From Candidatus Cloacimonadales bacterium (lineage in GTDB: Bacteria; Cloacimonadota; Cloacimonadia; Cloacimonadales; JAFGVF01): a stretch of 64,000 nucleotides of DNA. How positions within the stretch are numbered: position 1 is the stretch's first letter; each line of letters begins with the position of its first letter. Position numbers and translations under genes: made by a program. The stretch lies in the NCBI GenBank assembly GCA_963677495.2, contig CAXXOU010000003.1:32001-96000 (forward strand), in the 5' to 3' direction. This document shows positions 1 through 64,000 of this stretch, in pieces. A model generated the notes under the pieces. That model was not told the DNA's origin, did not search any database, and saw nothing but the letters and a program-made list of their open reading frames with translations.

Positions 1-32
1 ACAAAGCGAATTGCAATGACTTACAGCTAATT

Positions 33-126
33 CCTGTCACCAGTGCGAGTTTACGAGCTTGGGGAAATGGAATTATACTTCGAAGTCGCATTTCCCCAAG
101 CTCCTTTCAGTCGCACAGGTGACTGC
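33..126. repeat. Empty (non-autonomous) copy of the inverted arms flanking the RAYT gene
   Basis: CCTGTCACCAGTGCGAGTTTACGAGCTTGGGGAAATG...CATTTCCCCAAGCTC...GCACAGGTGACTGC; left arm matches the reverse complement of 45206-45243. Confidence 0.8.
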
Positions 127-144
127 TTCATAACTGCACACACA

Positions 145-431
145 AAAGATAAGTCAATACTAGAAATGTTAATCAACTAAAGCCATCAGAACGACCCATT
201 CGACTCCGTTCATTTCGTTTCACTTCATTCACTTCGCTCAGGGTGACATACACAGTGCCTTTTTCAATCACTTAGCTATATCTATTGCCCTTTTTACTCT
301 CTTTAACTCCCCTATCCATCAACGCACTGCGTTTGCACTGTGCACGCACTGTGAAGGCACTGTCAACCCACTGTTTCACTGAGTGCACAGTGCGTGCACA
401 GTGGGAAAGCAGTGGGATGACTGCGTTTTGA
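145..431. repeat. Composite dispersed repeat: REP-like module ending CGCTCAGGGTGACA plus 11-bp-phased CACTG/CAGTG array
   Basis: Direct copy at ~60102-60542; 145-248 also present inverted at 56957-57060. Confidence 0.85.
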
Positions 432-554
432 CTTATGGATTGCAGCAACTGCGTAGATGCAAGAATTATGCACCAGATAAATCCTAAGAAGAGCTGGTTG
501 AAACAAACAGGGACAAACAGATTGCATAAAAAATCAGCAAGCAACAAAAAAGAC

Positions 555-598
555 TTGACGTGAACATATGTTCATTTAAATATGTGAACATATGTTCA
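555..598 (+). promoter_or_regulatory. Promoter with two perfect palindromic operators TGAACATATGTTCA
   Basis: TTGACG at 555-560; identical 14-bp palindromes at 561-574 and 585-598 just upstream of the DUF134 gene. Confidence 0.8.
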
Positions 599-612
599 TA
601 AGAGGAGAGTGA

Positions 613-1116
613 ATGGATAGAACGAGAAAATGCAGAATGGTGAAGAACCCACCTAAACACAACCTTTTCAAACCTACTGGCGTAGCGATTAATGATTTGG
701 AAGTGATTAACCTGACAATTGATGAGTTTGAAGCAATCAGATTGGCAGATTTAGAGGGTTTAGACCAGCAGGAAGCATCAGAAAGAATGGGGATTTCCCG
801 TCCAACATTCACCCGTTTGATTCAAAAAGCCCGGCTTAAAGTAGCTACATTTTTAGTCGAGAGTAGGGGCTTGAATATTGAAGGTGGGAATATTCATTTT
901 AAGAAAGATATAGTAGAGTGCCTTGATTGTGGCACGAGAATAGAAATTGAGTTCGAAAATAAAGATGTCAAATGTCCAAATTGCGGAAGTACTAACTTTG
1001 CCAGCATAGCTGCGAAGTATGGTCATGGCAGATGTTGCAGGAATCGTAACCGTGGAGGGCAAATGCACGGTCATGGTCGTCATTGTGGGCAAGGACAAAA
1101 CAAGCAACCTAAGTAA
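613..1116 (+). CDS. DUF134 family HTH DNA-binding protein with Cys-rich C-terminus
   Basis: FKPTG...LTIDEFEAIRLADLEGLDQQEASERMGISRPTFTR...IEGG; two CxxC motifs. Confidence 0.9.
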   Translation: MDRTRKCRMVKNPPKHNLFKPTGVAINDLEVINLTIDEFEAIRLADLEGLDQQEASERMGISRPTFTRLIQKARLKVATFLVESRGLNIEGGNIHFKKDIVECLDCGTRIEIEFENKDVKCPNCGSTNFASIAAKYGHGRCCRNRNRGGQMHGHGRHCGQGQNKQPK

Positions 1117-1132
1117 CCTAATGGAGGAAACA

Positions 1133-1396
1133 ATGCCAAGAGGAGACAAAACAGGTCCTAACGGACAAGGTCCAATGACCGGAAGGCAAATGGGAAACTG
1201 TAATCCTAATGCCGGAACCGGACGTAGAACCTTTGGTTTTGGAAGACGCTGTGGTGGTGGAAGAGGTTATAGAAATGGATATGGTTATGCACCTATCTCA
1301 GAAGCTTCAGAAAAGAAAGCACTTGAAGCAGAAGTATCTATGCTTAAAGACCAATTAGCAGCAATGGAAAGCAAACTTAGTGAATTAACAAAGTAG
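1133..1396 (+). CDS. DUF5320 family Gly/Arg-rich protein
   Basis: MPRGDKTGPNGQGPMTGR...C, C-terminal coiled coil; start reassigned to ATG 1133 after GGAGG. Confidence 0.85.
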   Translation: MPRGDKTGPNGQGPMTGRQMGNCNPNAGTGRRTFGFGRRCGGGRGYRNGYGYAPISEASEKKALEAEVSMLKDQLAAMESKLSELTK

Positions 1397-1455
1397 TTAA
1401 CTAAATGAAAATGGGCAGGATCAACCCTGCCCAGACGAATTCGAAGGAAGTACCG

Positions 1456-1704
1456 ATGAATAGAAGAGAGTATAAACATCGAAACAAACGGATGAAAACA
1501 TCCGGGAATACACTGTCTGCCTTGTTAAGAGGGATTTCTCATACTGTAGCTTCCTTTATTGCTGTCGGAGTCGCAAATGACTTGCGAAAGGAGAATAGCA
1601 AAATCAGAAACACAATAAAGAAACTTTTAGAAAATAAAAACAAGACCAAAGTCGTAAAACCGAAATACAAGGTTTATGACATGAATGGTAAGGAGAAAAA
1701 ATGA
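1456..1704 (+). CDS. Small basic hypothetical protein
   Basis: AAGGAAG before ATG 1456; stop overlaps next start (ATGA). Confidence 0.55.
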   Translation: MNRREYKHRNKRMKTSGNTLSALLRGISHTVASFIAVGVANDLRKENSKIRNTIKKLLENKNKTKVVKPKYKVYDMNGKEKK

Positions 1705-2069
1705 ATAAGAAGATAGCAATTCCAACAACAGGCGGAAAACTCAGTGCACATTTCGGTCATTGCGAGAAATTCGCAATATTTGTAGTAGAAGACAGCAAAA
1801 TCGTTTCAAATGAAATGATTACTCCTCCCCCACATGAACCCGGTTCTCACCCTAAATTCCTCAGAGAATTAGGTTGTGATGTAATCATTGGTGGTGGTAT
1901 GGGCACAAGAGCACAGAACCTTTTTGCTCAAAACAATATTGAAGTTTTTATAGGTGTTCCTGATGTAGCTTTAGAAGAGCTTGTAAACACATACATTGCT
2001 AACGAGCTAAAATCAGGTGATAACCTTTGTGGTCATGAAGATGGTCATGATCATGAGTGCCAACACTAA
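1701..2069 (+). CDS. NifB/NifX family Fe-Mo cofactor-binding protein
   Basis: KIAIPT...SAHFGHCEKF...GGMGTRA; His/Cys tail. Confidence 0.9.
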   Translation: MNKKIAIPTTGGKLSAHFGHCEKFAIFVVEDSKIVSNEMITPPPHEPGSHPKFLRELGCDVIIGGGMGTRAQNLFAQNNIEVFIGVPDVALEELVNTYIANELKSGDNLCGHEDGHDHECQH

Positions 2070-2089
2070 ATCATTATAGAAGGCTTGAA

Positions 2090-2947
2090 ATGAAAATAGC
2101 TATTGCCAGCGGAAAAGGTGGAACTGGTAAAACCACTGTTTCAACTAATCTGGCACATTATCTAAGTAAAACACAACCTGTAGTCTTAGTTGACCTTGAT
2201 GTTGAAGAACCAAATTCTGCACTCTTCATCAAAGGGAATGAGACTAAGCATACAGATATGTTTAAGTTTATTCCGGAATGGGAATCTAGTAAATGTACGC
2301 TCTGTGGGGAATGTCAAGGGCATTGTAATTTTAATGCAATAATGAAGTTGGGAGAGACCATTATGGTCTTTCCTGAACTTTGTCATAGTTGTTATGCTTG
2401 TAGCGAGTTATGCCCTACAGCTTCATTACCAATGAAACCAACAAAGATGGGACAGATGAATTCAACAATCATTGATAACCTTTCTTTTATAGAAGGCAAA
2501 CTGGATATTGGACAAGAGCAAGCAGTTCCTCTAATTGCACAGGTGATGGGAACAGTTGAAGAGGTCTATGACAATGAAATTATCAGGCTTTTCGATTCTC
2601 CTCCGGGTACATCCTGTCCAGTTATTGAAGTAACAAAAGAAAGCGACTTTGTGTTACTTGTGACGGAACCAACACCTTTTGGATTTCATGACTTGAAATT
2701 AGCTGTTGAGACAATGGAAGAGATTGGTAAGAAATATGCAGTTATCATTAATCGTCATGGCATAGGATCAAACGAAGTCGAAGACTATTGTGAAGTGAAC
2801 AATATAGATATTGTAGCAAAGATACCAAATGACAGAGATATTGCTGTGCTTTATTCAGAAGGGAATTTGATTTATCCTAAACACAAAGGATTCTTGCAAG
2901 CTCTAATGGACATTGAAAAATATATCAATAGGCTGGAGGTAAACTAA
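2090..2947 (+). CDS. MinD/Mrp-like P-loop ATPase with inserted 4Fe-4S ferredoxin domain
   Basis: SGKGGTGKTT, DLDVEEPN, two CxxCxxC motifs, DSPPGTSCP; start at MKIAIAS. Confidence 0.9.
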   Translation: MKIAIASGKGGTGKTTVSTNLAHYLSKTQPVVLVDLDVEEPNSALFIKGNETKHTDMFKFIPEWESSKCTLCGECQGHCNFNAIMKLGETIMVFPELCHSCYACSELCPTASLPMKPTKMGQMNSTIIDNLSFIEGKLDIGQEQAVPLIAQVMGTVEEVYDNEIIRLFDSPPGTSCPVIEVTKESDFVLLVTEPTPFGFHDLKLAVETMEEIGKKYAVIINRHGIGSNEVEDYCEVNNIDIVAKIPNDRDIAVLYSEGNLIYPKHKGFLQALMDIEKYINRLEVN

Positions 2948-3825
2948 TGAAAGAATTGGTGATAATCTCCGGTAAAGGTGGAACAGGTAAAACTTCTATT
3001 ACTGCCTCTTTTGCTGTATTAGCCGGTAAACAAGCTGTAATTGCAGACTGCGATGTAGATGCCGCTGATATGCATCTCTTGCTTGAGCCTAATTGGCAGG
3101 AATCAGATGACTTCTATAGTGGTGTTGCTGCTGAAATAGATGCAGAGAAATGTATCAACTGTGGAAAGTGTAAAGCAATATGTCGTTTCAATGCAATCAC
3201 CGAGCAAGAAACTGCCCATGAAGTAATAAACCTTAACTGTGAGGGATGTGGCTATTGTGCAACTATATGCCCGACAAACGCGATAAAAATGATAGAACAG
3301 AATGTAGGTAAATGGTATAGTTCAAAAATTAAGACAGGCACAGAAATGATACATGCCAGATTACGTAGTGGTGCAGATAACTCGGGAAAGCTCGTAGCTA
3401 AGGTGAAGAAAGAAGCAAAAGCTAAAGCTGAAGAGCTGAAAGTACCTTATGTAATAGTTGATGGATCACCCGGAATCGGATGCCCGGTCGTCTCATCATT
3501 ATCAGGAGCGGATTATGTGCTCTTTATTACAGAGCCAACAGTATCTGGTGTACATGATTTGGAACGGGTACATGCTCTTGTTAAGAAGTTTGGAATTAGA
3601 TCAGGTTGCATGATAAACAAAGCTGACTTAAATGGTGAGATTAGTGGGGACATAATCACATTCTTAAATCGTAACTTAATTGATCATCTTGGAAACATCC
3701 CTTATGATGAAAGCTTCACAAAAGCTATGACTGAGGGGAAAACTATAGTAGAGTTGAAAGACTCAATGCTTGCAGAAATGCTTAGTGCAAGCTGGAAAAC
3801 ATTAAAAGAGAAATTGGAGAAATAA
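2947..3825 (+). CDS. Second MinD-like ATPase with 4Fe-4S domain
   Basis: SGKGGTGKTS, DCDVDAAD, CINCGKC, CEGCGYC, DGSPGIGCP. Confidence 0.9.
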   Translation: MKELVIISGKGGTGKTSITASFAVLAGKQAVIADCDVDAADMHLLLEPNWQESDDFYSGVAAEIDAEKCINCGKCKAICRFNAITEQETAHEVINLNCEGCGYCATICPTNAIKMIEQNVGKWYSSKIKTGTEMIHARLRSGADNSGKLVAKVKKEAKAKAEELKVPYVIVDGSPGIGCPVVSSLSGADYVLFITEPTVSGVHDLERVHALVKKFGIRSGCMINKADLNGEISGDIITFLNRNLIDHLGNIPYDESFTKAMTEGKTIVELKDSMLAEMLSASWKTLKEKLEK

Positions 3826-4163
3826 TGAAGATAGCTTTTACTGCTAAGGGAGAAAGCTGGGATTCAGCAATAGACCCTAGATTTGGTAGAACTGAATATA
3901 TCGTAGTTTTTGATGAAGAAACGAAAGAACTCACAACAGTAGATAATCGTAGCATTGCTCAAGTAGAGCATGGTGCAGGTCCTAAAACTGCTCAGTTAAT
4001 ATTCGATGTAAACCCTGATATACTTATAACAGGAAACGGTCCTGGTGGAAACGCAGCTAGTGTGCTTGCTAAAGCCAATCTTAAGGTTTATGTAGGTGCT
4101 GGAGAGATGAATCTTAAAGATGCTTATCAAGCTTATAAAGATGGTAATCTTAAAGAGGGATAG
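3825..4163 (+). CDS. NifB/NifX family protein
   Basis: IDPRFGR...HGAG...LITGNGPGGNA. Confidence 0.9.
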   Translation: MKIAFTAKGESWDSAIDPRFGRTEYIVVFDEETKELTTVDNRSIAQVEHGAGPKTAQLIFDVNPDILITGNGPGGNAASVLAKANLKVYVGAGEMNLKDAYQAYKDGNLKEG

Positions 4164-4168
4164 AATAG

Positions 4169-5362
4169 ATGGGAAACAGGATTGATGTTGAGAAAACTGA
4201 TGAAGCTACAAGTAAAAGTTCCTTCCATTATGGGACAGTACTGACTGTATCTTTCGCTCATTTGTCCCATGACTTGTACTCATCTTTCTTAGCACCAATC
4301 CTCCCCCTCCTAATTTCTAAGTTCGGCATTCCATTGTCCGGAGCCAGTCTATTAGATGTGGTAAGGAAGCTACCATCTATATTCAACCCTCTAATTGGCT
4401 TATTGGCAGATAAAGTTAGCGTTAAATGGTTCATCATTATAGCTCCAACTTTAACTGCTCTAACCATGAGTTTGTTAGGAGTAGCCCCGGGTTATCCGAT
4501 AATCCTGCTATTGTTGTTAGTAGCCGGTATTAGTAATTCCATGTTTCATGTTCCTTCCCCAGTTATCATTAAAGAGGTTGCCGGAAGGGAGATAGGAAAA
4601 GGGATGAGCTATTACATGCTTGGTGGTGAACTGGCAAGGAGCTTAGGTCCGTTATTGATAACAACGGCAGTATCGATTTGGGGATTAGAGGGCTCATGGC
4701 GTGTAATGCCTATCGGGTTTGTTGCTTCCATCATACTATATTTTAGACTTAGAAACATCAAGGCCTCTCATATAGGGAAAAAACAGGAAAAGGCATCAGG
4801 AACAATGAAGAAGTTCTACAAATTCTTCTTTCTTATAGGCGGATTGGCTTTCTTTAGAGGTTTAATGCACATATCCTTAACCTTGTTCCTCCCAACATAT
4901 CTAACTCAAAATGGAGCTTCTCTATGGCTATCCGGAGTAGCAATCTCCATTCTCCAGTTAGCGGGAGCAGTTGGAACATTCTTTGCAGGCTCATTATCTG
5001 ATAAATATGGGAGAGAGAGAATATTACTTATAACATCAATTCTCAATCCTATCCTGATGTTTATCTTCATAATAAGTAATACTGTAGCTAAACTACCTGT
5101 CCTAATACTGATAGGATTCTCATTGTTTGCTACCGGTCCTATATTGTTAGCAATGGTTCAGTCAACGAAGAATGATCGCCCTTCCCTAATGAATGGAGTC
5201 TACATGGCCTTGAACTTCGGAATTAGCTCATTAGTTTCAATTCTGATAGGTGTTTCAGGTGACATGATAGGACTAGATAGAACATATGCGATTACTATCT
5301 TTGCAGCATTCTTAACTATCCCCTTCATATTTGGGCTAAAGAGCCACATTAAAAAGATTTAG
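4169..5362 (+). CDS. MFS transporter (Fsr-like)
   Basis: About 12 hydrophobic segments; HLSHDLY, GLLADK, FHVPS, GSLSDKYGR. Confidence 0.85.
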   Translation: MGNRIDVEKTDEATSKSSFHYGTVLTVSFAHLSHDLYSSFLAPILPLLISKFGIPLSGASLLDVVRKLPSIFNPLIGLLADKVSVKWFIIIAPTLTALTMSLLGVAPGYPIILLLLLVAGISNSMFHVPSPVIIKEVAGREIGKGMSYYMLGGELARSLGPLLITTAVSIWGLEGSWRVMPIGFVASIILYFRLRNIKASHIGKKQEKASGTMKKFYKFFFLIGGLAFFRGLMHISLTLFLPTYLTQNGASLWLSGVAISILQLAGAVGTFFAGSLSDKYGRERILLITSILNPILMFIFIISNTVAKLPVLILIGFSLFATGPILLAMVQSTKNDRPSLMNGVYMALNFGISSLVSILIGVSGDMIGLDRTYAITIFAAFLTIPFIFGLKSHIKKI

Positions 5363-5455
5363 CTTTTCCTAGTTGACAGATTGCAAAAGATATTATAATA
5401 ATGATAACTGATTGAGATTAAGTCAAAATCAGTAACTACAGCTTATTGGGGTAAT

Positions 5456-7924
5456 ATGAGTCGTATATATGAAACAAAGACAGTAAGATTTACTGTTATC
5501 ACTTCTAGATTAATAAGGATTGAGTGGTCTGAAACAGGGGAATTTGAGAATTATAGTAGCCAAGTAATGCTTGACCGTACACAGGATGATTGCAACTGCC
5601 ATTATTTACATAATGAAAAAATCTTAACTTTAACAACAAAATATCTTCATCTTGAATATAACGCAATCGGTGAAAAGATCTCCAAAAAAAATCTTAAGAT
5701 ATCTTACAATTTAGATGATAAGGAGTTTGTTTGGAAACCGGGCAAAGCTGATGCACACAATCTAAAAGGCACAACTAGAACTTTGGATGATACAAATGGA
5801 GAAGAGCTTGAACTAGAGCCCGGCCTTATTTCTAGAGATGGGTGGGTATTGTATGATGATAGTGATTCATTAGTTTTTAATGATGACGGTTGGCTTCAGA
5901 AAAGAAAAAATCCAGATAATATTGACTGGTATTTCTTCGGACATGGCCATGATTATAAGGCTGCACTTCGAGATTTTACTAGGGTAGCAGGAAAAATACC
6001 TATACCACCAAAGTTTGCTTTTGGTTACTGGTGGTCCCGTTATTGGAACTACACTGATTCTGAGTTAAGGAAACTCGTAAATGATTTCAAAAGATTCGAT
6101 ATTCCTGTTGATGTACTTATTATTGACATGGATTGGCACAAGACTTATGGGCTTAGCAAGCATACTAAGGACTATGCCCCCGATGGATCATTAGTAGGTT
6201 GGACAGGTTACACTTGGGACAACAACCTCTTCCCTACTCGCCAAAAGCTTCTATCTGATCTTCATTTACAAGGACTTAAAGTAGCCTTGAACTTACATCC
6301 TGCTTCCGGTATTGCACCTATGGAAGCATGTTACAAAGCTTTCATAGATGAATATGATTGTTCAGATGAAACGGGATATATCCCATTTAGAATGGCTGAT
6401 AAACGTTGGAAAGACACATATTTCAAAACAGTTATAAAACCTTTGGAAAAAGATGGTATTGATTTCTGGTGGCTTGACTGGCAACAGTATCAAACTAGCA
6501 ATGTACTTGAGGGTTTAAACAACACTTGGTGGCTTAATCATATATTCTTCACAGAGATGGAGATAACAGGAAAGAGACCTATCCTCTTTCACCGTTGGGG
6601 TGGTCTTGGGAACCATAGATATCAAGTAGGCTTTTCAGGGGATACCCGGGCAAGTTGGGAATCACTCAGATATCAACCGTACTTCACTGCTACCGCTGCA
6701 AATGTCGGTTACGGTTACTGGAGTCATGACTTAGGTGGGCACTTCCCAAATGGTGAAAGTACAGATCCGGAACTATATTTGCGTTGGGTACAGTTTGGTG
6801 TTCTTAGTCCTATTGTTAGAACACACTCAACCAAAGCTGCCAACATTGAGAGAAGATTCTGGATGTTCCCAGAACACTATGATAATTTCAAAGCAGCAAT
6901 ACATCTTAGATATGAGCTAATTCCATATATTTATTTGTGTGCAAGAGTTGCTCATGAAACAGGGCTCTCAATCTGTCGCCCCATGTACTATGAATATCCT
7001 AATTTGGATGAGGCTTATAAGTACAAGAGTCAATACTTCTTTGGGCAAAGCATCATAGCTGCACCAATAACTGACCCAATAGATAAAGATACACAACTAA
7101 TCGAAAAGGAAGTTTGGTTACCGGAAGGTTACTGGTACGAATGGACTACAGGACGTTACCTTAGAGGAGAAAGAGTTATCAAGCATTCCTATTCAATTGA
7201 TGAAGTTCCCATGTTTGTAAAAGCTGGAGCAATAATCCCTGCAAGAAATATGATAGCTAACTCCACAAATACAGAAAGCGATATAAAGTTCAAAGTTTTC
7301 CCTGGTGAAGAAGGTGAATGTCTCTTTTACGATGATGATGGGAAAACAACTGACTATCTATTAGGTCGTTATGCCAAAGTTGCTCTCAAAGGGAAACGAA
7401 GTAATAACAAATATACTTTAGAGATAAATCATGCTGTTGGTGATTACCATCCCAAAAACTTACATCGTAATGTTACTATTGAATACGTCAATACTCTTCC
7501 ACCAATCCACATCTCGATTAGTACAAGACAAAAAGTTGAAATTGACTATATTGCAGAAGAACTGACCACAAGAGTTTCGTTCGTGAAGGATTGTAATGTA
7601 TCGTTGTATGTTGATGCGGAGTTCCCGAATTTAGACCCAGAACTCCTTAATGGACATAAACGCCTTTTCAATAGATTCAACAAAGCATGTGAAAAGCTCA
7701 AGTATGAAGTAGCAAAAGATGATTGGAGCGGTACAATACCAGACTCTGTACACCTTTTCCAGCAAACTCTTCAAAGAGTATCATACAACAAAGAGCGTGC
7801 TGCAATCGAACTTAGTAAACTTAATGAAAAACTGGAAGAAGTATATAAAGACTTGGAAAATCATCCCTCCATAAGCACTGACTTCCTATCATGGTTTAAA
7901 AACTTTACAATCTTGCAGGATTAA
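5456..7924 (+). CDS. Glycoside hydrolase family 31
   Basis: GYWWSRY, IIDMDWH, FWWLDWQQ, FSGDT, WSHDLGG, ELYLRWVQFG, ICRPMYYEYP. Confidence 0.92.
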   Translation: MSRIYETKTVRFTVITSRLIRIEWSETGEFENYSSQVMLDRTQDDCNCHYLHNEKILTLTTKYLHLEYNAIGEKISKKNLKISYNLDDKEFVWKPGKADAHNLKGTTRTLDDTNGEELELEPGLISRDGWVLYDDSDSLVFNDDGWLQKRKNPDNIDWYFFGHGHDYKAALRDFTRVAGKIPIPPKFAFGYWWSRYWNYTDSELRKLVNDFKRFDIPVDVLIIDMDWHKTYGLSKHTKDYAPDGSLVGWTGYTWDNNLFPTRQKLLSDLHLQGLKVALNLHPASGIAPMEACYKAFIDEYDCSDETGYIPFRMADKRWKDTYFKTVIKPLEKDGIDFWWLDWQQYQTSNVLEGLNNTWWLNHIFFTEMEITGKRPILFHRWGGLGNHRYQVGFSGDTRASWESLRYQPYFTATAANVGYGYWSHDLGGHFPNGESTDPELYLRWVQFGVLSPIVRTHSTKAANIERRFWMFPEHYDNFKAAIHLRYELIPYIYLCARVAHETGLSICRPMYYEYPNLDEAYKYKSQYFFGQSIIAAPITDPIDKDTQLIEKEVWLPEGYWYEWTTGRYLRGERVIKHSYSIDEVPMFVKAGAIIPARNMIANSTNTESDIKFKVFPGEEGECLFYDDDGKTTDYLLGRYAKVALKGKRSNNKYTLEINHAVGDYHPKNLHRNVTIEYVNTLPPIHISISTRQKVEIDYIAEELTTRVSFVKDCNVSLYVDAEFPNLDPELLNGHKRLFNRFNKACEKLKYEVAKDDWSGTIPDSVHLFQQTLQRVSYNKERAAIELSKLNEKLEEVYKDLENHPSISTDFLSWFKNFTILQD

Positions 7925-7935
7925 AAAACTATTGA

Positions 7936-7976
7936 CTTAAGGTACCTACTATTTACAGTTCAGTAGATACCTTAAG
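7936..7976. promoter_or_regulatory. 15-bp inverted repeat overlapping promoter and RBS
   Basis: CTTAAGGTACCTACT-N11-AGTAGATACCTTAAG; TTGACT at 7932; right arm runs into TAAGGAG. Confidence 0.6.
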
Positions 7977-7984
7977 GAGTAATT

Positions 7985-8461
7985 ATGATTAAGAGATTGA
8001 TATATACATCTATTTTATGCTTGTTAGTTGTATCACTAATAGCTGACATTTTTCCATCCGGATTCGGTGGCAATCCAAATCCCTTTGCCAATTTCAATAA
8101 CAACAACAGTTCTTTGTTGAATGTTGAGAACCTGGATATGGGGCATACTGTATCTTTTATGGCTGGTGGAAGTAGTAACTCGCAAGGGTTCTATCAATCT
8201 ATGTATACTAATCACATGTTCTATACGATTAATGATAAGTGGAAATTTAATCTTGACCTGAACTTTGTGAATTATGGTACTGCTACCATAAAAGATGACT
8301 TTGATATTGAAGGCAATAACGATAACCGCTCAAACGTCGTTCCCTCTTTCAATATGCAATATAAACCTAATGAAGATACCACTATTGAGTTTCATTTTCA
8401 GTATGGTGGTTACCGGAACAATGGCTTCTGGAATAGATATGATGAGAGGTATAATAATTGA
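7985..8461 (+). CDS. Secreted hypothetical protein
   Basis: Signal peptide, beta-rich body, strong RBS. Confidence 0.7.
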   Translation: MIKRLIYTSILCLLVVSLIADIFPSGFGGNPNPFANFNNNNSSLLNVENLDMGHTVSFMAGGSSNSQGFYQSMYTNHMFYTINDKWKFNLDLNFVNYGTATIKDDFDIEGNNDNRSNVVPSFNMQYKPNEDTTIEFHFQYGGYRNNGFWNRYDERYNN

Positions 8462-9234
8462 ACCCGTATGATTTACCATTAATTGTTGGTTTAATAGTTT
8501 TTGGAGCTGCTTTTGGCAGCTTTTTTAATGTTTTAGTTTATCGTTTACCAAGGAAAGAATCGATCGTCTTTCCCGGTTCACATTGTCCGGCTTGCCAAAG
8601 AAAGATTCCTATTTGGCTTAATATACCAATCTTAAGTTGGATAATACTAGGTGGAAAATGCAAGTATTGTAAAACAAAAATTCATTGGCACTATCTGATA
8701 CTAGAGATTCTAACTCCGCTTGTTTTCTTAGGGGTTTACTTTGCATTTGGGTCAAGTAATCTGTTCTTAATCTTCAAATACTGCCTATTTTTTGGTTTAG
8801 GATTAGTAATATTCTTCATCGACCTCTTTGAAAGAATCATTCCGGATGTAATAAGCTTGCCACTAATTGCTTTAGGTTTACTCTTTTCTTTCATACCCGG
8901 TAATGATATTACATGGAAGATGTCTCTTCTTGGAGGAGCAATTACATTTGGATTCTTCTACCTTATAGGCTTATGGTATTACTTCACCCGTAAGAAAGAA
9001 GGCATGGGTGGCGGTGATGTTAAATACATCGCAGCAATTGGTACATTCTTTGGTCCAATGAACAGCTTGTTCGTGATAATTGTATCTTGTGCAATAGCAT
9101 TGGTAGTGATGCTACCACTGCTTAGGTTCAAAAAGGAATACTTCCCGTTTGGACCATTCCTCGTCATTGGAGCTTATATCGTGATGCTCTTTCATGACAC
9201 CTTTTTCTCTGCAATTAATTATATTACATATTAG
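8458..9234 (+). CDS. pilD: Prepilin peptidase / N-methyltransferase (A24)
   Basis: GSFFNVLVYRLP, SHCPAC, GGKCKYC, FIDL, GMGGGDVK, PFGPFL. Confidence 0.9.
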   Translation: MNPYDLPLIVGLIVFGAAFGSFFNVLVYRLPRKESIVFPGSHCPACQRKIPIWLNIPILSWIILGGKCKYCKTKIHWHYLILEILTPLVFLGVYFAFGSSNLFLIFKYCLFFGLGLVIFFIDLFERIIPDVISLPLIALGLLFSFIPGNDITWKMSLLGGAITFGFFYLIGLWYYFTRKKEGMGGGDVKYIAAIGTFFGPMNSLFVIIVSCAIALVVMLPLLRFKKEYFPFGPFLVIGAYIVMLFHDTFFSAINYITY

Positions 9235-9243
9235 GAATTTATA

Positions 9244-10266
9244 ATGGCAAATTACACTTTCGGGAGTGATAACCACTCCCCTGTTCACCCACGTATCTTT
9301 GAATATCTTCAAGAAATTAACCACGGTGACGACAAGGCTTATGGCTATGATAAACTTACTGCTAAAGCTGAAGAACTCTTTAGAAAAGAGTTTGGAGCAA
9401 AAACAGAAGTCTTTTTCGTGTTTAACGGCACTGGTGCAAACATACTTTCAATTAGATCGTTCTTACAACCATTCCAAGCTGTTATCTGTGCTGATACTGC
9501 CCACATCAATTGTGATGAATGTGGTGCTCCGGAATTCATTAGTGGAGTTAAACTATTAACTCTACCTAATCAGAATGGTAAACTCACCCCAGAACTGATC
9601 GCTTCACGTTTGCATGATAGAGGTGATGAGCATCATAATGATCCTGCTCTCGTTTCAATCACTCAATCCACCGAGCTGGGAACTGTGTATTCTGTTGAAG
9701 AGCTTAATACACTTACAAAGTTCTGTCACAAACATAATCTTCTTGTTCATATGGATGGAGCACGTATTGCCAATGCAGCAACGACTCTCAACTGCACATT
9801 TAAAGAGATCACAACAGATGTTGGAATTGATGTACTAAGCTTTGGTGGAACGAAGAATGGTCTTATGATGGCAGAAGCTGTTGTTTTTCTCAACCAGTCA
9901 TCACCGAAATGGATTAAGCACCTTAGGAAGCAGAATATGCAGTTAATGTCTAAAATGAGATATCTTTCTGCTCAGTTCATACCTTACTTTGAAGAGAAGT
10001 TATGGCACTCAAATGCTCTAAAAGCAAATCATTCTGCAAAGATCTTGAGAACTAAACTTCAAGGAATCGGTATCAAGATTACACGTCCAACAGATGTGAA
10101 TGCTGTTTTTTGCAAGATACCTAAAGCAATGAAAAAACTCGTCTTACCTCATTACTTCTTCTACACATGGGATGAGAATACTGATGAAGTTAGATTAATG
10201 TGTTCCTTCACAACAAAAGAGAGCGACATAGATAAGCTTATAGAGCTTCTAAAGCAATTCAAATAA
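9244..10266 (+). CDS. ltaE: Low-specificity L-threonine aldolase
   Basis: FGSDN, NGTGAN, HINCDECGAPE, HMDGAR, GGTKNG. Confidence 0.9.
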   Translation: MANYTFGSDNHSPVHPRIFEYLQEINHGDDKAYGYDKLTAKAEELFRKEFGAKTEVFFVFNGTGANILSIRSFLQPFQAVICADTAHINCDECGAPEFISGVKLLTLPNQNGKLTPELIASRLHDRGDEHHNDPALVSITQSTELGTVYSVEELNTLTKFCHKHNLLVHMDGARIANAATTLNCTFKEITTDVGIDVLSFGGTKNGLMMAEAVVFLNQSSPKWIKHLRKQNMQLMSKMRYLSAQFIPYFEEKLWHSNALKANHSAKILRTKLQGIGIKITRPTDVNAVFCKIPKAMKKLVLPHYFFYTWDENTDEVRLMCSFTTKESDIDKLIELLKQFK

Positions 10267-10285
10267 GAATTTACCTTATATAAGA

Positions 10286-10321
10286 AAGTTGAGGGGTTAC
10301 CGGGAGGTAACCCCTCAACTT
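10286..10321. terminator. Strong hairpin after ltaE
   Basis: AAGTTGAGGGGTTACC-GGGA-GGTAACCCCTCAACTT, perfect 16-bp stem. Confidence 0.75.
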
Positions 10322-10442
10322 GTGAGGGCATTTATGTAGGGTATGTAGGGATCACTAAAAACACATAAATATAATAACTGGAAAAATAGCCTAGGCAAAA
10401 AAAATAGTTTGACTTATTCATAAATCCTCACATTGTTTAGTC

Positions 10443-10721
10443 ATGAAAAAAGATAATACCATTAAAGAAAGTACTATACTTGTAATAGTCATGATTCTAA
10501 TCATTGCCTTATTCACGATTGTCGGTTACTGGGATTCGATTGGAGAGCGTCAAGCAAAAGATAAAGCTGAATATTACAAAAAAGCTGATGCAATGCAGAA
10601 GAAAATGGAACGACAAAAGAAAGAGAGCTTTGATAGAATTGGTACATCTGGGGGAGTTAATGACTTTGTTAATCCAAAAACCAAGCTATCTGATCTAGAG
10701 AAAGAAAGAGGTAATAAGTAA
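10443..10721 (+). CDS. Small single-TM hypothetical protein
   Basis: One TM segment then charged tail. Confidence 0.6.
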   Translation: MKKDNTIKESTILVIVMILIIALFTIVGYWDSIGERQAKDKAEYYKKADAMQKKMERQKKESFDRIGTSGGVNDFVNPKTKLSDLEKERGNK

Positions 10722-10726
10722 TCTCA

Positions 10727-11146
10727 ATGTCCAGAAGAAGAAGGTTTGCAAGAAATAAACTACTTGTTCGTTTGATATTAATACTCCTCTTCCTCCTGTT
10801 GATATTCCATGTACTTGTTCTGTTTCAGGTAATACCATATAGCATTATATGGGGTGGGAATATTGACAATTTTCAAGCCCTAGTTCAGATGGAAACTATC
10901 TCCATTATAGCTACAGTTTTAATTTTTTTAATTACTTCCTTTGGGCTATCTTTTACCATTATCAAGGGAAGCAGTAGATATTCACTTCAATATCGGTATT
11001 CACTTTTGATAATTGCTCTTTTCTTTGTTTTCAATCTCATTACGAACATCATATCTAGGAATACTATCGAAAAGCTTATCTTCATACCAGTGACTTCAAT
11101 TTTCATCCTGCTATATCTTTCACTATTTAGGAACTTAAGTCGCTAA
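10727..11146 (+). CDS. Hypothetical 4-TM membrane protein
   Basis: IPYSIIWGG motif, hydrophobic segments. Confidence 0.65.
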   Translation: MSRRRRFARNKLLVRLILILLFLLLIFHVLVLFQVIPYSIIWGGNIDNFQALVQMETISIIATVLIFLITSFGLSFTIIKGSSRYSLQYRYSLLIIALFFVFNLITNIISRNTIEKLIFIPVTSIFILLYLSLFRNLSR

Positions 11147-11234
11147 TGCTGTTCATTTTCATAATATTATTAGCATCAAATTAATAAAAGAAGGCTGACG
11201 AGAATCTCATCAGCCTTAATGTCTATTATTGTAT

Positions 11235-11606
11235 CTAACTTTTAGTTCTAACAAAGAATTGGATTATCTGAGGTTGAAAAAACCATATATATAATCCTAG
11301 CAGAATGATTTGTAAAGTAAACAAAAGCCAAAAAACTCTCCTGAACGATTTCTTACTTGTTTTATGATGAAAGAGCCACTGTCCAACAATTGCGAAAGGT
11401 GTTCCACCGCAGAACATAAGCGTATGAAGAACAATCTCAGGTATTCTAGAATAGCCTTTGATAGCCATAAACTTATCTATACCATATGCACCGAAAGTTA
11501 CTAAATTAGCAGATAGTAACCATGAGAATACAGGACCTAAGTAAAGCCAGAAATAGAGTCCTGTTGCAACAGCTGCAATTATGATGAGAGTAGTTATTAT
11601 TCGCAT
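11235..11606 (-). CDS. DUF1294 membrane protein
   Basis: YGIDK...RIPE...GG...HHKTSKKSF. Confidence 0.85.
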   Translation of the reverse strand: MRIITTLIIIAAVATGLYFWLYLGPVFSWLLSANLVTFGAYGIDKFMAIKGYSRIPEIVLHTLMFCGGTPFAIVGQWLFHHKTSKKSFRRVFWLLFTLQIILLGLYIWFFQPQIIQFFVRTKS

Positions 11607-11607
11607 C

Positions 11608-12822
11608 TTACTTACTTTCTACCTCATATCTGAAAGTAACTTCCACACGTCTGTTTTGCTCTCTGCCTTCTTTAGTCTCATTATCAGCTATTGGCTTTAA
11701 CTCGCCAAATCCCAGAATTTCTTCAGTAAACTCTTTTTTACATTTCTGTTTGAGATATTGCACTACCGATTCTGCTCTTCGATAAGAAAGGTCATAGTTA
11801 TAATCTTCAGATCCAACACTATCCGTGTGTCCTGTAATCTTTACAGAAGAAGCAAGAACATTCTTTTCTAGCTTCTTGCAAAGAGCTTTTAAGATCTTAA
11901 TGTTCTCTTCACCAGTATTAAGTAAAGCAGAATCAAACTCGAAATTGAGTTGATATGTTTCAGAGAACGTCTCAATAGTTGGAGGTGGTGGTGGAGGTGG
12001 TGGGATAGTATAAGGTAGTTCTAAGTTCACTATTCTCGGGTATTCGAAGTATTTATCACTAGATTCTAAGGTGAACTTCGAAGGCTTAGATGTATGTTCC
12101 AAATATTTCGCAGAAATACCAGATACATTGTCTCCCATCTCATACTTAAACCAGAAATAACCTAAAGAGTCTGAAAGTGCTTTTTCGTTATCATTAGCAG
12201 AGACAACAGCATTACCAACAGGTTTACCTGTCATTGGATTCCAAATACGACCACTAATAATTTGAGTCCATGGATAAAATCGGTTTAAAATATCTATTTT
12301 ATTGTATTTAGGTACAATTGAAACAATTTCCCACAATGGTCCGGGATTCTTTCCAAATCGCTTGATTTGAGGACTCACGTTGATCAACGAACTAGTAACC
12401 TCTGTAGATTCAGGGGTAGGGTTGCAAATCATATAAGAGACAAGTGTCTTTCTTTTAAAAATCTTCACAATCACCGGTGGCATTTGCACCCCAATATCTG
12501 ACATGTGACTGTTCATTGAGAATGGGTTACGCAGATAGATACGGCATTGATCAACTATTCTTCCAGGTAATGATATTTGATATTTCTGCTTATCAAAGTC
12601 CATTGTACTTGAAGTTTTCTCAATCTTAACACCTGCAAGTCCTTGACTGCCCTGAATCGAGAATTCATCAACAACAATGCTATTATTGCCATCTTCGTCA
12701 ATCACATTAACATAAGGGTTTAATTCAATCTCCATTGAGCTAATCTCAAACTCAATGCGAAAATCAACAGCACTTAATGAAAGTGCGACTAATACTGCGA
12801 TAATTAGTAAATACTTCTTCAT
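11608..12822 (-). CDS. OmpA-domain peptidoglycan-binding protein with poly-Pro linker
   Basis: Signal peptide from MKKYLL; FEFDS, GHTDSVG, LSYRRAESV, NRRVEV. Confidence 0.85.
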   Translation of the reverse strand: MKKYLLIIAVLVALSLSAVDFRIEFEISSMEIELNPYVNVIDEDGNNSIVVDEFSIQGSQGLAGVKIEKTSSTMDFDKQKYQISLPGRIVDQCRIYLRNPFSMNSHMSDIGVQMPPVIVKIFKRKTLVSYMICNPTPESTEVTSSLINVSPQIKRFGKNPGPLWEIVSIVPKYNKIDILNRFYPWTQIISGRIWNPMTGKPVGNAVVSANDNEKALSDSLGYFWFKYEMGDNVSGISAKYLEHTSKPSKFTLESSDKYFEYPRIVNLELPYTIPPPPPPPPTIETFSETYQLNFEFDSALLNTGEENIKILKALCKKLEKNVLASSVKITGHTDSVGSEDYNYDLSYRRAESVVQYLKQKCKKEFTEEILGFGELKPIADNETKEGREQNRRVEVTFRYEVESK

Positions 12823-12874
12823 TATTTCTCCATTATTAAAAAAGGGCAAAGACTAGCTTTGCCCGAACTCAAAT

Positions 12875-14020
12875 TTATTCAAGCATCTTATAGTACGAAT
12901 CCATACGAGTACGTACTTTCTTTAGATAGTGTCTTGTTTCTTCCCAAGGAACATCTTTCCTGAGCTTCTTATACAGCTTTTCACTATCCATTTCGTTAAG
13001 ATCTTTCATCATCTTATCCCAACGTTTTTGACCAATCTTGTTCATACGACCGGTCATTGCTTTGTAGATAGTACCCCAACCACCATTGAAGCTACATGTC
13101 ACGGCATAATAAAGATTTCTTTTATTCTTAACTTTGGGCCATTTCTTTTCAGCAATCCAGTGAAGATAACCAATACCCATTTCGGCATTGAAGTCTGCGT
13201 CAAAGAGCTGTTTTGATGTTGGAGGTTTCTTCTTGTTGTGGATATATTTATTCATTGTTACACCGGCATATTTTGGTACAATCTGCATTAGACCATAAGC
13301 ATTACCATGACGGTTATAAGCTTTAGGATTAAATGATGATTCAGTCTCAATAATAGCAAGTGCTAAAGGAACATCAACCTTGAATTTCTCGCACATCTTG
13401 AAGACCGTTGGTAAATAATGACTAGCTCTTTTCTTTACCTGATTAGGTATAAGATCTAAATTGATCTTATATACTGTTCGCATCTTACCATCTTTACCTT
13501 TTACTTCTTCAGTCTTTGCATTCTCTACAACAGCTTCAGCAACTTTATCAAGGTTCTTTTCATCAATAACAGCTTCTTTGTCACCAGGTACTTCAACCTG
13601 ATCTTTAAGAATTGCATTACCGGTATCATCTTTCTCTTTAAGAATTGACTTTAACTGTTCTTTAACAATTGCTTTAGCTTTCTCTTTGCTTTTTTCCTCT
13701 TTAGGATCAACAACAGCTTCTACTTGTACTTTTCCCTTTTCAAAATCAACTTCACTACGTCCTTCGAAACCTTTAGTATAACTTACCCAGGTTTTAGGGG
13801 TTGATTCTTTGTAGTTTTTCCACATGTTCTCAATATCTTTCTTGTATTGAATGAAGAGGGAATCCTGTTGGGAATGGAAGTTCGCCATCTCCTTAGCTTC
13901 TTTCTCATAGAAGTTTTGGAAACCTTGTTTATCTTGTTTAGCAAAATCTTCGAATGAATCCTGGGCAAACAAACTCATTGCTAAAATGAGCAAAAGCCCT
14001 ACAAAAACTATCTTTCTCAT
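12875..14020 (-). CDS. Lytic transglycosylase, MltC-like (DUF3393 + SLT)
   Basis: VDFEKG, AIIETESSFNP, AYGLMQIVP, ETRHYLKKV; start at MRKIV after GGAGG. Confidence 0.85.
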   Translation of the reverse strand: MRKIVFVGLLLILAMSLFAQDSFEDFAKQDKQGFQNFYEKEAKEMANFHSQQDSLFIQYKKDIENMWKNYKESTPKTWVSYTKGFEGRSEVDFEKGKVQVEAVVDPKEEKSKEKAKAIVKEQLKSILKEKDDTGNAILKDQVEVPGDKEAVIDEKNLDKVAEAVVENAKTEEVKGKDGKMRTVYKINLDLIPNQVKKRASHYLPTVFKMCEKFKVDVPLALAIIETESSFNPKAYNRHGNAYGLMQIVPKYAGVTMNKYIHNKKKPPTSKQLFDADFNAEMGIGYLHWIAEKKWPKVKNKRNLYYAVTCSFNGGWGTIYKAMTGRMNKIGQKRWDKMMKDLNEMDSEKLYKKLRKDVPWEETRHYLKKVRTRMDSYYKMLE

Positions 14021-14209
14021 ATCTCCTCCAAATTTATTTCTAAAGTCTAATTGCAATAAAATGTATAATAGAATGATTGTTGTCAATATTTTTTCTTGTT
14101 TAAGATAATCATCAATCCGGTTGTTATAAGATTATGAAGACTCGTTTATAGGTACTTTGGAGAAATTAGTTTTGTTGATTCAGAAGTATAAAGTTATATT
14201 AATCCACAA

Positions 14210-16069
14210 TTACTCTTCTCTTCTAGCCAGTCTTTCTTCAAGTATCTGTATCTTTTCTCGCAATTCTTTCATCCTGAACTCTCTGCCAATAAACAAGTTA
14301 TTAAATCGTTTAAGCTCCTCATTCTTAACTTCCAGTTCGTTTGTACGCTGCTTAACAATATCCTCGAGTTTCATACTGTGCTCTTCAAGCTGCTTCTCAA
14401 TTTTCTTCATATCTGTTAGGTCAACAGCTTGAACTATCGCATTTATAACCTTTTTATTACTGTTCAGCACAGGTGTTATAACTGTTTTAACTGTTACATG
14501 CTTGCCATTTAGTGGTGCAATATGAGATACTTGCTTGAAATCGTAATCGATAATGAACTCTACGGTTTCACCATCATTGAATACCTTCTCAATTAAAGGC
14601 ATATGGCCTGATTCTTTGATTATATTGTCTTTGAAAAGATTATATTTGCCGACAACCTCTTCTCCATTAGTGCCAAAAAGCGACTTACTGGCAGGATTTA
14701 ACGAAACTAGTGTACCATTAGAATCTGAAATCCACATGCTGACGCTAGCTGATTCAATAATTGTGTTCAAGAATGTAGTTTTTTCTTTAAGGTCCCGCTC
14801 AATCTCTTTTTGATGAGTAATGTCTCTAACTATATGCACTATCCCATTTAACTGGTTATCATTGCTTAAAACAGGAGTAACAATAACCTCAAGCCATTTA
14901 CCATTAGTGTTGATTACCATAACCTCTTTATGAAAAGATTTAAACAAGCGTTTTGATGGGCAGTCAGGTAGTCTATAATCAGTTTTGTGAAAAATTTCAT
15001 TACATTTCTTATTCAGGATGTCCTCTGCCTGACAATTGAGCATGCTTAGGGTAGCTTTATTGTATTGAATAATCCTTGAGTCAGTGTTTAATAAGCATAT
15101 AGAGTCCGTGATTGAGTCAAAAGTTGAGTGCCATTTATTAATAACATCATGAAGCTCTTTTTCACGTATAATCACCTGATTATACTGATAATTCAATTCT
15201 TTAGTCTTTAACTGTATCTGTTTCTTTAAGAGGAAATATATGAGTAAGGATATAACTGCAAGAGTGAAGATTGAGATGCTTAAAAATTTAATCCACCTTG
15301 TTAACCTCTTTGATCTTCTATGTGCTCCCAGATGATGCCTTTTTGATGTATGATAGATTGAGTTTTCATTAGTCTTCATCTTAGACAACCAGGAGTCTAT
15401 TTTACCAATTAAAAACTCTCCTTTTGGACTTCTCTTGACAGCAGCATAGGAAAGCTTATATGGCTTTAGTTGTATTGGAGCAGCAATGAGCCCATACTCA
15501 TCAGCGTGACTATTACCATAATCTTTATTGGTTATTACAGCATCAACTTCATTATTTTCGATAGCAACAAAAGATTGTTTATATGTATCAAATTCCTTTA
15601 CATTTATCTTAATGTCTAGCCTTTTAGTTATGTCAACAAGCCCATTATCTCCAACAAGATTTAGACTCCCACGCATTCCGGCAATTGTAAGCCCCTCTAA
15701 GTCATACAGCGAGTTAAGGGGTTTATCTTTCTTTGTATAGACTTGAAACCAACTTAGAATTACATGTTCTGAAAAAGTGAAAGTTTTGACACGCTCAGTA
15801 GTAATACCGACATCTAAAAAAAGGTCTATTTCCCCCTTTTTAAGGTTCTCCATATGCTCATCAAAAGAGTCAAATACATATTCAACATCCCAGCCTTCCT
15901 GCAACGAAATAAAATCAGTAATCTCTGCCCATACTCCCTTCGGAGTGCCATCTTTACCCATGAAAATCTTGGGTGGATTATCGTAGATTCCTATTCTGAC
16001 AACCTCTTCGCAAAATATTAACCCTGAAAGCACAAGTAATAAAGAAATGGTAAGTATTCTAAGCTTCAT
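14210..16069 (-). CDS. Sensor with periplasmic solute-binding domain, TM and two PAS domains, no output domain
   Basis: IGIYDNPPK SBP domain; PAS ending VRDIT and AVDLT; ends in coiled coil NNLFIGREFRMKELREK. Confidence 0.85.
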   Translation of the reverse strand: MKLRILTISLLLVLSGLIFCEEVVRIGIYDNPPKIFMGKDGTPKGVWAEITDFISLQEGWDVEYVFDSFDEHMENLKKGEIDLFLDVGITTERVKTFTFSEHVILSWFQVYTKKDKPLNSLYDLEGLTIAGMRGSLNLVGDNGLVDITKRLDIKINVKEFDTYKQSFVAIENNEVDAVITNKDYGNSHADEYGLIAAPIQLKPYKLSYAAVKRSPKGEFLIGKIDSWLSKMKTNENSIYHTSKRHHLGAHRRSKRLTRWIKFLSISIFTLAVISLLIYFLLKKQIQLKTKELNYQYNQVIIREKELHDVINKWHSTFDSITDSICLLNTDSRIIQYNKATLSMLNCQAEDILNKKCNEIFHKTDYRLPDCPSKRLFKSFHKEVMVINTNGKWLEVIVTPVLSNDNQLNGIVHIVRDITHQKEIERDLKEKTTFLNTIIESASVSMWISDSNGTLVSLNPASKSLFGTNGEEVVGKYNLFKDNIIKESGHMPLIEKVFNDGETVEFIIDYDFKQVSHIAPLNGKHVTVKTVITPVLNSNKKVINAIVQAVDLTDMKKIEKQLEEHSMKLEDIVKQRTNELEVKNEELKRFNNLFIGREFRMKELREKIQILEERLARREE

Positions 16070-16455
16070 ATTATACTCACTTTGTTATGAAAAGTTAACA
16101 AATTACAGACACTTAACTATAAATATAAGGTTGAGTTATACTTGTCAATATTTTTATTATTAGCTGTTTTCTCAAGACTTTTCCCTCTATGCTCTATCAT
16201 AATTCTTGAGAGTCTCTTGGGCAATCCTAGGGCAAAACTTCATAATCACAAGTTGTAATACTCAAGAGAGTGATAAGCTTTTCATCAGCAAATCCAGTAG
16301 ATTTAATAACAATTATGAGAGGGCAATAAGGCGGAAATTAGGAAGCTAAATATCATTCTAGAAAAGTTAGAATAAACGAGATTGATTAGAAAATCATTGC
16401 CAAATAACAGAGACATTCAATTATTTGAATAAATTCAAATCTCGAAGGAGGCAAT

Positions 16456-17784
16456 ATGAATCCTCAGATGAAAACCTCTGTTAAGAGCATCATTCAGGAA
16501 TACCCAAACTTGAAGTTATCCATCGATTATGAAGAGTGGCAAACCGATTTTCTCAGGTTTTATAATAGCCAGGTAAACTATAATATATCAAAGCAATCTG
16601 TTTCTGTCGGTATCTCCGTATATGATGGTAAAAAATCATATTCATTCGGTATTACGGAACCAACTGAGTCTAAAATTAGAACCGGTATTGATAATGCCAT
16701 CCTCAAAGTAAAGGATTTACCGGAAGACCCTGATTTTGTTGATCTTGAGGACAATACAGAGATCGTAGAACCCAAAAATATTCCAAATAACATTGAGCTT
16801 CTCTCTCTAGAAAAGAAGATTGCAATCCTCGAAAAGATTGCAAAGATGGCTGAATCACATGGTTTTGGAATCTATGGCACATTCATCTGTAATGCTGTAT
16901 ACTATAATACACAGAACAGTAATGGTGTTGATAAAGAGGACTTCGGTTCTCCAATCATGCTTGAACTTAAAGCTGTGAAACATGATACGCAGGTTACAGT
17001 TTTAGAAACATTCGGTAGTGAGAACATGGAGCATTTCGATATTGATGGCTTCATTTCAAGACTTGAGCAGAAGATTATCTCTGCTAAACTTCCGGTAGAA
17101 GATGTAGAACCCGGATATTATGAAGTTGTACTTGCTCCCAGATGTATTGGTGAATTCTTATTCTACTTCCAAGGTTCAATGTCAGCTAACTCCTATGACA
17201 CTAAATCAAGCTTCTTCTTAGGTCAGGAAGATGAACAGTTGTTCCCAACAACTATCAATGTTTCAGACCAACCTAACCACCCTTACTTGATACATAAGAG
17301 TTATTATAGCGGTTATCCTGCAAATGATTTAGAGTTAATCAAAGAAGGTAAGTTTGCTAACTGGATGTGTTCAAACTATTATCATCATAAAACCGGATTA
17401 CCTAAGAATGGTAACCAGGGCAGATGTCTGGTGATGGAAACCGGTGATAAGACTGTTGATGAGATGATAAAAGGCGTTAAGAAAGGCATCTATATCTCAA
17501 GTCTGCACTATATGAACTTCATAAACTCACGAGAGACTTCACTTACTGGTCTCACTCGTGACGGTACATTCCTTATCGAAGATGGTAAGATTACAAAGGT
17601 ATTGAATAATCTTCGTTTTACAGAGAAGATTTCTAACGTCTTGAAATATACTACAGAGATTGAGAACCAATCCTACACAGTTCCATGGTCAAACAACTAT
17701 GGTACATTTGGGATAAACTCCAGTCGCACACCTCATGTGAAGGTGTCTAAGTTCCAGATCTCATCATCAACACACACAATATAG
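16456..17784 (+). CDS. pmbA: PmbA/TldE-like metalloprotease subunit
   Basis: YEVVLAP, LTGLTRDGTFLIEDGKI, NLRFTE; lacks HExxxH; paired with tldD. Confidence 0.8.
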   Translation: MNPQMKTSVKSIIQEYPNLKLSIDYEEWQTDFLRFYNSQVNYNISKQSVSVGISVYDGKKSYSFGITEPTESKIRTGIDNAILKVKDLPEDPDFVDLEDNTEIVEPKNIPNNIELLSLEKKIAILEKIAKMAESHGFGIYGTFICNAVYYNTQNSNGVDKEDFGSPIMLELKAVKHDTQVTVLETFGSENMEHFDIDGFISRLEQKIISAKLPVEDVEPGYYEVVLAPRCIGEFLFYFQGSMSANSYDTKSSFFLGQEDEQLFPTTINVSDQPNHPYLIHKSYYSGYPANDLELIKEGKFANWMCSNYYHHKTGLPKNGNQGRCLVMETGDKTVDEMIKGVKKGIYISSLHYMNFINSRETSLTGLTRDGTFLIEDGKITKVLNNLRFTEKISNVLKYTTEIENQSYTVPWSNNYGTFGINSSRTPHVKVSKFQISSSTHTI

Positions 17785-17793
17785 GGAGGTAAC

Positions 17794-19233
17794 ATGAAGA
17801 AATTAGTATATGATATTATCCGAAAACTGGACCTTCCTGAAGTGACTTTTGCTGATGTTCGCTTTACATCTACAGACAATAAAGGTATCTTCTTCCAACG
17901 TGGTAAACTCAAAGGTTACAGTGCTAATCTAGATGCTACTGCTCTTGGTATAAGAGTGCTTGTTGATGGTTGCTGGGGTTTTGCTGGTACAGACATTATT
18001 GATCCTACTAAAATCGATAACCTTATCAAGATTGCCATCAATAATGCTAAGCACGGCAGTAAGTTCAGGAAGTTCCCAGTTAAGTTTGAGAAGATAGCTC
18101 CTACAGTTGGCAGCTATTATTTTACACCTGAAATCGACCCATTCATGATGAGTGATGAGGAGTTTACCGGTTACTTTGAAAAGCTTTCTAAGATGCTTGT
18201 TGGCAATGAGAAGATTGTAAACTCATACGTGATGGGTAGTTTCTATCGTCAGTATAAAATCTATGCTAACACAGAAGGTACTTTCACGGATACTCTTGTT
18301 TACGATACAAATCCAATGATGATGGTCTTTGCCAGTGATGGTAAAAGTATGCAGACAAGAACCTATCCCGGTCATATGAATGGTCGTAGAGGTGGCTTTG
18401 AAGTTGTGAAAGGATATGAGTTTGAAAAGAATACTGAAAAGATAATCAAAGAAGCAATAGATCTTCTTGATGCTCCACGTATCGAAGAGGAAAAAGCTGA
18501 TATCATTATCGGTGGTGGACACTTAGCTCTTCAATTACATGAATCAGTTGGACATGCAACAGAAGCTGATAGAATCTTCGGTATGGAAATTTCTTATGCT
18601 GGTAAAACCTTTATTAAACCGGAGATGCTTGGCAACTTCAAGTATGGCTCTGATATCGTTAATATCTACTCTGATAGTACAGACCCAAGAGGCATGGGCT
18701 ACCATCTCGTGGATGATGAAGGTGTACCGGGTCGTACTGTTGATATTATCAAAGATGGTATCTTGTTAGATCAGCAGACTTCAAGAGAGATTGCTCCACA
18801 ACTTGGTGTGCAAGCCAGCTCTAACATGCTTTCATCTTATGCAGATGATTTTCCACTTATCAGAATGACAAACTTCTGTCTCGCCCCTGGACATGGTTCT
18901 CTTGATCAACTCATAAAAGAGACTGAAAAGGGTTACTTCATAGATTATACAAAGACTTGGTCTATTGATGATAATCGTAATAATTTCCAGTTTACTACTG
19001 AAATAGGTTATAAGATTGTCGATGGTGAGATTGTAGGAATCGTTAAAGAACCTACATACTTCGGTATTACTCCTGAATTCTGGGCTGCATGTGATAGAAT
19101 CTGCGGACCTGAAGAGTGGTTACATTTCGGCACATTCAATTGTGGTAAAGGTGAACCGGGACAGTCAATGCATCTGTCTCATGGTGTTGCACCTGCTCGA
19201 TTCAAAGATATTGTTGTTAACGTGAAAGCATAA
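17794..19233 (+). CDS. tldD: TldD family metalloprotease
   Basis: GIRVLVDGCWGFA, HESVGHATEADR, DDEGV, RMTN, NCGKGEPGQ. Confidence 0.92.
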   Translation: MKKLVYDIIRKLDLPEVTFADVRFTSTDNKGIFFQRGKLKGYSANLDATALGIRVLVDGCWGFAGTDIIDPTKIDNLIKIAINNAKHGSKFRKFPVKFEKIAPTVGSYYFTPEIDPFMMSDEEFTGYFEKLSKMLVGNEKIVNSYVMGSFYRQYKIYANTEGTFTDTLVYDTNPMMMVFASDGKSMQTRTYPGHMNGRRGGFEVVKGYEFEKNTEKIIKEAIDLLDAPRIEEEKADIIIGGGHLALQLHESVGHATEADRIFGMEISYAGKTFIKPEMLGNFKYGSDIVNIYSDSTDPRGMGYHLVDDEGVPGRTVDIIKDGILLDQQTSREIAPQLGVQASSNMLSSYADDFPLIRMTNFCLAPGHGSLDQLIKETEKGYFIDYTKTWSIDDNRNNFQFTTEIGYKIVDGEIVGIVKEPTYFGITPEFWAACDRICGPEEWLHFGTFNCGKGEPGQSMHLSHGVAPARFKDIVVNVKA

Positions 19234-19252
19234 CAAACTAATAAATCTATTA

Positions 19253-19279
19253 TGGGGTATAGCTTGCTATGCCCCTTTT
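19253..19279 (+). terminator. Rho-independent terminator after tldD
   Basis: GGGGTATAGC-TT-GCTATGCCCC-TTTT. Confidence 0.65.
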
Positions 19280-19957
19280 GTTATCGCTCAAGGTGACATA
19301 TCCTTTTTATTGAGTTAGTCACGACCAACGGGAAAACGGAATTCCTAAAAAGACCTAATCCTCGTACCAAGCTCGAGCCAATACACTGAAAGGAGTTCGG
19401 CTCCAAGCGAAAGATGGCAATATAACGTTTTTAAATATGATTACAGTAAACCTGCTGAAGTTCACTTGGCGTCGAAGTCGCAAGCTAAAGCATCAGACAA
19501 ACTCCATAAAACAGAATCCCTCCAAATCTGCCAATCTACCCTTCTATCACAATTAACAGGTCACTATTACCAATTTTAAACAGCATTGTATGTGCACTAT
19601 AATTGCCCCCGACCAAGAAAATGCTTCACCTGCAACCTTAGTTATGCACACGATGTGGATAACTAAGGCCTTCGCCAAGGAGGGTCCTTGGTGGGTCCTA
19701 AGTGGCTCCAATGTGGTTCCATGTTTTTAATTGGGGGCTAATCATGTTCATCAACGCAATGTTCATCAACGCATGGTGTCGACTGGATGTGTCGACTGGA
19801 TGTCGATGGATGTTAACTCAAACTCAGTAATCTTAAACAAACTATTGAGGAAATAGGTAATATGATATTACTCAGTTAAAGCCAAGATAAAAGCCCCTCC
19901 GAAAGGAAGGGCTTTAAGCTTGAACGACTTACAAAATCGTTATGTTTTGAATTATTA

Positions 19958-22900
19958 TTATCGAGTCGATTTCATGAATAGGGTAGACCCAGAGCTTTGT
20001 ACTGCTCTTCCACCAACTACAGCCACAACTCTGTAGAACTTATGTGCAACACTTCCTCCACCGGCATGAGTGAAATCACTTGTTGGTGTTGTTCCAATCA
20101 AAGTTGAAACACTTACTGTGAAGTATGGATTGTTATCAGCATATACTTTGTAAGATGTTACAGTGATAGGATTACCGTTAACATCAAGTACTACATCATC
20201 CCAATCAAGCAAAATGTCACCATTACTTTCTGTGACAGATGTGATAACAGGAGCAACAGGTGCAGCACCTCCGGCCATAAGAGCGGATATTTCAGGATAC
20301 AATGCAGTTGTATTACCTGCTAAATCAACAGCTCGAACTGTGAAGAAATACTGAGTTCCAGGAGTCAAACCTGTTAGTATAGTCTGCTGGAATGTCACAC
20401 CTATCTGACCCATATTAGGATCATCATCAACACTCCAGAGAGCATCATTCTCTGAGACACCTGTAGATGTAGAATAATACAACTCATAATGACTGAAGTA
20501 ATCATCAGCTGTGATTAACCAACCTAGGGTTATCTCTGTGTCAGCAGGGACTCCAACAACTGCGAATACAGTAATATCAGTAGGAGGAGTTGTATCGTAG
20601 ATAAAGTCAAATGACCAATCATCACTGATACCAATCTCATCCATAGTTCCTGAATAACCGTAGCCCATACTGTTCATGACTCTTATCTCATATTGATAAG
20701 TGCCACTATCAGTTGGGTAAACAGGTATTGAGATTTCAACACTGTCAGATCTTGTTGTTCTTACGTTACTTCTTGCAAGAGAAAGCTCTGGTTCAATATA
20801 GTTTACCCATGGTTCATTGTAGCTACCGTTTCTGTCGTAATCTACTCTGATTTGTACTGAGTTTAGGTTTATTGCTTCCTCATCAGTAATCTTACATGTT
20901 ACAACAGCTTCTTGCAGATTATTGTACTGAATCTCAGCAGGTGTAAGGTTCGTGATTTCAGGAGTAGGTGGTATAAATACAAAGTAATCAGCAACAGGGG
21001 TTGCATATACATCATAATCAACATGCATTCTGAAATACCATGTTGTTTCAGGATAAAGAGCAGTGATATTTATCTGAGTTGTTGTATCATTTAAGAATGA
21101 AGATTCTGTTGTTCCATCGATGATGATTGAACCGGTATATTGGTCATTATCAGCATATTCAAGCACAAATTGGTCGAATCTATCACCAGTAAACTCATCC
21201 CAACTAAGAATAAGCTCAGTAGGACTAATCAGCTCGGAAGTTATACCTGCAACTGCCGGCATAAAGATATGCTCAATAGCCCAGTCATCAATAATGCCTT
21301 CGTCACCATTTGTTCCTGAATAACTGTAACCGTGACCATAACTGTCCATAGCTCTGAACTCGAATTTGAAGATTCCACTACTTGGTAGTGTAAGGGCAAC
21401 ATCAATAGATTGTGTATCTCTTGAGTCTAATGCTGAACGGATAGGAAGTGTATAGTCTTCCCAAGACTCATCGTATACATCATTCAGGTTATAATCAACT
21501 CTATACTGGATTGAGTTCATATCGATATCTTCTAAATCATCCATAGTCACAGAGATTGTAGCTTGATGATTATCATTCACGACAGGGTCGGTAGTAGTGT
21601 TATTTGTAAACACCGGACCGGTTGAGAGGTACTGAGTTACATAGTCAGTAAACTCACCTTGATAGCTTTCGAAGACGATTCTTGCCCTGAAGTACCACAT
21701 TGCATTTGATGCAGGTACATTAACTTCTACTGATGTAGTGGTTTGCACACCTAAATCAGCATAATCAGCGGAGGTTAAGCTAACAGCATTAGTGAAGTAC
21801 TCATTGTCAGCCATTTCAACCTCAAATGTTGAGAACTGTTCGCTTGCATATTCATCCCAACCAAGTAGAACTGAGTTTGTACTTGCTGGAGCAACTGTAA
21901 GGTTTTGCAAAGAAGGTAGTGTGATATCATCGACAATACCATTAATGGAGAAGTTATCAATTATCCAATGATTATCACTTAATTCAGATGCTGAATATAG
22001 GAATCGGAATTGGACGTTGCCTTGATAATTTAGAGCATCAAGTGCAAATGATTCGAAACCTGTAGCAGTTACTAAATAAGATGATACATCTGTCCAGGTT
22101 CCACCATCAATAGAGTATTGGAAATTTGCTGTAGTGGTTCCAGAAGTTGTTAGGAAATCATGTTCGAAACCAATTTCTATATCTCTAACACTGCTTAAAT
22201 CATAAAGAGGAGTTAACAATCTTTCATTACAAGATGCGAACAATGAGTTAGATACATTTACAGTATAATTAGTTTCAGCAACTAAAGTTGCAGTCCATGG
22301 ATTAGTAGTAGTTCCCAAATGTTCAGTTGTCCAACCTGTTGGTAAAGCACCAGACTGATCAAAGTCTTCACTAATAAGGTAATCATCAAGAACTTCCACA
22401 TAGAAGGAATCAACGCCAACCGCATTACCACTATCCTGACCATAGAAATAGAGCATTTCGCCACCATCAAAATCAACAACAGGTGTGATCTGAGCTGTGT
22501 TATCAGGATTAAGTGTAATGTTGAAGTTTGGTGTAGTACCAAAACTAAGAGATAAAGATGTATCCTCGACATCTGTGAATACAGTATCAAGGTCGATTAG
22601 GTTGATAGATTCATCTGATGTAATTACTTCAGAAGCTATTGGATTAACAACTGTTGGAACATCATTTACCGATAATACTCTTACAGTGAGTTCTGAAATC
22701 CATGTACCATCAGCATCGTAGATATCAAGAACTTCTGTTCCATACCAGTTCTCAGTTGCTGAGAATGTGATGTCCTCATTTGCAAGTAACACACTAACTT
22801 CTGTATTGCCTGTCCAGGATGCTACAGCTTGCTCTTTGAAGCTATTTACAACAGTTAATGTTGTATCTTCGTTAAACTGGACTGCCGGTTCCATCTGTAT

Positions 22901-25900
22901 GCGAATATTTGGAACAAATGAAGTTCGGTTACCATTTGGAGGATTTGAAGGGGATGGGTTACTGCTATCACTATAGTAGAAGATTGATCTGTAACCTGCA
23001 GTAGCTGATGCAAGGAACCTATCACTACTGCTATTATAACCACCACCATTTTCATCAATAGCAATCACTAAGTTATCAACATTGTTATAATTGAATGGAG
23101 AATCTAACTCGAACTCTATCCAACCCGGGTTAGCCGGTGTTGTTGAGTATGGAGATATATCGACTTGAGTCAACTGTGAAAGCGGAATCCAGTCATTATT
23201 GGATGAGAACTCAGTTAGTGATGTATGCCCCATATAGATAGTCCAGTTCATGCTGTTAGAAAGACTTGAGCCACCGTTATAATAGTAGTAAATCTTATCA
23301 ATCTGGAAATTCTCTTTGTCAAGTTCAGATTGAAGATATATTGACTGAGTATAGTTATATCCGTAATAGCAGTTTATTGGCAAATAGGTACCGATATTAT
23401 CATCTTCTCCAATATTTACAAAGCCTGCATCACGAGTATCAAACTCCCAAATTGGACAGCTTGTTGCATCACCAAAACTGTTATATGGAACAACCTGCCA
23501 ATAATATGTAGTATCATAATCAAGTTCTTGACTAATAGTATACGATTCTACATAACCTAAAGCCAAGCCATTGATATGATTTGTAGGAGGATTATCAGTT
23601 CCAACATATAGTTTGGAACCTGTTGGGAACAGTCCGTTATAACTCCATTGGAGATTAGGATTCCGAATAACATGTCCTTCCTGGTTGTCAGGAGCAATAT
23701 ATGTAGCTGCTTCAGGTGGTAAATCTGAAGTTGAGAATGACCAGACAGGAATATTCTGTCCATCACCTGTATTATAATATGGTGTAACTGACCAATAATA
23801 TGTAACTCCACCTTGATAACCATTGTAGCTATACTCTAGTACGTTTCCTAAGTCCAAATCCTGATAGATATTTGTTGGAGGGTTATCAGTACCTAAACTA
23901 AGTCTATATCCATTAGCATTGTTTGTACTACTCCACTCCAGTAACTGAGTTAACGACCTCATAGTTTCCCCATCCAATGGTGCTACTAAAGTAGTTGGAA
24001 CCAATGGTAAATCTTGCAGATGGAATCTTGTATTTGGAATATATGAAACTCTGTTACCACTTGGTGGAGAAGCAGGAGATGGATTTAGAGTGTCACTATA
24101 GTAGTGTATACTCCTATTACTTCCAACAGAAGAACAATAGAAATCTTCACTACTTGAACTATAACCTCCAGAGTTCTCTTCTACTGCTACAACTAAGTTA
24201 TCCACATTATTGTATAAGAAAGGAGTGGTTAAAGTAATCTCTACCCAGTTATCTGAACCTATAACAGGATCACCACTAAAAACTTGGATTAAAGAACTAA
24301 CATCAATCCAATCAGATGAAGATGCATACTCTGTTTGCTGTGTATGCCCGATATATACGACCCAAGCATGATTGTTAGATAAGGTACCATTACCATTATG
24401 TTGATAATATATTTTATCTATTATCTTGTCATTCACATCTAATTCTGATTGATTGTAGATTGTTTGTGAGTATGAATATGCATAATATGGCTCAATTGGT
24501 AGATTTCTATTAACTGAATTTCCTGTTCCAATACCTATCCAATCATCACCAAGATTAGACTGAAAACTAAAATCACTTGTAGAGTAACCTGTTGTAAATC
24601 TATTCTTACAAACTACTCTCCAATAGTAATACGTTTCCTCTGTTAATGTTGGTGGAGACCACTGTCCACTTACCCCCGCAGGTTCATTAAACAGTACTTG
24701 GTTTACTGGTGGGAAGACTGTATCAAAGTAAAAGTCATATGTATCAGTGTTGACACCGAAATCCCAAGAAATAGTAGGATTCAGGTCAACATAGATTGCC
24801 TGGTATTCCGGAGATACATTGCTGATTGCAGATGGCAACATACCTGATGTTGTGAAACTATATGTGGATTGTGTTTCAACTTGAGCATTACTATTTTTCG
24901 ATACAACAGTCCAATAATAATCTGTGTATATTGTTAAGTCACCTGGATCATATGAACCAGAGACTCCAGCTACTGCGTCTGAAACAACTAAAGTGGTTGG
25001 AGGATTAACTGTATCAAAATAGAGATCATATGTTTCTGTATTTATACCGAAATCCCAGCTTAAATCAACTTCACAATCAATATCATTTCCCGTATTTAAC
25101 GGTGATTCATTACTTATTACTCCAGGTGTCATATCTATAGTTGTAAAAGAAAACTCATTTGTAGTTTCTGTTGATGTGTTCGAATTTCTAAGTACAACTT
25201 TCCAATAATACGTAGTATTATCAGTTAGAATACCAGGATCATATGTAGCACTTACTCCCGCTACAGCATTATCAGTAACCATACTTACCGGAGGATTGAC
25301 AGTATCAAAATACAAATCATAATTCTCAGTATTGATGCCAAAATCAAAATTCAAAGTAGTATCAAGTGGAAGATTACTACTAGCATCAATAGGTGTGTAA
25401 GAGACAAGTGATTCAGGAGTATAATCTATAGTCGTGAAAGAATAGTTATCTTCTGAATCTCCACCACCTGCATCATAGCTAAATATTTGTAAAAAATATG
25501 TAGTCCCATCCATAAGTGTTCCCGGAGTGAAACTTCCCTGACCTGAAACAGATCCACCAACTACATGCTCAACAGTTGGAGGATTATCTGTACCGAATAA
25601 AAGATCATATGTAACAGTATCAGGTGCGAAATCCCAAGTAATAGTTGGACTCAGCTCTACATCTACTGCACCGTCTGTTGGTAACATATTTGTTACATTA
25701 CCGGGTCCTGAAATACTTCCTGATTGGTCAGCTGATACATTGATGACATAAACACCATTGTTTGAGCTATAACCTTCAACACAAATATAATATATGCTCC
25801 CCTGATTTAATGGAATATTATATATTCTTGAATCGTTACCGGTTCCACCATCATCATCTGCCCAAAGTTGTGTCATTGTTGAATCATAGACTCTAAGGTA

Positions 25901-26146
25901 AGTGTCAAAAGATGAACCACTAAGGTCAATATCTACATTGGTTAAGTCCATGCTTGGAGCAATTGAATAAAAGACATCTTTTGCTGTATTTCCAACAGTG
26001 TTAGTTACTGAAAAATGGTTTGTGTTACCAGTATCATAAAATGGTAAACTCTCAATCTCAACTGCTGTGCTATAGGTGTTCCCCCCTGTAGCAAAAACTA
26101 ATTGTGTTATTAAAAATAGGATAAAAACTATTCCCAATCTCTTCAT
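19958..26146 (-). CDS. 2062-aa acidic secreted/surface protein: PPC-like domain, repeated Fn3/Ig-like modules, cadherin-like segment
   Basis: Signal peptide; FDTYLRVY..DDDG; repeated YDLYFDTVNPP...YYW modules; duplicated PIxxYYxYxYxQxIYxQSEL domain. Confidence 0.85.
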   Translation of the reverse strand: MKRLGIVFILFLITQLVFATGGNTYSTAVEIESLPFYDTGNTNHFSVTNTVGNTAKDVFYSIAPSMDLTNVDIDLSGSSFDTYLRVYDSTMTQLWADDDGGTGNDSRIYNIPLNQGSIYYICVEGYSSNNGVYVINVSADQSGSISGPGNVTNMLPTDGAVDVELSPTITWDFAPDTVTYDLLFGTDNPPTVEHVVGGSVSGQGSFTPGTLMDGTTYFLQIFSYDAGGGDSEDNYSFTTIDYTPESLVSYTPIDASSNLPLDTTLNFDFGINTENYDLYFDTVNPPVSMVTDNAVAGVSATYDPGILTDNTTYYWKVVLRNSNTSTETTNEFSFTTIDMTPGVISNESPLNTGNDIDCEVDLSWDFGINTETYDLYFDTVNPPTTLVVSDAVAGVSGSYDPGDLTIYTDYYWTVVSKNSNAQVETQSTYSFTTSGMLPSAISNVSPEYQAIYVDLNPTISWDFGVNTDTYDFYFDTVFPPVNQVLFNEPAGVSGQWSPPTLTEETYYYWRVVCKNRFTTGYSTSDFSFQSNLGDDWIGIGTGNSVNRNLPIEPYYAYSYSQTIYNQSELDVNDKIIDKIYYQHNGNGTLSNNHAWVVYIGHTQQTEYASSSDWIDVSSLIQVFSGDPVIGSDNWVEITLTTPFLYNNVDNLVVAVEENSGGYSSSSEDFYCSSVGSNRSIHYYSDTLNPSPASPPSGNRVSYIPNTRFHLQDLPLVPTTLVAPLDGETMRSLTQLLEWSSTNNANGYRLSLGTDNPPTNIYQDLDLGNVLEYSYNGYQGGVTYYWSVTPYYNTGDGQNIPVWSFSTSDLPPEAATYIAPDNQEGHVIRNPNLQWSYNGLFPTGSKLYVGTDNPPTNHINGLALGYVESYTISQELDYDTTYYWQVVPYNSFGDATSCPIWEFDTRDAGFVNIGEDDNIGTYLPINCYYGYNYTQSIYLQSELDKENFQIDKIYYYYNGGSSLSNSMNWTIYMGHTSLTEFSSNNDWIPLSQLTQVDISPYSTTPANPGWIEFELDSPFNYNNVDNLVIAIDENGGGYNSSSDRFLASATAGYRSIFYYSDSSNPSPSNPPNGNRTSFVPNIRIQMEPAVQFNEDTTLTVVNSFKEQAVASWTGNTEVSVLLANEDITFSATENWYGTEVLDIYDADGTWISELTVRVLSVNDVPTVVNPIASEVITSDESINLIDLDTVFTDVEDTSLSLSFGTTPNFNITLNPDNTAQITPVVDFDGGEMLYFYGQDSGNAVGVDSFYVEVLDDYLISEDFDQSGALPTGWTTEHLGTTTNPWTATLVAETNYTVNVSNSLFASCNERLLTPLYDLSSVRDIEIGFEHDFLTTSGTTTANFQYSIDGGTWTDVSSYLVTATGFESFALDALNYQGNVQFRFLYSASELSDNHWIIDNFSINGIVDDITLPSLQNLTVAPASTNSVLLGWDEYASEQFSTFEVEMADNEYFTNAVSLTSADYADLGVQTTTSVEVNVPASNAMWYFRARIVFESYQGEFTDYVTQYLSTGPVFTNNTTTDPVVNDNHQATISVTMDDLEDIDMNSIQYRVDYNLNDVYDESWEDYTLPIRSALDSRDTQSIDVALTLPSSGIFKFEFRAMDSYGHGYSYSGTNGDEGIIDDWAIEHIFMPAVAGITSELISPTELILSWDEFTGDRFDQFVLEYADNDQYTGSIIIDGTTESSFLNDTTTQINITALYPETTWYFRMHVDYDVYATPVADYFVFIPPTPEITNLTPAEIQYNNLQEAVVTCKITDEEAINLNSVQIRVDYDRNGSYNEPWVNYIEPELSLARSNVRTTRSDSVEISIPVYPTDSGTYQYEIRVMNSMGYGYSGTMDEIGISDDWSFDFIYDTTPPTDITVFAVVGVPADTEITLGWLITADDYFSHYELYYSTSTGVSENDALWSVDDDPNMGQIGVTFQQTILTGLTPGTQYFFTVRAVDLAGNTTALYPEISALMAGGAAPVAPVITSVTESNGDILLDWDDVVLDVNGNPITVTSYKVYADNNPYFTVSVSTLIGTTPTSDFTHAGGGSVAHKFYRVVAVVGGRAVQSSGSTLFMKSTR

Positions 26147-26391
26147 ATAAACCTCCTCTCTAACATGTTAAGTTATCAAAAATTAACATTTTGCAAATAT
26201 TTGATTTCGAAAATTGGGTGTCAAGATTTAATAAGAAAGTAATGAGATAAACTCTGTTTTAGAAGAACTTATGCTTATTTTGAAGAAATGCTACTTAATG
26301 ATTGACAATTAACTTCTTAATGCACAAAATGAAATCATAAACAAGGAAAGTATAAGCAAACGATTAACCTCACATGCAATCAGCGGGAAAC

Positions 26392-28608
26392 ATGAAAAAA
26401 CTGAACTTAACATTTTTCTACCTATCATTATTGGTTGGTTTATTCCTTTGGTTACTAGATGCAATCTTAGATTGTTTTTTCTACGAAGGGAATTTCATTC
26501 AAACACTTATTTTGGGTATACCGAGACAAGAACTCTTTATTCGTATATCTGTTCTATTTGTGCTAGGTGTGTTTGGCTTAATAGTCTCACATTATTATAC
26601 CAAATCAAAGCTGTTGAGCCAAATGAATAAACGGAATCAAGAAAGGCTTTCTCGAATGCTAAACCTTTCTCCTATGGGAGTGATCACACTAAACTTTAAT
26701 GGTAATTTTGAGTTCTTTAATAAAGCATTTATTAATACAACCGGTTATCAATTAAGTGATTTAGAAACAATAAATGACTGGTTTGAATTATTATATCCCG
26801 ACACTCAAAGGAGAAAAGCTGTAAGAAAACTTTGGGAAAATGATATTAATCAGGTGAGGTTAGGAAAGAAAGAGATAATAACCTCTGTACAACCGATTAA
26901 CTGTAAAGATGGTTCAGTTGTTTATGCTTCAATATCAGCGTCAATAGTTGAAGAGCAGATAGTATTGTCTTTTCTTGATATAACTGAGATTAAGGAAGCA
27001 GCTCTGAAAGTTGAGCAGCAACAGAAACAATTAAGACAGATAATTAACTTAGTCCCACATTTCATATATGTTGTGGATGCGGATGGGATATATAAACTAG
27101 TTAATAAGGCTGTAGCTGACTTTGTTGGGCTTACTGTTGAAGAACTTGAAGGCAGTAAGAGCTGCGAAGAGCCTGTATCAGATGAAGATGTAAAAAGGTT
27201 TAGAAGTACGAATGAGGAAATATTGTCAGGAAATTGTAGCAAGCTAGAATACTTTGAGACTCTGACTCATAAGGATAACAAATTATTCAATTTCAAAACA
27301 TTGAAGGTACCATTCGACGTAGAAGATGAATCCAAGAAATATGTGCTTGGAGTATCAGTAAACATTACAGATTTGAAAGAAGCCAAGAAAAGTGAAAAGG
27401 ATTTACATAATGTTCTAGAAAACATAGTCCACAATAGCTCAAATATGTTCTACCAGCATGATACAAACTTCAATCTAACTTATGTTAGTCCACAGATTAA
27501 AAATCTTTTGGGCTATGAAGTAGAATATGCGTTAAATAATGGAACGAAGTGTACAACAGATAATCCCATAAATGAAGAGGCGATTATCCATACAAAGAAA
27601 GCAATTGAAACAGGTATAGCACAACCATACTTTGAAATGGAGCTGATACATAAAGATGGTAATATTGTTTGGGTAGAAGTCAGAGAGACACCCTTAATAA
27701 AAGATGGGAAAGTTATTGCTATTGTAGGAGCATTAATTGACATCACTGCTAAAAAAAGACATGAGCTTCAACAGAAGACTTACCAAGAAGACTTGCAAAA
27801 ACAGATTATTGAACGAACAAAAACTCTTGAGGAAAAAACAAACTCCCTAAAAGAATCACAGGTCGCATTAACTTATCTCCTTGAAGATGTCAATGAAGCT
27901 CAGTCCGAGTTAGTAAAGGCTAATGAGGAATTAGTTGCAATGAATGAAGAATTAGAATCTTTCTCATACACTATTTCACACGATTTAAGATCACCCTTAA
28001 GAGCTATAAACGGATTCACAAAGATTCTTAGTGAAGAATATTGCAATAGCTTTGATGAAGAGGGAAAACGCTTGATGAGTATAGTTTGCAATAATGTTAC
28101 AATGATGAGTGATTTAATAAACGACCTTCTCAACTATTCTAAACTAGGTAGAAAGATGATACAGAATAGGGTTATAGATATGAATCAAGTAGTAGAAGTA
28201 GAGCTCGATTTAGCTACAAAGATTAGTGAGAATGATAAACTAAAACTTATCAAGCATAAGCTTCCTCAAGCCAAGGGGGATATTGTCTTAATTAAACAAG
28301 TATGGCAAAACCTTATATCTAATGCAATAAAGTACAGTAGTAAGGTTGAGTTCCCAATAATAGAAATAGGTTCTTTTATAAAAGATGAGCATGTGGTATA
28401 TTTTATTAAAGATAATGGTGTTGGTTTCGATATGAAGTATCATCACAAAATCTTTGGTGTTTTCGAACGTTTGCATTCTCTTCTAGAGTTTGAAGGTACA
28501 GGAGTTGGATTAGCAATTGCATATAGGATTATTCAAAAACATAATGGTAAAATCTGGGCAGAATCAGAACTAAACAAAGCAACTACATTCTATTTTTATA
28601 TAAATTAA
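26392..28608 (+). CDS. Membrane PAS sensor histidine kinase
   Basis: 2 TM, 3 PAS, FSYTISHDLRSPL H-box, NLISNAIKY, DNGVGF, GTGVGL. Confidence 0.92.
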   Translation: MKKLNLTFFYLSLLVGLFLWLLDAILDCFFYEGNFIQTLILGIPRQELFIRISVLFVLGVFGLIVSHYYTKSKLLSQMNKRNQERLSRMLNLSPMGVITLNFNGNFEFFNKAFINTTGYQLSDLETINDWFELLYPDTQRRKAVRKLWENDINQVRLGKKEIITSVQPINCKDGSVVYASISASIVEEQIVLSFLDITEIKEAALKVEQQQKQLRQIINLVPHFIYVVDADGIYKLVNKAVADFVGLTVEELEGSKSCEEPVSDEDVKRFRSTNEEILSGNCSKLEYFETLTHKDNKLFNFKTLKVPFDVEDESKKYVLGVSVNITDLKEAKKSEKDLHNVLENIVHNSSNMFYQHDTNFNLTYVSPQIKNLLGYEVEYALNNGTKCTTDNPINEEAIIHTKKAIETGIAQPYFEMELIHKDGNIVWVEVRETPLIKDGKVIAIVGALIDITAKKRHELQQKTYQEDLQKQIIERTKTLEEKTNSLKESQVALTYLLEDVNEAQSELVKANEELVAMNEELESFSYTISHDLRSPLRAINGFTKILSEEYCNSFDEEGKRLMSIVCNNVTMMSDLINDLLNYSKLGRKMIQNRVIDMNQVVEVELDLATKISENDKLKLIKHKLPQAKGDIVLIKQVWQNLISNAIKYSSKVEFPIIEIGSFIKDEHVVYFIKDNGVGFDMKYHHKIFGVFERLHSLLEFEGTGVGLAIAYRIIQKHNGKIWAESELNKATTFYFYIN

Positions 28609-28609
28609 T

Positions 28610-30157
28610 ATGAGGTACAGTATGATTGATAACTATCAAACCAAATATGATGCTCTATTCAATCAAAACTTGGTTGGTATGATATACACTAATATACAAG
28701 GGGACTTTAAAGAAGTTAATGATAAATTTGCTCACATGTTAGGTTACACTAAAGATGAGCTAATCAATAGGAACTTTAAAGAAATCACTCACCCGGAAGA
28801 TTTAAATCTAAGTGATGAGAGTATTATGCAACTTGAGAAAGGACTTATTGATACTTTTACAATCGATAAACGCTATTTACACAAAAATGGCTCTCCAATT
28901 TGGGTAAGACTTCATGTTAAAGAAATAAAATCTAAGGATAAAGATGATAGAACTATTTTAGCTATAGTTTTAGATATATCTGAACAGGTTAAATGTAAGA
29001 ATAGATTGGAGAAGAATATCCAAGCATTAACAACTCCCTTGGAAAATCTCGAGAGCATAGAGTTTCAGACCCTATTCGATGTTAATGATATACAGCAGAT
29101 TCAAGATATTTTTTCTGATTCTACAGGGGTTGCTTCTATTATAACATATCCTTGTGGACAACCCATAACTAAGCCAAGTAATTTTAGAAGAGTTTGTTCT
29201 GATATCATAAGATCAACTGAAGAGGGGTTTAAAAGATGCAAGCATTCTGATTCATATATTGGTAAAATGAACCAGGATAAAGCGAACGTAATTGAATGCT
29301 TATCATGCGGATTATGGGATGCCGGTGTGAATATTTCTGTAGGTGGAAAACACTTAGCTAATTGGCTCATCGGCCAAGTTAGAGATAAAGATGTTGATAA
29401 AGAAAGACTTATTGAATATAGTAAGGTTATTGGAGTTAATGAAGATGAGCTTATAAAAGCTTATTTAGAAGTGCCAATAATGGAACTACAGCAGTTTGAA
29501 AAAATAGCAAAAGCCCTATTTATAGTTTCTCAACAACTTTCCAAGATAGCGTATCAAAACCTACAACAAGCTCGTCTTATTGCCAAACTTCAGCGTATAG
29601 AAGAAGATCTCAAGAAAAATGAGGATAATCTCTCTAAAGTACAAGAAATTAGCAGATTAGGAGTTTGGGAGATTGACACTGAAACAAATGTCATTACTTG
29701 GTCGGAGCAAAACTATAAAAACTTTGGTGTCAAATATGGGGAGCCAGTTGACTATGATAGATTTCTTAGTACAATACATCCGGAAGATGTTGAATATGTT
29801 AGTAACAAATGGAATAAGGCTCTTCAAGGTGAAGATTATGACATAGAACATAGAATTATTATTGATAATCATGTGGAATGGGTCAGAGAGAAGGCTGAAG
29901 TTTTCTTTGATGAGATAGGAAAACCATTAAAGGCAATTGGCTTCACACAAAACATAAGTGAGAGAAAATTAATAGAGTTAGAATTAAAGAAATATAAAGA
30001 CTCCTTAGAAGAGATTGTTCATGCCAGAACTCATGAATTAGAGGAAAAGAACAAGGAGTTAGAGCGTTACAACAACCTGTTTGTTGGTAGAGAGTTTAGG
30101 ATAAAAGAGTTGAAAGATAAACTCAAAGAGCTTGAATCTAAATTAAACAAGAACTAG
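28610..30157 (+). CDS. PAS-PocR-PAS sensor lacking an output domain
   Basis: ITHPED PAS; PocR TGVASIIT...C...GLWDAG...NWLIGQV; IHPED PAS; tail NNLFVGREFRIKELK. Confidence 0.85.
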   Translation: MRYSMIDNYQTKYDALFNQNLVGMIYTNIQGDFKEVNDKFAHMLGYTKDELINRNFKEITHPEDLNLSDESIMQLEKGLIDTFTIDKRYLHKNGSPIWVRLHVKEIKSKDKDDRTILAIVLDISEQVKCKNRLEKNIQALTTPLENLESIEFQTLFDVNDIQQIQDIFSDSTGVASIITYPCGQPITKPSNFRRVCSDIIRSTEEGFKRCKHSDSYIGKMNQDKANVIECLSCGLWDAGVNISVGGKHLANWLIGQVRDKDVDKERLIEYSKVIGVNEDELIKAYLEVPIMELQQFEKIAKALFIVSQQLSKIAYQNLQQARLIAKLQRIEEDLKKNEDNLSKVQEISRLGVWEIDTETNVITWSEQNYKNFGVKYGEPVDYDRFLSTIHPEDVEYVSNKWNKALQGEDYDIEHRIIIDNHVEWVREKAEVFFDEIGKPLKAIGFTQNISERKLIELELKKYKDSLEEIVHARTHELEEKNKELERYNNLFVGREFRIKELKDKLKELESKLNKN

Positions 30158-30405
30158 TTTCAGAAGTCTCGAATAGAGAAAACTGAAAAAGTAATTGACT
30201 ATAAACCAAGTTTAACTGAAAAGTCAGTTACAATGAATAAATATTTGCAGGGAGAACATCAGATGTTCAAACGTTATTATTGAAAATGACAAATTAAGCT
30301 ACAGCCAGTTTGGTTGTATTCAAAACAATTAACAGCATAACCCTGCGTTAGTTAGTCATTTCTTATGATGTTTCGCAGGTGTGCGAAATATAAGAGAGGT
30401 GACTA

Positions 30406-31674
30406 ATGTCTTCTAATTATTATCCCCTATGGTCTAAACTGGGTTTAGATCTTGAAACACATGATGCTTTACTCGCAGCCTTAGGTAGTGGGTATGAGAG
30501 TGTATTCCTTAATCAAAAGAACCGTCCTGCAGGGATGGAGTACTTTGATTTTGTTATGTCTGAAGTTCATGGACTAAGGATTAAAGAGATTGATGATGCT
30601 AGAGAACAAGGTAAGCTTGTTGTTGGATCATTCTGTGTATTTGTTCCTGAAGAACTAATACTAGCTGTAGATGGCGTGTCTGTAGGTCTATGCGCAGGTG
30701 CAGAGTTTGGCTTTGATTTAGCTGAACAACATATTCCACGTAACACATGTGCTTTAATCAAATCTGCATTTGGTTTCAAACTTACTAAAGTTTGTCCCTA
30801 CATGGAAACCTCTGACATCATTGTTGGAGAAAACACATGTGATGGTAAGAAGAAAGCTTATGAAGAATTTGCAAAACTTGAGCCTAAACTATATGTTATG
30901 GATTTACCACAAACAAAGTCTGATTCCGGTAAAGCTCTTCTCAAAGCTGAGTATATCAAGTTTATCCAGCTATTAGAAGAGAAATCAGGTAAAAAAATAA
31001 CTCTTGAATCTCTTACAAAAGCTATTGAGACTGTAAATAATAAACGTAAAGCTTTAGCTAGACTAAACAACTTAAGAAAGCTGTCCCCATCTCCTATCTC
31101 AGGACTTGATGCACTGCTAATCAATCAGGTCTTTTTCTATGATGATCCTCTAAGATTTACAGATTCAGTAAACAAGATCTGCGATACTCTAGAAGAGAAA
31201 GTAACAGATTCCCAATCAGATAAGCCTAGACTTATTGTTTCCGGGTGCCCAATGGCTGTACCAAACTGGAAACTTCCATCTATCATTGAAACTAGTGGTG
31301 CTGTAATTGTAGGAGAAGAATCGTGTGTCGGAGAGCGTGGGGCAAGAAACATTACAGAATCAAAAGCAGATACTCTTGAGCAGCTGGTTGATAATATTGT
31401 TGATAGATATTTCAAGAACGATTGTGCCATCTTTACTCCAAACGTTGAAAGAACAGAGCATATAAAAGAGATGGTTAAAAAATATAATGCTGATGGTGTT
31501 GTACATTACTCATTACAGTTCTGCCAGCCTTATGATATAGAGAGCAGAAGTGTTGAAGAGGAACTTGAAAAGAATGATATCCCAACTCTCAATATTGTAA
31601 CTGACTATAGCCAGGAAGATGTTGGCCAGTTGAAAACACGTATTGAAGCATTTATTGAAAGAATTAAGGATTGA
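30406..31674 (+). CDS. 2-hydroxyacyl-CoA dehydratase family, double-cubane cluster protein type
   Basis: GSFCVFVPEEL, GLCAG, NTCALIKS, CPY, ENTCDGKKK, EESCVG, CAIF, QFCQPY. Confidence 0.88.
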   Translation: MSSNYYPLWSKLGLDLETHDALLAALGSGYESVFLNQKNRPAGMEYFDFVMSEVHGLRIKEIDDAREQGKLVVGSFCVFVPEELILAVDGVSVGLCAGAEFGFDLAEQHIPRNTCALIKSAFGFKLTKVCPYMETSDIIVGENTCDGKKKAYEEFAKLEPKLYVMDLPQTKSDSGKALLKAEYIKFIQLLEEKSGKKITLESLTKAIETVNNKRKALARLNNLRKLSPSPISGLDALLINQVFFYDDPLRFTDSVNKICDTLEEKVTDSQSDKPRLIVSGCPMAVPNWKLPSIIETSGAVIVGEESCVGERGARNITESKADTLEQLVDNIVDRYFKNDCAIFTPNVERTEHIKEMVKKYNADGVVHYSLQFCQPYDIESRSVEEELEKNDIPTLNIVTDYSQEDVGQLKTRIEAFIERIKD

Positions 31675-31729
31675 TAGGCTAATTGGTCTGTCGACTATAT
31701 GTCGGCAGACCTAACTTTTAGGAGTAAAT

Positions 31730-32476
31730 ATGTTATTTGGTGGTTTGGATATAGGATCAAGAACAATCAAACTTGTGCTAGTAGAGAATAACGAAATTGT
31801 TTCTCAAGAAGTAATGAAAAACACATTCGATAAGAAGTTCATTAAAGAGGGACTGGTCGGTTCATATGATATTGACCACTTGACCATAACCGGTTATGGT
31901 CGCCATCTTTTTGATAATGAAGAGAACTGTAGTATTATCACAGAGATAAAAGCATTTTCACTTGGTATTCATCATCTCTTTCCTGAATGTAGAACAATAC
32001 TGGATATAGGTGGACAAGATACAAAAGCTATATCTCTTGATTCCAAAGGAAGGATGAAGAAGTTCGTGATGAATGATAAATGTGCTGCAGGCACCGGAAG
32101 GTTTTTGGAGATTATGGCTAATGCTCTAAATTATGAACTCTCAATGTTTGGAGATGCTGCCATAAAAGCAAAATCAACTGTTAAAGTTAATAACATGTGC
32201 ACTGTATTCGCTGAATCAGAGGTTATCTCACTTCTCTCAAACGGTATTAATCGAGAGGACATTGCAAAGGGTATTCATGAATCCATTGTTAGACGTGCAA
32301 TTTCCCAGCTTCAAACCATTGGATTAAAGGATAAGCTAGCTTTTGTCGGAGGTGTTGCCTTGAATAAGGCTATGAGACATATTCTTCAAGACCTGTTGCA
32401 AACAGATATTATAACACCTGAAAATCCTCAAATAGTAGGTGCTCTTGGTTGCGCAATTCATAGTATGAATAATTAG
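31730..32476 (+). CDS. ATP-dependent dehydratase activase (HgdC/BadF-like ASKHA)
   Basis: GLDIGSRTIK, TGYGR, DIGGQDTK, MNDKCAAGTGRFLE, CTVFAESE. Confidence 0.92.
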   Translation: MLFGGLDIGSRTIKLVLVENNEIVSQEVMKNTFDKKFIKEGLVGSYDIDHLTITGYGRHLFDNEENCSIITEIKAFSLGIHHLFPECRTILDIGGQDTKAISLDSKGRMKKFVMNDKCAAGTGRFLEIMANALNYELSMFGDAAIKAKSTVKVNNMCTVFAESEVISLLSNGINREDIAKGIHESIVRRAISQLQTIGLKDKLAFVGGVALNKAMRHILQDLLQTDIITPENPQIVGALGCAIHSMNN

Positions 32477-32537
32477 ACTTAATGTATCCACAGCTCTAGA
32501 CATTTCCATAGAACTCCTGCAAAAAACTAGTATCAAA

Positions 32538-32618
32538 CCACGCATTATCCACGGATAAACCACGCCTAAACCATGGGAGCCGTGGTTAACCCGTGGATTA
32601 CCCGTGGTCAACCCGTGG
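32538..32618. repeat. 11-bp-phased inverted array, CCACG x4 then CGTGG x4
   Basis: Cores at 32538/49/60/71 (last CCATG) and 32581/92/603/614. Confidence 0.85.
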
Positions 32619-33102
32619 TCAGGAATCAAACATCAACCTGTCATCAGACTATCTTAATTCGGATTGAAATTCCATCTTTTTCTGCCCACTTCCCAAACAG
32701 TTTCTTATGATTTAGCTCAGGGGAGCCCCAAGAGACTCACCAGTTTCGGGCAATTTTCTCTGCTTTATTATGATAGAGCAATGAGAGGTAAATAATACAG
32801 CTAAAGTGATTTGCTGAATGATTACTTTGCTTTCAGTTGTTCTGATTTGTGGACTTAGTGGACGTGAGTGGACTAGTGTTTGATTGCTTTATCTTAATAA
32901 AAATCCGACTTTCATCTATTTGCAATCTGAAGCCAATCCGATTCTCATCTGTTATAATGGGAAGCTAACGGGTATCTAACGGGAAGCTAACGGGGAATTC
33001 TTGGGTAATAAGGAACTGAAATTATAAGGGTACTTGACTGAAAAAAGAAAACCTGTATTGTTACAGGTTTTGGGTTAAAAATCACTATTACTAGATTATA
33101 GC

Positions 33103-34500
33103 TTAATCATCCAGCTCATTTTCATCGAAGTTACTAGGATTAGGGTCCGGATGTCCCCATAATCTATTTTCTTCTACCTCTTCTTTCCATTTCGTATCCT
33201 GAGGTGCAGCATCATAGATATCGAAGTCAGGTCCCATATAATCTTTCCAGTTTGGATCTATCACCTCTTTGTCATCTTGAGTTGCGTATAGAAATTTATA
33301 GTTACCATTCATCTGGATATCTAAGAAAAGATAAACGCCTTTTTCACTATCAGCATATTCCCACACTTGGTAATCTTTTCTTGTATAGGCAGTGTTATTT
33401 GATTGTGTTTTACCGTTTATAACAATATCGGGTGCTCCGTTACGTAAGAATACTCTACCTCTATCTGTTTCCCATCCCTTTTTAAAACGATAGTCATAAG
33501 CAGAAGCTTCATTTACTTTTACTCTTAGCATCTGGATGTAGTCCTCTATCTCCATCTCTTTTTCCATTGCCATATGAGTCCAAAACTTTGTTGCAAATCT
33601 CTTCTTTGCCATATCAGAGCTCAATCTGTTCCATCGTGATATTGTGTTACTATTTCCATAATACTTCATCAATGTGTATTCATCTTCCAGTTTTGAGAAT
33701 ACATTGTATACATCACTGGTTAGTTTCTTTAAAACTACGTAGCTTTCTGATAATACCTTATCATCTTTATCAATAAGTTGTATGTCATAATATCCAACCG
33801 GAAACTTCTTGAAGTCTATTGGAAATGAGCCATTGGGATCAAGCTCTAATTCTACTGTTTCGAATAGCTCATCTTTCTTAAGTATCTTAAGCTTTAAGTC
33901 ATCAACACTAAATCCAGGCTTTCTACTGAAATACAAATAGGCGTTATCAGTTTCCTCTAAATTAATAATATGAGCCGGTTCTACCCTGTAAGTAAAGCCA
34001 TCACGCTGGAATTTCTTTAAGTACTCACTTTTTGCAGGAATTACGTTAGATGAAATCTCCATATCACCTACTTGTGCATCTTCAGGTAATGAGCTCAGAT
34101 CAACTTCCCAGAGGAATGAATTGTTTGTAATTGAATCAACAAACTCAAGTACAAAAGAGATATCCTTTTTGTCAAAAGAGTAGTGTAATTTATCAAGGTA
34201 TCCCTTAGAATCAGACTTTGTGTCAGGTTCATTAGAAACAGCAATTTGGAAAGTGTTCACATCATTGTATATTACTTTATCCGCTTTTTTAATGCTGAAA
34301 TCAAGATAGACTTCAGAAACAAAGTACTGTTCACCTTTCTCGAAGGTTATAGAGCTATACGGTATAAAGAAGTTTATATCGTAGCCTGTTTTGTTATCTG
34401 CATCAAAAGAACGAACAAGCTCAATCTGCATTGGGAAAGAATCAGCAAACAAAGCTGATACTGAAACAAATAGTAATAAGATGATGAAGCTAATCTTCAT
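33103..34500 (-). CDS. GWxTD domain protein
   Basis: KGWETDRGRVFLRNGAPD...YQVWEY; signal peptide from MKISF. Confidence 0.85.
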   Translation of the reverse strand: MKISFIILLLFVSVSALFADSFPMQIELVRSFDADNKTGYDINFFIPYSSITFEKGEQYFVSEVYLDFSIKKADKVIYNDVNTFQIAVSNEPDTKSDSKGYLDKLHYSFDKKDISFVLEFVDSITNNSFLWEVDLSSLPEDAQVGDMEISSNVIPAKSEYLKKFQRDGFTYRVEPAHIINLEETDNAYLYFSRKPGFSVDDLKLKILKKDELFETVELELDPNGSFPIDFKKFPVGYYDIQLIDKDDKVLSESYVVLKKLTSDVYNVFSKLEDEYTLMKYYGNSNTISRWNRLSSDMAKKRFATKFWTHMAMEKEMEIEDYIQMLRVKVNEASAYDYRFKKGWETDRGRVFLRNGAPDIVINGKTQSNNTAYTRKDYQVWEYADSEKGVYLFLDIQMNGNYKFLYATQDDKEVIDPNWKDYMGPDFDIYDAAPQDTKWKEEVEENRLWGHPDPNPSNFDENELDD

Positions 34501-35596
34501 CTTGGGTATTTTTAAGTTCATAATCACCAAATCCTTTTAAATCCTGAAAGAGGAAATTCTTGCTTAGGGTGTAATAATACCAGATGATGTACGGCCTTGT
34601 CTCAAGAGGTAAAGGCTCATGAACAATCTCATCAGGCTCTCCGTATTTAATTAATATCCTACCTCGGTCGGTCATCCAACCACGTTTATAATTTCTAAAT
34701 GAAAATCGTCTGTCAGCCTCAATAATTCGTTTATAAAAAATTGAGCGCATAGTCTCAGAGCCATTGTTTGATTCACTGTATGCATCCCAGAATTTATTAA
34801 TTCCGGCTTCTATGTCCTCATCTTTTTTTAGCTTTCTGAGCTGTTTCCATTGCCTTTGAGTCGTAACATATCTCAACTGCTCAAGTTTATGCTTCCAGGA
34901 ATAACGACCGGAATACAGGACATAAATTTGCTCGTTCCCTATCTTGGACTGATGTTCAATACCATCTGTAATCCATGAGAATCGACTCGTTTGTCTTAAC
35001 TTCATCAAACAATCAGGTTTTGGTGTAAAAGATATCAGTGTATCCGGTTTTATTGATTGTGTAAGCTCGTTATCACATATGAGGTTTAAACTCTGAGGAA
35101 TTTTGCTGAAAGCAATATTGAAAGAAAGGTTTTCCATTGTTGCTAGTTTGCTAATATCATCTATGATTTGATGTGTATCGTTGTTAACAATAATGGGAGG
35201 AGCAAAATCTGTGACTTCACCAACCTCAAAAGATATACTGTTTTTATATCTGCTACCAAGTTCATCGTTGAAAACAGTAAAGTAGAGTAAGTACTTATCC
35301 TGAGAGAGAGAAGTATAAAAAGTATGAATAAATGCTTCTTGCTTATTAAAACCATTCTTTGTCACAGAAAACTCTTGATAATCTCTGTATGCTATGTTCT
35401 GTTCTCTGTCATCAATAGTAACTGATATAGCGTTTTCAGAGACAGGGCCCCCGTTCGGAAAGTTTATAAAACCACCGTCGAGATACAGGATTATCCGCTG
35501 ATAAGTTCCTAAATTATCTACCTTTAGCGACTGAGCAGATAAAAGAGATAATCCTAATAAGAAAGCACATATTAGTAACTTCTTCATTATTGTCAT
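34490..35596 (-). CDS. GWxTD domain protein
   Basis: RGWMTDRGRILIKYGEPDEI...YIIWYY...GFGDYEL; start uncertain (35596 or 35587). Confidence 0.85.
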   Translation of the reverse strand: MTIMKKLLICAFLLGLSLLSAQSLKVDNLGTYQRIILYLDGGFINFPNGGPVSENAISVTIDDREQNIAYRDYQEFSVTKNGFNKQEAFIHTFYTSLSQDKYLLYFTVFNDELGSRYKNSISFEVGEVTDFAPPIIVNNDTHQIIDDISKLATMENLSFNIAFSKIPQSLNLICDNELTQSIKPDTLISFTPKPDCLMKLRQTSRFSWITDGIEHQSKIGNEQIYVLYSGRYSWKHKLEQLRYVTTQRQWKQLRKLKKDEDIEAGINKFWDAYSESNNGSETMRSIFYKRIIEADRRFSFRNYKRGWMTDRGRILIKYGEPDEIVHEPLPLETRPYIIWYYYTLSKNFLFQDLKGFGDYELKNTQDED

Positions 35597-35597
35597 A

Positions 35598-38500
35598 TTA
35601 TTCTTCAAACTTCAGAGATAATTTTGTGCTTAAATCATTCAATTTGTCAATAACATTCTTAGTAAGGTTTATCTTTAGGTTCTTTGGTGTAAGACGCAAG
35701 GTTCCAAACTCCTTAGAAACAGTATCAATAATAAACTTAAAACTACCAGAGTCATTGTGCATTTTCATGAAGTGATTTGCTAAACTATCATCAAGTCTAT
35801 CCTCATCAATTGTAACCCAAATTTCTCCACTGTTTGAACTCAGTACTTTATCAATTGGCACTATCTGTTTGGGCTTAATCTTTAATAGTTTGTCTCCTTC
35901 ATAGGAAGAGTTAAATCCTTTTACAAATACAATGTCTCCAACATTCAATTTATCGGAGTATTGGTCGAAATCTTTACCGAATAGAGATACTTCAAACTTA
36001 CCGTGCATATCTTCTAGTGCTACTATTCCAAAGATGTTCCCCTTTCTGGATTTCTTTCTCTGATTAGATGAAACTATACCAACAATTCTAATAGAATTTG
36101 GTACATGACCTTCACTGATGCTGTTAGAAAATGTGTTGGAGAAATGCTCAATCACATACTCATACTCGAACAACGGGTGTCCGGAAAGATAGAACCCAAG
36201 AACGTTTTTTTCATTCTCAAGTCTCTCCATATAGCTCCATTCTTCCACAATTGTCAACTCCGGGAAGTAATCATTATCATCATCCTCATCATCACCAAGC
36301 ATATCGAAAAGTGTCATCTGACCACCACGCTTATCCTTCATGGCTTGGGCTGAATAGTTAACGGCCATTTCAACTGAAGCAAAGTGAGAAGCTCTATTTC
36401 CTTCAAAAGAATCTAGAGCACCTGCAGAGATTAAACTCTCTAAAACGGTTTTATTTACTGATGATGAATCACAACGTCCCATTAAATCATACATACATTT
36501 GTATGGTCCATTAGCTTCACGTTCCTTAATAATAGTTCTGATAGCTGCTGCACCAACATTCTTAATGCCTTTGAATCCAAAAAGTATCTTACTATCCTTC
36601 ACACTAAAATCACGTTCAGATAGATTGATATGTGGAGTGATAACTTCTATTTTCATGTTACGGCACTCTTCAAGGAACTTAGTAATGTCTTCTGGATTCT
36701 CAGACATTGAGAGGTTAGCTGCCATGAACTCAACAGGATAATGAGCTTTTAAGTAAGCTGTTTGATAAGCAACATAAGCGTAACACGCGGCGTGCGATTT
36801 ATTGAAAGCATAGTTTGCAAAGGTTTTCCAATCTTCCCAAACCTTATCTATTATTTTTCTCTCAATACCATTTTCTGTACAACCTTTCAAGAATAAGTTA
36901 TACATATCAGCCAGCATCTTTGCTTTCTTCTTTGAGATAGCTTTTCTAAGAGTTCCCGCTTCTGCACTTGAGAAGTTAGCCATAATCTTTGAGAGTTGCA
37001 TCACCTGTTCCTGATAAACAGTAACACCATAAGTCTCTTTGAGAACTTCTTCCATTGAATGATGCTCATAGGTTATTGGTTCCTGACCAAACTTACGCTT
37101 AATGAAAGATGGGATATTGTCCATCGGACCAGGTCTGTACAATGCAACCATCGCTATAAGGTCTTCAAACACATTCGGTTTCAGTTCACGAAGATATCTT
37201 TGCATACCTTTTGATTCATACTGGAAAACACCACCTGTAAGACCTTCAGATAGCAGGTCATATGTCGGTTTATCTTCAAGTGAGATGTTGTTTATGTCGA
37301 TTTCAATGCCACTATTTGCTTTTAGCATCTTTAGAGCTTTATCAATGACGGTAAGTGTCTTTAGACCTAGAAAGTCCATCTTTAACATCTTCAGATCATC
37401 AAGCCATTTACCCTCATATTGTACAAGAATACTCTTCTCTCCATCCTTCTGTTGAGTTACAGCAAGCGGTACGAAATTACTTAGGTCATCAGGTCCAATC
37501 ACAACCCCTGCCGCATGGATACCTGTTTGACGCACCAATCCTTCCAATACCATTCCATGTCTCAATATGCTGCGATAAAGGTCATTGCTTTCCATTAGAT
37601 TTTTAAACTCAGGAGATTTATCTAATGCCTTTTCCAAAGTAACTTTGGGGCCATCGGGAATGAGTTTTGTCATCGTATTAGCTTCAGCAACAGTTACTTC
37701 AAGAGCCCTGGCAATGTCTTTGATTACTGATTTTGCCTTAAGTGTTCCAAATGTAATAATCTGTGATACACTCTTTCTGCCATACTTCTGTACAACATAG
37801 TCAATAATCTTTGCACGTCCTTCGGCACAGAAATCGATATCGATATCGGGCATTCCTACACGTTTAAGATCAAGGAATCTTTCAAAGAGTAGCCCATATT
37901 TCAAAGGATCAAGTCTTGTAATATCCAGGCAATAAGCAACAATAGAACCGGCAGCTGAACCACGACCGGGACCAACAGGAACGTCCTGAGCTCTGGCAGC
38001 GTCAATGAAGTCTTTCACAACTAGGAAGTAGGCATTGTATCCCATTTTACTGATAATCCCAAGCTCAAAGTCTATGCGTTCTGTTACTTCCGGAGTTAAC
38101 TCCTCATAACGTTCTTTTGCGCCTGCATAAACTAAGTGCCTTATATAATCATCTGTGTTTTCATTGAACTCAGCAGGAACATCTGTTTTAGGAAAGAGAA
38201 ATTCATCATAATTGAGTTGAAGATTTACTTTTTCTGCAATCTTTACTGTATTTTCATAGGCATCAGGTACATCAGGAAAAAGCTTTCGCATCTCCTCTTC
38301 GCTTTTAAAGTAAAGCTCTGTAGTCTCATATTTCAATCTGTTAGGATCATTGACTGTCTTAGATTCCTGCATTGCAAGCATTACATCATGCGATTCCCAG
38401 TCTGCTTTATCGATGTAATGACAGTCATTTGTAACAACCATTGGGGTTTCTGTTTTACGAGCAAGTTCAATTAGCTGTGGCATCACTTTCTTCTCTTCAG

Positions 38501-39032
38501 AAAGTCCGTGTGCTTGGAGCTCAATATAGAAGTCCTCACCGAACATCTCTTTGTAATCTATTATATGAGCTTCTGCTTGTTCTATATCACCTTGCAAAAT
38601 TGAATAGGGTACATCTCCCTGGATACATGCAGTTAAGCAAATAATACCTTTTGCATGTTCTCTAAGTCTCTTCTTATCAATTCTTGGTTTATAGTAAAAA
38701 CCATCTGTGTATGAAAAGGATGAGAGCTTAATCAGATTCTTATAGCCTTCTTCATTTTTAGCTAACAGTACGATGTGATGACGTTTAAGTTTCTTAGAAG
38801 CTTCCTCATGCACATCACCGTTAATAACGTATGCTTCTAAACCAATAATTGGCTTAATCTCGTTTTTCATGCAAGTATTGTAAAAATCTATAGTTCCATA
38901 CATATTACCATGATCAGTCATGGCAACAGCAGGCATTCCAAGCTCTTTGGCTTTTTTGGCAATCCTATCAACACGACAGGCACCGTCTAAAAGGGAGTAT
39001 TGCGTATGATTGTGCAAATGGACGAAAGACAT
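35598..39032 (-). CDS. dnaE: DNA polymerase III alpha subunit
   Basis: FVHLHNHTQYSLLDG PHP domain, GPGRGSAAGS, MPDIDIDF, KMDFLGL, YAFNKSH. Confidence 0.97.
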   Translation of the reverse strand: MSFVHLHNHTQYSLLDGACRVDRIAKKAKELGMPAVAMTDHGNMYGTIDFYNTCMKNEIKPIIGLEAYVINGDVHEEASKKLKRHHIVLLAKNEEGYKNLIKLSSFSYTDGFYYKPRIDKKRLREHAKGIICLTACIQGDVPYSILQGDIEQAEAHIIDYKEMFGEDFYIELQAHGLSEEKKVMPQLIELARKTETPMVVTNDCHYIDKADWESHDVMLAMQESKTVNDPNRLKYETTELYFKSEEEMRKLFPDVPDAYENTVKIAEKVNLQLNYDEFLFPKTDVPAEFNENTDDYIRHLVYAGAKERYEELTPEVTERIDFELGIISKMGYNAYFLVVKDFIDAARAQDVPVGPGRGSAAGSIVAYCLDITRLDPLKYGLLFERFLDLKRVGMPDIDIDFCAEGRAKIIDYVVQKYGRKSVSQIITFGTLKAKSVIKDIARALEVTVAEANTMTKLIPDGPKVTLEKALDKSPEFKNLMESNDLYRSILRHGMVLEGLVRQTGIHAAGVVIGPDDLSNFVPLAVTQQKDGEKSILVQYEGKWLDDLKMLKMDFLGLKTLTVIDKALKMLKANSGIEIDINNISLEDKPTYDLLSEGLTGGVFQYESKGMQRYLRELKPNVFEDLIAMVALYRPGPMDNIPSFIKRKFGQEPITYEHHSMEEVLKETYGVTVYQEQVMQLSKIMANFSSAEAGTLRKAISKKKAKMLADMYNLFLKGCTENGIERKIIDKVWEDWKTFANYAFNKSHAACYAYVAYQTAYLKAHYPVEFMAANLSMSENPEDITKFLEECRNMKIEVITPHINLSERDFSVKDSKILFGFKGIKNVGAAAIRTIIKEREANGPYKCMYDLMGRCDSSSVNKTVLESLISAGALDSFEGNRASHFASVEMAVNYSAQAMKDKRGGQMTLFDMLGDDEDDDNDYFPELTIVEEWSYMERLENEKNVLGFYLSGHPLFEYEYVIEHFSNTFSNSISEGHVPNSIRIVGIVSSNQRKKSRKGNIFGIVALEDMHGKFEVSLFGKDFDQYSDKLNVGDIVFVKGFNSSYEGDKLLKIKPKQIVPIDKVLSSNSGEIWVTIDEDRLDDSLANHFMKMHNDSGSFKFIIDTVSKEFGTLRLTPKNLKINLTKNVIDKLNDLSTKLSLKFEE

Positions 39033-39147
39033 CTAGTAAACTCCAGTAAGATATTTGAATTCTTTATGCTCTTTGCATGAATATTGTCAAACTCTTTAAA
39101 GGAAAATTAAGGAGTAATTAAGCAGAAGTAATGTATAAAGTTAATAT

Positions 39148-40452
39148 CTATACAGTTATGGTCACTCCATCTTCAATTATCTGCACTGCCCGATTACGGA
39201 ATTGATCTTTATATGAAGATTTTGCGAATGTATGGATTGGGACAATATGCTTCGGGTTAACCGTTTCTACCATTTCAACTAATGCAATTAAATCTGCATG
39301 TCCACTTGTATGAATATACTTGTAATTGAATCCTGAATCTTTAAATTTCTGGACAAAGTCAGCTGTTTTCTTATCTTTCAAATATCCTTTCCACATAGAA
39401 TATATTATTGTGCCCTTACCTGTATCTATTGCAGTTTGGACAAACTTAAACATACTTGGTCTAAGTATTATTACAACATTATCACAATCTTTAGTAATCG
39501 CTTCTTTATCATATTTGAAAGGCTTGAATTGGTATAATAAATTAGCATTCCCACCCTTAACAGCTCTGTCGCTAATAAACTTTGGAAAGAACACTTTAAT
39601 CTCATTGAAATCCTTAGACGGATATGGTAGCTTTGCATACTGTTTAAGCTTTTTCAAAAGAGATGCGATATAAAAATCAATAACCAACTTCTTCCCGGCT
39701 TTACGGCATGCTCTAAAAATGGTAACCAATCTATCTATATTCTGTCCGGAGGTAAACACTACGTGAATACCTTTAGTTCCTTTGAAAGTATCCAGGAACT
39801 GCCTTTCCAAATCTGTTTCAGTAACGGATTGGTGGGAATTATTACCTATAGTCGTTCCCTCTAAGAGAAGGTAATCCACTGACATATTAAATTTATGTTT
39901 AAACCAATCGAATGACTTTCTCTTTCTACCATGTAATCTGAAGTCTCCGCTATAAAACAGACTCTTCCCATCAGCTTCTACCAAGAAAGCATAAGCATCA
40001 AAGGCAGAATGATCCATTAAGTAGGGTGTGATTTCAATATCACCAACTTGGAATTTCTTACCTGACTCAAAGTAGTTATGATTGGGAATCTGCACTTCAG
40101 TTGGTGTAAAAACTCCAGACAGCTTAATTATTTCATGCGTAGCCTGTCCAAGATGTACTATACATCTACGACTGAAGTAATTCAGTAATCCATAATGATC
40201 CTGATGAGCATGTGAGATTAGTATCTCATATTCACCTGTTTCTAAACCTTTTATAGATGGTATCACTCCCATCACAATCAATTCATCACTGCTTTTATCT
40301 TTAAGGATGGAGCTGTTGAACTGAGATTTATCAGGGTTCACCAATGGCAATCCTAAATCAATAACAATTCCTGCTTTATCAGTCCACACTTCAACGCATG
40401 AACCTCCAATCTCATTTGTCCCTCTATGTATTTTGAAGTGCATGTTTCTCAT
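39148..40452 (-). CDS. MBL-fold beta-CASP hydrolase (RNase J-like)
   Basis: IGGSCVE, SHAHQDHYG, DHSAFDA, YSGDFRLHG, LEGT, YSMWKGY, HTSGHA, PIHT. Confidence 0.88.
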   Translation of the reverse strand: MRNMHFKIHRGTNEIGGSCVEVWTDKAGIVIDLGLPLVNPDKSQFNSSILKDKSSDELIVMGVIPSIKGLETGEYEILISHAHQDHYGLLNYFSRRCIVHLGQATHEIIKLSGVFTPTEVQIPNHNYFESGKKFQVGDIEITPYLMDHSAFDAYAFLVEADGKSLFYSGDFRLHGRKRKSFDWFKHKFNMSVDYLLLEGTTIGNNSHQSVTETDLERQFLDTFKGTKGIHVVFTSGQNIDRLVTIFRACRKAGKKLVIDFYIASLLKKLKQYAKLPYPSKDFNEIKVFFPKFISDRAVKGGNANLLYQFKPFKYDKEAITKDCDNVVIILRPSMFKFVQTAIDTGKGTIIYSMWKGYLKDKKTADFVQKFKDSGFNYKYIHTSGHADLIALVEMVETVNPKHIVPIHTFAKSSYKDQFRNRAVQIIEDGVTITV

Positions 40453-41362
40453 TCCATAATCTTGCCATAAAAGTTGGATGGTCTAATAAATACTTTTTAT
40501 GCAATCCATACCCCATAAAACTGGACATGAAAAATCTTGTGTTTGCACATATGCTATTTTTTACAATGTCTATTAGTTTTGTACTATCAGGATCATGGTT
40601 TGCTATTAGTAATGCGAATTCTATGTCATTTTGAACGGACTTTACTTCATTTGAGTTGCCAGCCTTAGAGAAATGTACTAACCCAAGCTTCCTCTTCTGG
40701 TTGAATACTTCCATCATCTCACTTTTAAATGCACTTACATCTGATTGATTTTGTTTGAAAGTGTTAAAATCATTTATGTGTTTATGTATTCCTGAGTTTC
40801 CACTAATAGCACCATCTCCATATTTCATCTCAATCACAACTAGTTTTGGTTTGTAATTACTAGTTAGTTTTCTTGCTGTTCCTTTTGATTCCCATTCTAA
40901 AGCAACAATATCGAATTTGGCACCCTTTCTATTGTCATACTCTATATCAATTATGAAGTAATCTGTACCGTTTGAAATCGAAGAGTAGTTGTTTTCTCTT
41001 ACAACCAATTGTTGAAATTCTCTTTCTAATTTACTTTTTGAAATGAAAAACATATCCATAACTTGTTTAGTGCTAGCGAAATAGTTTTCCCAATCTTGAG
41101 CATTTTTGTAACTCTCAATTCTAGATTTATTTATGGTTGAAGATGATGGTAGACTGTTCAGATATTTTTGATCAAATTTAAAAGTATATCCTGCCTTTTT
41201 TGGATGAACACCAAGAATTCTTCCTCCTCGATAATAAATATCAGCATAGTTTGTTATAATCTCGAAATCAAGAGTATGATCGTTTTTTACAAACTCAAGT
41301 AAAGTTATTAAATCACCATTCAATAAATCGTTCATAAACGCATCGCTTAATCCCCGTGCCAT
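40424..41362 (-). CDS. Hypothetical protein with PD-(D/E)XK nuclease-like motif
   Basis: EREFQQ...DIEY...FDIVAL...IEMKYGD pattern; overlaps MBL gene start. Confidence 0.6.
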   Translation of the reverse strand: MARGLSDAFMNDLLNGDLITLLEFVKNDHTLDFEIITNYADIYYRGGRILGVHPKKAGYTFKFDQKYLNSLPSSSTINKSRIESYKNAQDWENYFASTKQVMDMFFISKSKLEREFQQLVVRENNYSSISNGTDYFIIDIEYDNRKGAKFDIVALEWESKGTARKLTSNYKPKLVVIEMKYGDGAISGNSGIHKHINDFNTFKQNQSDVSAFKSEMMEVFNQKRKLGLVHFSKAGNSNEVKSVQNDIEFALLIANHDPDSTKLIDIVKNSICANTRFFMSSFMGYGLHKKYLLDHPTFMARLWNEKHALQNT

Positions 41363-41514
41363 ATAACATACCTCCTACTTAATACAGAAAGATTAAACCG
41401 GTAACTTAAAAGTCAAGAGATATATTCCTTCATTGTTATCAGTATAAATCCTTTACAAACTTGATTCTGTTACTAATCGTGGTAATTCTAGATTGTTAGA
41501 GGTAGAGGTATGTA

Positions 41515-42231
41515 ATGCAATGTAACAAATGTGGAAACGAAGTCGAGAATAACTATTGTTCTCATTGTGGCTTTCCGGCTAAGATAGCACGTATAAATAA
41601 AGAGTTCGTCTTTTTCGGTTTAGCGGAAGTTCTAAATTTGAATGGGGGTTTATTCTACACATTAAAAGAGTTAACCATCAGACCCGGCAAAGCAGTTAAA
41701 ACATACATAAAGAAAGACAGGTCAATGCTTTTAAAGCCGATTACCTTCCTGTTCTTGTGTTCATTATTATACACTTTAGTATCTCAATATTTTACATTTG
41801 ATAGCAACATTATCTCGTTTGATATGAATAATTCAGCTATAGTCAATTCTCTCTTAATCTGGATTAATAGTAACTACGGTTACATGAACCTATTCTTAGC
41901 AATCGTAAATGCCTTTTGGTTAAAGACTGTCTTCAAAAATAGAGGTTATAACTATTTTGAATGTCTTGTAGCCTTTGCATACACTTCTGCTTATGTAATG
42001 GTCATTTACTCTATCTTTGGTATTTTTGCAAGTTTGATTAATAGCAACATTATGCAACTTGCCGGACTAATTGGCATCGTATATCCAATCTGGGCATTAG
42101 GTCAGTTCTTTGAAGGTAATAGATTTACCAGAACCCTAAAGACCACTTTAGCATTCATCTTATCTCTTCTATCTATTGGATTTACAATTATTGTTTTTGG
42201 TGTAGCATTTGGATTGTTGTTTGGAGAATAA
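41515..42231 (+). CDS. DUF3667-like membrane protein with N-terminal Zn ribbon
   Basis: CNKCG...NYCSHCG, TLKELTIRPG, several TM segments. Confidence 0.8.
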   Translation: MQCNKCGNEVENNYCSHCGFPAKIARINKEFVFFGLAEVLNLNGGLFYTLKELTIRPGKAVKTYIKKDRSMLLKPITFLFLCSLLYTLVSQYFTFDSNIISFDMNNSAIVNSLLIWINSNYGYMNLFLAIVNAFWLKTVFKNRGYNYFECLVAFAYTSAYVMVIYSIFGIFASLINSNIMQLAGLIGIVYPIWALGQFFEGNRFTRTLKTTLAFILSLLSIGFTIIVFGVAFGLLFGE

Positions 42232-42312
42232 CTTCGAAAGTTACATTGAGTATCTATAAATTGCCCTTTGTTTCATAAATCAAAAAAGGGAACCATAAGG
42301 TTCCCAAAAATC

Positions 42313-42389
<77 letters not shown>

Positions 42390-42681
42390 AAGATGAATAC
42401 ATAAATTTAAACTGCTCGGAGCATGTCAAGAATAAAAGTTAAAACTTTGTGATGATAAGAGTGGATAGTATTATATAGCGCTGAACTAGGGTCTAATTTA
42501 GATATTGACATTGAAGCATCATGCAGTTATCAAACACAGTCATGAATTCAAAATCTATGCAATTTCCATCATTATTATCAACAAAACACTGATCAAATTG
42601 AAAAAAAGGTTTACAGTAAAAAATCAGACATATATATTTGTTATGAAAATATTGATAGGTTTTAATGTATGGGAGATTATT

Positions 42682-43152
42682 ATGAAAGTATGTCTGTTAG
42701 TTTTCTGTTTCACACTAATGGTTTCTTCACTTTTTTGTTTTGAATCACCCCTATTCAAAGTCGCAGCTCAAACTGATCTTTTACAACAAGGTGCTACTTT
42801 AGGAGTTAGAGTTAGTAATGAGCAAAACTTAACACGACAGTTGTACGTTGTAGCTGGAGCAAAAGCACCGTTTATAGATGAAGGCGAGAAAGGGTTTTTA
42901 GTCTCCTTATTCGCAGAGAAGCACTTTATTTACAACGACAATTCGTATGGTAAATACTGCCTGGGAGTTGAATACGTCGAGTTTGAAGATTGGTCTTTTG
43001 ATAGCGATGACTTGAATCGGATTTTCTTACCTAAACTAGCAATTGGTGTCGGATATCAAATAAAAATTGATGAAGGAATCTATCTATTTTCAGACTTAGA
43101 TTTTGGAATTCAATATTACATGGCAAACATAAATCTAGGGATGAAGTTTTAA
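42682..43152 (+). CDS. Small outer-membrane beta-barrel-like protein, paralog 1
   Basis: Start reassigned to MKVCLL after GGGAG; signal peptide; C-terminal NINLGMKF. Confidence 0.75.
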   Translation: MKVCLLVFCFTLMVSSLFCFESPLFKVAAQTDLLQQGATLGVRVSNEQNLTRQLYVVAGAKAPFIDEGEKGFLVSLFAEKHFIYNDNSYGKYCLGVEYVEFEDWSFDSDDLNRIFLPKLAIGVGYQIKIDEGIYLFSDLDFGIQYYMANINLGMKF

Positions 43153-43622
43153 TGAAGTATTTTCTGGTACTTGTTTTTATAATATTAGTAAGCACATGTT
43201 TTGCATGGGAAAGCACATCTGTCAAATTCGGTGCATATGGTGATTATGAATATTTCGGTGGCACATTTGGATACAAAATCAGTCATGAAACAGATCCTGA
43301 GAGAGAAGTATACATTGTTCTTGCCGGTAAAGCTCCCTTCTTCGATAAAAAAAGAGATAATCATCTTATCTCTCTATTTGCAGAGAAGCATTTCATACGT
43401 GCTAATAACGCATATGGTAAGTATTGTATGGGAATTGAATACACCAAAATAGAACCATTCATTAACTTTGATGATGAGGAAGCTGACTATGTGGTAATTC
43501 CCAAATTAGCAGTTGGTGCTGGTTATCAATTCAAACTTGATGAAGGGGTATATCTGTTAACTGACTTTGATATCGGTATACAGTATCATATATTTAACAT
43601 TAACATAGGGATGAAATTTTAA
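43152..43622 (+). CDS. Small beta-barrel-like protein, paralog 2
   Basis: Shares KAPF..SLFAEKHFI..YGKYC..PKLAxGxGYQ..DEG with paralog 1; ends NIGMKF. Confidence 0.8.
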   Translation: MKYFLVLVFIILVSTCFAWESTSVKFGAYGDYEYFGGTFGYKISHETDPEREVYIVLAGKAPFFDKKRDNHLISLFAEKHFIRANNAYGKYCMGIEYTKIEPFINFDDEEADYVVIPKLAVGAGYQFKLDEGVYLLTDFDIGIQYHIFNINIGMKF

Positions 43623-44080
43623 TGAAGTATTTTTTAGTAATCTTCTTAGTTTTAGCTGCATGTACATGCTTTGCGTGGGAAAGTACATCTTATAAATTCG
43701 GATATGTATATTCAATGAGTAATGGAATATCAGCAGGTCTGAAAATGCCCCATTCTAAGCGAGAGAACAAAGAAGTCTTTTTGTGTGCTGATTACTTCTT
43801 TGCTGAAGAAAGCGGATTGGACTACAAATCGATGATGAGTCTCTACACAGAAATTTCCAGTATCTATGATAACAATTTTTACTCTAGCTATTCAATTGGC
43901 TTGTTATACAAACTTGACGATTACATCAATAGTGAACGTATGATTGGCGATGTATACCTTAAACTAACTGCCGGATTAGGTTACTTATTCCCAATCGATG
44001 ACGGGATATTCATCTTCACAGAGGTCAATGGTGGCTTTCAGTATTATACTTTGAATGCAAAGTTAGGAGTTAAATTCTAA
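43622..44080 (+). CDS. Small beta-barrel-like protein, paralog 3
   Basis: TCFAWESTSxKFG shared with paralog 2; ends KLGVKF. Confidence 0.8.
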   Translation: MKYFLVIFLVLAACTCFAWESTSYKFGYVYSMSNGISAGLKMPHSKRENKEVFLCADYFFAEESGLDYKSMMSLYTEISSIYDNNFYSSYSIGLLYKLDDYINSERMIGDVYLKLTAGLGYLFPIDDGIFIFTEVNGGFQYYTLNAKLGVKF

Positions 44081-44544
44081 TGAAAAGATTTATTATGATA
44101 ATTACTCTTATATCATCAATCACATTCCTTTTAGCATGGGAAGAACCAACATTCAAACTCTCCTATCAGAATTCAATTGCACATGGTCCGGCTTTTGGAT
44201 ACAAACTCAAAGTGAATAGTCTTAAATCACGAGAGAATTATCTCATGGCTAGTTGTCTGTTTGCTCCTAATTATCAAAAAGAGAAATCTTATATAGCTAG
44301 TGTATATTGGGAAAAGCTGTTTATCCGTGAGAATAACTTTTATACGAAGATTATTTTTGGAGCACAAGTGTTTCGATACAAATGGGACATTGATGATGAA
44401 GACTTGAACTATGCATCAATGATAAAACTAGCCGTCGGTGGTGGTTACCAATGGGAAATCGATGATGGAATTTTCATCTTTCTTGATGCTGATATTGGTA
44501 TGCAGCTGATTTTGTTTAATGTTAATTTGGGGATTAAGTTTTAA
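44080..44544 (+). CDS. Small beta-barrel-like protein, paralog 4
   Basis: KLAVGGGYQWEIDDGIFIF; ends NLGIKF. Confidence 0.8.
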   Translation: MKRFIMIITLISSITFLLAWEEPTFKLSYQNSIAHGPAFGYKLKVNSLKSRENYLMASCLFAPNYQKEKSYIASVYWEKLFIRENNFYTKIIFGAQVFRYKWDIDDEDLNYASMIKLAVGGGYQWEIDDGIFIFLDADIGMQLILFNVNLGIKF

Positions 44545-44551
44545 GATCTAA

Positions 44552-45243
44552 GCAGTCACCATTACGACCGAATGGGAGTTCGGGGAAATGCGTAAATCGA
44601 AGAGGTGTTATAATGCAATGTAAGAAAAACGAATATGTGGAAGGAAACATTTTTCACTTCTATAATAGAACTCCCAGAAACAAGCTTTTATTTCATGAGA
44701 CAGACGACTATATTTATCTATTGAAAGTATTTAAGAAGAATCTGAACTCCATTCCCTGCGATGTATTAGCATATTGCTTAATGCCAAACCACTTTCACTT
44801 TTGTCTTCTTCAGAAAGGCAATATTCCTTCTTATAGGATATTTAATAGAACTATCATGTCCTATGCTATGCATTATAATTCAAAGTACAATATTCAAGGA
44901 AAATTATTCGAATCTAAGTTACAGAGTAAACGTATTGCTAAAGATACTTACCTATTACAAGTTATCAGATACATTCATTATAATCCAGTCAAAGCCGGGA
45001 TTGTTAAGGATATTAATGATTGGCCCTATTCAAACTACTTAGAATATGTGAACAAACGATCTGGATCTTTACAATCAGCAATATTAAAAGAGTTTTTCCC
45101 ATTTGAGATGGATAATTATGCTAAAACGTTAACTGATTATGAGCAGTATCTGGATGAAGTAAGCACAAAAGGATATTTATTGGACTAGAACTTTCTTGCT
45201 AAATCCCAATTCCCCAAGCTCATAAATTCGCACTGGTGACAGG
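44552..45243 (+). mobile_element. RAYT/Y1 transposase unit bracketed by ~40-bp imperfect inverted arms
   Basis: Left GCAGTCACCATTACGACCGAATGGGAGTTCGGGGAAATGCG (44552-44592); right ATTCCCCAAGCTCATAAATTCGCACTGGTGACAGG (45209-45243). Confidence 0.75.
44613..45188 (+). CDS. REP-associated tyrosine transposase (Y1 HUH, IS200-like)
   Basis: FHFYNR, AYCLMPNHFH (HUH), YIHYNPVKAG, WPYSNY. Confidence 0.9.
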   Translation: MQCKKNEYVEGNIFHFYNRTPRNKLLFHETDDYIYLLKVFKKNLNSIPCDVLAYCLMPNHFHFCLLQKGNIPSYRIFNRTIMSYAMHYNSKYNIQGKLFESKLQSKRIAKDTYLLQVIRYIHYNPVKAGIVKDINDWPYSNYLEYVNKRSGSLQSAILKEFFPFEMDNYAKTLTDYEQYLDEVSTKGYLLD

Positions 45244-45262
45244 GATTTAGAAATTGATTTAG

Positions 45263-45290
45263 AAAAGGGTAGCATCTCTGCTACCCTTTT
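45263..45290. terminator. Bidirectional terminator between RAYT gene and pruA
   Basis: AAAAGGGTAGCA-TCTC-TGCTACCCTTTT. Confidence 0.75.
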
Positions 45291-45306
45291 CATATTATCT
45301 ATTATC

Positions 45307-46923
45307 TTATCCCATGAAAGGATAGCGATAGTCTGTTGGTGGTACGAAAGTTTCTTTGATAGTTCTAACAGAAACCCAACGCATAAGGTTGAGTGAAGAA
45401 CCTGCTTTATCATTTGTACCTGAACCACGAGCACCACCGAATGGCTGCTGACCAACAACTGCACCGGTTGGTTTGTCGTTGATATAGAAGTTACCGGCTG
45501 TATGAGTAAGAGCATCGATACCCTTTTGAACAGCGTATCTGTCTTGTCCCCAGATTGCACCTGTAAGTGCATAAGGAGAAGTCTCATCACAAATCTTAAG
45601 AGTTTCTTCATACTTCTCATCTTCGTAAACGTAGATAGTAAGGATAGGTCCAAAGATCTCTTCTTCCATTGATTTGAATTTAGGGTTAGATGTTTTAATT
45701 ACAGTTGGTTGTACGAAGTAACCAACGCTATCATCATACTGACCACCGTAAACGATTTCAGCATCATCAGCAGCTTTTGCATGCTCAATGTAAGAAACAC
45801 AGTTGTCGAAACTGTTCTTATCGATAACAGCATTAACGAAGTTACTGAAGTCATGTACTGAACCCATTTTCACTGTTTTAAGTTCAGGTGTAAGTTCTGC
45901 CATGAATTCATCCCAAAGAGAGGTTGGAATATACATTCTTGATGCAGCTGAGCATTTCTGTCCCTGATACTCGAAAGCACCACGAAGAGCTGCGATAGCA
46001 AGAGGACGAGCCTGTGCTGATTTATGAGCAAAGATGAAGTCTTTACCACCGGTCTCACCAACGATTCTTGGGTATGAACGATATTTATGGATGTTGTCAC
46101 CAATGAATTTCCACATGTTCTGGAAAACTTCAGTTGAACCTGTGAAATGGATACCTGCAAAATGCTCGTTAGACATAACAGGATCACCAACTTGACTACC
46201 TGAACCAGGTAAGAAGTTGATAACACCATCTGGAACACCGGCTTCCTGGAGAAGCTTCATTAAATAGTAGCCTGAATAAACAGATGTTGAAGCAGGTTTC
46301 CAAAGAGCAACATTACCCATGATAGCAGGAGCTGTTGGAAGGTTACCTGCGATTGATGTAAAGTTAAATGGAGTCACAGCAAATACGAATCCTTCGAGTG
46401 GACGGAACTCTAAACGGTTCCACATTCCTTTAGGATTGATAAGAGCTTGATCTTCATAAATCTCTTCCATATAATAAGCATTGAAACGCCAGAAGTCTGC
46501 AAGTTCGCAAGCACTGTCAATTTCAGCCTGGAAAGGATTCTTAGACTGGTTAAGCATAGTCGCAGCATTAACGATGAAACGATACTTAGTAGCAAGAAGT
46601 TCAGCTGCTTTTAAGAAGATAGCAGCACGCATTGTATAAGGAGTTTTCTCCCATTCAACTTTAGCTTTCATAGCTGCTTCAATAGCCATTTCAACTTCAG
46701 CTTTTCCTGCTTTATGATATTCAGCAATAACGTTTTTGTGGTTATGTGGTTCTACACATTTACCCATATTACCGGTCTTTACCTCTTTTCCACCGATAAT
46801 CAATGGGATTTCGATTTTTTCCTTAGACATTTTGTCTAAAGTCTCTTTAAGTTTGAGTGTTTCAGGATTGCCCGGGGCATACGGCATTATAGGTTCATTG
46901 TAGGGTTTTGGTACGATTCCCAT
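45307..46923 (-). CDS. pruA: 1-pyrroline-5-carboxylate dehydrogenase
   Basis: AEIDSACE, TPFNFT, HFTGST, GETGGKDF, FEYQGQKCSA, EEIFGP, GTNDKAG. Confidence 0.95.
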   Translation of the reverse strand: MGIVPKPYNEPIMPYAPGNPETLKLKETLDKMSKEKIEIPLIIGGKEVKTGNMGKCVEPHNHKNVIAEYHKAGKAEVEMAIEAAMKAKVEWEKTPYTMRAAIFLKAAELLATKYRFIVNAATMLNQSKNPFQAEIDSACELADFWRFNAYYMEEIYEDQALINPKGMWNRLEFRPLEGFVFAVTPFNFTSIAGNLPTAPAIMGNVALWKPASTSVYSGYYLMKLLQEAGVPDGVINFLPGSGSQVGDPVMSNEHFAGIHFTGSTEVFQNMWKFIGDNIHKYRSYPRIVGETGGKDFIFAHKSAQARPLAIAALRGAFEYQGQKCSAASRMYIPTSLWDEFMAELTPELKTVKMGSVHDFSNFVNAVIDKNSFDNCVSYIEHAKAADDAEIVYGGQYDDSVGYFVQPTVIKTSNPKFKSMEEEIFGPILTIYVYEDEKYEETLKICDETSPYALTGAIWGQDRYAVQKGIDALTHTAGNFYINDKPTGAVVGQQPFGGARGSGTNDKAGSSLNLMRWVSVRTIKETFVPPTDYRYPFMG

Positions 46924-47650
46924 CGTTTCCTCCTGTTTTTATATTGATTTCTTAAATCCTATTTCGCCAAATAGGTTCGACACTGTATTTACTGTCAAAT
47001 CTTTTTTAGGCTAGTGAATTAATTCCTTTTTCCAGTTTGATTATAAGCTGATTTAAAGCATTATACTTTTACTACGATACAAGTACTCAGTAGGTAGCCA
47101 CTGATTTCGCGGAAAAACTTTTTACAAGATTTCCTTCAATTCTTTAGGAAATGCATTTACTGTTTAGATATAGAAGGTTTGTCTACAATCTGATGTGGCT
47201 AATGAACTTATACTTCTTCGAAGTAACATATACCTTATTCAGACAAATCTACTTTTACCCATCTCTCTACTCTCAGCAGTAATAAGTGCTTTCAACTAAA
47301 TTTTAACTTATTAATAAATTGGTTACTTCTTGGTAGTTAACCCAAGGATTACCCAAGTGTTTCACAAGGGTTTCTCAAGTGTCTCACAGGAATTACTGCC
47401 GGGAGATGAGGGTGAAAAGAAGTTAAATGTGCCACAATGATCGCTTTTTTATCCCGATTCTCCCTGGAGCAATAAAGATATGAAGATAATATTCATCCAA
47501 AATCCAACTTATAAGATTCCTATATATTCATATAGGGAACTTATAGGGATTATATATCTATTGCTCCAGTGCCTAACTTGGGAGTGGAGGTTGTAAGGAC
47601 TGTTATTTAAACCATCCATCGCTAAAGAATATAGTTTACAATCAATTTAT

Positions 47651-48441
47651 GCCTATAGAGGCTGAGTATGAATAGTTCCGGGTTTTGCGAACCCGGGGTT
47701 AAATATCACGGTCATAGATTAGCCATGAAGTGGCGTCGGATTACCCAACATGTTATTCTTACGCCCCTTAAGGGCTACTTCTTCTTTACTTACATTTACC
47801 ACATGCCAAGGCATGTGGCTATTGAACTGACGCCTTTTTAAGGCTAAGCAAGCTCTTCGAGCTATGTGCAAGTGAGGATACTAACACTACTTTCTAGCCC
47901 TATATAGGCTGAATATGAATAGCTCCGGGTTTTGCGAACCCGGGGTTAAATATCACGGCCATAGATTAGCCATGAAGTGGCGTCGGATTACCCAACATGT
48001 TATTCTTACGCCCCTTAAGGGCTACTTCTTCTTTACTTACATTTACCACATGCCAAGGCATGTGGCTATTGAACTGACGCCTCTTTAAGGCTAAACAAGC
48101 TCTTCGAGATATGTACAAGTGGGGACACTAGCACTACTTTCTAGCCCTATATAGGCTGAATATGAATAGTTCCGGGTTTTGCGAACCCGGGGTTAAATAT
48201 CACGGTCATAGATTAGCCATGAAGTGGCGTCGGATTACCCAACATGTTATTCTTACGCCCCTTAAGGGCTACTTCTTCTTTACTTACATTTACCACATGC
48301 CAAGGCATGTGGCTATTGAACTGACGCCTTTTTAAGGCTAAGCAAGCTCTTCGAGCTATGTGCAAGTGGGGATACTAACACTACTTTCTAGCCCTATATA
48401 GGCTGAATATGAATAGCTCCGGGTTTCGTGAACCCGGGGTC
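47651..48441. repeat. Tandem array of 247-bp palindromic REP/REPIN-like units (3 full plus a partial 4th)
   Basis: GCTGA(A/G)TATGAATAG recurs at 47661, 47908, 48155, 48402. Confidence 0.95.
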
Positions 48442-48569
48442 ATGTATCCACAAAAAACCTTTCGAACCCTGAAGGGGTTCAACGATTCCTTGACAAAGAA
48501 AATGATGCTACTCAAATAAACTTTTAGAATGGTCTTTTGACCTTCTAAATGGTTGATTAGATATTAATA

Positions 48570-48651
48570 TGGGCAGGCGTGTCCTGCCCATTTTTAGGAG
48601 CGCAGGCATCTTGCCTGCAAAGAATACGGACAGGGATGTCTGCGTTCCCAG
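48570..48651. repeat. REP-like palindromes
   Basis: TGGGCAGG-CGTGT-CCTGCCCA; GGAGCGCAGGCATCTTGCCTGC...CGGACAGGGATGTCTGCGTTCCCAG. Confidence 0.65.
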
Positions 48652-48670
48652 TAATAACAAAGCAGGTGCT

Positions 48671-51090
48671 ATGAAGAAACTATTGTTGGTTCTATATATA
48701 ATTTTCGTTGTAAAAATTGCTATCTGGGCAAACACTATTACTGTTTCCTTAGATAGCTCTCAAGATTTAACATCTATCCAAACAGCAGTAGATTGTGCTG
48801 CTGATGGTGATACAATCTTGGTTCATCCAGGTAGATACTTTGAGAATGTCGACTTTTGTGGAAAAAGTATAACGATAACAAGTAACTACATAAATAACCC
48901 TGATTGGAGTATTGTGGAGTCAACTATTATTGATGGGAATCAGCAATCAAGTTGTGTAGTTGCGATTGATTATGAGGAAAATGCTGTGCTTAATGGGTTT
49001 ACATTAACAAATGGTATTGGATCTCAATCAAGTAGATTTGGTGGTGGAGTTTTTCAAAAGAGAGCAAGTACTTTGACGGTTTCTAATTGCTTGATTCATA
49101 ACAATAATGCTATAACTGGTGGAGGAATAAGTACAGGAAGTTTAAGCAATTTAACTCTTTCCGGTAATATAATTAAGAACAACAATGCCCTACATGAAGG
49201 TGGAGGTGTTGGTCTATATGGTTCTACTGTTTATTTCGATCCTGTTAATCTAAACAGTATCTATAACAATTATGGTGATGTTCAGGATGTTTATCTATAC
49301 AACTCTACAAGTAACGATATTGCTTTAGATACATTGAGTGTAGATTTAACAACTCCTGATGGTTTTTTTGTTTCTTACTTTTATAATTCGTACCCTACAC
49401 CTCCTACAATAACAAATCAACATAGTTACTTAAGTAGAATAGATGCGGATCTTTATGTCTCAGAATTGGGGGATGATAGCAATGATGGATTAACACCTGA
49501 AACAGCACTACAAACTATTGCATTTGCTACAAGGTTGATACAACCTAATGAGCAGAATCCAAATACTGTATTTATTCTACCCGGGACATATAGTGAAGAG
49601 CTAAATAATCAAATCTTTCCAATTGCAGTTCAATCAAATACTAAACTCTTAGGAACCGGTAATGAACCCACTGAGGTAACTATTGGAGATGAATGGAATC
49701 TTAACACAATTGCTATTCGATATGCTGCAAATGTTGAAGTTGGTAATTTTCAAATGTTGAGAAACGATGTAGAAGATGAGTACACTTTATTAGTTTCAAG
49801 GAGTGAAAATATTGTTGTTAGTGATATTGATTTTGGTGAATCGCACGCAAATAAACCCGGGATATACGTGCTTCGATCTAGCGACATAGATATATTTAAC
49901 TGCTGTTTCCATGATATTACAGGATTTAATGGAGAGTTCATATGTGTCTATATGAATGATAGTATTGCTAATCTGAACAACATTATTGTCAATAATAACA
50001 GAAAAACAGCTAATGAAGGTCTTGCATCAGCATTTCATCTTTCAGGTAGCTCAGTTAATGCTAACAATATTATTGTTTCTAATAATCTTCAGTCTTTTCC
50101 CGGTGTATTAGTTCAATATGGTAACTCTGAACCACTTGCTGAGAATAATGACTTCAGTATGTCTAATCTATTAGTTTATAACAATACATCAACAAATGCC
50201 AATAATCCACTTGTTATTTTTACTAAAAGATTTAATCAAAGCAACCTTAATAATATCTCCATTGCTAATAATACAGGACCTACCGGTATATTGAGGCTAG
50301 CTGGAGGTTTTAACTTAAGAAATAGTATTATTTATAATCCTGATGCAGGGTCAGAAATAAACATATGGGTGCCATCTTCTGTAGAATCATATCCTTTATA
50401 CTCTTATATAGATGCAGATTATAATCTTATTCGTGGTGGAGAATCGGGAGTATATGGTACTTATGATTCTAACAACACTTTAGTATGGGGAAGTCACAAC
50501 ATTGATACAGACCCTTTGTTCCGAGGTGATGTACATGGAGATGTGGGGCTTGAAGATATAAAATGGGTGCAACTTACACAAGGTTCACCATGCGTGAATG
50601 CTGGAACACCGGATACACTTGGTATGAACTTGCCAACAGTAGATATTGCAGGGAACCCGAGAGTATGGGATAATATAATAGATATGGGAGCATATGAGTA
50701 TAATCCAACTCCTAATAGTGATGAAACAGCTCTAGCACCACCTGCAACGATACAAGTTTCTCATTTTCCTAATCCTGTTACTCCAAATGGCAGTAACGGT
50801 AAGGTAGCATTCATAGAATTCACACTTCCAAAGAAGCCGATTGAGAAGCCTATGTTAGAGATATACAATATCAAAGGGCAGAAGGTAAGGGATCTGAAGA
50901 TTACTCAGAGTTTTTCACAGCTTGTAAGAAGTGCAGGCTTATCATCCAAGGATAAGCAAACAGGGGAGCATTATTCCAAGATTTGGGATTGCAAGGATAA
51001 TAATCGAAAGGTAGTAGCATAGGGATATATTTCTATAAAGTAAGTTGTGAGGGGGAAGAAGCAATTGGTAGATTGATGGTAGTGAAGTAG
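48671..51090 (+). pseudogene. Secreted beta-helix (DUF1565/pectin-lyase-like) protein with FlgD/T9SS-like C-terminal domain, frameshifted near the end
   Basis: Start MKKLLLV; IQTAVD..GDTILVHPGRY; GDDSNDGLTP; SPCVNAG..DMGAYE; HFPNP; stop at 51020-51022 but shifted frame reads GIYFYKVSCEGEEAIGRLMVVK* to 51090. Confidence 0.75.
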
Positions 51091-51600
51091 GAAGAAGTGA
51101 GTTGCAACGGAGTGTGAGTCGCTAATTCCGTCATTCGAAGCAGATTTCGTTCTCGCGTCACACTGACTCTGCAACGCAAGTCCGAAGACTGTAGCTGTCA
51201 CCATTGCGAGTTTACGAGCTCGGGGAAATGCGGTAAACCTATAGCTCTTACGAGCTATGTGCAGCAAGTGAGGACACTTGCACTACAAGAAGGAAGAAGT
51301 GAGTTGCAACGGAGTGTGACTCGCTAATTCCGGTAGTCTTATGGCGAAGAGTGGCAGTTTCGTTCTCGCGTCACGCTATCGCTGCAACGCAAGTCCGAGG
51401 GCTGTAGCACGAGTCCATACGACCAAAGGGAGTACGACTCCATGCGAGAAGTGGCAAGTTTCGCTTAGCGTCGAAGTCGCAAGCTCCTTTGGACGCGAGC
51501 TAATTCTTCAGTGAAAAGCCACAATTCCTTTTCCCCAAGCTCGTTGCACTCACACAGGTGACCGGAATTGCGTTTCGCTCTCGTGCAAGTCAGAAGTTGT
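51091..51600. repeat. Mosaic REP cluster
   Basis: Direct repeats GAAGAAGTGAGTTGCAACGGAGTGTGA.TCGCTAATTCCG (~51091, ~51293) and GTTCTCGCGTCAC...TGCAACGCAAGTCCGA (~51149, ~51362, ~60315); RAYT-type arms at 51191-51232 and ~51531-51562. Confidence 0.8.
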
Positions 51601-51707
51601 GTGACAAGACAAACCGACAAGTCGGTTAAATCCATAATATTGCATATTTTATTGACAAAGAGTGTTGCTAAGTAATTATTCTACTGATTAAATAATGGAG
51701 GTGCAAT

Positions 51708-52337
51708 TTGCGTCGCATTGCAGTTTTAACCGGAGATATAGTAAAGTCAACTCAGTTATCATCTGAGTCCATGAAAGAGATTCAATCATGCATCAGGAAC
51801 ATCCCTTCAGAGTTTAATAGATACTACCCAAAATCTGTGATTGAGAATGTTTCAATCCATAGAGGGGATGGTTGGCAGATTGCTCTAAAGAAGTATAAGT
51901 ATGCTCTGCGTTTGGCTTTGTATATAAAGTCAGTTCTCAAATCCAAGTTCAAAGTTGATACCAGAGTCTCGATTGGAGTAGGGACAGTTGACTTCTTAGA
52001 TGAAAAGAACATTAGTTCATCAACAGGTGCTGCTTTTAACCTTTCCGGTCAAGGACTTGATGATATGAGAAAGAACCATCTACTTTCATATAACTCTGCT
52101 AAAAATCATCTAGGTTCAAGTATTAGATTCCTCGATCTTTTAGTTCAGAAGCAAACACAGAAGCAAAATACTATTTTTATGCATGCTTTATTAGGACTAT
52201 CCCAATCGGATATTAGTAGGAAAATTAAGAGTGAAAAGACTCCAACAAAGACTGTTTCACAGCAAGCTATTTCAAAAGTTTTGGACAAGCTGCATTGGGA
52301 AGACATTCAGGAGTTTATGAAAGTTTTTGAGCAATAA
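51708..52337 (+). CDS. SatD family protein (cyclase-like fold plus C-terminal HTH)
   Basis: AVLTGDIVKS, RGDGWQ, RVSIGVG, GAAFNLSG, QSDIS...VSQQAISK; TTG start after GGAGG. Confidence 0.8.
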   Translation: MRRIAVLTGDIVKSTQLSSESMKEIQSCIRNIPSEFNRYYPKSVIENVSIHRGDGWQIALKKYKYALRLALYIKSVLKSKFKVDTRVSIGVGTVDFLDEKNISSSTGAAFNLSGQGLDDMRKNHLLSYNSAKNHLGSSIRFLDLLVQKQTQKQNTIFMHALLGLSQSDISRKIKSEKTPTKTVSQQAISKVLDKLHWEDIQEFMKVFEQ

Positions 52338-52340
52338 ATA

Positions 52341-52388
52341 ACAACCTCTGAAGGTTGTATTTGGTATTTACAACCAATAGAGATTGTA
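52341..52388. promoter_or_regulatory. Two palindromic operator-like sites ACAACC-N6-G(G/A)TTGT
   Basis: ACAACCTCTGAAGGTTGT 52341-52358 and ACAACCAATAGAGATTGT 52370-52387. Confidence 0.65.
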
Positions 52389-52422
52389 TATTCATATATG
52401 AAACAATAAAGGATATTGCACT

Positions 52423-53151
52423 ATGTTAGAGGTTTATGTATTATTCGTGTCTGTGCACTTCATTGCAGACTTCTGGTTGCAATCAGACACTTTAGTCAGG
52501 AAGAAAAAAGAGAAGTTCAGATACCTTCTTCTACACATTTTGATTCATTCAGTTATTACAACAGGAGTCTTGTTGTTATTTCAAGTTGATAACCTTCTAC
52601 TTGTCCTACCTTTAGCGTTTGCACAGCACCTTATGATTGACTTTACTAATATTAAGTTAGAGGAAGAAGGCTACACTGAGTACAAACTATTTATAATAGA
52701 CCAACTATTGCATCTGAGTGCCTTATTAGCTATATCAGCACTTGCAGAGGTCAATGCTCAAATCTTCTATGATGAGTTATTAGGAATGTTTCACATTATT
52801 CTCATAACCCTCATCGGGGTAATTGGTGTGACCGGTTTCTCAAAAGTGTTGATTAATAAGCTGATGGATTATTTAATTAAGGAGAATCCTGAACACAAGG
52901 ATGAATTTAAAGACTCGGTGAAGCATAGTGGAACTATCATTGGCATTACAGAACGGCTTATTATCCTCATTCTCATCATAATCAATCAACCATTAGGTGT
53001 TGGGTTTCTTCTAACAATCAAATCCTGGCTGAGAATTAAGTCAGAGAAGCGATTAGAATATGTCCTTATCGGAACATTAATTAGCTTTCTTTTAGCGATT
53101 TTGTTTGCCATATTTGTAAGACAAATATTCGTGGAGATAGACTTACTATAA
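52423..53151 (+). CDS. DUF3307 membrane protein
   Basis: HFIADFWLQ, HILIH, HLMID, DQLLH, GTIIGITER, EYVLIGTLIS. Confidence 0.85.
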   Translation: MLEVYVLFVSVHFIADFWLQSDTLVRKKKEKFRYLLLHILIHSVITTGVLLLFQVDNLLLVLPLAFAQHLMIDFTNIKLEEEGYTEYKLFIIDQLLHLSALLAISALAEVNAQIFYDELLGMFHIILITLIGVIGVTGFSKVLINKLMDYLIKENPEHKDEFKDSVKHSGTIIGITERLIILILIIINQPLGVGFLLTIKSWLRIKSEKRLEYVLIGTLISFLLAILFAIFVRQIFVEIDLL

Positions 53152-53163
53152 AAGCAGGAAACA

Positions 53164-54315
53164 ATGAAGAATAGAAAATACGAGTATCAGAAATATAACC
53201 AATACTTTGCCCAGACAGCTAATTACATGGAAGATATGACAGCACTTGAGTTTGCAGAGCTTGGCGCAAAGGAAGTGCAACCTATCTACAGAGGATTAAG
53301 CTTCAAAGCAGGTAAAGAATCGCTGTATAGAATCCTCTACCAATCACGCTTAGCTACTCGTATTATTGCACCTTTAATAAGTTTTGACTGCCATAGCGAG
53401 AAATATCTGTATCGTCAAACCGGCAACATCGATTGGTCCGAGATCTTCTCTTTGGATGAAGCTTTTGCAATAAACTCCAATGTTTCAGATAGTAAGATTA
53501 AACATTCTCATTATGCTGGACAGATAATGAAGGACGCGATTGTTGATCAGTTCCGCAATAAGTTCAACAGACGTCCTGACTACGATCAAAAGGAACCTGA
53601 CGTAAGGCTATCTTTGCATATACATAGGAATAAGGTAAACATAGGTCTTGATTTGTCGCTTACATCAATGCATAAACGTGGTTATCGTTCACGTGGCGTA
53701 ATGGCTCCGTTGCAAGAAACTTTAGGAGCAGCTATTATTCGCTATTCCAAATGGAATGGTGAAGTTCCTCTAATAGACCCTTTCTGCGGTTCAGGAACAC
53801 TCTTAGCAGAAGCACTCATGCATTATTGTAATATCCCTGCAGGTTATCTGAGAAAGAAGTGGGGAGTTAAGTATCTTCCGGATTTTAATGCACGTGTTTT
53901 TGAAGATGTAGTTGCAACTGCTAATGCCCAAATCAGAGAACTACCGGAAGGTCTCATCACAGGTAGCGATGTTTCTGATATTGCTGTAGAACGCTGTATA
54001 GGAAATTTAGCTGCTCTCCCCTATGGTGATAGAATCAAAGTTGAGAGAAGAGACTTTAGAGCAATTAAAGCTATTTCCGATAGTACAATTGTGACTAACC
54101 CACCTTATGGAGTTAGATTAGGAGATAACTCAAGAGTAAAACAACTCTATAACGAACTGGGAGATTTCTTCAAACAAAGATGCAAAGGTTCGACAGCTTA
54201 CGTATTGGCCGGAAGTAAATCATTAGCATCAGAGTTAAGACTTAGAGCAGACAGAACCCGTAGGTTCAAGAACGCTGACATAGAAGTCCAAATAGTAAAA
54301 CTAAAACTATATTAA
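53164..54315 (+). CDS. THUMP-domain RNA methyltransferase (RlmL-like)
   Basis: MHKRGYR, APLQETL, DPFCGSGT, TNPPYG. Confidence 0.9.
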   Translation: MKNRKYEYQKYNQYFAQTANYMEDMTALEFAELGAKEVQPIYRGLSFKAGKESLYRILYQSRLATRIIAPLISFDCHSEKYLYRQTGNIDWSEIFSLDEAFAINSNVSDSKIKHSHYAGQIMKDAIVDQFRNKFNRRPDYDQKEPDVRLSLHIHRNKVNIGLDLSLTSMHKRGYRSRGVMAPLQETLGAAIIRYSKWNGEVPLIDPFCGSGTLLAEALMHYCNIPAGYLRKKWGVKYLPDFNARVFEDVVATANAQIRELPEGLITGSDVSDIAVERCIGNLAALPYGDRIKVERRDFRAIKAISDSTIVTNPPYGVRLGDNSRVKQLYNELGDFFKQRCKGSTAYVLAGSKSLASELRLRADRTRRFKNADIEVQIVKLKLY

Positions 54316-54407
54316 TAGAAAACTTTTAGCTATAGGCTATAGGCTATGAATTAAAGAAAGGCACCCCCATTTCTGAGGATGCCAACATACCCATTAATCT
54401 TTATTAA

Positions 54408-56504
54408 TTAATAGCCTCTAAACTTCTTTATCAACTTCTCTTGAATAGAAGCAGGAACTATCTCATATTTCTTAAATTCTAATGTATAAATCGCACGTCC
54501 GGAACTAAGAGTTCTCACTCTGGTTGCATACCCAAACAGTTCACTCATTGGAACGTCGCTAACAATCTCATTCTTGTCATTACTATCAGTTCTGATAATC
54601 TCAATACGACCACGCTTTGCGTTGATGTCAGAGATAATATCACCAACATACTCTTCAGGGGTAATAACTGTTAAGAGCATAACAGGTTCCATCAAGATAG
54701 GGCTTGCAGATCTAAGGGCATTACCAATCGCCATTGATGTAGCAATACGGAAAGCTGTTTCGTTTGAGTCTACCTCATGGAAGCTTCCACCTACTAAGTC
54801 AATCTTAACCCTTTCACATAAACCACTAATCTGTGGACCGTCTGTTAGCGCATTTAATGCACTTTCTTCAATAGCTTCCTGATAACATTCAGGTATCTGC
54901 TCATGTGAAATACTTGATACGAATAAATTCTTACTATCTTCAGGTAGTTCACTCTCTTTCATAGGAGAAAGCTGGAACTTAACATGTGCAAAGTTGCCTT
55001 TACCACCCATTTCACGTTCGAAAGTCTCTTCAACAGTGAATGGTTTAGTAATAGTCTCTTTATATGAAACCTGAGGAGTACCAACATTTGCTTTAACGTT
55101 GAACTCACGTTTCAATCTATCAATAATAATCTCAAGGTGAAGTTCACCCATACCTGAAATCAAGTTCTGGCCTGTATCTTTATCTGCATGTACTTTGAAA
55201 GTAGGGTCTTCCTCCTCCAAACGTCTTAATGCTTCATGTAAGCTATCTTCATCAGCCTTTGATTTTGGTTCAATCGCAATAGAGATAACAGTATCAGGGA
55301 AAGTCATTTTATGCATAATAAGCTTCGAAGATGTATCAGTAATTGTATCACCGGTAAATGTAATCTTTGATCCTACAATAGCCCCAATATCACCTGCATG
55401 CAGTTCATCCACATCATTCTTCTTGTTCGAATGCATCTGTAGAATTCTGGCAACACGCTCTTTCTTGCCGGTAGTCTGATTAAGGTAGGTGTCACCCTTC
55501 TTAATTCGACCTCTATAAACCCTAACATAAAGTAGTTTACCGACATATTTATCTACTTGAATCTTGAAAGCTAAGGCAGCAAACTTACCATTTTCATTAG
55601 GAAGAACTTCAATTTCATTATGTGTTTTAGGATCAAGACCGGTAGTTCCACCAATATCGAGTGGTGAAGGAAGATATTCATTAACTGCATTAAGCAGAAG
55701 TTGAACACCTTTATTCTTTAATGAGCTTCCACAAAGTACAGGGACAAAACCATGCTCTATCACACCATTACGAATAGCACGTTTAATCATTTCTGAGCTT
55801 ACATCTTCACCTTCAAGATAGAGTTCCATAAGTTCATCATCATATTCAGAAATCTTCTCAATCAACTCTTCACGTGCTATGATTGCTCTTTCAAGTTCAT
55901 CTTCTGGAATATCTTTAACTTTGAAATCAATCCCCAGATTATCAACATCAAACTCATAAGCTTTCATTGTGATAAGATCTATAATATCAGAAAAGTTTTC
56001 CTCTTCACCGATTGGTAAACTGATTGGAGTAGCATGTTCTGTTAATCGTTCTCTCATCTGATGTACTACATGATCAAAATCAGCTCCCATACGATCCATT
56101 TTATTAACGAAGGCAATTCTTGGTACATGGTATCTATCTGCTTGATGCCAAACTGTCTCTGATTGAGGTTCTACTCCTCCGACCGCACAAAATACACCAA
56201 CAGCACCATCCAAAACTCTTAATGACCGCTCAACCTCAGCAGTGAAATCAACATGACCCGGAGTATCAATAATATTGATAGTATGGTCGTTCCAGAAACA
56301 GCTAACAGTTGCAGATGTTATAGTAATTCCTCTTTCTCTTTCTTGATCCATCCAGTCAGTGTAGGCATTACCATCATGCACTTCACCCATTCTTCTAAGA
56401 ACGCCTGAATAGAAGAGAATTCTCTCAGTAGTAGTCGTTTTACCGGCATCAATATGAGCCATAATTCCAATGTTACGAATTTTACTTAAATCTGTCTTAG
56501 CCAT
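54408..56504 (-). CDS. fusA: Elongation factor G, stand-alone copy
   Basis: [47 protein letters not shown]. Confidence 0.93.
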
Positions 56505-56684
56505 TTTCTCCTGCTTTCAGGTTTGAGTCTTTTACGCTATCTTCTTATATTGCTATATATTAGTTGTATAATTTACTCAATAACGCACTTCAAATCTATG
56601 ATGATATGCATTAATACTGGCATTTATAATGTGTCAAGTATGAATTACGAATCACTTCATCATTGGAGTCATAGCGAGTTTCAG

Positions 56685-57160
56685 ATTTCCCAAAGGAGTT
56701 TGTCAGAGTGAAGTTTACGAGCGAGAACGGACTTATTTGAGAAACCTGAAATATGATTGACTTATCTTTTGTAATTTCTCCAAAGATAAGCTCTTCTTTA
56801 GCTGGGAGACTAAAGCTTTCGGAGCGGTCAAGTAGTTGCTCGCCTATCGGCTTGCGAGCTCCTCCCGCTGGTCGTCGGTACAACTACATTCGTATCCTCA
56901 TTCCGTTCAGGATGACCAATTGGGCACTTGAACTTGCCCCGGCAAGTTCTTAAGCATGTCACCCTGAGCGAAGTGAATGAAGTGAAACGAAATGAATGAA
57001 GCCGATGGGTCGCTCGGATAACTTTAGAGAAAGCCTGATACTGTATTGACTTATCTTTCGTTGCTTCCTTACCGGGAAGTACTTCTCTTCAGTTGGAAAA
57101 CTAAAGTTATCGGAGAAATTCATCCACTCATTCGTATCTAGTTTCGATCAGAATGACATG
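56685..57160. repeat. Mosaic REP cluster, inverted relative to 59997-60208
   Basis: 56756-56879 approximates the reverse complement of 59997-60118; 56957-57060 approximates the reverse complement of 60102-60208. Confidence 0.8.
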
Positions 57161-57245
57161 TCTGATCCTTAAATTTGCTTTCATTAGAAGTAGCTGACAA
57201 ATTCACTTGACAACAACACTCATTGTTAACAGTTTGATTGCATGT

Positions 57246-57322
<77 letters not shown>

Positions 57323-57411
57323 TTTCTTTATAAACTTCCCCTCTTAAATAATTTCTTTCTTGACGGATTTTCGACAAAATAAACGGTGTTAACTAACTTA
57401 GAGGTTGATAA

Positions 57412-58011
57412 ATGGGAATACAAGAAAGAAGACTGAGAGAGAAAGAGAATATTAAGCGTTTAATCGCTGAAGCAGCTAAAGAGCTCTTTATTGAAGAGGG
57501 CATCGAAAGCGTTTCTATGCGCAAAATTGCCAGTAAAATCGAATACTCTCCCACGACTCTTTACAACTATTACCACAATAAGACTGAGATTCTGAAAACC
57601 TTAGTTGAGGACTATTTTAGGGAATATGCTCCTTCAGCTGAGAAGCACAGAGACAATACCGAACTCTCCCCTCTTGATAATCTTAAGTCATATTTAAGGC
57701 TTTCCGTAACAAGAGCACTTGAGAATCCGGGCATGTATCTTCTGCTTGCAAAACTGTTCTCTGAATCTGCCCAGTATAAGTTTGGTATATCAGGGGCCGG
57801 AAAAGGATATGGATTACTCGTTGATCTAATACAAGAATGTATTGATAATGGTGACTTATCTGCCGGTAATGTCGATTTAAAAGCACAGTCCTTATGGTCT
57901 GTAACACATGGTCTTTCATCACTTTTAGTGAGTCGTCCCGGTTTCCATTGGGAGGACATTGATACACTGATTAACTCAACAATTGATGCTGTTCTAAAAG
58001 GCATGGCATAA
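57412..58011 (+). CDS. TetR/AcrR family regulator
   Basis: AAKELFIEEGIESVSMRKIASKIEYSPTTLYNYY; WSVTHGL. Confidence 0.92.
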   Translation: MGIQERRLREKENIKRLIAEAAKELFIEEGIESVSMRKIASKIEYSPTTLYNYYHNKTEILKTLVEDYFREYAPSAEKHRDNTELSPLDNLKSYLRLSVTRALENPGMYLLLAKLFSESAQYKFGISGAGKGYGLLVDLIQECIDNGDLSAGNVDLKAQSLWSVTHGLSSLLVSRPGFHWEDIDTLINSTIDAVLKGMA

Positions 58012-58028
58012 TTTTTTTGAGGTTATAG

Positions 58029-58041
58029 TTAACAGTGTTAA
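58029..58041. promoter_or_regulatory. Probable TetR operator TTAACAGTGTTAA; second copy TAAACGGTGTTAA at 57380-57392
   Basis: Palindrome upstream of the surface-protein gene and 11/13 match upstream of tetR. Confidence 0.6.
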
Positions 58042-58067
58042 GTTAGTAAACAATATTAGGAGATGAC

Positions 58068-59738
58068 ATGAAGAAGTCTTTATTCTTATTAGTTATTTTA
58101 GCATGTGCTGTTGCTATCAGCGCATTGCCTGTTAGTTCTTTCTTTGAAGCTTTTGATGCTTCTGACTCAATGCCTAACGGTTGGTCTACAATCGTTCAAT
58201 CTGAATCTACTGTATCTAATGTTTGGGTGCATACAGCAGCGTATGATGCCTATTCAGGTACAAATATGATCAAAATGTTCGGTAATACAGATGATCCTCA
58301 GGATATTCTTGTACTCGTGTCACCTGAAGTAACAAACCTTTCAGATAATCCACTCAGCTTCTGGGCAAAAAGTAGCTGGGGAGAAGTAACAGATTCTTTG
58401 ATGGTTGGAACATTGAGTGACCCTAATGATTACTCAACATTCAATCATATCGCTACATACGGAATGGGCATTGAATACGCTCAGTTCACAATAGATTTTG
58501 ATCCTGCAAATACTGATAGTTATATTGCTTTTGTTAATCCTTTAACAAGTGATTATGGCTATGCTACATACATCGAAGACGTATCTTGGGAACCATCAGC
58601 TATCGTTCCGGGTCCAGCCATTGCTATCGCACCGGAAGAAAATGCAACTGATGTACTTATTAACTTTGCTGATAACATGATGACATTCCCATTCGAATGG
58701 AGTTCAACAGGTGGAAACCCTACAGGTTACAAACTTAGCTTTGGAACTGATAACCCACCAACAAACTTCATGGACAATGTAGATTTAGGTAATGTTTCAA
58801 CATATGCACCAACAGTTCCTCTTAACTATACAACCCAGTATTTCTGGCAGATCACACCTTATAATGAATTTGGTGATGCTGTAAACTGTCCGGTTTGGGG
58901 TTTTTCAACTCAGAGTGGTACTACAATTGACTTCAGAACAGTTAATTCATGGTCAGAAGGTTTTGAGACAGCAGAAGTTGGTTTCTTACCTTTAGGAATG
59001 GAACAAGAAAACGTAAATGATGATAATGCTCAGTGGGCAGGTATTGCCACTTCTGATTGGTCTCCAAATGCTCATACTGGCTCAATGGCTGTTCACATGG
59101 CATTTGCTATCATGAATTCACATGACGATTATCTCTATACACCACCAATGTATATGGTTGCAGGTAACACATACACAATCGATTTTTGGTACAAAATTTC
59201 AGCTTTCGAGAACTCTTTCGAAAAGATGGATATCTATGTAGGTGACTCACCTGTAAATACAGCGATGGTTGACCAGGTCTGGGATAACAATTACATTAAT
59301 AATGTTGATTATATGCAAGGAACCTGCACATACGTAGCACAGGAAGATGGAATCAAGTTCATCGGTTTCCATGCTTATAGTGATGCTCTCCAGATGGTTC
59401 TTCTTCTTGATGATATCACAGTTACACAGCAGAATACAAGTCCTAATGCTGACGATGTAGTTAATGTAAACACACTTTCAGTTTCTAACTACCCTAATCC
59501 TTTCAATCCTGAGACAACTTTTGAGTTCTCAATCCCTAAAGGACAGACAGGTAGCTTAACTATATACAACCTCCGCGGACAGGCTGTTAAGTCGTATACA
59601 AACCTTACTTCCAATGATAACAAAATAGTATGGCAAGGTAAAGATTCTCAAGGGTCATTATCCCCATCCGGAACTTACTTCTACAGACTTAGTGTCGGTA
59701 ATGATAGTAGAACCGGTAGAATGACTCTCCTTAAATAA
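58068..59738 (+). CDS. Secreted protein with cleaved-adhesin-like domains and FlgD/T9SS-like C-terminal domain
   Basis: Signal peptide; GTDNPPTN module shared with the 2062-aa protein; NYPNPFNPETT...SGTYFYRL...MTLLK. Confidence 0.85.
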   Translation: MKKSLFLLVILACAVAISALPVSSFFEAFDASDSMPNGWSTIVQSESTVSNVWVHTAAYDAYSGTNMIKMFGNTDDPQDILVLVSPEVTNLSDNPLSFWAKSSWGEVTDSLMVGTLSDPNDYSTFNHIATYGMGIEYAQFTIDFDPANTDSYIAFVNPLTSDYGYATYIEDVSWEPSAIVPGPAIAIAPEENATDVLINFADNMMTFPFEWSSTGGNPTGYKLSFGTDNPPTNFMDNVDLGNVSTYAPTVPLNYTTQYFWQITPYNEFGDAVNCPVWGFSTQSGTTIDFRTVNSWSEGFETAEVGFLPLGMEQENVNDDNAQWAGIATSDWSPNAHTGSMAVHMAFAIMNSHDDYLYTPPMYMVAGNTYTIDFWYKISAFENSFEKMDIYVGDSPVNTAMVDQVWDNNYINNVDYMQGTCTYVAQEDGIKFIGFHAYSDALQMVLLLDDITVTQQNTSPNADDVVNVNTLSVSNYPNPFNPETTFEFSIPKGQTGSLTIYNLRGQAVKSYTNLTSNDNKIVWQGKDSQGSLSPSGTYFYRLSVGNDSRTGRMTLLK

Positions 59739-59759
59739 ACCGTCCGTAGATCAATCTAC

Positions 59760-59795
59760 ACCGGTACATGAAGATCCGCATGTACCGGTTTTTTT
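59760..59795 (+). terminator. Rho-independent terminator
   Basis: ACCGGTACATG-AAGATCCG-CATGTACCGGT-TTTTTT. Confidence 0.75.
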
Positions 59796-59859
59796 GTTAT
59801 TCTTAATTAATCCGGAACTCGACAATCACTTTGTCATAAGAGCGAAGGGTGATATATCA

Positions 59860-60542
59860 GTAGCAGTCACCTGTGCGAGTTTACGAACTTGGGGAAATGC
59901 GGACTTTACACTTGTTGTTTACTTCGAAGTCGCATTTCCCCGAACTCCCGTTGGTCGTAATGGTGACTGCTACAGACATTTACGAATGAAGTAGAACCGA
60001 CGACCATCGGGAGGAGCTCGCTTGCCGAAGGCGAGCAACTATTTACCTCTCCCATAGCTTTAGTCTCCCAACTAAAGAAGAGCTTATCCCTGTTTACTAC
60101 ACGAAAGATAAGTCAATACTAGAAACAGTAATCCACTAAAGTCATCCGAGCGACCCTATCGACTTCGTTCATTTCGTTTCACTTCATTCAGCTTCGCTCA
60201 GGGTGACATACACAGTGCGATTTGCAACAACTTACCGCATTTCAGGGAGTTTGTCAGCCTGATAAGGCTGCGGACTTCCTAAAATGCACTTCGAAGTCGC
60301 TATTCCCTGATTTCGTTCTCGCGTCACGCTATCGCTGCAACGCAAGTCCGAAAGTGACATACTCAGTGCCTTTTGCAACAACTTAGCTACATTTACTGCC
60401 CTTTTTACTCCCTTTTACTGCTCTATCAGGCAACGCACTGCGTTTGCACTGTGCACGCACTGTGAAGGCACTGCTAACCCACTGTTTCACTGGGTGCACA
60501 GTGCGTGCACAGTGGGAAAACAGTGGGATGACTGCGTTTTGA
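59860..60542. repeat. Composite REP mosaic, including GTAG-bounded empty RAYT-arm element (59860-59973) and 11-bp CACTG array
   Basis: GTAGCAGTCACC...GGTGACTGCTAC; modules collinear with 33-431. Confidence 0.85.
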
Positions 60543-60691
60543 TAGATAGTATCATATTGGAGAAGGAAGAATGAGATAAAGTGTCATAAATGTAATCATG
60601 TTTGCAGTGTCCTGAATAAGTTTACCATAGTTTTAGTTACTCAGTTTACTTCAATTGAATGAAATAATTCTATCTTTTCTAAATTGATTTA

Positions 60692-61480
60692 CTAAGAAGC
60701 ATATACACTTCCAGGAGTGTTGTAGTCAAGTGAAGAATGATATCTTTTATTATTATAGATATAAACTGCTTCTTCCGTTGCTTGCAAAGCGACCTTTTTG
60801 TTTGGGAATTTCAATTTCATTCCCAGATCATGTTTCAATGTTCTGTTTACTCTTTCAGCGACTGCATTATCATAGCAGTGATTCTTTCCTGTCATACTAA
60901 CTCTTGCATGGCTTCTTTTAAGCAATCCGATGTATTCTTTACTACAGTACTGGACACCATGATCAGAGTGAAGTATTATACCTCGCGGGATTTTTGTTCC
61001 TCTTTTTGCTTTATTAAATGCCTTCACTGCTCCTTTTGTTTCCAGAGTATCAGATAAGTAGTGACCAACTATCTTTCTTGAATAGTAGTCTGTTACTAAA
61101 AACAAATACATAAACCCCCTTCCAACTGAGATATATGTAATGTCTGTTACCCAAACTTGGTCTTTTTTTGTGATGTTCGTTTCCGGTAAAAGATTGGGGT
61201 ATATCTTCAATTTATGCTTCCAGTTTGTTGTAACTACATATCGCTTGGGAGGTCTTTGCAATAAGTTATTCATACGTAACAACTCTATTAGTTTATCTCT
61301 ACTTATCTTTAGGTCAGGATCATTATGTTTTATAAGCATTTTCATTATCATTCGATAGCCTGTTGTCTCCTGTTCTCGCCGGAGCTCTTCCACGAGTCGC
61401 ACTATCTCACGGTCTCTCGCAGCATCTCGTTCGAGTATTTTTACATGCTTATTATAGCCTTGTCTTGTATAACCGTACAC
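60692..61480 (-). CDS. IS3 OrfB DDE transposase, reached by -1 frameshift
   Basis: WVTDITY, HSDHGVQY, DNAVAERVN..LK. Confidence 0.92.
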   Translation of the reverse strand: MYGYTRQGYNKHVKILERDAARDREIVRLVEELRREQETTGYRMIMKMLIKHNDPDLKISRDKLIELLRMNNLLQRPPKRYVVTTNWKHKLKIYPNLLPETNITKKDQVWVTDITYISVGRGFMYLFLVTDYYSRKIVGHYLSDTLETKGAVKAFNKAKRGTKIPRGIILHSDHGVQYCSKEYIGLLKRSHARVSMTGKNHCYDNAVAERVNRTLKHDLGMKLKFPNKKVALQATEEAVYIYNNKRYHSSLDYNTPGSVYAS

Positions 61481-61494
61481 CTTACAAATCCTCT

Positions 61495-61929
61495 CTAATC
61501 CTCTGTATCGGAGTCCGCATTCAATAGCTCTTTCTTGAGTTTTTCCTGCACTATCGAACCAAGCTTTTTTTTTAGATCCATACCTAGCTTATTACCGGAT
61601 ACTTCTATCAATGTCTCTAATGCTAACTCTTTAAGATAGCTATCGTCCAATGCACGCTGAAGCCGTCTATTCTCCTTGCGTAAGCGGATTAATTCGGTCT
61701 TTTCATCTTTAGTCATATAGTGTACCACCTTATCAATCTTTTGATCCATTCCATATTTTTTGATCCAACCTCGAATGGTTGTCGTACTTGGTATTTTATA
61801 AAGCTGAGTTGCTTCACTAATAGTTAAATATCCACTCTCGATTTCGTCTACTACTTTCATCTTAAATACTACACTATAGTTTCTCAAAACTCTCTTTTCT
61901 TCTTTCTCTTTCATCTCTTTTCCTTTCAT
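61495..61929 (-). CDS. IS3 OrfA (HTH)
   Basis: YSVVFKMKVV...TIRGWIKKYG, leucine zipper, LKKK slippery region. Confidence 0.88.
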   Translation of the reverse strand: MKGKEMKEKEEKRVLRNYSVVFKMKVVDEIESGYLTISEATQLYKIPSTTTIRGWIKKYGMDQKIDKVVHYMTKDEKTELIRLRKENRRLQRALDDSYLKELALETLIEVSGNKLGMDLKKKLGSIVQEKLKKELLNADSDTED

Positions 61930-61983
61930 AGTTTAGGGTAACTATTTCAGGACAATACAGTCCTTCATCTCCCTGCAGTAATT

Positions 61984-62078
61984 CTTGGTAAACACTTGGT
62001 AAACACTTGGCAAATCCCTGGCCTATTCCTGGCTTATTTACCAAGAACATGCCAACATATTACCTAGTTTAAACCAGT
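61984..62078. repeat. 11-bp-phased inverted array, C(T/C)TGG x5 then CCAAG-like x4
   Basis: Cores at 61984/995/62006/017/028 and 62041/052/063/074. Confidence 0.85.
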
Positions 62079-62388
62079 TTAGAATCACTAATTACTGCAG
62101 AGACAAGAATGATGTACAGGAGTAAAGTTAGTCTGACGAAAGGCTGGGATAAATATTGTAATCTCGCCTTATTTATCCATGAACCTCCCTTGTCCATCTC
62201 TTGGCTTTGCAAGAGAGACCCAAGAGTAAGGTTAGAGTAACCCAAGCGAGGATCCCAGATTTCAGTCAGTTAATATCGGAAGTAAAGTTTTATGTATAAT
62301 CATAAAAAGGTTTACAAATTAACTATCTTAAACAGTAACATTGCTACTAGTATGTATTAATAGTGTATGACAATGTTCAGGAGGATGA

Positions 62389-63396
62389 ATGAGCAAAGAT
62401 TTTATGATGAAGGGTAGTGATTTTTTAGGAGTAAAGTATCCGATAATTGCAGGTGGGATGACCAGAGTTAGTGATTATGAACTAGTAAAAGCTGTAAGTG
62501 AAGCCGGGGGATTCCCTGTTTTTGCTGCCGGGAATATGCCGGCTGTTCAGTTTGAAGAGCAGATTGATAGATTAGTTGCTGATTTGAATAAACCATTTGG
62601 TGTTAATCTTCTAACTGTTGCCCCTAACTACAGGTCCCACTATGAAGTATTGCTAAAAAAAGATGTAGAGTTTGTAGTATTTGCAGACACGATTCCATCT
62701 AAAAAAGATATAGAAGGAATGAAGAGTTCCGGTGCTAGAACAATGTCTTTTGCTGCCAACAATTCAGTGGCAAAGAAGTTAATTAAAAGTGGAATTGATG
62801 CTCTCATTTTAGAGGGTTCCGAAGCTGGTGGTCATATAGGTCCGGTGGCTCTCAGTATACTTTTACAAGATGTTTTGCTTGAACATAGAGGCTTCCCTAT
62901 TTTTGTTGCCGGTGGAATTGTCAAAGGAGAAATGATGGCTCAAATGCTTATTATGGGGGCGTTTGGAGTTCAGCTTGGGACAGCGTTTATGCTTAGTGAG
63001 GAGTGCACAATCGATGATAACTTTAAACTTGCATTAAAGAAAGCACATGCAAGACAGGCTGTTGCACTGCAACCATTTGATGATTCTCATCCTCGTATTG
63101 GAATTAGAGCCATTAAGAATTCAGGGATGAACAAGATAAAAGATTTCCGTGAGAATCTGGTATCTGCGTGCAAGCAAGGCGACTCTCCAATCGAAGAGGT
63201 GTATGGTAGATTAGAGATGAAACTAGATGAAATGCTTTGCGAAGCTACAGAAAAAGGTAATGTTGACCACAGTGCCTTGATGGCAGGACAAAGTGTAGGT
63301 CTGACAAATGAGATAAAACCGGTACAGTTAATAATAGATGAGATGGTAGATTCATGTAAAAAAGAGCTTGAGAGAATCAGAGCTGAGTTTCTTTAG
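62389..63396 (+). CDS. Nitronate monooxygenase / FabK-like FMN oxidoreductase
   Basis: YPIIAGGM, PFGVNL, EGSEAGGHIG, AGGI, GVQLGT, MAGQSVGL. Confidence 0.85.
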   Translation: MSKDFMMKGSDFLGVKYPIIAGGMTRVSDYELVKAVSEAGGFPVFAAGNMPAVQFEEQIDRLVADLNKPFGVNLLTVAPNYRSHYEVLLKKDVEFVVFADTIPSKKDIEGMKSSGARTMSFAANNSVAKKLIKSGIDALILEGSEAGGHIGPVALSILLQDVLLEHRGFPIFVAGGIVKGEMMAQMLIMGAFGVQLGTAFMLSEECTIDDNFKLALKKAHARQAVALQPFDDSHPRIGIRAIKNSGMNKIKDFRENLVSACKQGDSPIEEVYGRLEMKLDEMLCEATEKGNVDHSALMAGQSVGLTNEIKPVQLIIDEMVDSCKKELERIRAEFL

Positions 63397-63498
63397 TAAA
63401 AAAGCTTGAGATTCCAACCCTAAGTAAAAATTTGACAATCTACTGATTACATATAATTTTGTTTCAATTAAATTTAGATGTTATAAACAGGAGTTTTA

Positions 63499-64000
63499 AT
63501 GAATAGATACAGCAAGGTTTTGATTGTAGCAATACTTGCATTTAGCTTAACAAGCTTGTTTGCGGGAAACTCAATCTTTAGCAGATATGGATTCCCTGTG
63601 GAGAATGATGGATATGATATTTATGGCATGGGTATGGGTAATACCGGATCCGGTGATTTCATGAGGATGAATCAGGGTGTTGGGGTCAATCCTGCCCTTA
63701 GTAGTATCAGTAGCCATGTTCTATTAGCCACCGGCATAAAGATGGGTAACACTACTTATAAAGATGTTGCTGATAATAGTTTTAGAGATGATTCCTTTGA
63801 CTTCCCGTTCTTTAGTTTACAAATGCCGATAAAGAAGCATCATTTTGCCTTTCAATTCACATCTTTGATGAGTGGTAATTTGAAAAGTGAATCTACAAGT
63901 ACTGTTGATATTGATGGGACTGATTATGAGATGCTCATTTATGAATCTATCTATTCTTACCTTTATAGAGCTGATCTAATGTACTCATATAAGTTCAATC
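63499..64000 (+). CDS. Partial outer-membrane protein (FadL/PorV-like N-terminus), cut by window end
   Basis: AGGAG RBS; MNRYSKVLIVAILAFSLTSLFAGNSIFSRYG...GMGMG...NPAL; absent from the ORF track. Confidence 0.65.
   Translation, partial: MNRYSKVLIVAILAFSLTSLFAGNSIFSRYGFPVENDGYDIYGMGMGNTGSGDFMRMNQGVGVNPALSSISSHVLLATGIKMGNTTYKDVADNSFRDDSFDFPFFSLQMPIKKHHFAFQFTSLMSGNLKSESTSTVDIDGTDYEMLIYESIYSYLYRADLMYSYKFN

Follow-up and report, generated by a model that had tools for sequence, protein, structure and literature searches.

Sensor proteins without an output domain, annotated as "PAS domain S-box proteins", are abundant and are mostly dismissed as incomplete. In chemoreceptor arrays, many receptors that differ widely in their inputs have one highly conserved helical tip in common, through which they are coupled to one kinase, CheA. 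In systems of the Cph1/Rcp1 type, a kinase is paired with a single-domain receiver. In RetS-GacS and other multikinase networks, a sensor is reported to act on another kinase through direct contact between helices and not by phosphotransfer (PMC8498467, PMC6530869). The S-helix is a heptad helix of about 40 residues with a central ERT signature at positions c-d-e, and it is described as a connector of two domains, with the sensor upstream and the effector downstream of it (Anantharaman, Balaji and Aravind 2006, PMC1592074).

We analyzed two sensors and one histidine kinase in the window, which is the whole stretch of 64,000 nucleotides. The features are as follows.

14210..16069, minus strand: tail sensor 1, P0001, 619 aa (ORF list, translation, Pfam)
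14213..14371, minus strand: tail of sensor 1, residues 567-619 (translation and tail alignment)
26374..28608, plus strand: coil kinase P0003, 744 aa (translation, Pfam, PDB matches)
27838..27939, plus strand: coil module SQVALTYLLEDVNEAQSEL, five-heptad insert between S-helix R481 and the pre-H-box/His536
28610..30157, plus strand: tail sensor 2, P0002, 515 aa (ORF list, translation, Pfam)
30002..30154, plus strand: tail of sensor 2, residues 465-515 (translation, alignment, structure prediction)

An earlier sequence-only reading of this DNA had placed output-less sensors at 14210-16069 and 28610-30157, and the ORFs, their coordinates and the Pfam matches agree. P0001 consists of a signal peptide/SBP_bac_3 region, a TM segment, a pair of PAS domains and, at its C-terminus, the tail (Pfam and translation). 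P0002 consists of PAS, PocR, PAS and the tail; its PocR domain (PF10114) is full-length, with residues 155-315 aligned to profile positions 2-162 of 162 (E 2.9e-50). Pfam detected no HisKA, HATPase_c, GGDEF or other output domain in either protein. Inspection of the neighbouring ORFs revealed no kinase gene adjoining P0001. As had been read, P0002 follows the kinase gene after 1 nt (P0003 stop at 28608, P0002 start at 28610), and no response regulator was detected in the window (Response_reg in 0 of the 48 ORFs of at least 90 aa scanned). Both tails quoted in that reading as nearly identical were recovered on translation. In P0001, an S-helix ERT-type signature (R575 T576) is followed by GREFRMKEL, and the distance from the Arg to Gly595 is 20 residues. 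In P0002, R473 T474 is followed by GREFRIKEL, which starts at Gly493. A third copy lies on another contig of the same genome, in a 951-aa multi-PAS protein, and pairwise identity among the three tails is 59-73% over 53 columns.

A profile of the three tails matched 4,352 protein clusters at E<=1e-3, of which 845 also reach E<=1e-10. The inputs that precede the tail are very diverse (PAS, GAF, PocR, HAMP, Cache, REC, TPR and SBP). In all of the best 150 of the 4,352 clusters, the tail is at most 18 residues from the C-terminus. Among 236 proteins found by HMM or word search, the tail core lies 9-30 residues from the end in 234, and an H-box-like string was seen in one. The related motif GRELRMIELK is terminal in 76 of 76 instances. 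Thus, the tail is a terminal module in the best 150 matches and in the 234 core-bearing proteins, and it is not the product of random truncation, as had been argued. Homologs that run on into a catalytic domain had been named as the observation that would speak against this reading; HisKA, HATPase_c and GGDEF were absent from the 120 tail-profile matches listed. The derivation of the tail from the S-helix/DHp helix 1 region of a kinase might suggest that the sensors arose from kinases by decay or mis-assembly, as pseudogenes or by the splitting of one long gene. However, this explanation is hardly credible: the family comprises thousands of clusters, the stop always falls 9-30 residues past the core, no internal tail was found among 150 + 234 + 111 + 76 examples, and the downstream kinases open with their own membrane or sensor domains. 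The split-gene, read-through and pseudogene readings are effectively refuted.

Searches with the tail in Pfam (E<=10) gave only coiled-coil noise, and those in NCBIfam gave only weak S-helix-level matches, to TorS and LvrA, at E 3e-4 or worse. No PDB sequence matched below E 0.03, and the ESM Atlas returned only unnamed clusters with scores under 0.9. In the full-text literature outside subscription journals, neither the tail nor the coil nor their pairing was found described. Apparently, the tail marks a large family without an earlier description, and it merits a family model of its own in the domain databases.

The first half of the tail is an S-helix as described in PMC1592074: it carries the ERT signature, an Arg at position d, a heptad zipper and a core Asn, and it follows PAS or HAMP. 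Unlike the connector described there, it runs into a conserved helix of about 35 residues and then the protein ends, with no effector; the tail was terminal, not between domains, in the best 150 profile matches and in 234 of 234 core-bearing proteins. The S-helix is homologous between tail and kinase, and the two diverge afterwards (hhalign 97%, columns 1-32). Position by position, the tail aligns with canonical DHp helix 1. It shares with canonical kinases the S-helix Arg spacing and the pre-H-box NKELExF. Unlike the bacteriophytochrome-type HisKA/DHp helix 1, it has Gly in place of the phospho-His, GREFRIKEL in place of SHDLRxPL, no helix 2 and no CA domain. This Gly lies exactly where canonical kinases have the phospho-His, 20 residues past the S-helix Arg. 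The distance from Arg to Gly was 20 in 94 of the 106 tails measured, 27 in eight and 34 in two, and the residue at the His position is Gly (89%), Asp or Asn. HisKA (PF00512) did not match the tails even at E<=10; the tails have neither an acceptor His nor a helix 2.

Conservation was calculated for 219 distinct tails, which were chosen for RT 20 residues ahead of the core, so that R1 and T2 are fixed by the filter; the Arg-to-Gly spacing of 20 supports the S-helix independently of it. N16 (position e) and E28 (c) are present in 100%, K27 (b) in 99%, F24 (f) in 97% and G21 (c) in 89%; the S-helix signature has E at position 0 in 74%, and L/V/F occupy a and d in a heptad pattern. Conservation figures for loci L003-L080 are inflated, because these loci were retrieved with the peptide pattern GREFR[IM]KE. 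Judged from the alignment, the near-invariant outward-facing positions are more than a plain two-stranded coil would need. In the AlphaFold2 monomer model, the P0002 tail is a single helix (pLDDT 95.8). A helix-turn-helix at the conserved Gly, which would make a mini four-helix bundle, was also considered and was rejected, as the AlphaFold2 monomer is an uninterrupted helix over residues 2-60.

Being a predicted single helix that shows a heptad pattern, the tail could also be only a homodimerisation cap, with the sensors acting via their PAS domains (PAS-PAS contacts or ligand buffering) or without any partner, and S-helices are known dimerisation elements (PMC1592074). We consider this very improbable, since the b, c and f positions are near-invariant across hundreds of clusters, the same tail stands behind inputs as unrelated as REC, TPR and membrane domains, and the tail is linked specifically to one kinase class.

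This kinase class is represented in the window by P0003, which possesses N-terminal TM segments, three PAS domains, an S-helix, a 35-residue coil insert, HisKA and HATPase_c, in this order. P0003 is a sensor histidine kinase, with HisKA at residues 528-592 (E 6e-12), HATPase_c at 635-743 (E 1e-20) and SHDLRSP containing His536. Its DHp belongs to the bacteriophytochrome-type kinase class and matches PDB 8f71, 9ys3 and 8uph. The extra segment that had been read before the H-box, ESQVALTYLLEDVNEA, was found where it had been placed, at residues 494-509 (nt 27853-27900 by translation). The coil is an insert. In P0003, 55 residues separate the S-helix Arg from the phospho-His, against 20 in the genome's canonical paralogs of this H-box type. 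The insert motif is SQxALTYLLEDVN, and the insert is exactly 35 residues, or five heptads. More widely, this spacing was 55 in 17 coil kinases and 48 in four, whereas canonical ones have 20, 27 or 34. The coil is present in two of the 33 kinase-like ORFs of this genome. In the wider set, the coil occurs twice in each of two kinases, with the copies 105 nt apart. Coil seeds were picked by regex. A word-indexed homolog search with P0003 residues 474-524 returned the query alone, which reflects a limit of the index, because HMM and regex searches found many coils.

The reading of a basic tail and an acidic coil held modestly on average. Mean net charge was +1.8 for tail cores (range -2 to +7, n=51) and -1.8 for coils (range -5 to +3, n=27), and in the window pair it was +3 for the P0002 tail and -9 for the P0003 coil. 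As an argument for docking, charge is weak.

Adjacency was analyzed for 111 tail genes in 90 arrays, drawn from 78 genome loci that represent at least 8 phylum-level groups. The next same-strand gene after the array was a coil kinase in 21 of the 90 arrays and a kinase without the coil in three; thus the coil was present in 21 of the 24 kinases directly downstream of GREFRIKEL-type tail arrays. In five more arrays, the coil kinase was one gene further on, and 64 of the 90 did not adjoin a coil kinase. The sensor stop often overlaps the kinase start (gaps of -1, -4, -14 and -23 nt). The kinase-then-sensor order of the window is rare (1/90 arrays). The downstream kinases start with N-terminal domains of their own, such as 4HB_MCP, MASE1, 5TMR-LYT or CHASE5. 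The usual operon runs from tail sensors to coil kinase to single-domain receiver, and often on to a hybrid kinase. Single-domain receivers of 122-177 aa, 16 in total, lay downstream of the kinase in 15 of the 24 coil-kinase loci, in other genomes, and a REC-PAS-HisKA-HATPase-REC hybrid kinase was present in seven. Coil kinases are like Cph1/Rcp1 in their H-box class and in the receiver downstream; unlike Cph1, they lack a phytochrome photosensory module, contain the 35-residue coil in addition and are preceded by tail-sensor genes.

The regular presence of receivers and hybrid kinases in the operon would also suit a tail that binds another conserved pathway partner, be it the single-domain receiver, the hybrid kinase of the second tier or some unlinked protein, and for which the coil kinase is a mere operon member, and the majority of tail genes do not lie beside a coil kinase. 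However, neither of the two coil kinases of this genome has an adjoining receiver, the genome's four receivers of this type adjoin canonical kinases without tails, and it is the insert, not the receiver, that tracks the tail. We therefore regard such a partner as distinctly unlikely.

Co-occurrence was counted genome by genome with cut-offs of E<=1e-8 for the tail and E<=1e-5 for the coil. In the phylum of this bacterium (232 genomes), the tail was detected in 23, the coil in 25 and both in 20. In a sample of the order Bacteroidales (301 genomes), the numbers were 14, 14 and 13, and in a class of Desulfobacterota (209 genomes), 4, 2 and 2. Pooled over the three lineages (742 genomes), tails and coils were detected in 41 genomes each, and together in 35; these counts are phylogenetically non-independent, and operon linkage trivially gives part of the signal. 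Six genomes had a tail without a detected coil and six a coil without a tail, and most of these are incomplete. In five further tail genomes, one coil match was found in each, and in two additional ones no coil match was found. The co-occurrence and adjacency expected by the sequence-only reading were both seen. Its proposal of several sensors per kinase proved to be the rule, with up to 19 tail matches against three coil matches in one genome. Thus, thousands of output-less sensors end in one dedicated module that they have in common, and they have a specific partner in the genome.

From this linkage, we infer that tail and kinase bind physically. Our main reading, with a probability of roughly one half, is that P0001 and P0002 are kinase-less co-sensors whose tail binds coil-insert kinases, with many sensors per kinase. 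Each sensor would be an ordinary input module followed by a canonical S-helix and a helix of about 35 residues. This helix would take the place of DHp helix 1, with Gly for the phospho-His, and the protein would end where the hairpin would start. The tail would be the sensor output and would bind, as a parallel dimer, the cognate kinase, which would have a bacteriophytochrome-type DHp and the five-heptad SQxALTYLLEDVN coil between S-helix and H-box. The tail would most probably contact the coil insert and pack laterally on it. Several trans-encoded sensors could then modulate the autophosphorylation of one kinase, activating or inhibiting it, and the signal would go on from the kinase to a single-domain receiver and, in many cases, from there to a hybrid kinase. 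A complex prediction with two kinase S-helix/coil/DHp segments and two tails, run without controls, scored 0.00 and speaks neither for nor against this.

Since the tail aligns with canonical DHp helix 1, the kinase's own S-helix/DHp is an alternative docking site. In the GRELRMIELK subfamily, a coil-like insert was present in only 4-5 of 13 directly downstream kinases, and three of the 13 have canonical spacing and no insert. Thus, the coil is not a universal docking site. Adjacent kinases in this broader subfamily often lack the insert, as at L098/L099 and L150, which have canonical RT...NKELEAFSYSVSHDL. Exchange or packing like that of RetS-GacS would fit these kinases, the Gly at the phospho-His position, the end of the protein where helix 1 would end, and the homologous, in-register S-helices. 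Because hetero-oligomers with a His-less tail would be catalytically silent, the sensors would then be signal-dependent inhibitors. This docking leaves unexplained the 35-residue insert in 21 of the 24 directly downstream kinases and the genome-level co-occurrence of insert and tail, and we consider it unlikely.

In our main reading, tail sensors would resemble RetS in modulating another kinase by direct helix-helix contact. Unlike RetS and its like, which are full kinases with DHp and CA, they are non-catalytic, share one dedicated tail, occur many per kinase and are found in many phyla. Like chemoreceptors, tail sensors combine diverse inputs with a highly conserved helical end and one proposed kinase. 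They differ in having a single helix and not a hairpin bundle, no CheW-like adaptor seen, no methylation sites, and a kinase with sensors of its own. If the reading is true, a function would be assigned to output-less sensors, and two-component signalling would gain a many-sensors-to-one-kinase layer. If confirmed, the tail of about 50 residues and the 35-residue insert would be ready parts for sensor-kinase rewiring.

A broader and more tentative possibility is plug-and-socket wiring in many phyla, in which the His-less, DHp-helix-1-like tail might dock any sensor on a five-heptad coil. Orthogonal subtypes (GREFRIKEL/ALTYLLEDVN and GRELRMIELK/AALNMMED) might keep pathways separate, and one kinase might integrate as many as a dozen or more sensors from separate genes, much as in chemoreceptor arrays but in a cytoplasmic, modular form. 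In favour of the main reading, too, tail variants pair with coil variants. Tails with Leu24 adjoin coils with Asn21 (L016, L087, L090, L111, L122 and L125), and tails with Phe24 adjoin coils with Tyr, Phe or Leu at position 21. The Leu24/Asn21 variant pairing may stem from one ancient split.

The ORF table and the translations agreed with the coordinates that the sequence-only reading gave for the two tail sensors P0001 and P0002, and placed the coil kinase P0003 between them:

14210-16069, minus strand: tail sensor P0001, 619 aa
26374-28608, plus strand: coil kinase P0003, 744 aa
28610-30157, plus strand: tail sensor P0002, 515 aa

The P0003 stop codon and the P0002 start are one base apart. 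Both tail strings, C-terminal helices of about 50 residues with a GREFR core, and the acidic coil segment ESQVALTYLLEDVNEA (nt 27853-27900) of the kinase were found exactly as that reading had them. Pfam assigned SBP_bac_3 and two PAS domains to P0001, PAS-PocR-PAS to P0002, and three PAS, HisKA and HATPase_c to P0003. No HisKA, HATPase_c, GGDEF or further output domain was detected by Pfam in P0001 or P0002, as had been claimed for both sensors. Nor was a receiver domain detected among the 48 scanned window ORFs of at least 90 aa, in line with the response regulator that the sequence-only reading had missed in the window. Scanning the whole genome in six frames added one further kinase with ALTYLLEDVN and a third tail. 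This tail belongs to a multi-PAS protein of 951 aa, encoded on a different contig and likewise without output domain.

Among 1.84 billion representative proteins, a profile built from the three tails (A1) matched 4,352 clusters at E<=1e-3 (845 at E<=1e-10). The best 150 of these matches all ended no more than 18 residues from the C-terminus. Of the 120 proteins listed by a word-indexed search with the P0002 tail, none had HisKA, HATPase_c or GGDEF. The inputs ahead of the tail in these listed proteins include PAS, GAF, PocR, HAMP, single and double Cache, REC, TPR, 5TMR-LYT, SBP_bac_3 and 4HB_MCP. The sequence-only reading had argued against random truncation, and judged from these sequences the tail is indeed a genuine terminal module. 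The core xRExRxx[DE]L was present in 234 of the 236 proteins from the profile and word searches, always 9-30 residues from the end, and exact GREFRIKEL in 200. Conservation among 219 distinct tails, with five core positions fixed by the regular expression that the 234 proteins passed, was 97% for F24 (f), 99% for K27 (b), 100% for E28 (c), 89% for G21 (c) and 100% for N16 (e). It is extreme even where residues of a two-stranded coil point outward. In the AlphaFold2 model, the 61 residues of the tail form a single helix (pLDDT 95.8). None of the Pfam and NCBIfam models, PDB sequences and papers searched was found to cover the tail; to judge from them, the family seems not to have been described.

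The alignment of 219 tails shows a canonical S-helix, marked by the ERT signature, in the first half (signature and register as in PMC1592074). By hhalign, tail and kinase align in register only over this S-helix part (97%, columns 1-32). Canonical kinases with the H-box type of P0003 (paralogs of the source genome among them) have 20, 27 or 34 residues from the S-helix Arg to the phospho-His. In tails, the distance from this Arg to the Gly of GREFR is 20 (94 cases, and both P0001 and P0002), 27 (8) or 34 (2) residues. Furthermore, NKELExF before GREFR matches the kinase pre-H-box, and the proteins end about 23 residues past the Gly, about where DHp helix 1 would end. By the spacing, the match and the stop, the tail is thus a stub made of S-helix and DHp helix 1 and lacking the His.

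Arg and His are 55 residues (20 + 35) apart in P0003, and 55 (17 cases) or 48 (four cases) in coil kinases of related loci. The SQxALTYLLEDVN segment is thus an exact five-heptad insert. Two kinases carry two tandem coil copies 105 nt (35 residues) apart (G188:C64:15934-16140 and G320:C35:13763-13966), which suggests that the five-heptad unit is a duplicable module. The DHp past the insert matches bacteriophytochrome-type kinases in PDB (8f71, 9ys3, 8uph); no solved structure there corresponds to the insert. Only two of the 33 kinase-like ORFs of the source genome carry the coil. By eye, an N-terminal two-TM element (WxxDAxLDxxxF...P..E..IR) of P0003 (residues ~10-75) is common to some GAF-tail sensors (P0075, P0081).

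The co-occurrence of tail (E<=1e-8) and coil (E<=1e-5) was counted in three lineages.

Genomes with tail, coil and both
Own phylum, 232 genomes: tail 23, coil 25, both 20
Even sample of a Bacteroidales-level order, 301 genomes: tail 14, coil 14, both 13
Desulfobacterota class, 209 genomes: tail 4 (one match partial), coil 2, both 2
Total, 742 genomes: tail 41, coil 41, both 35

These counts are phylogenetically non-independent, and part of the co-occurrence stems from operon linkage. The tail-only genomes of the own phylum are G149 (77% complete), G187 (82% complete) and G211, the last counted so with an adjacent coil scoring 2.8e-5. Its five coil-only genomes comprise three less than 85% complete, G145 (93%) and G161 (98%). 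A same-strand tail match within 5 kb accompanied 16/38, 11/18 and 2/2 coil matches in the collated paired tables. Five further tail genomes from other lineages have one coil match each; among another five, three have a coil match and two have none. In these genomes there are more tail than coil matches, e.g. 19 to 3 and 11 to 2.

A scan of one genome per species gave 78 loci from Bacteroidales, Prolixibacteraceae, Cloacimonadota, Aminicenantes, several Desulfobacterota, Calditrichota, Chlorobiota, Victivallaceae and Neomarinimicrobiota, whose ORFs were classed by HMMs of the tail core (A2) and the coil (A3). The 111 tail genes form 90 arrays (76 single, 10 double, 3 triple and one of six genes). 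Directly downstream on the same strand, 21 of the 90 arrays have a coil kinase and only three a coil-less kinase; five more have a coil kinase after one intervening gene. Kinases account for 27 of the 28 coil-bearing ORFs, and tail-sensor stop codons frequently overlap the coil-kinase start. The kinase-to-sensor order of the window is unusual (1/90 arrays). The central association of the sequence-only reading, between tail sensors and ALxxLLED-coil kinases, has strong support: across several phyla the gene order is conserved and the two co-occur.

By Pfam on 60 neighbour genes, the usual operon consists of tail sensor(s), coil kinase and single-domain receiver, in this order. The coil kinases have their own inputs, e.g. 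4HB_MCP, HAMP, CHASE5, MASE1, 5TMR-LYT, SBP_bac_3, REC and PAS. The receivers (122-177 aa) number 16, in 15 of 24 loci, and in seven loci a REC-PAS-HisKA-HATPase-REC hybrid kinase comes after the receiver. Four single-domain receivers of the source genome share 43-61% identity with the receiver that other phyla have in the operon:

G000:C1:259328-259741
G000:C3:180105-180518
G000:C4:202032-202436
G000:C4:1339578-1339979

Every one adjoins a kinase; two of these kinases, with a SHDLRAP-type H-box, have canonical spacing without the coil. Both coil kinases of the source genome are orphans.

We give a probability of about one half to tail sensors acting by direct binding to coil kinases, mainly through contact with the insert. 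Docking of the basic tail on the acidic coil is a plausible candidate mechanism. The charge complementarity claimed by the sequence-only reading exists but is modest, and the contact could be at the DHp/S-helix instead. Leu24 tails adjoin Asn21 coils (six cases) and Phe24 tails adjoin Tyr/Phe/Leu21 coils, a suggestive pairing of tail position 24 with coil position 21, which may reflect a single ancient split.

A second tail type bears on the site of contact. In operon L016 (264-15605), genes for six tail sensors, one coil kinase and one receiver precede a REC-PAS-coil-PAS gene whose product ends in this type (FNKAMVDRELKIIEMKEEVN...YPPVW); the last gene encodes a protein that has a coil of a second type, AAMNLLQD. 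The arrangement resembles a cascade of tail/coil pairs in two tiers. The second tail type occurs only in output-less proteins (12/12 matches). The broader subfamily has the motif FNxAMVGRELRMIELKKEVNxL...G..PRY (metagenome loci L088-L164). A scan of metagenomes yielded 76 instances across 77 loci, each lying 8-49 residues from the ORF end and none in a kinase-like ORF. They frequently precede a kinase, after which come a receiver of ~146 aa and a further kinase. Only 4-5 of the 13 kinases directly downstream carry a coil-like insert (L090, L111, L122, L125 and perhaps L161). Therefore, the coil cannot be a universal docking site. The kinase's own S-helix/DHp, mimicked by the tail, is a serious alternative site, and three of the 13 kinases (L098, L099 with the same sequence, and L150) keep canonical spacing without insert. 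We regard binding to the coil kinase elsewhere than at the insert as rather unlikely; other partners of the tail, or none, take the remaining probability.

Other features were observed around these genes. Directly downstream of P0002 (30406-32476, plus strand) are a 2-hydroxyglutaryl-CoA dehydratase D-component and a BcrAD/BadFG-type activator ATPase. Between a TldD/PmbA pair and the coil kinase lies a 2,062-aa ORF (19958-26146, minus strand), probably a giant surface protein, whose sole match is C-terminal and fn3-like. Five successive same-strand ORFs at 42505-45185 (plus strand; 215, 156, 152, 154 and 191 aa), without Pfam family, may be a paralogous array. A pair of ORFs, for an rve integrase (262 aa) and a 144-aa protein, occurs both at 60695-61929 (minus strand) and beside the third tail sensor (locus L001, 10404-11641, minus strand). 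The 144-aa ORF has an HTH_28 match in the L001 copy and no Pfam family at E<=1e-6 in the window copy. The integrase Pfam scores are identical, and the two pairs are probably copies of one IS element.
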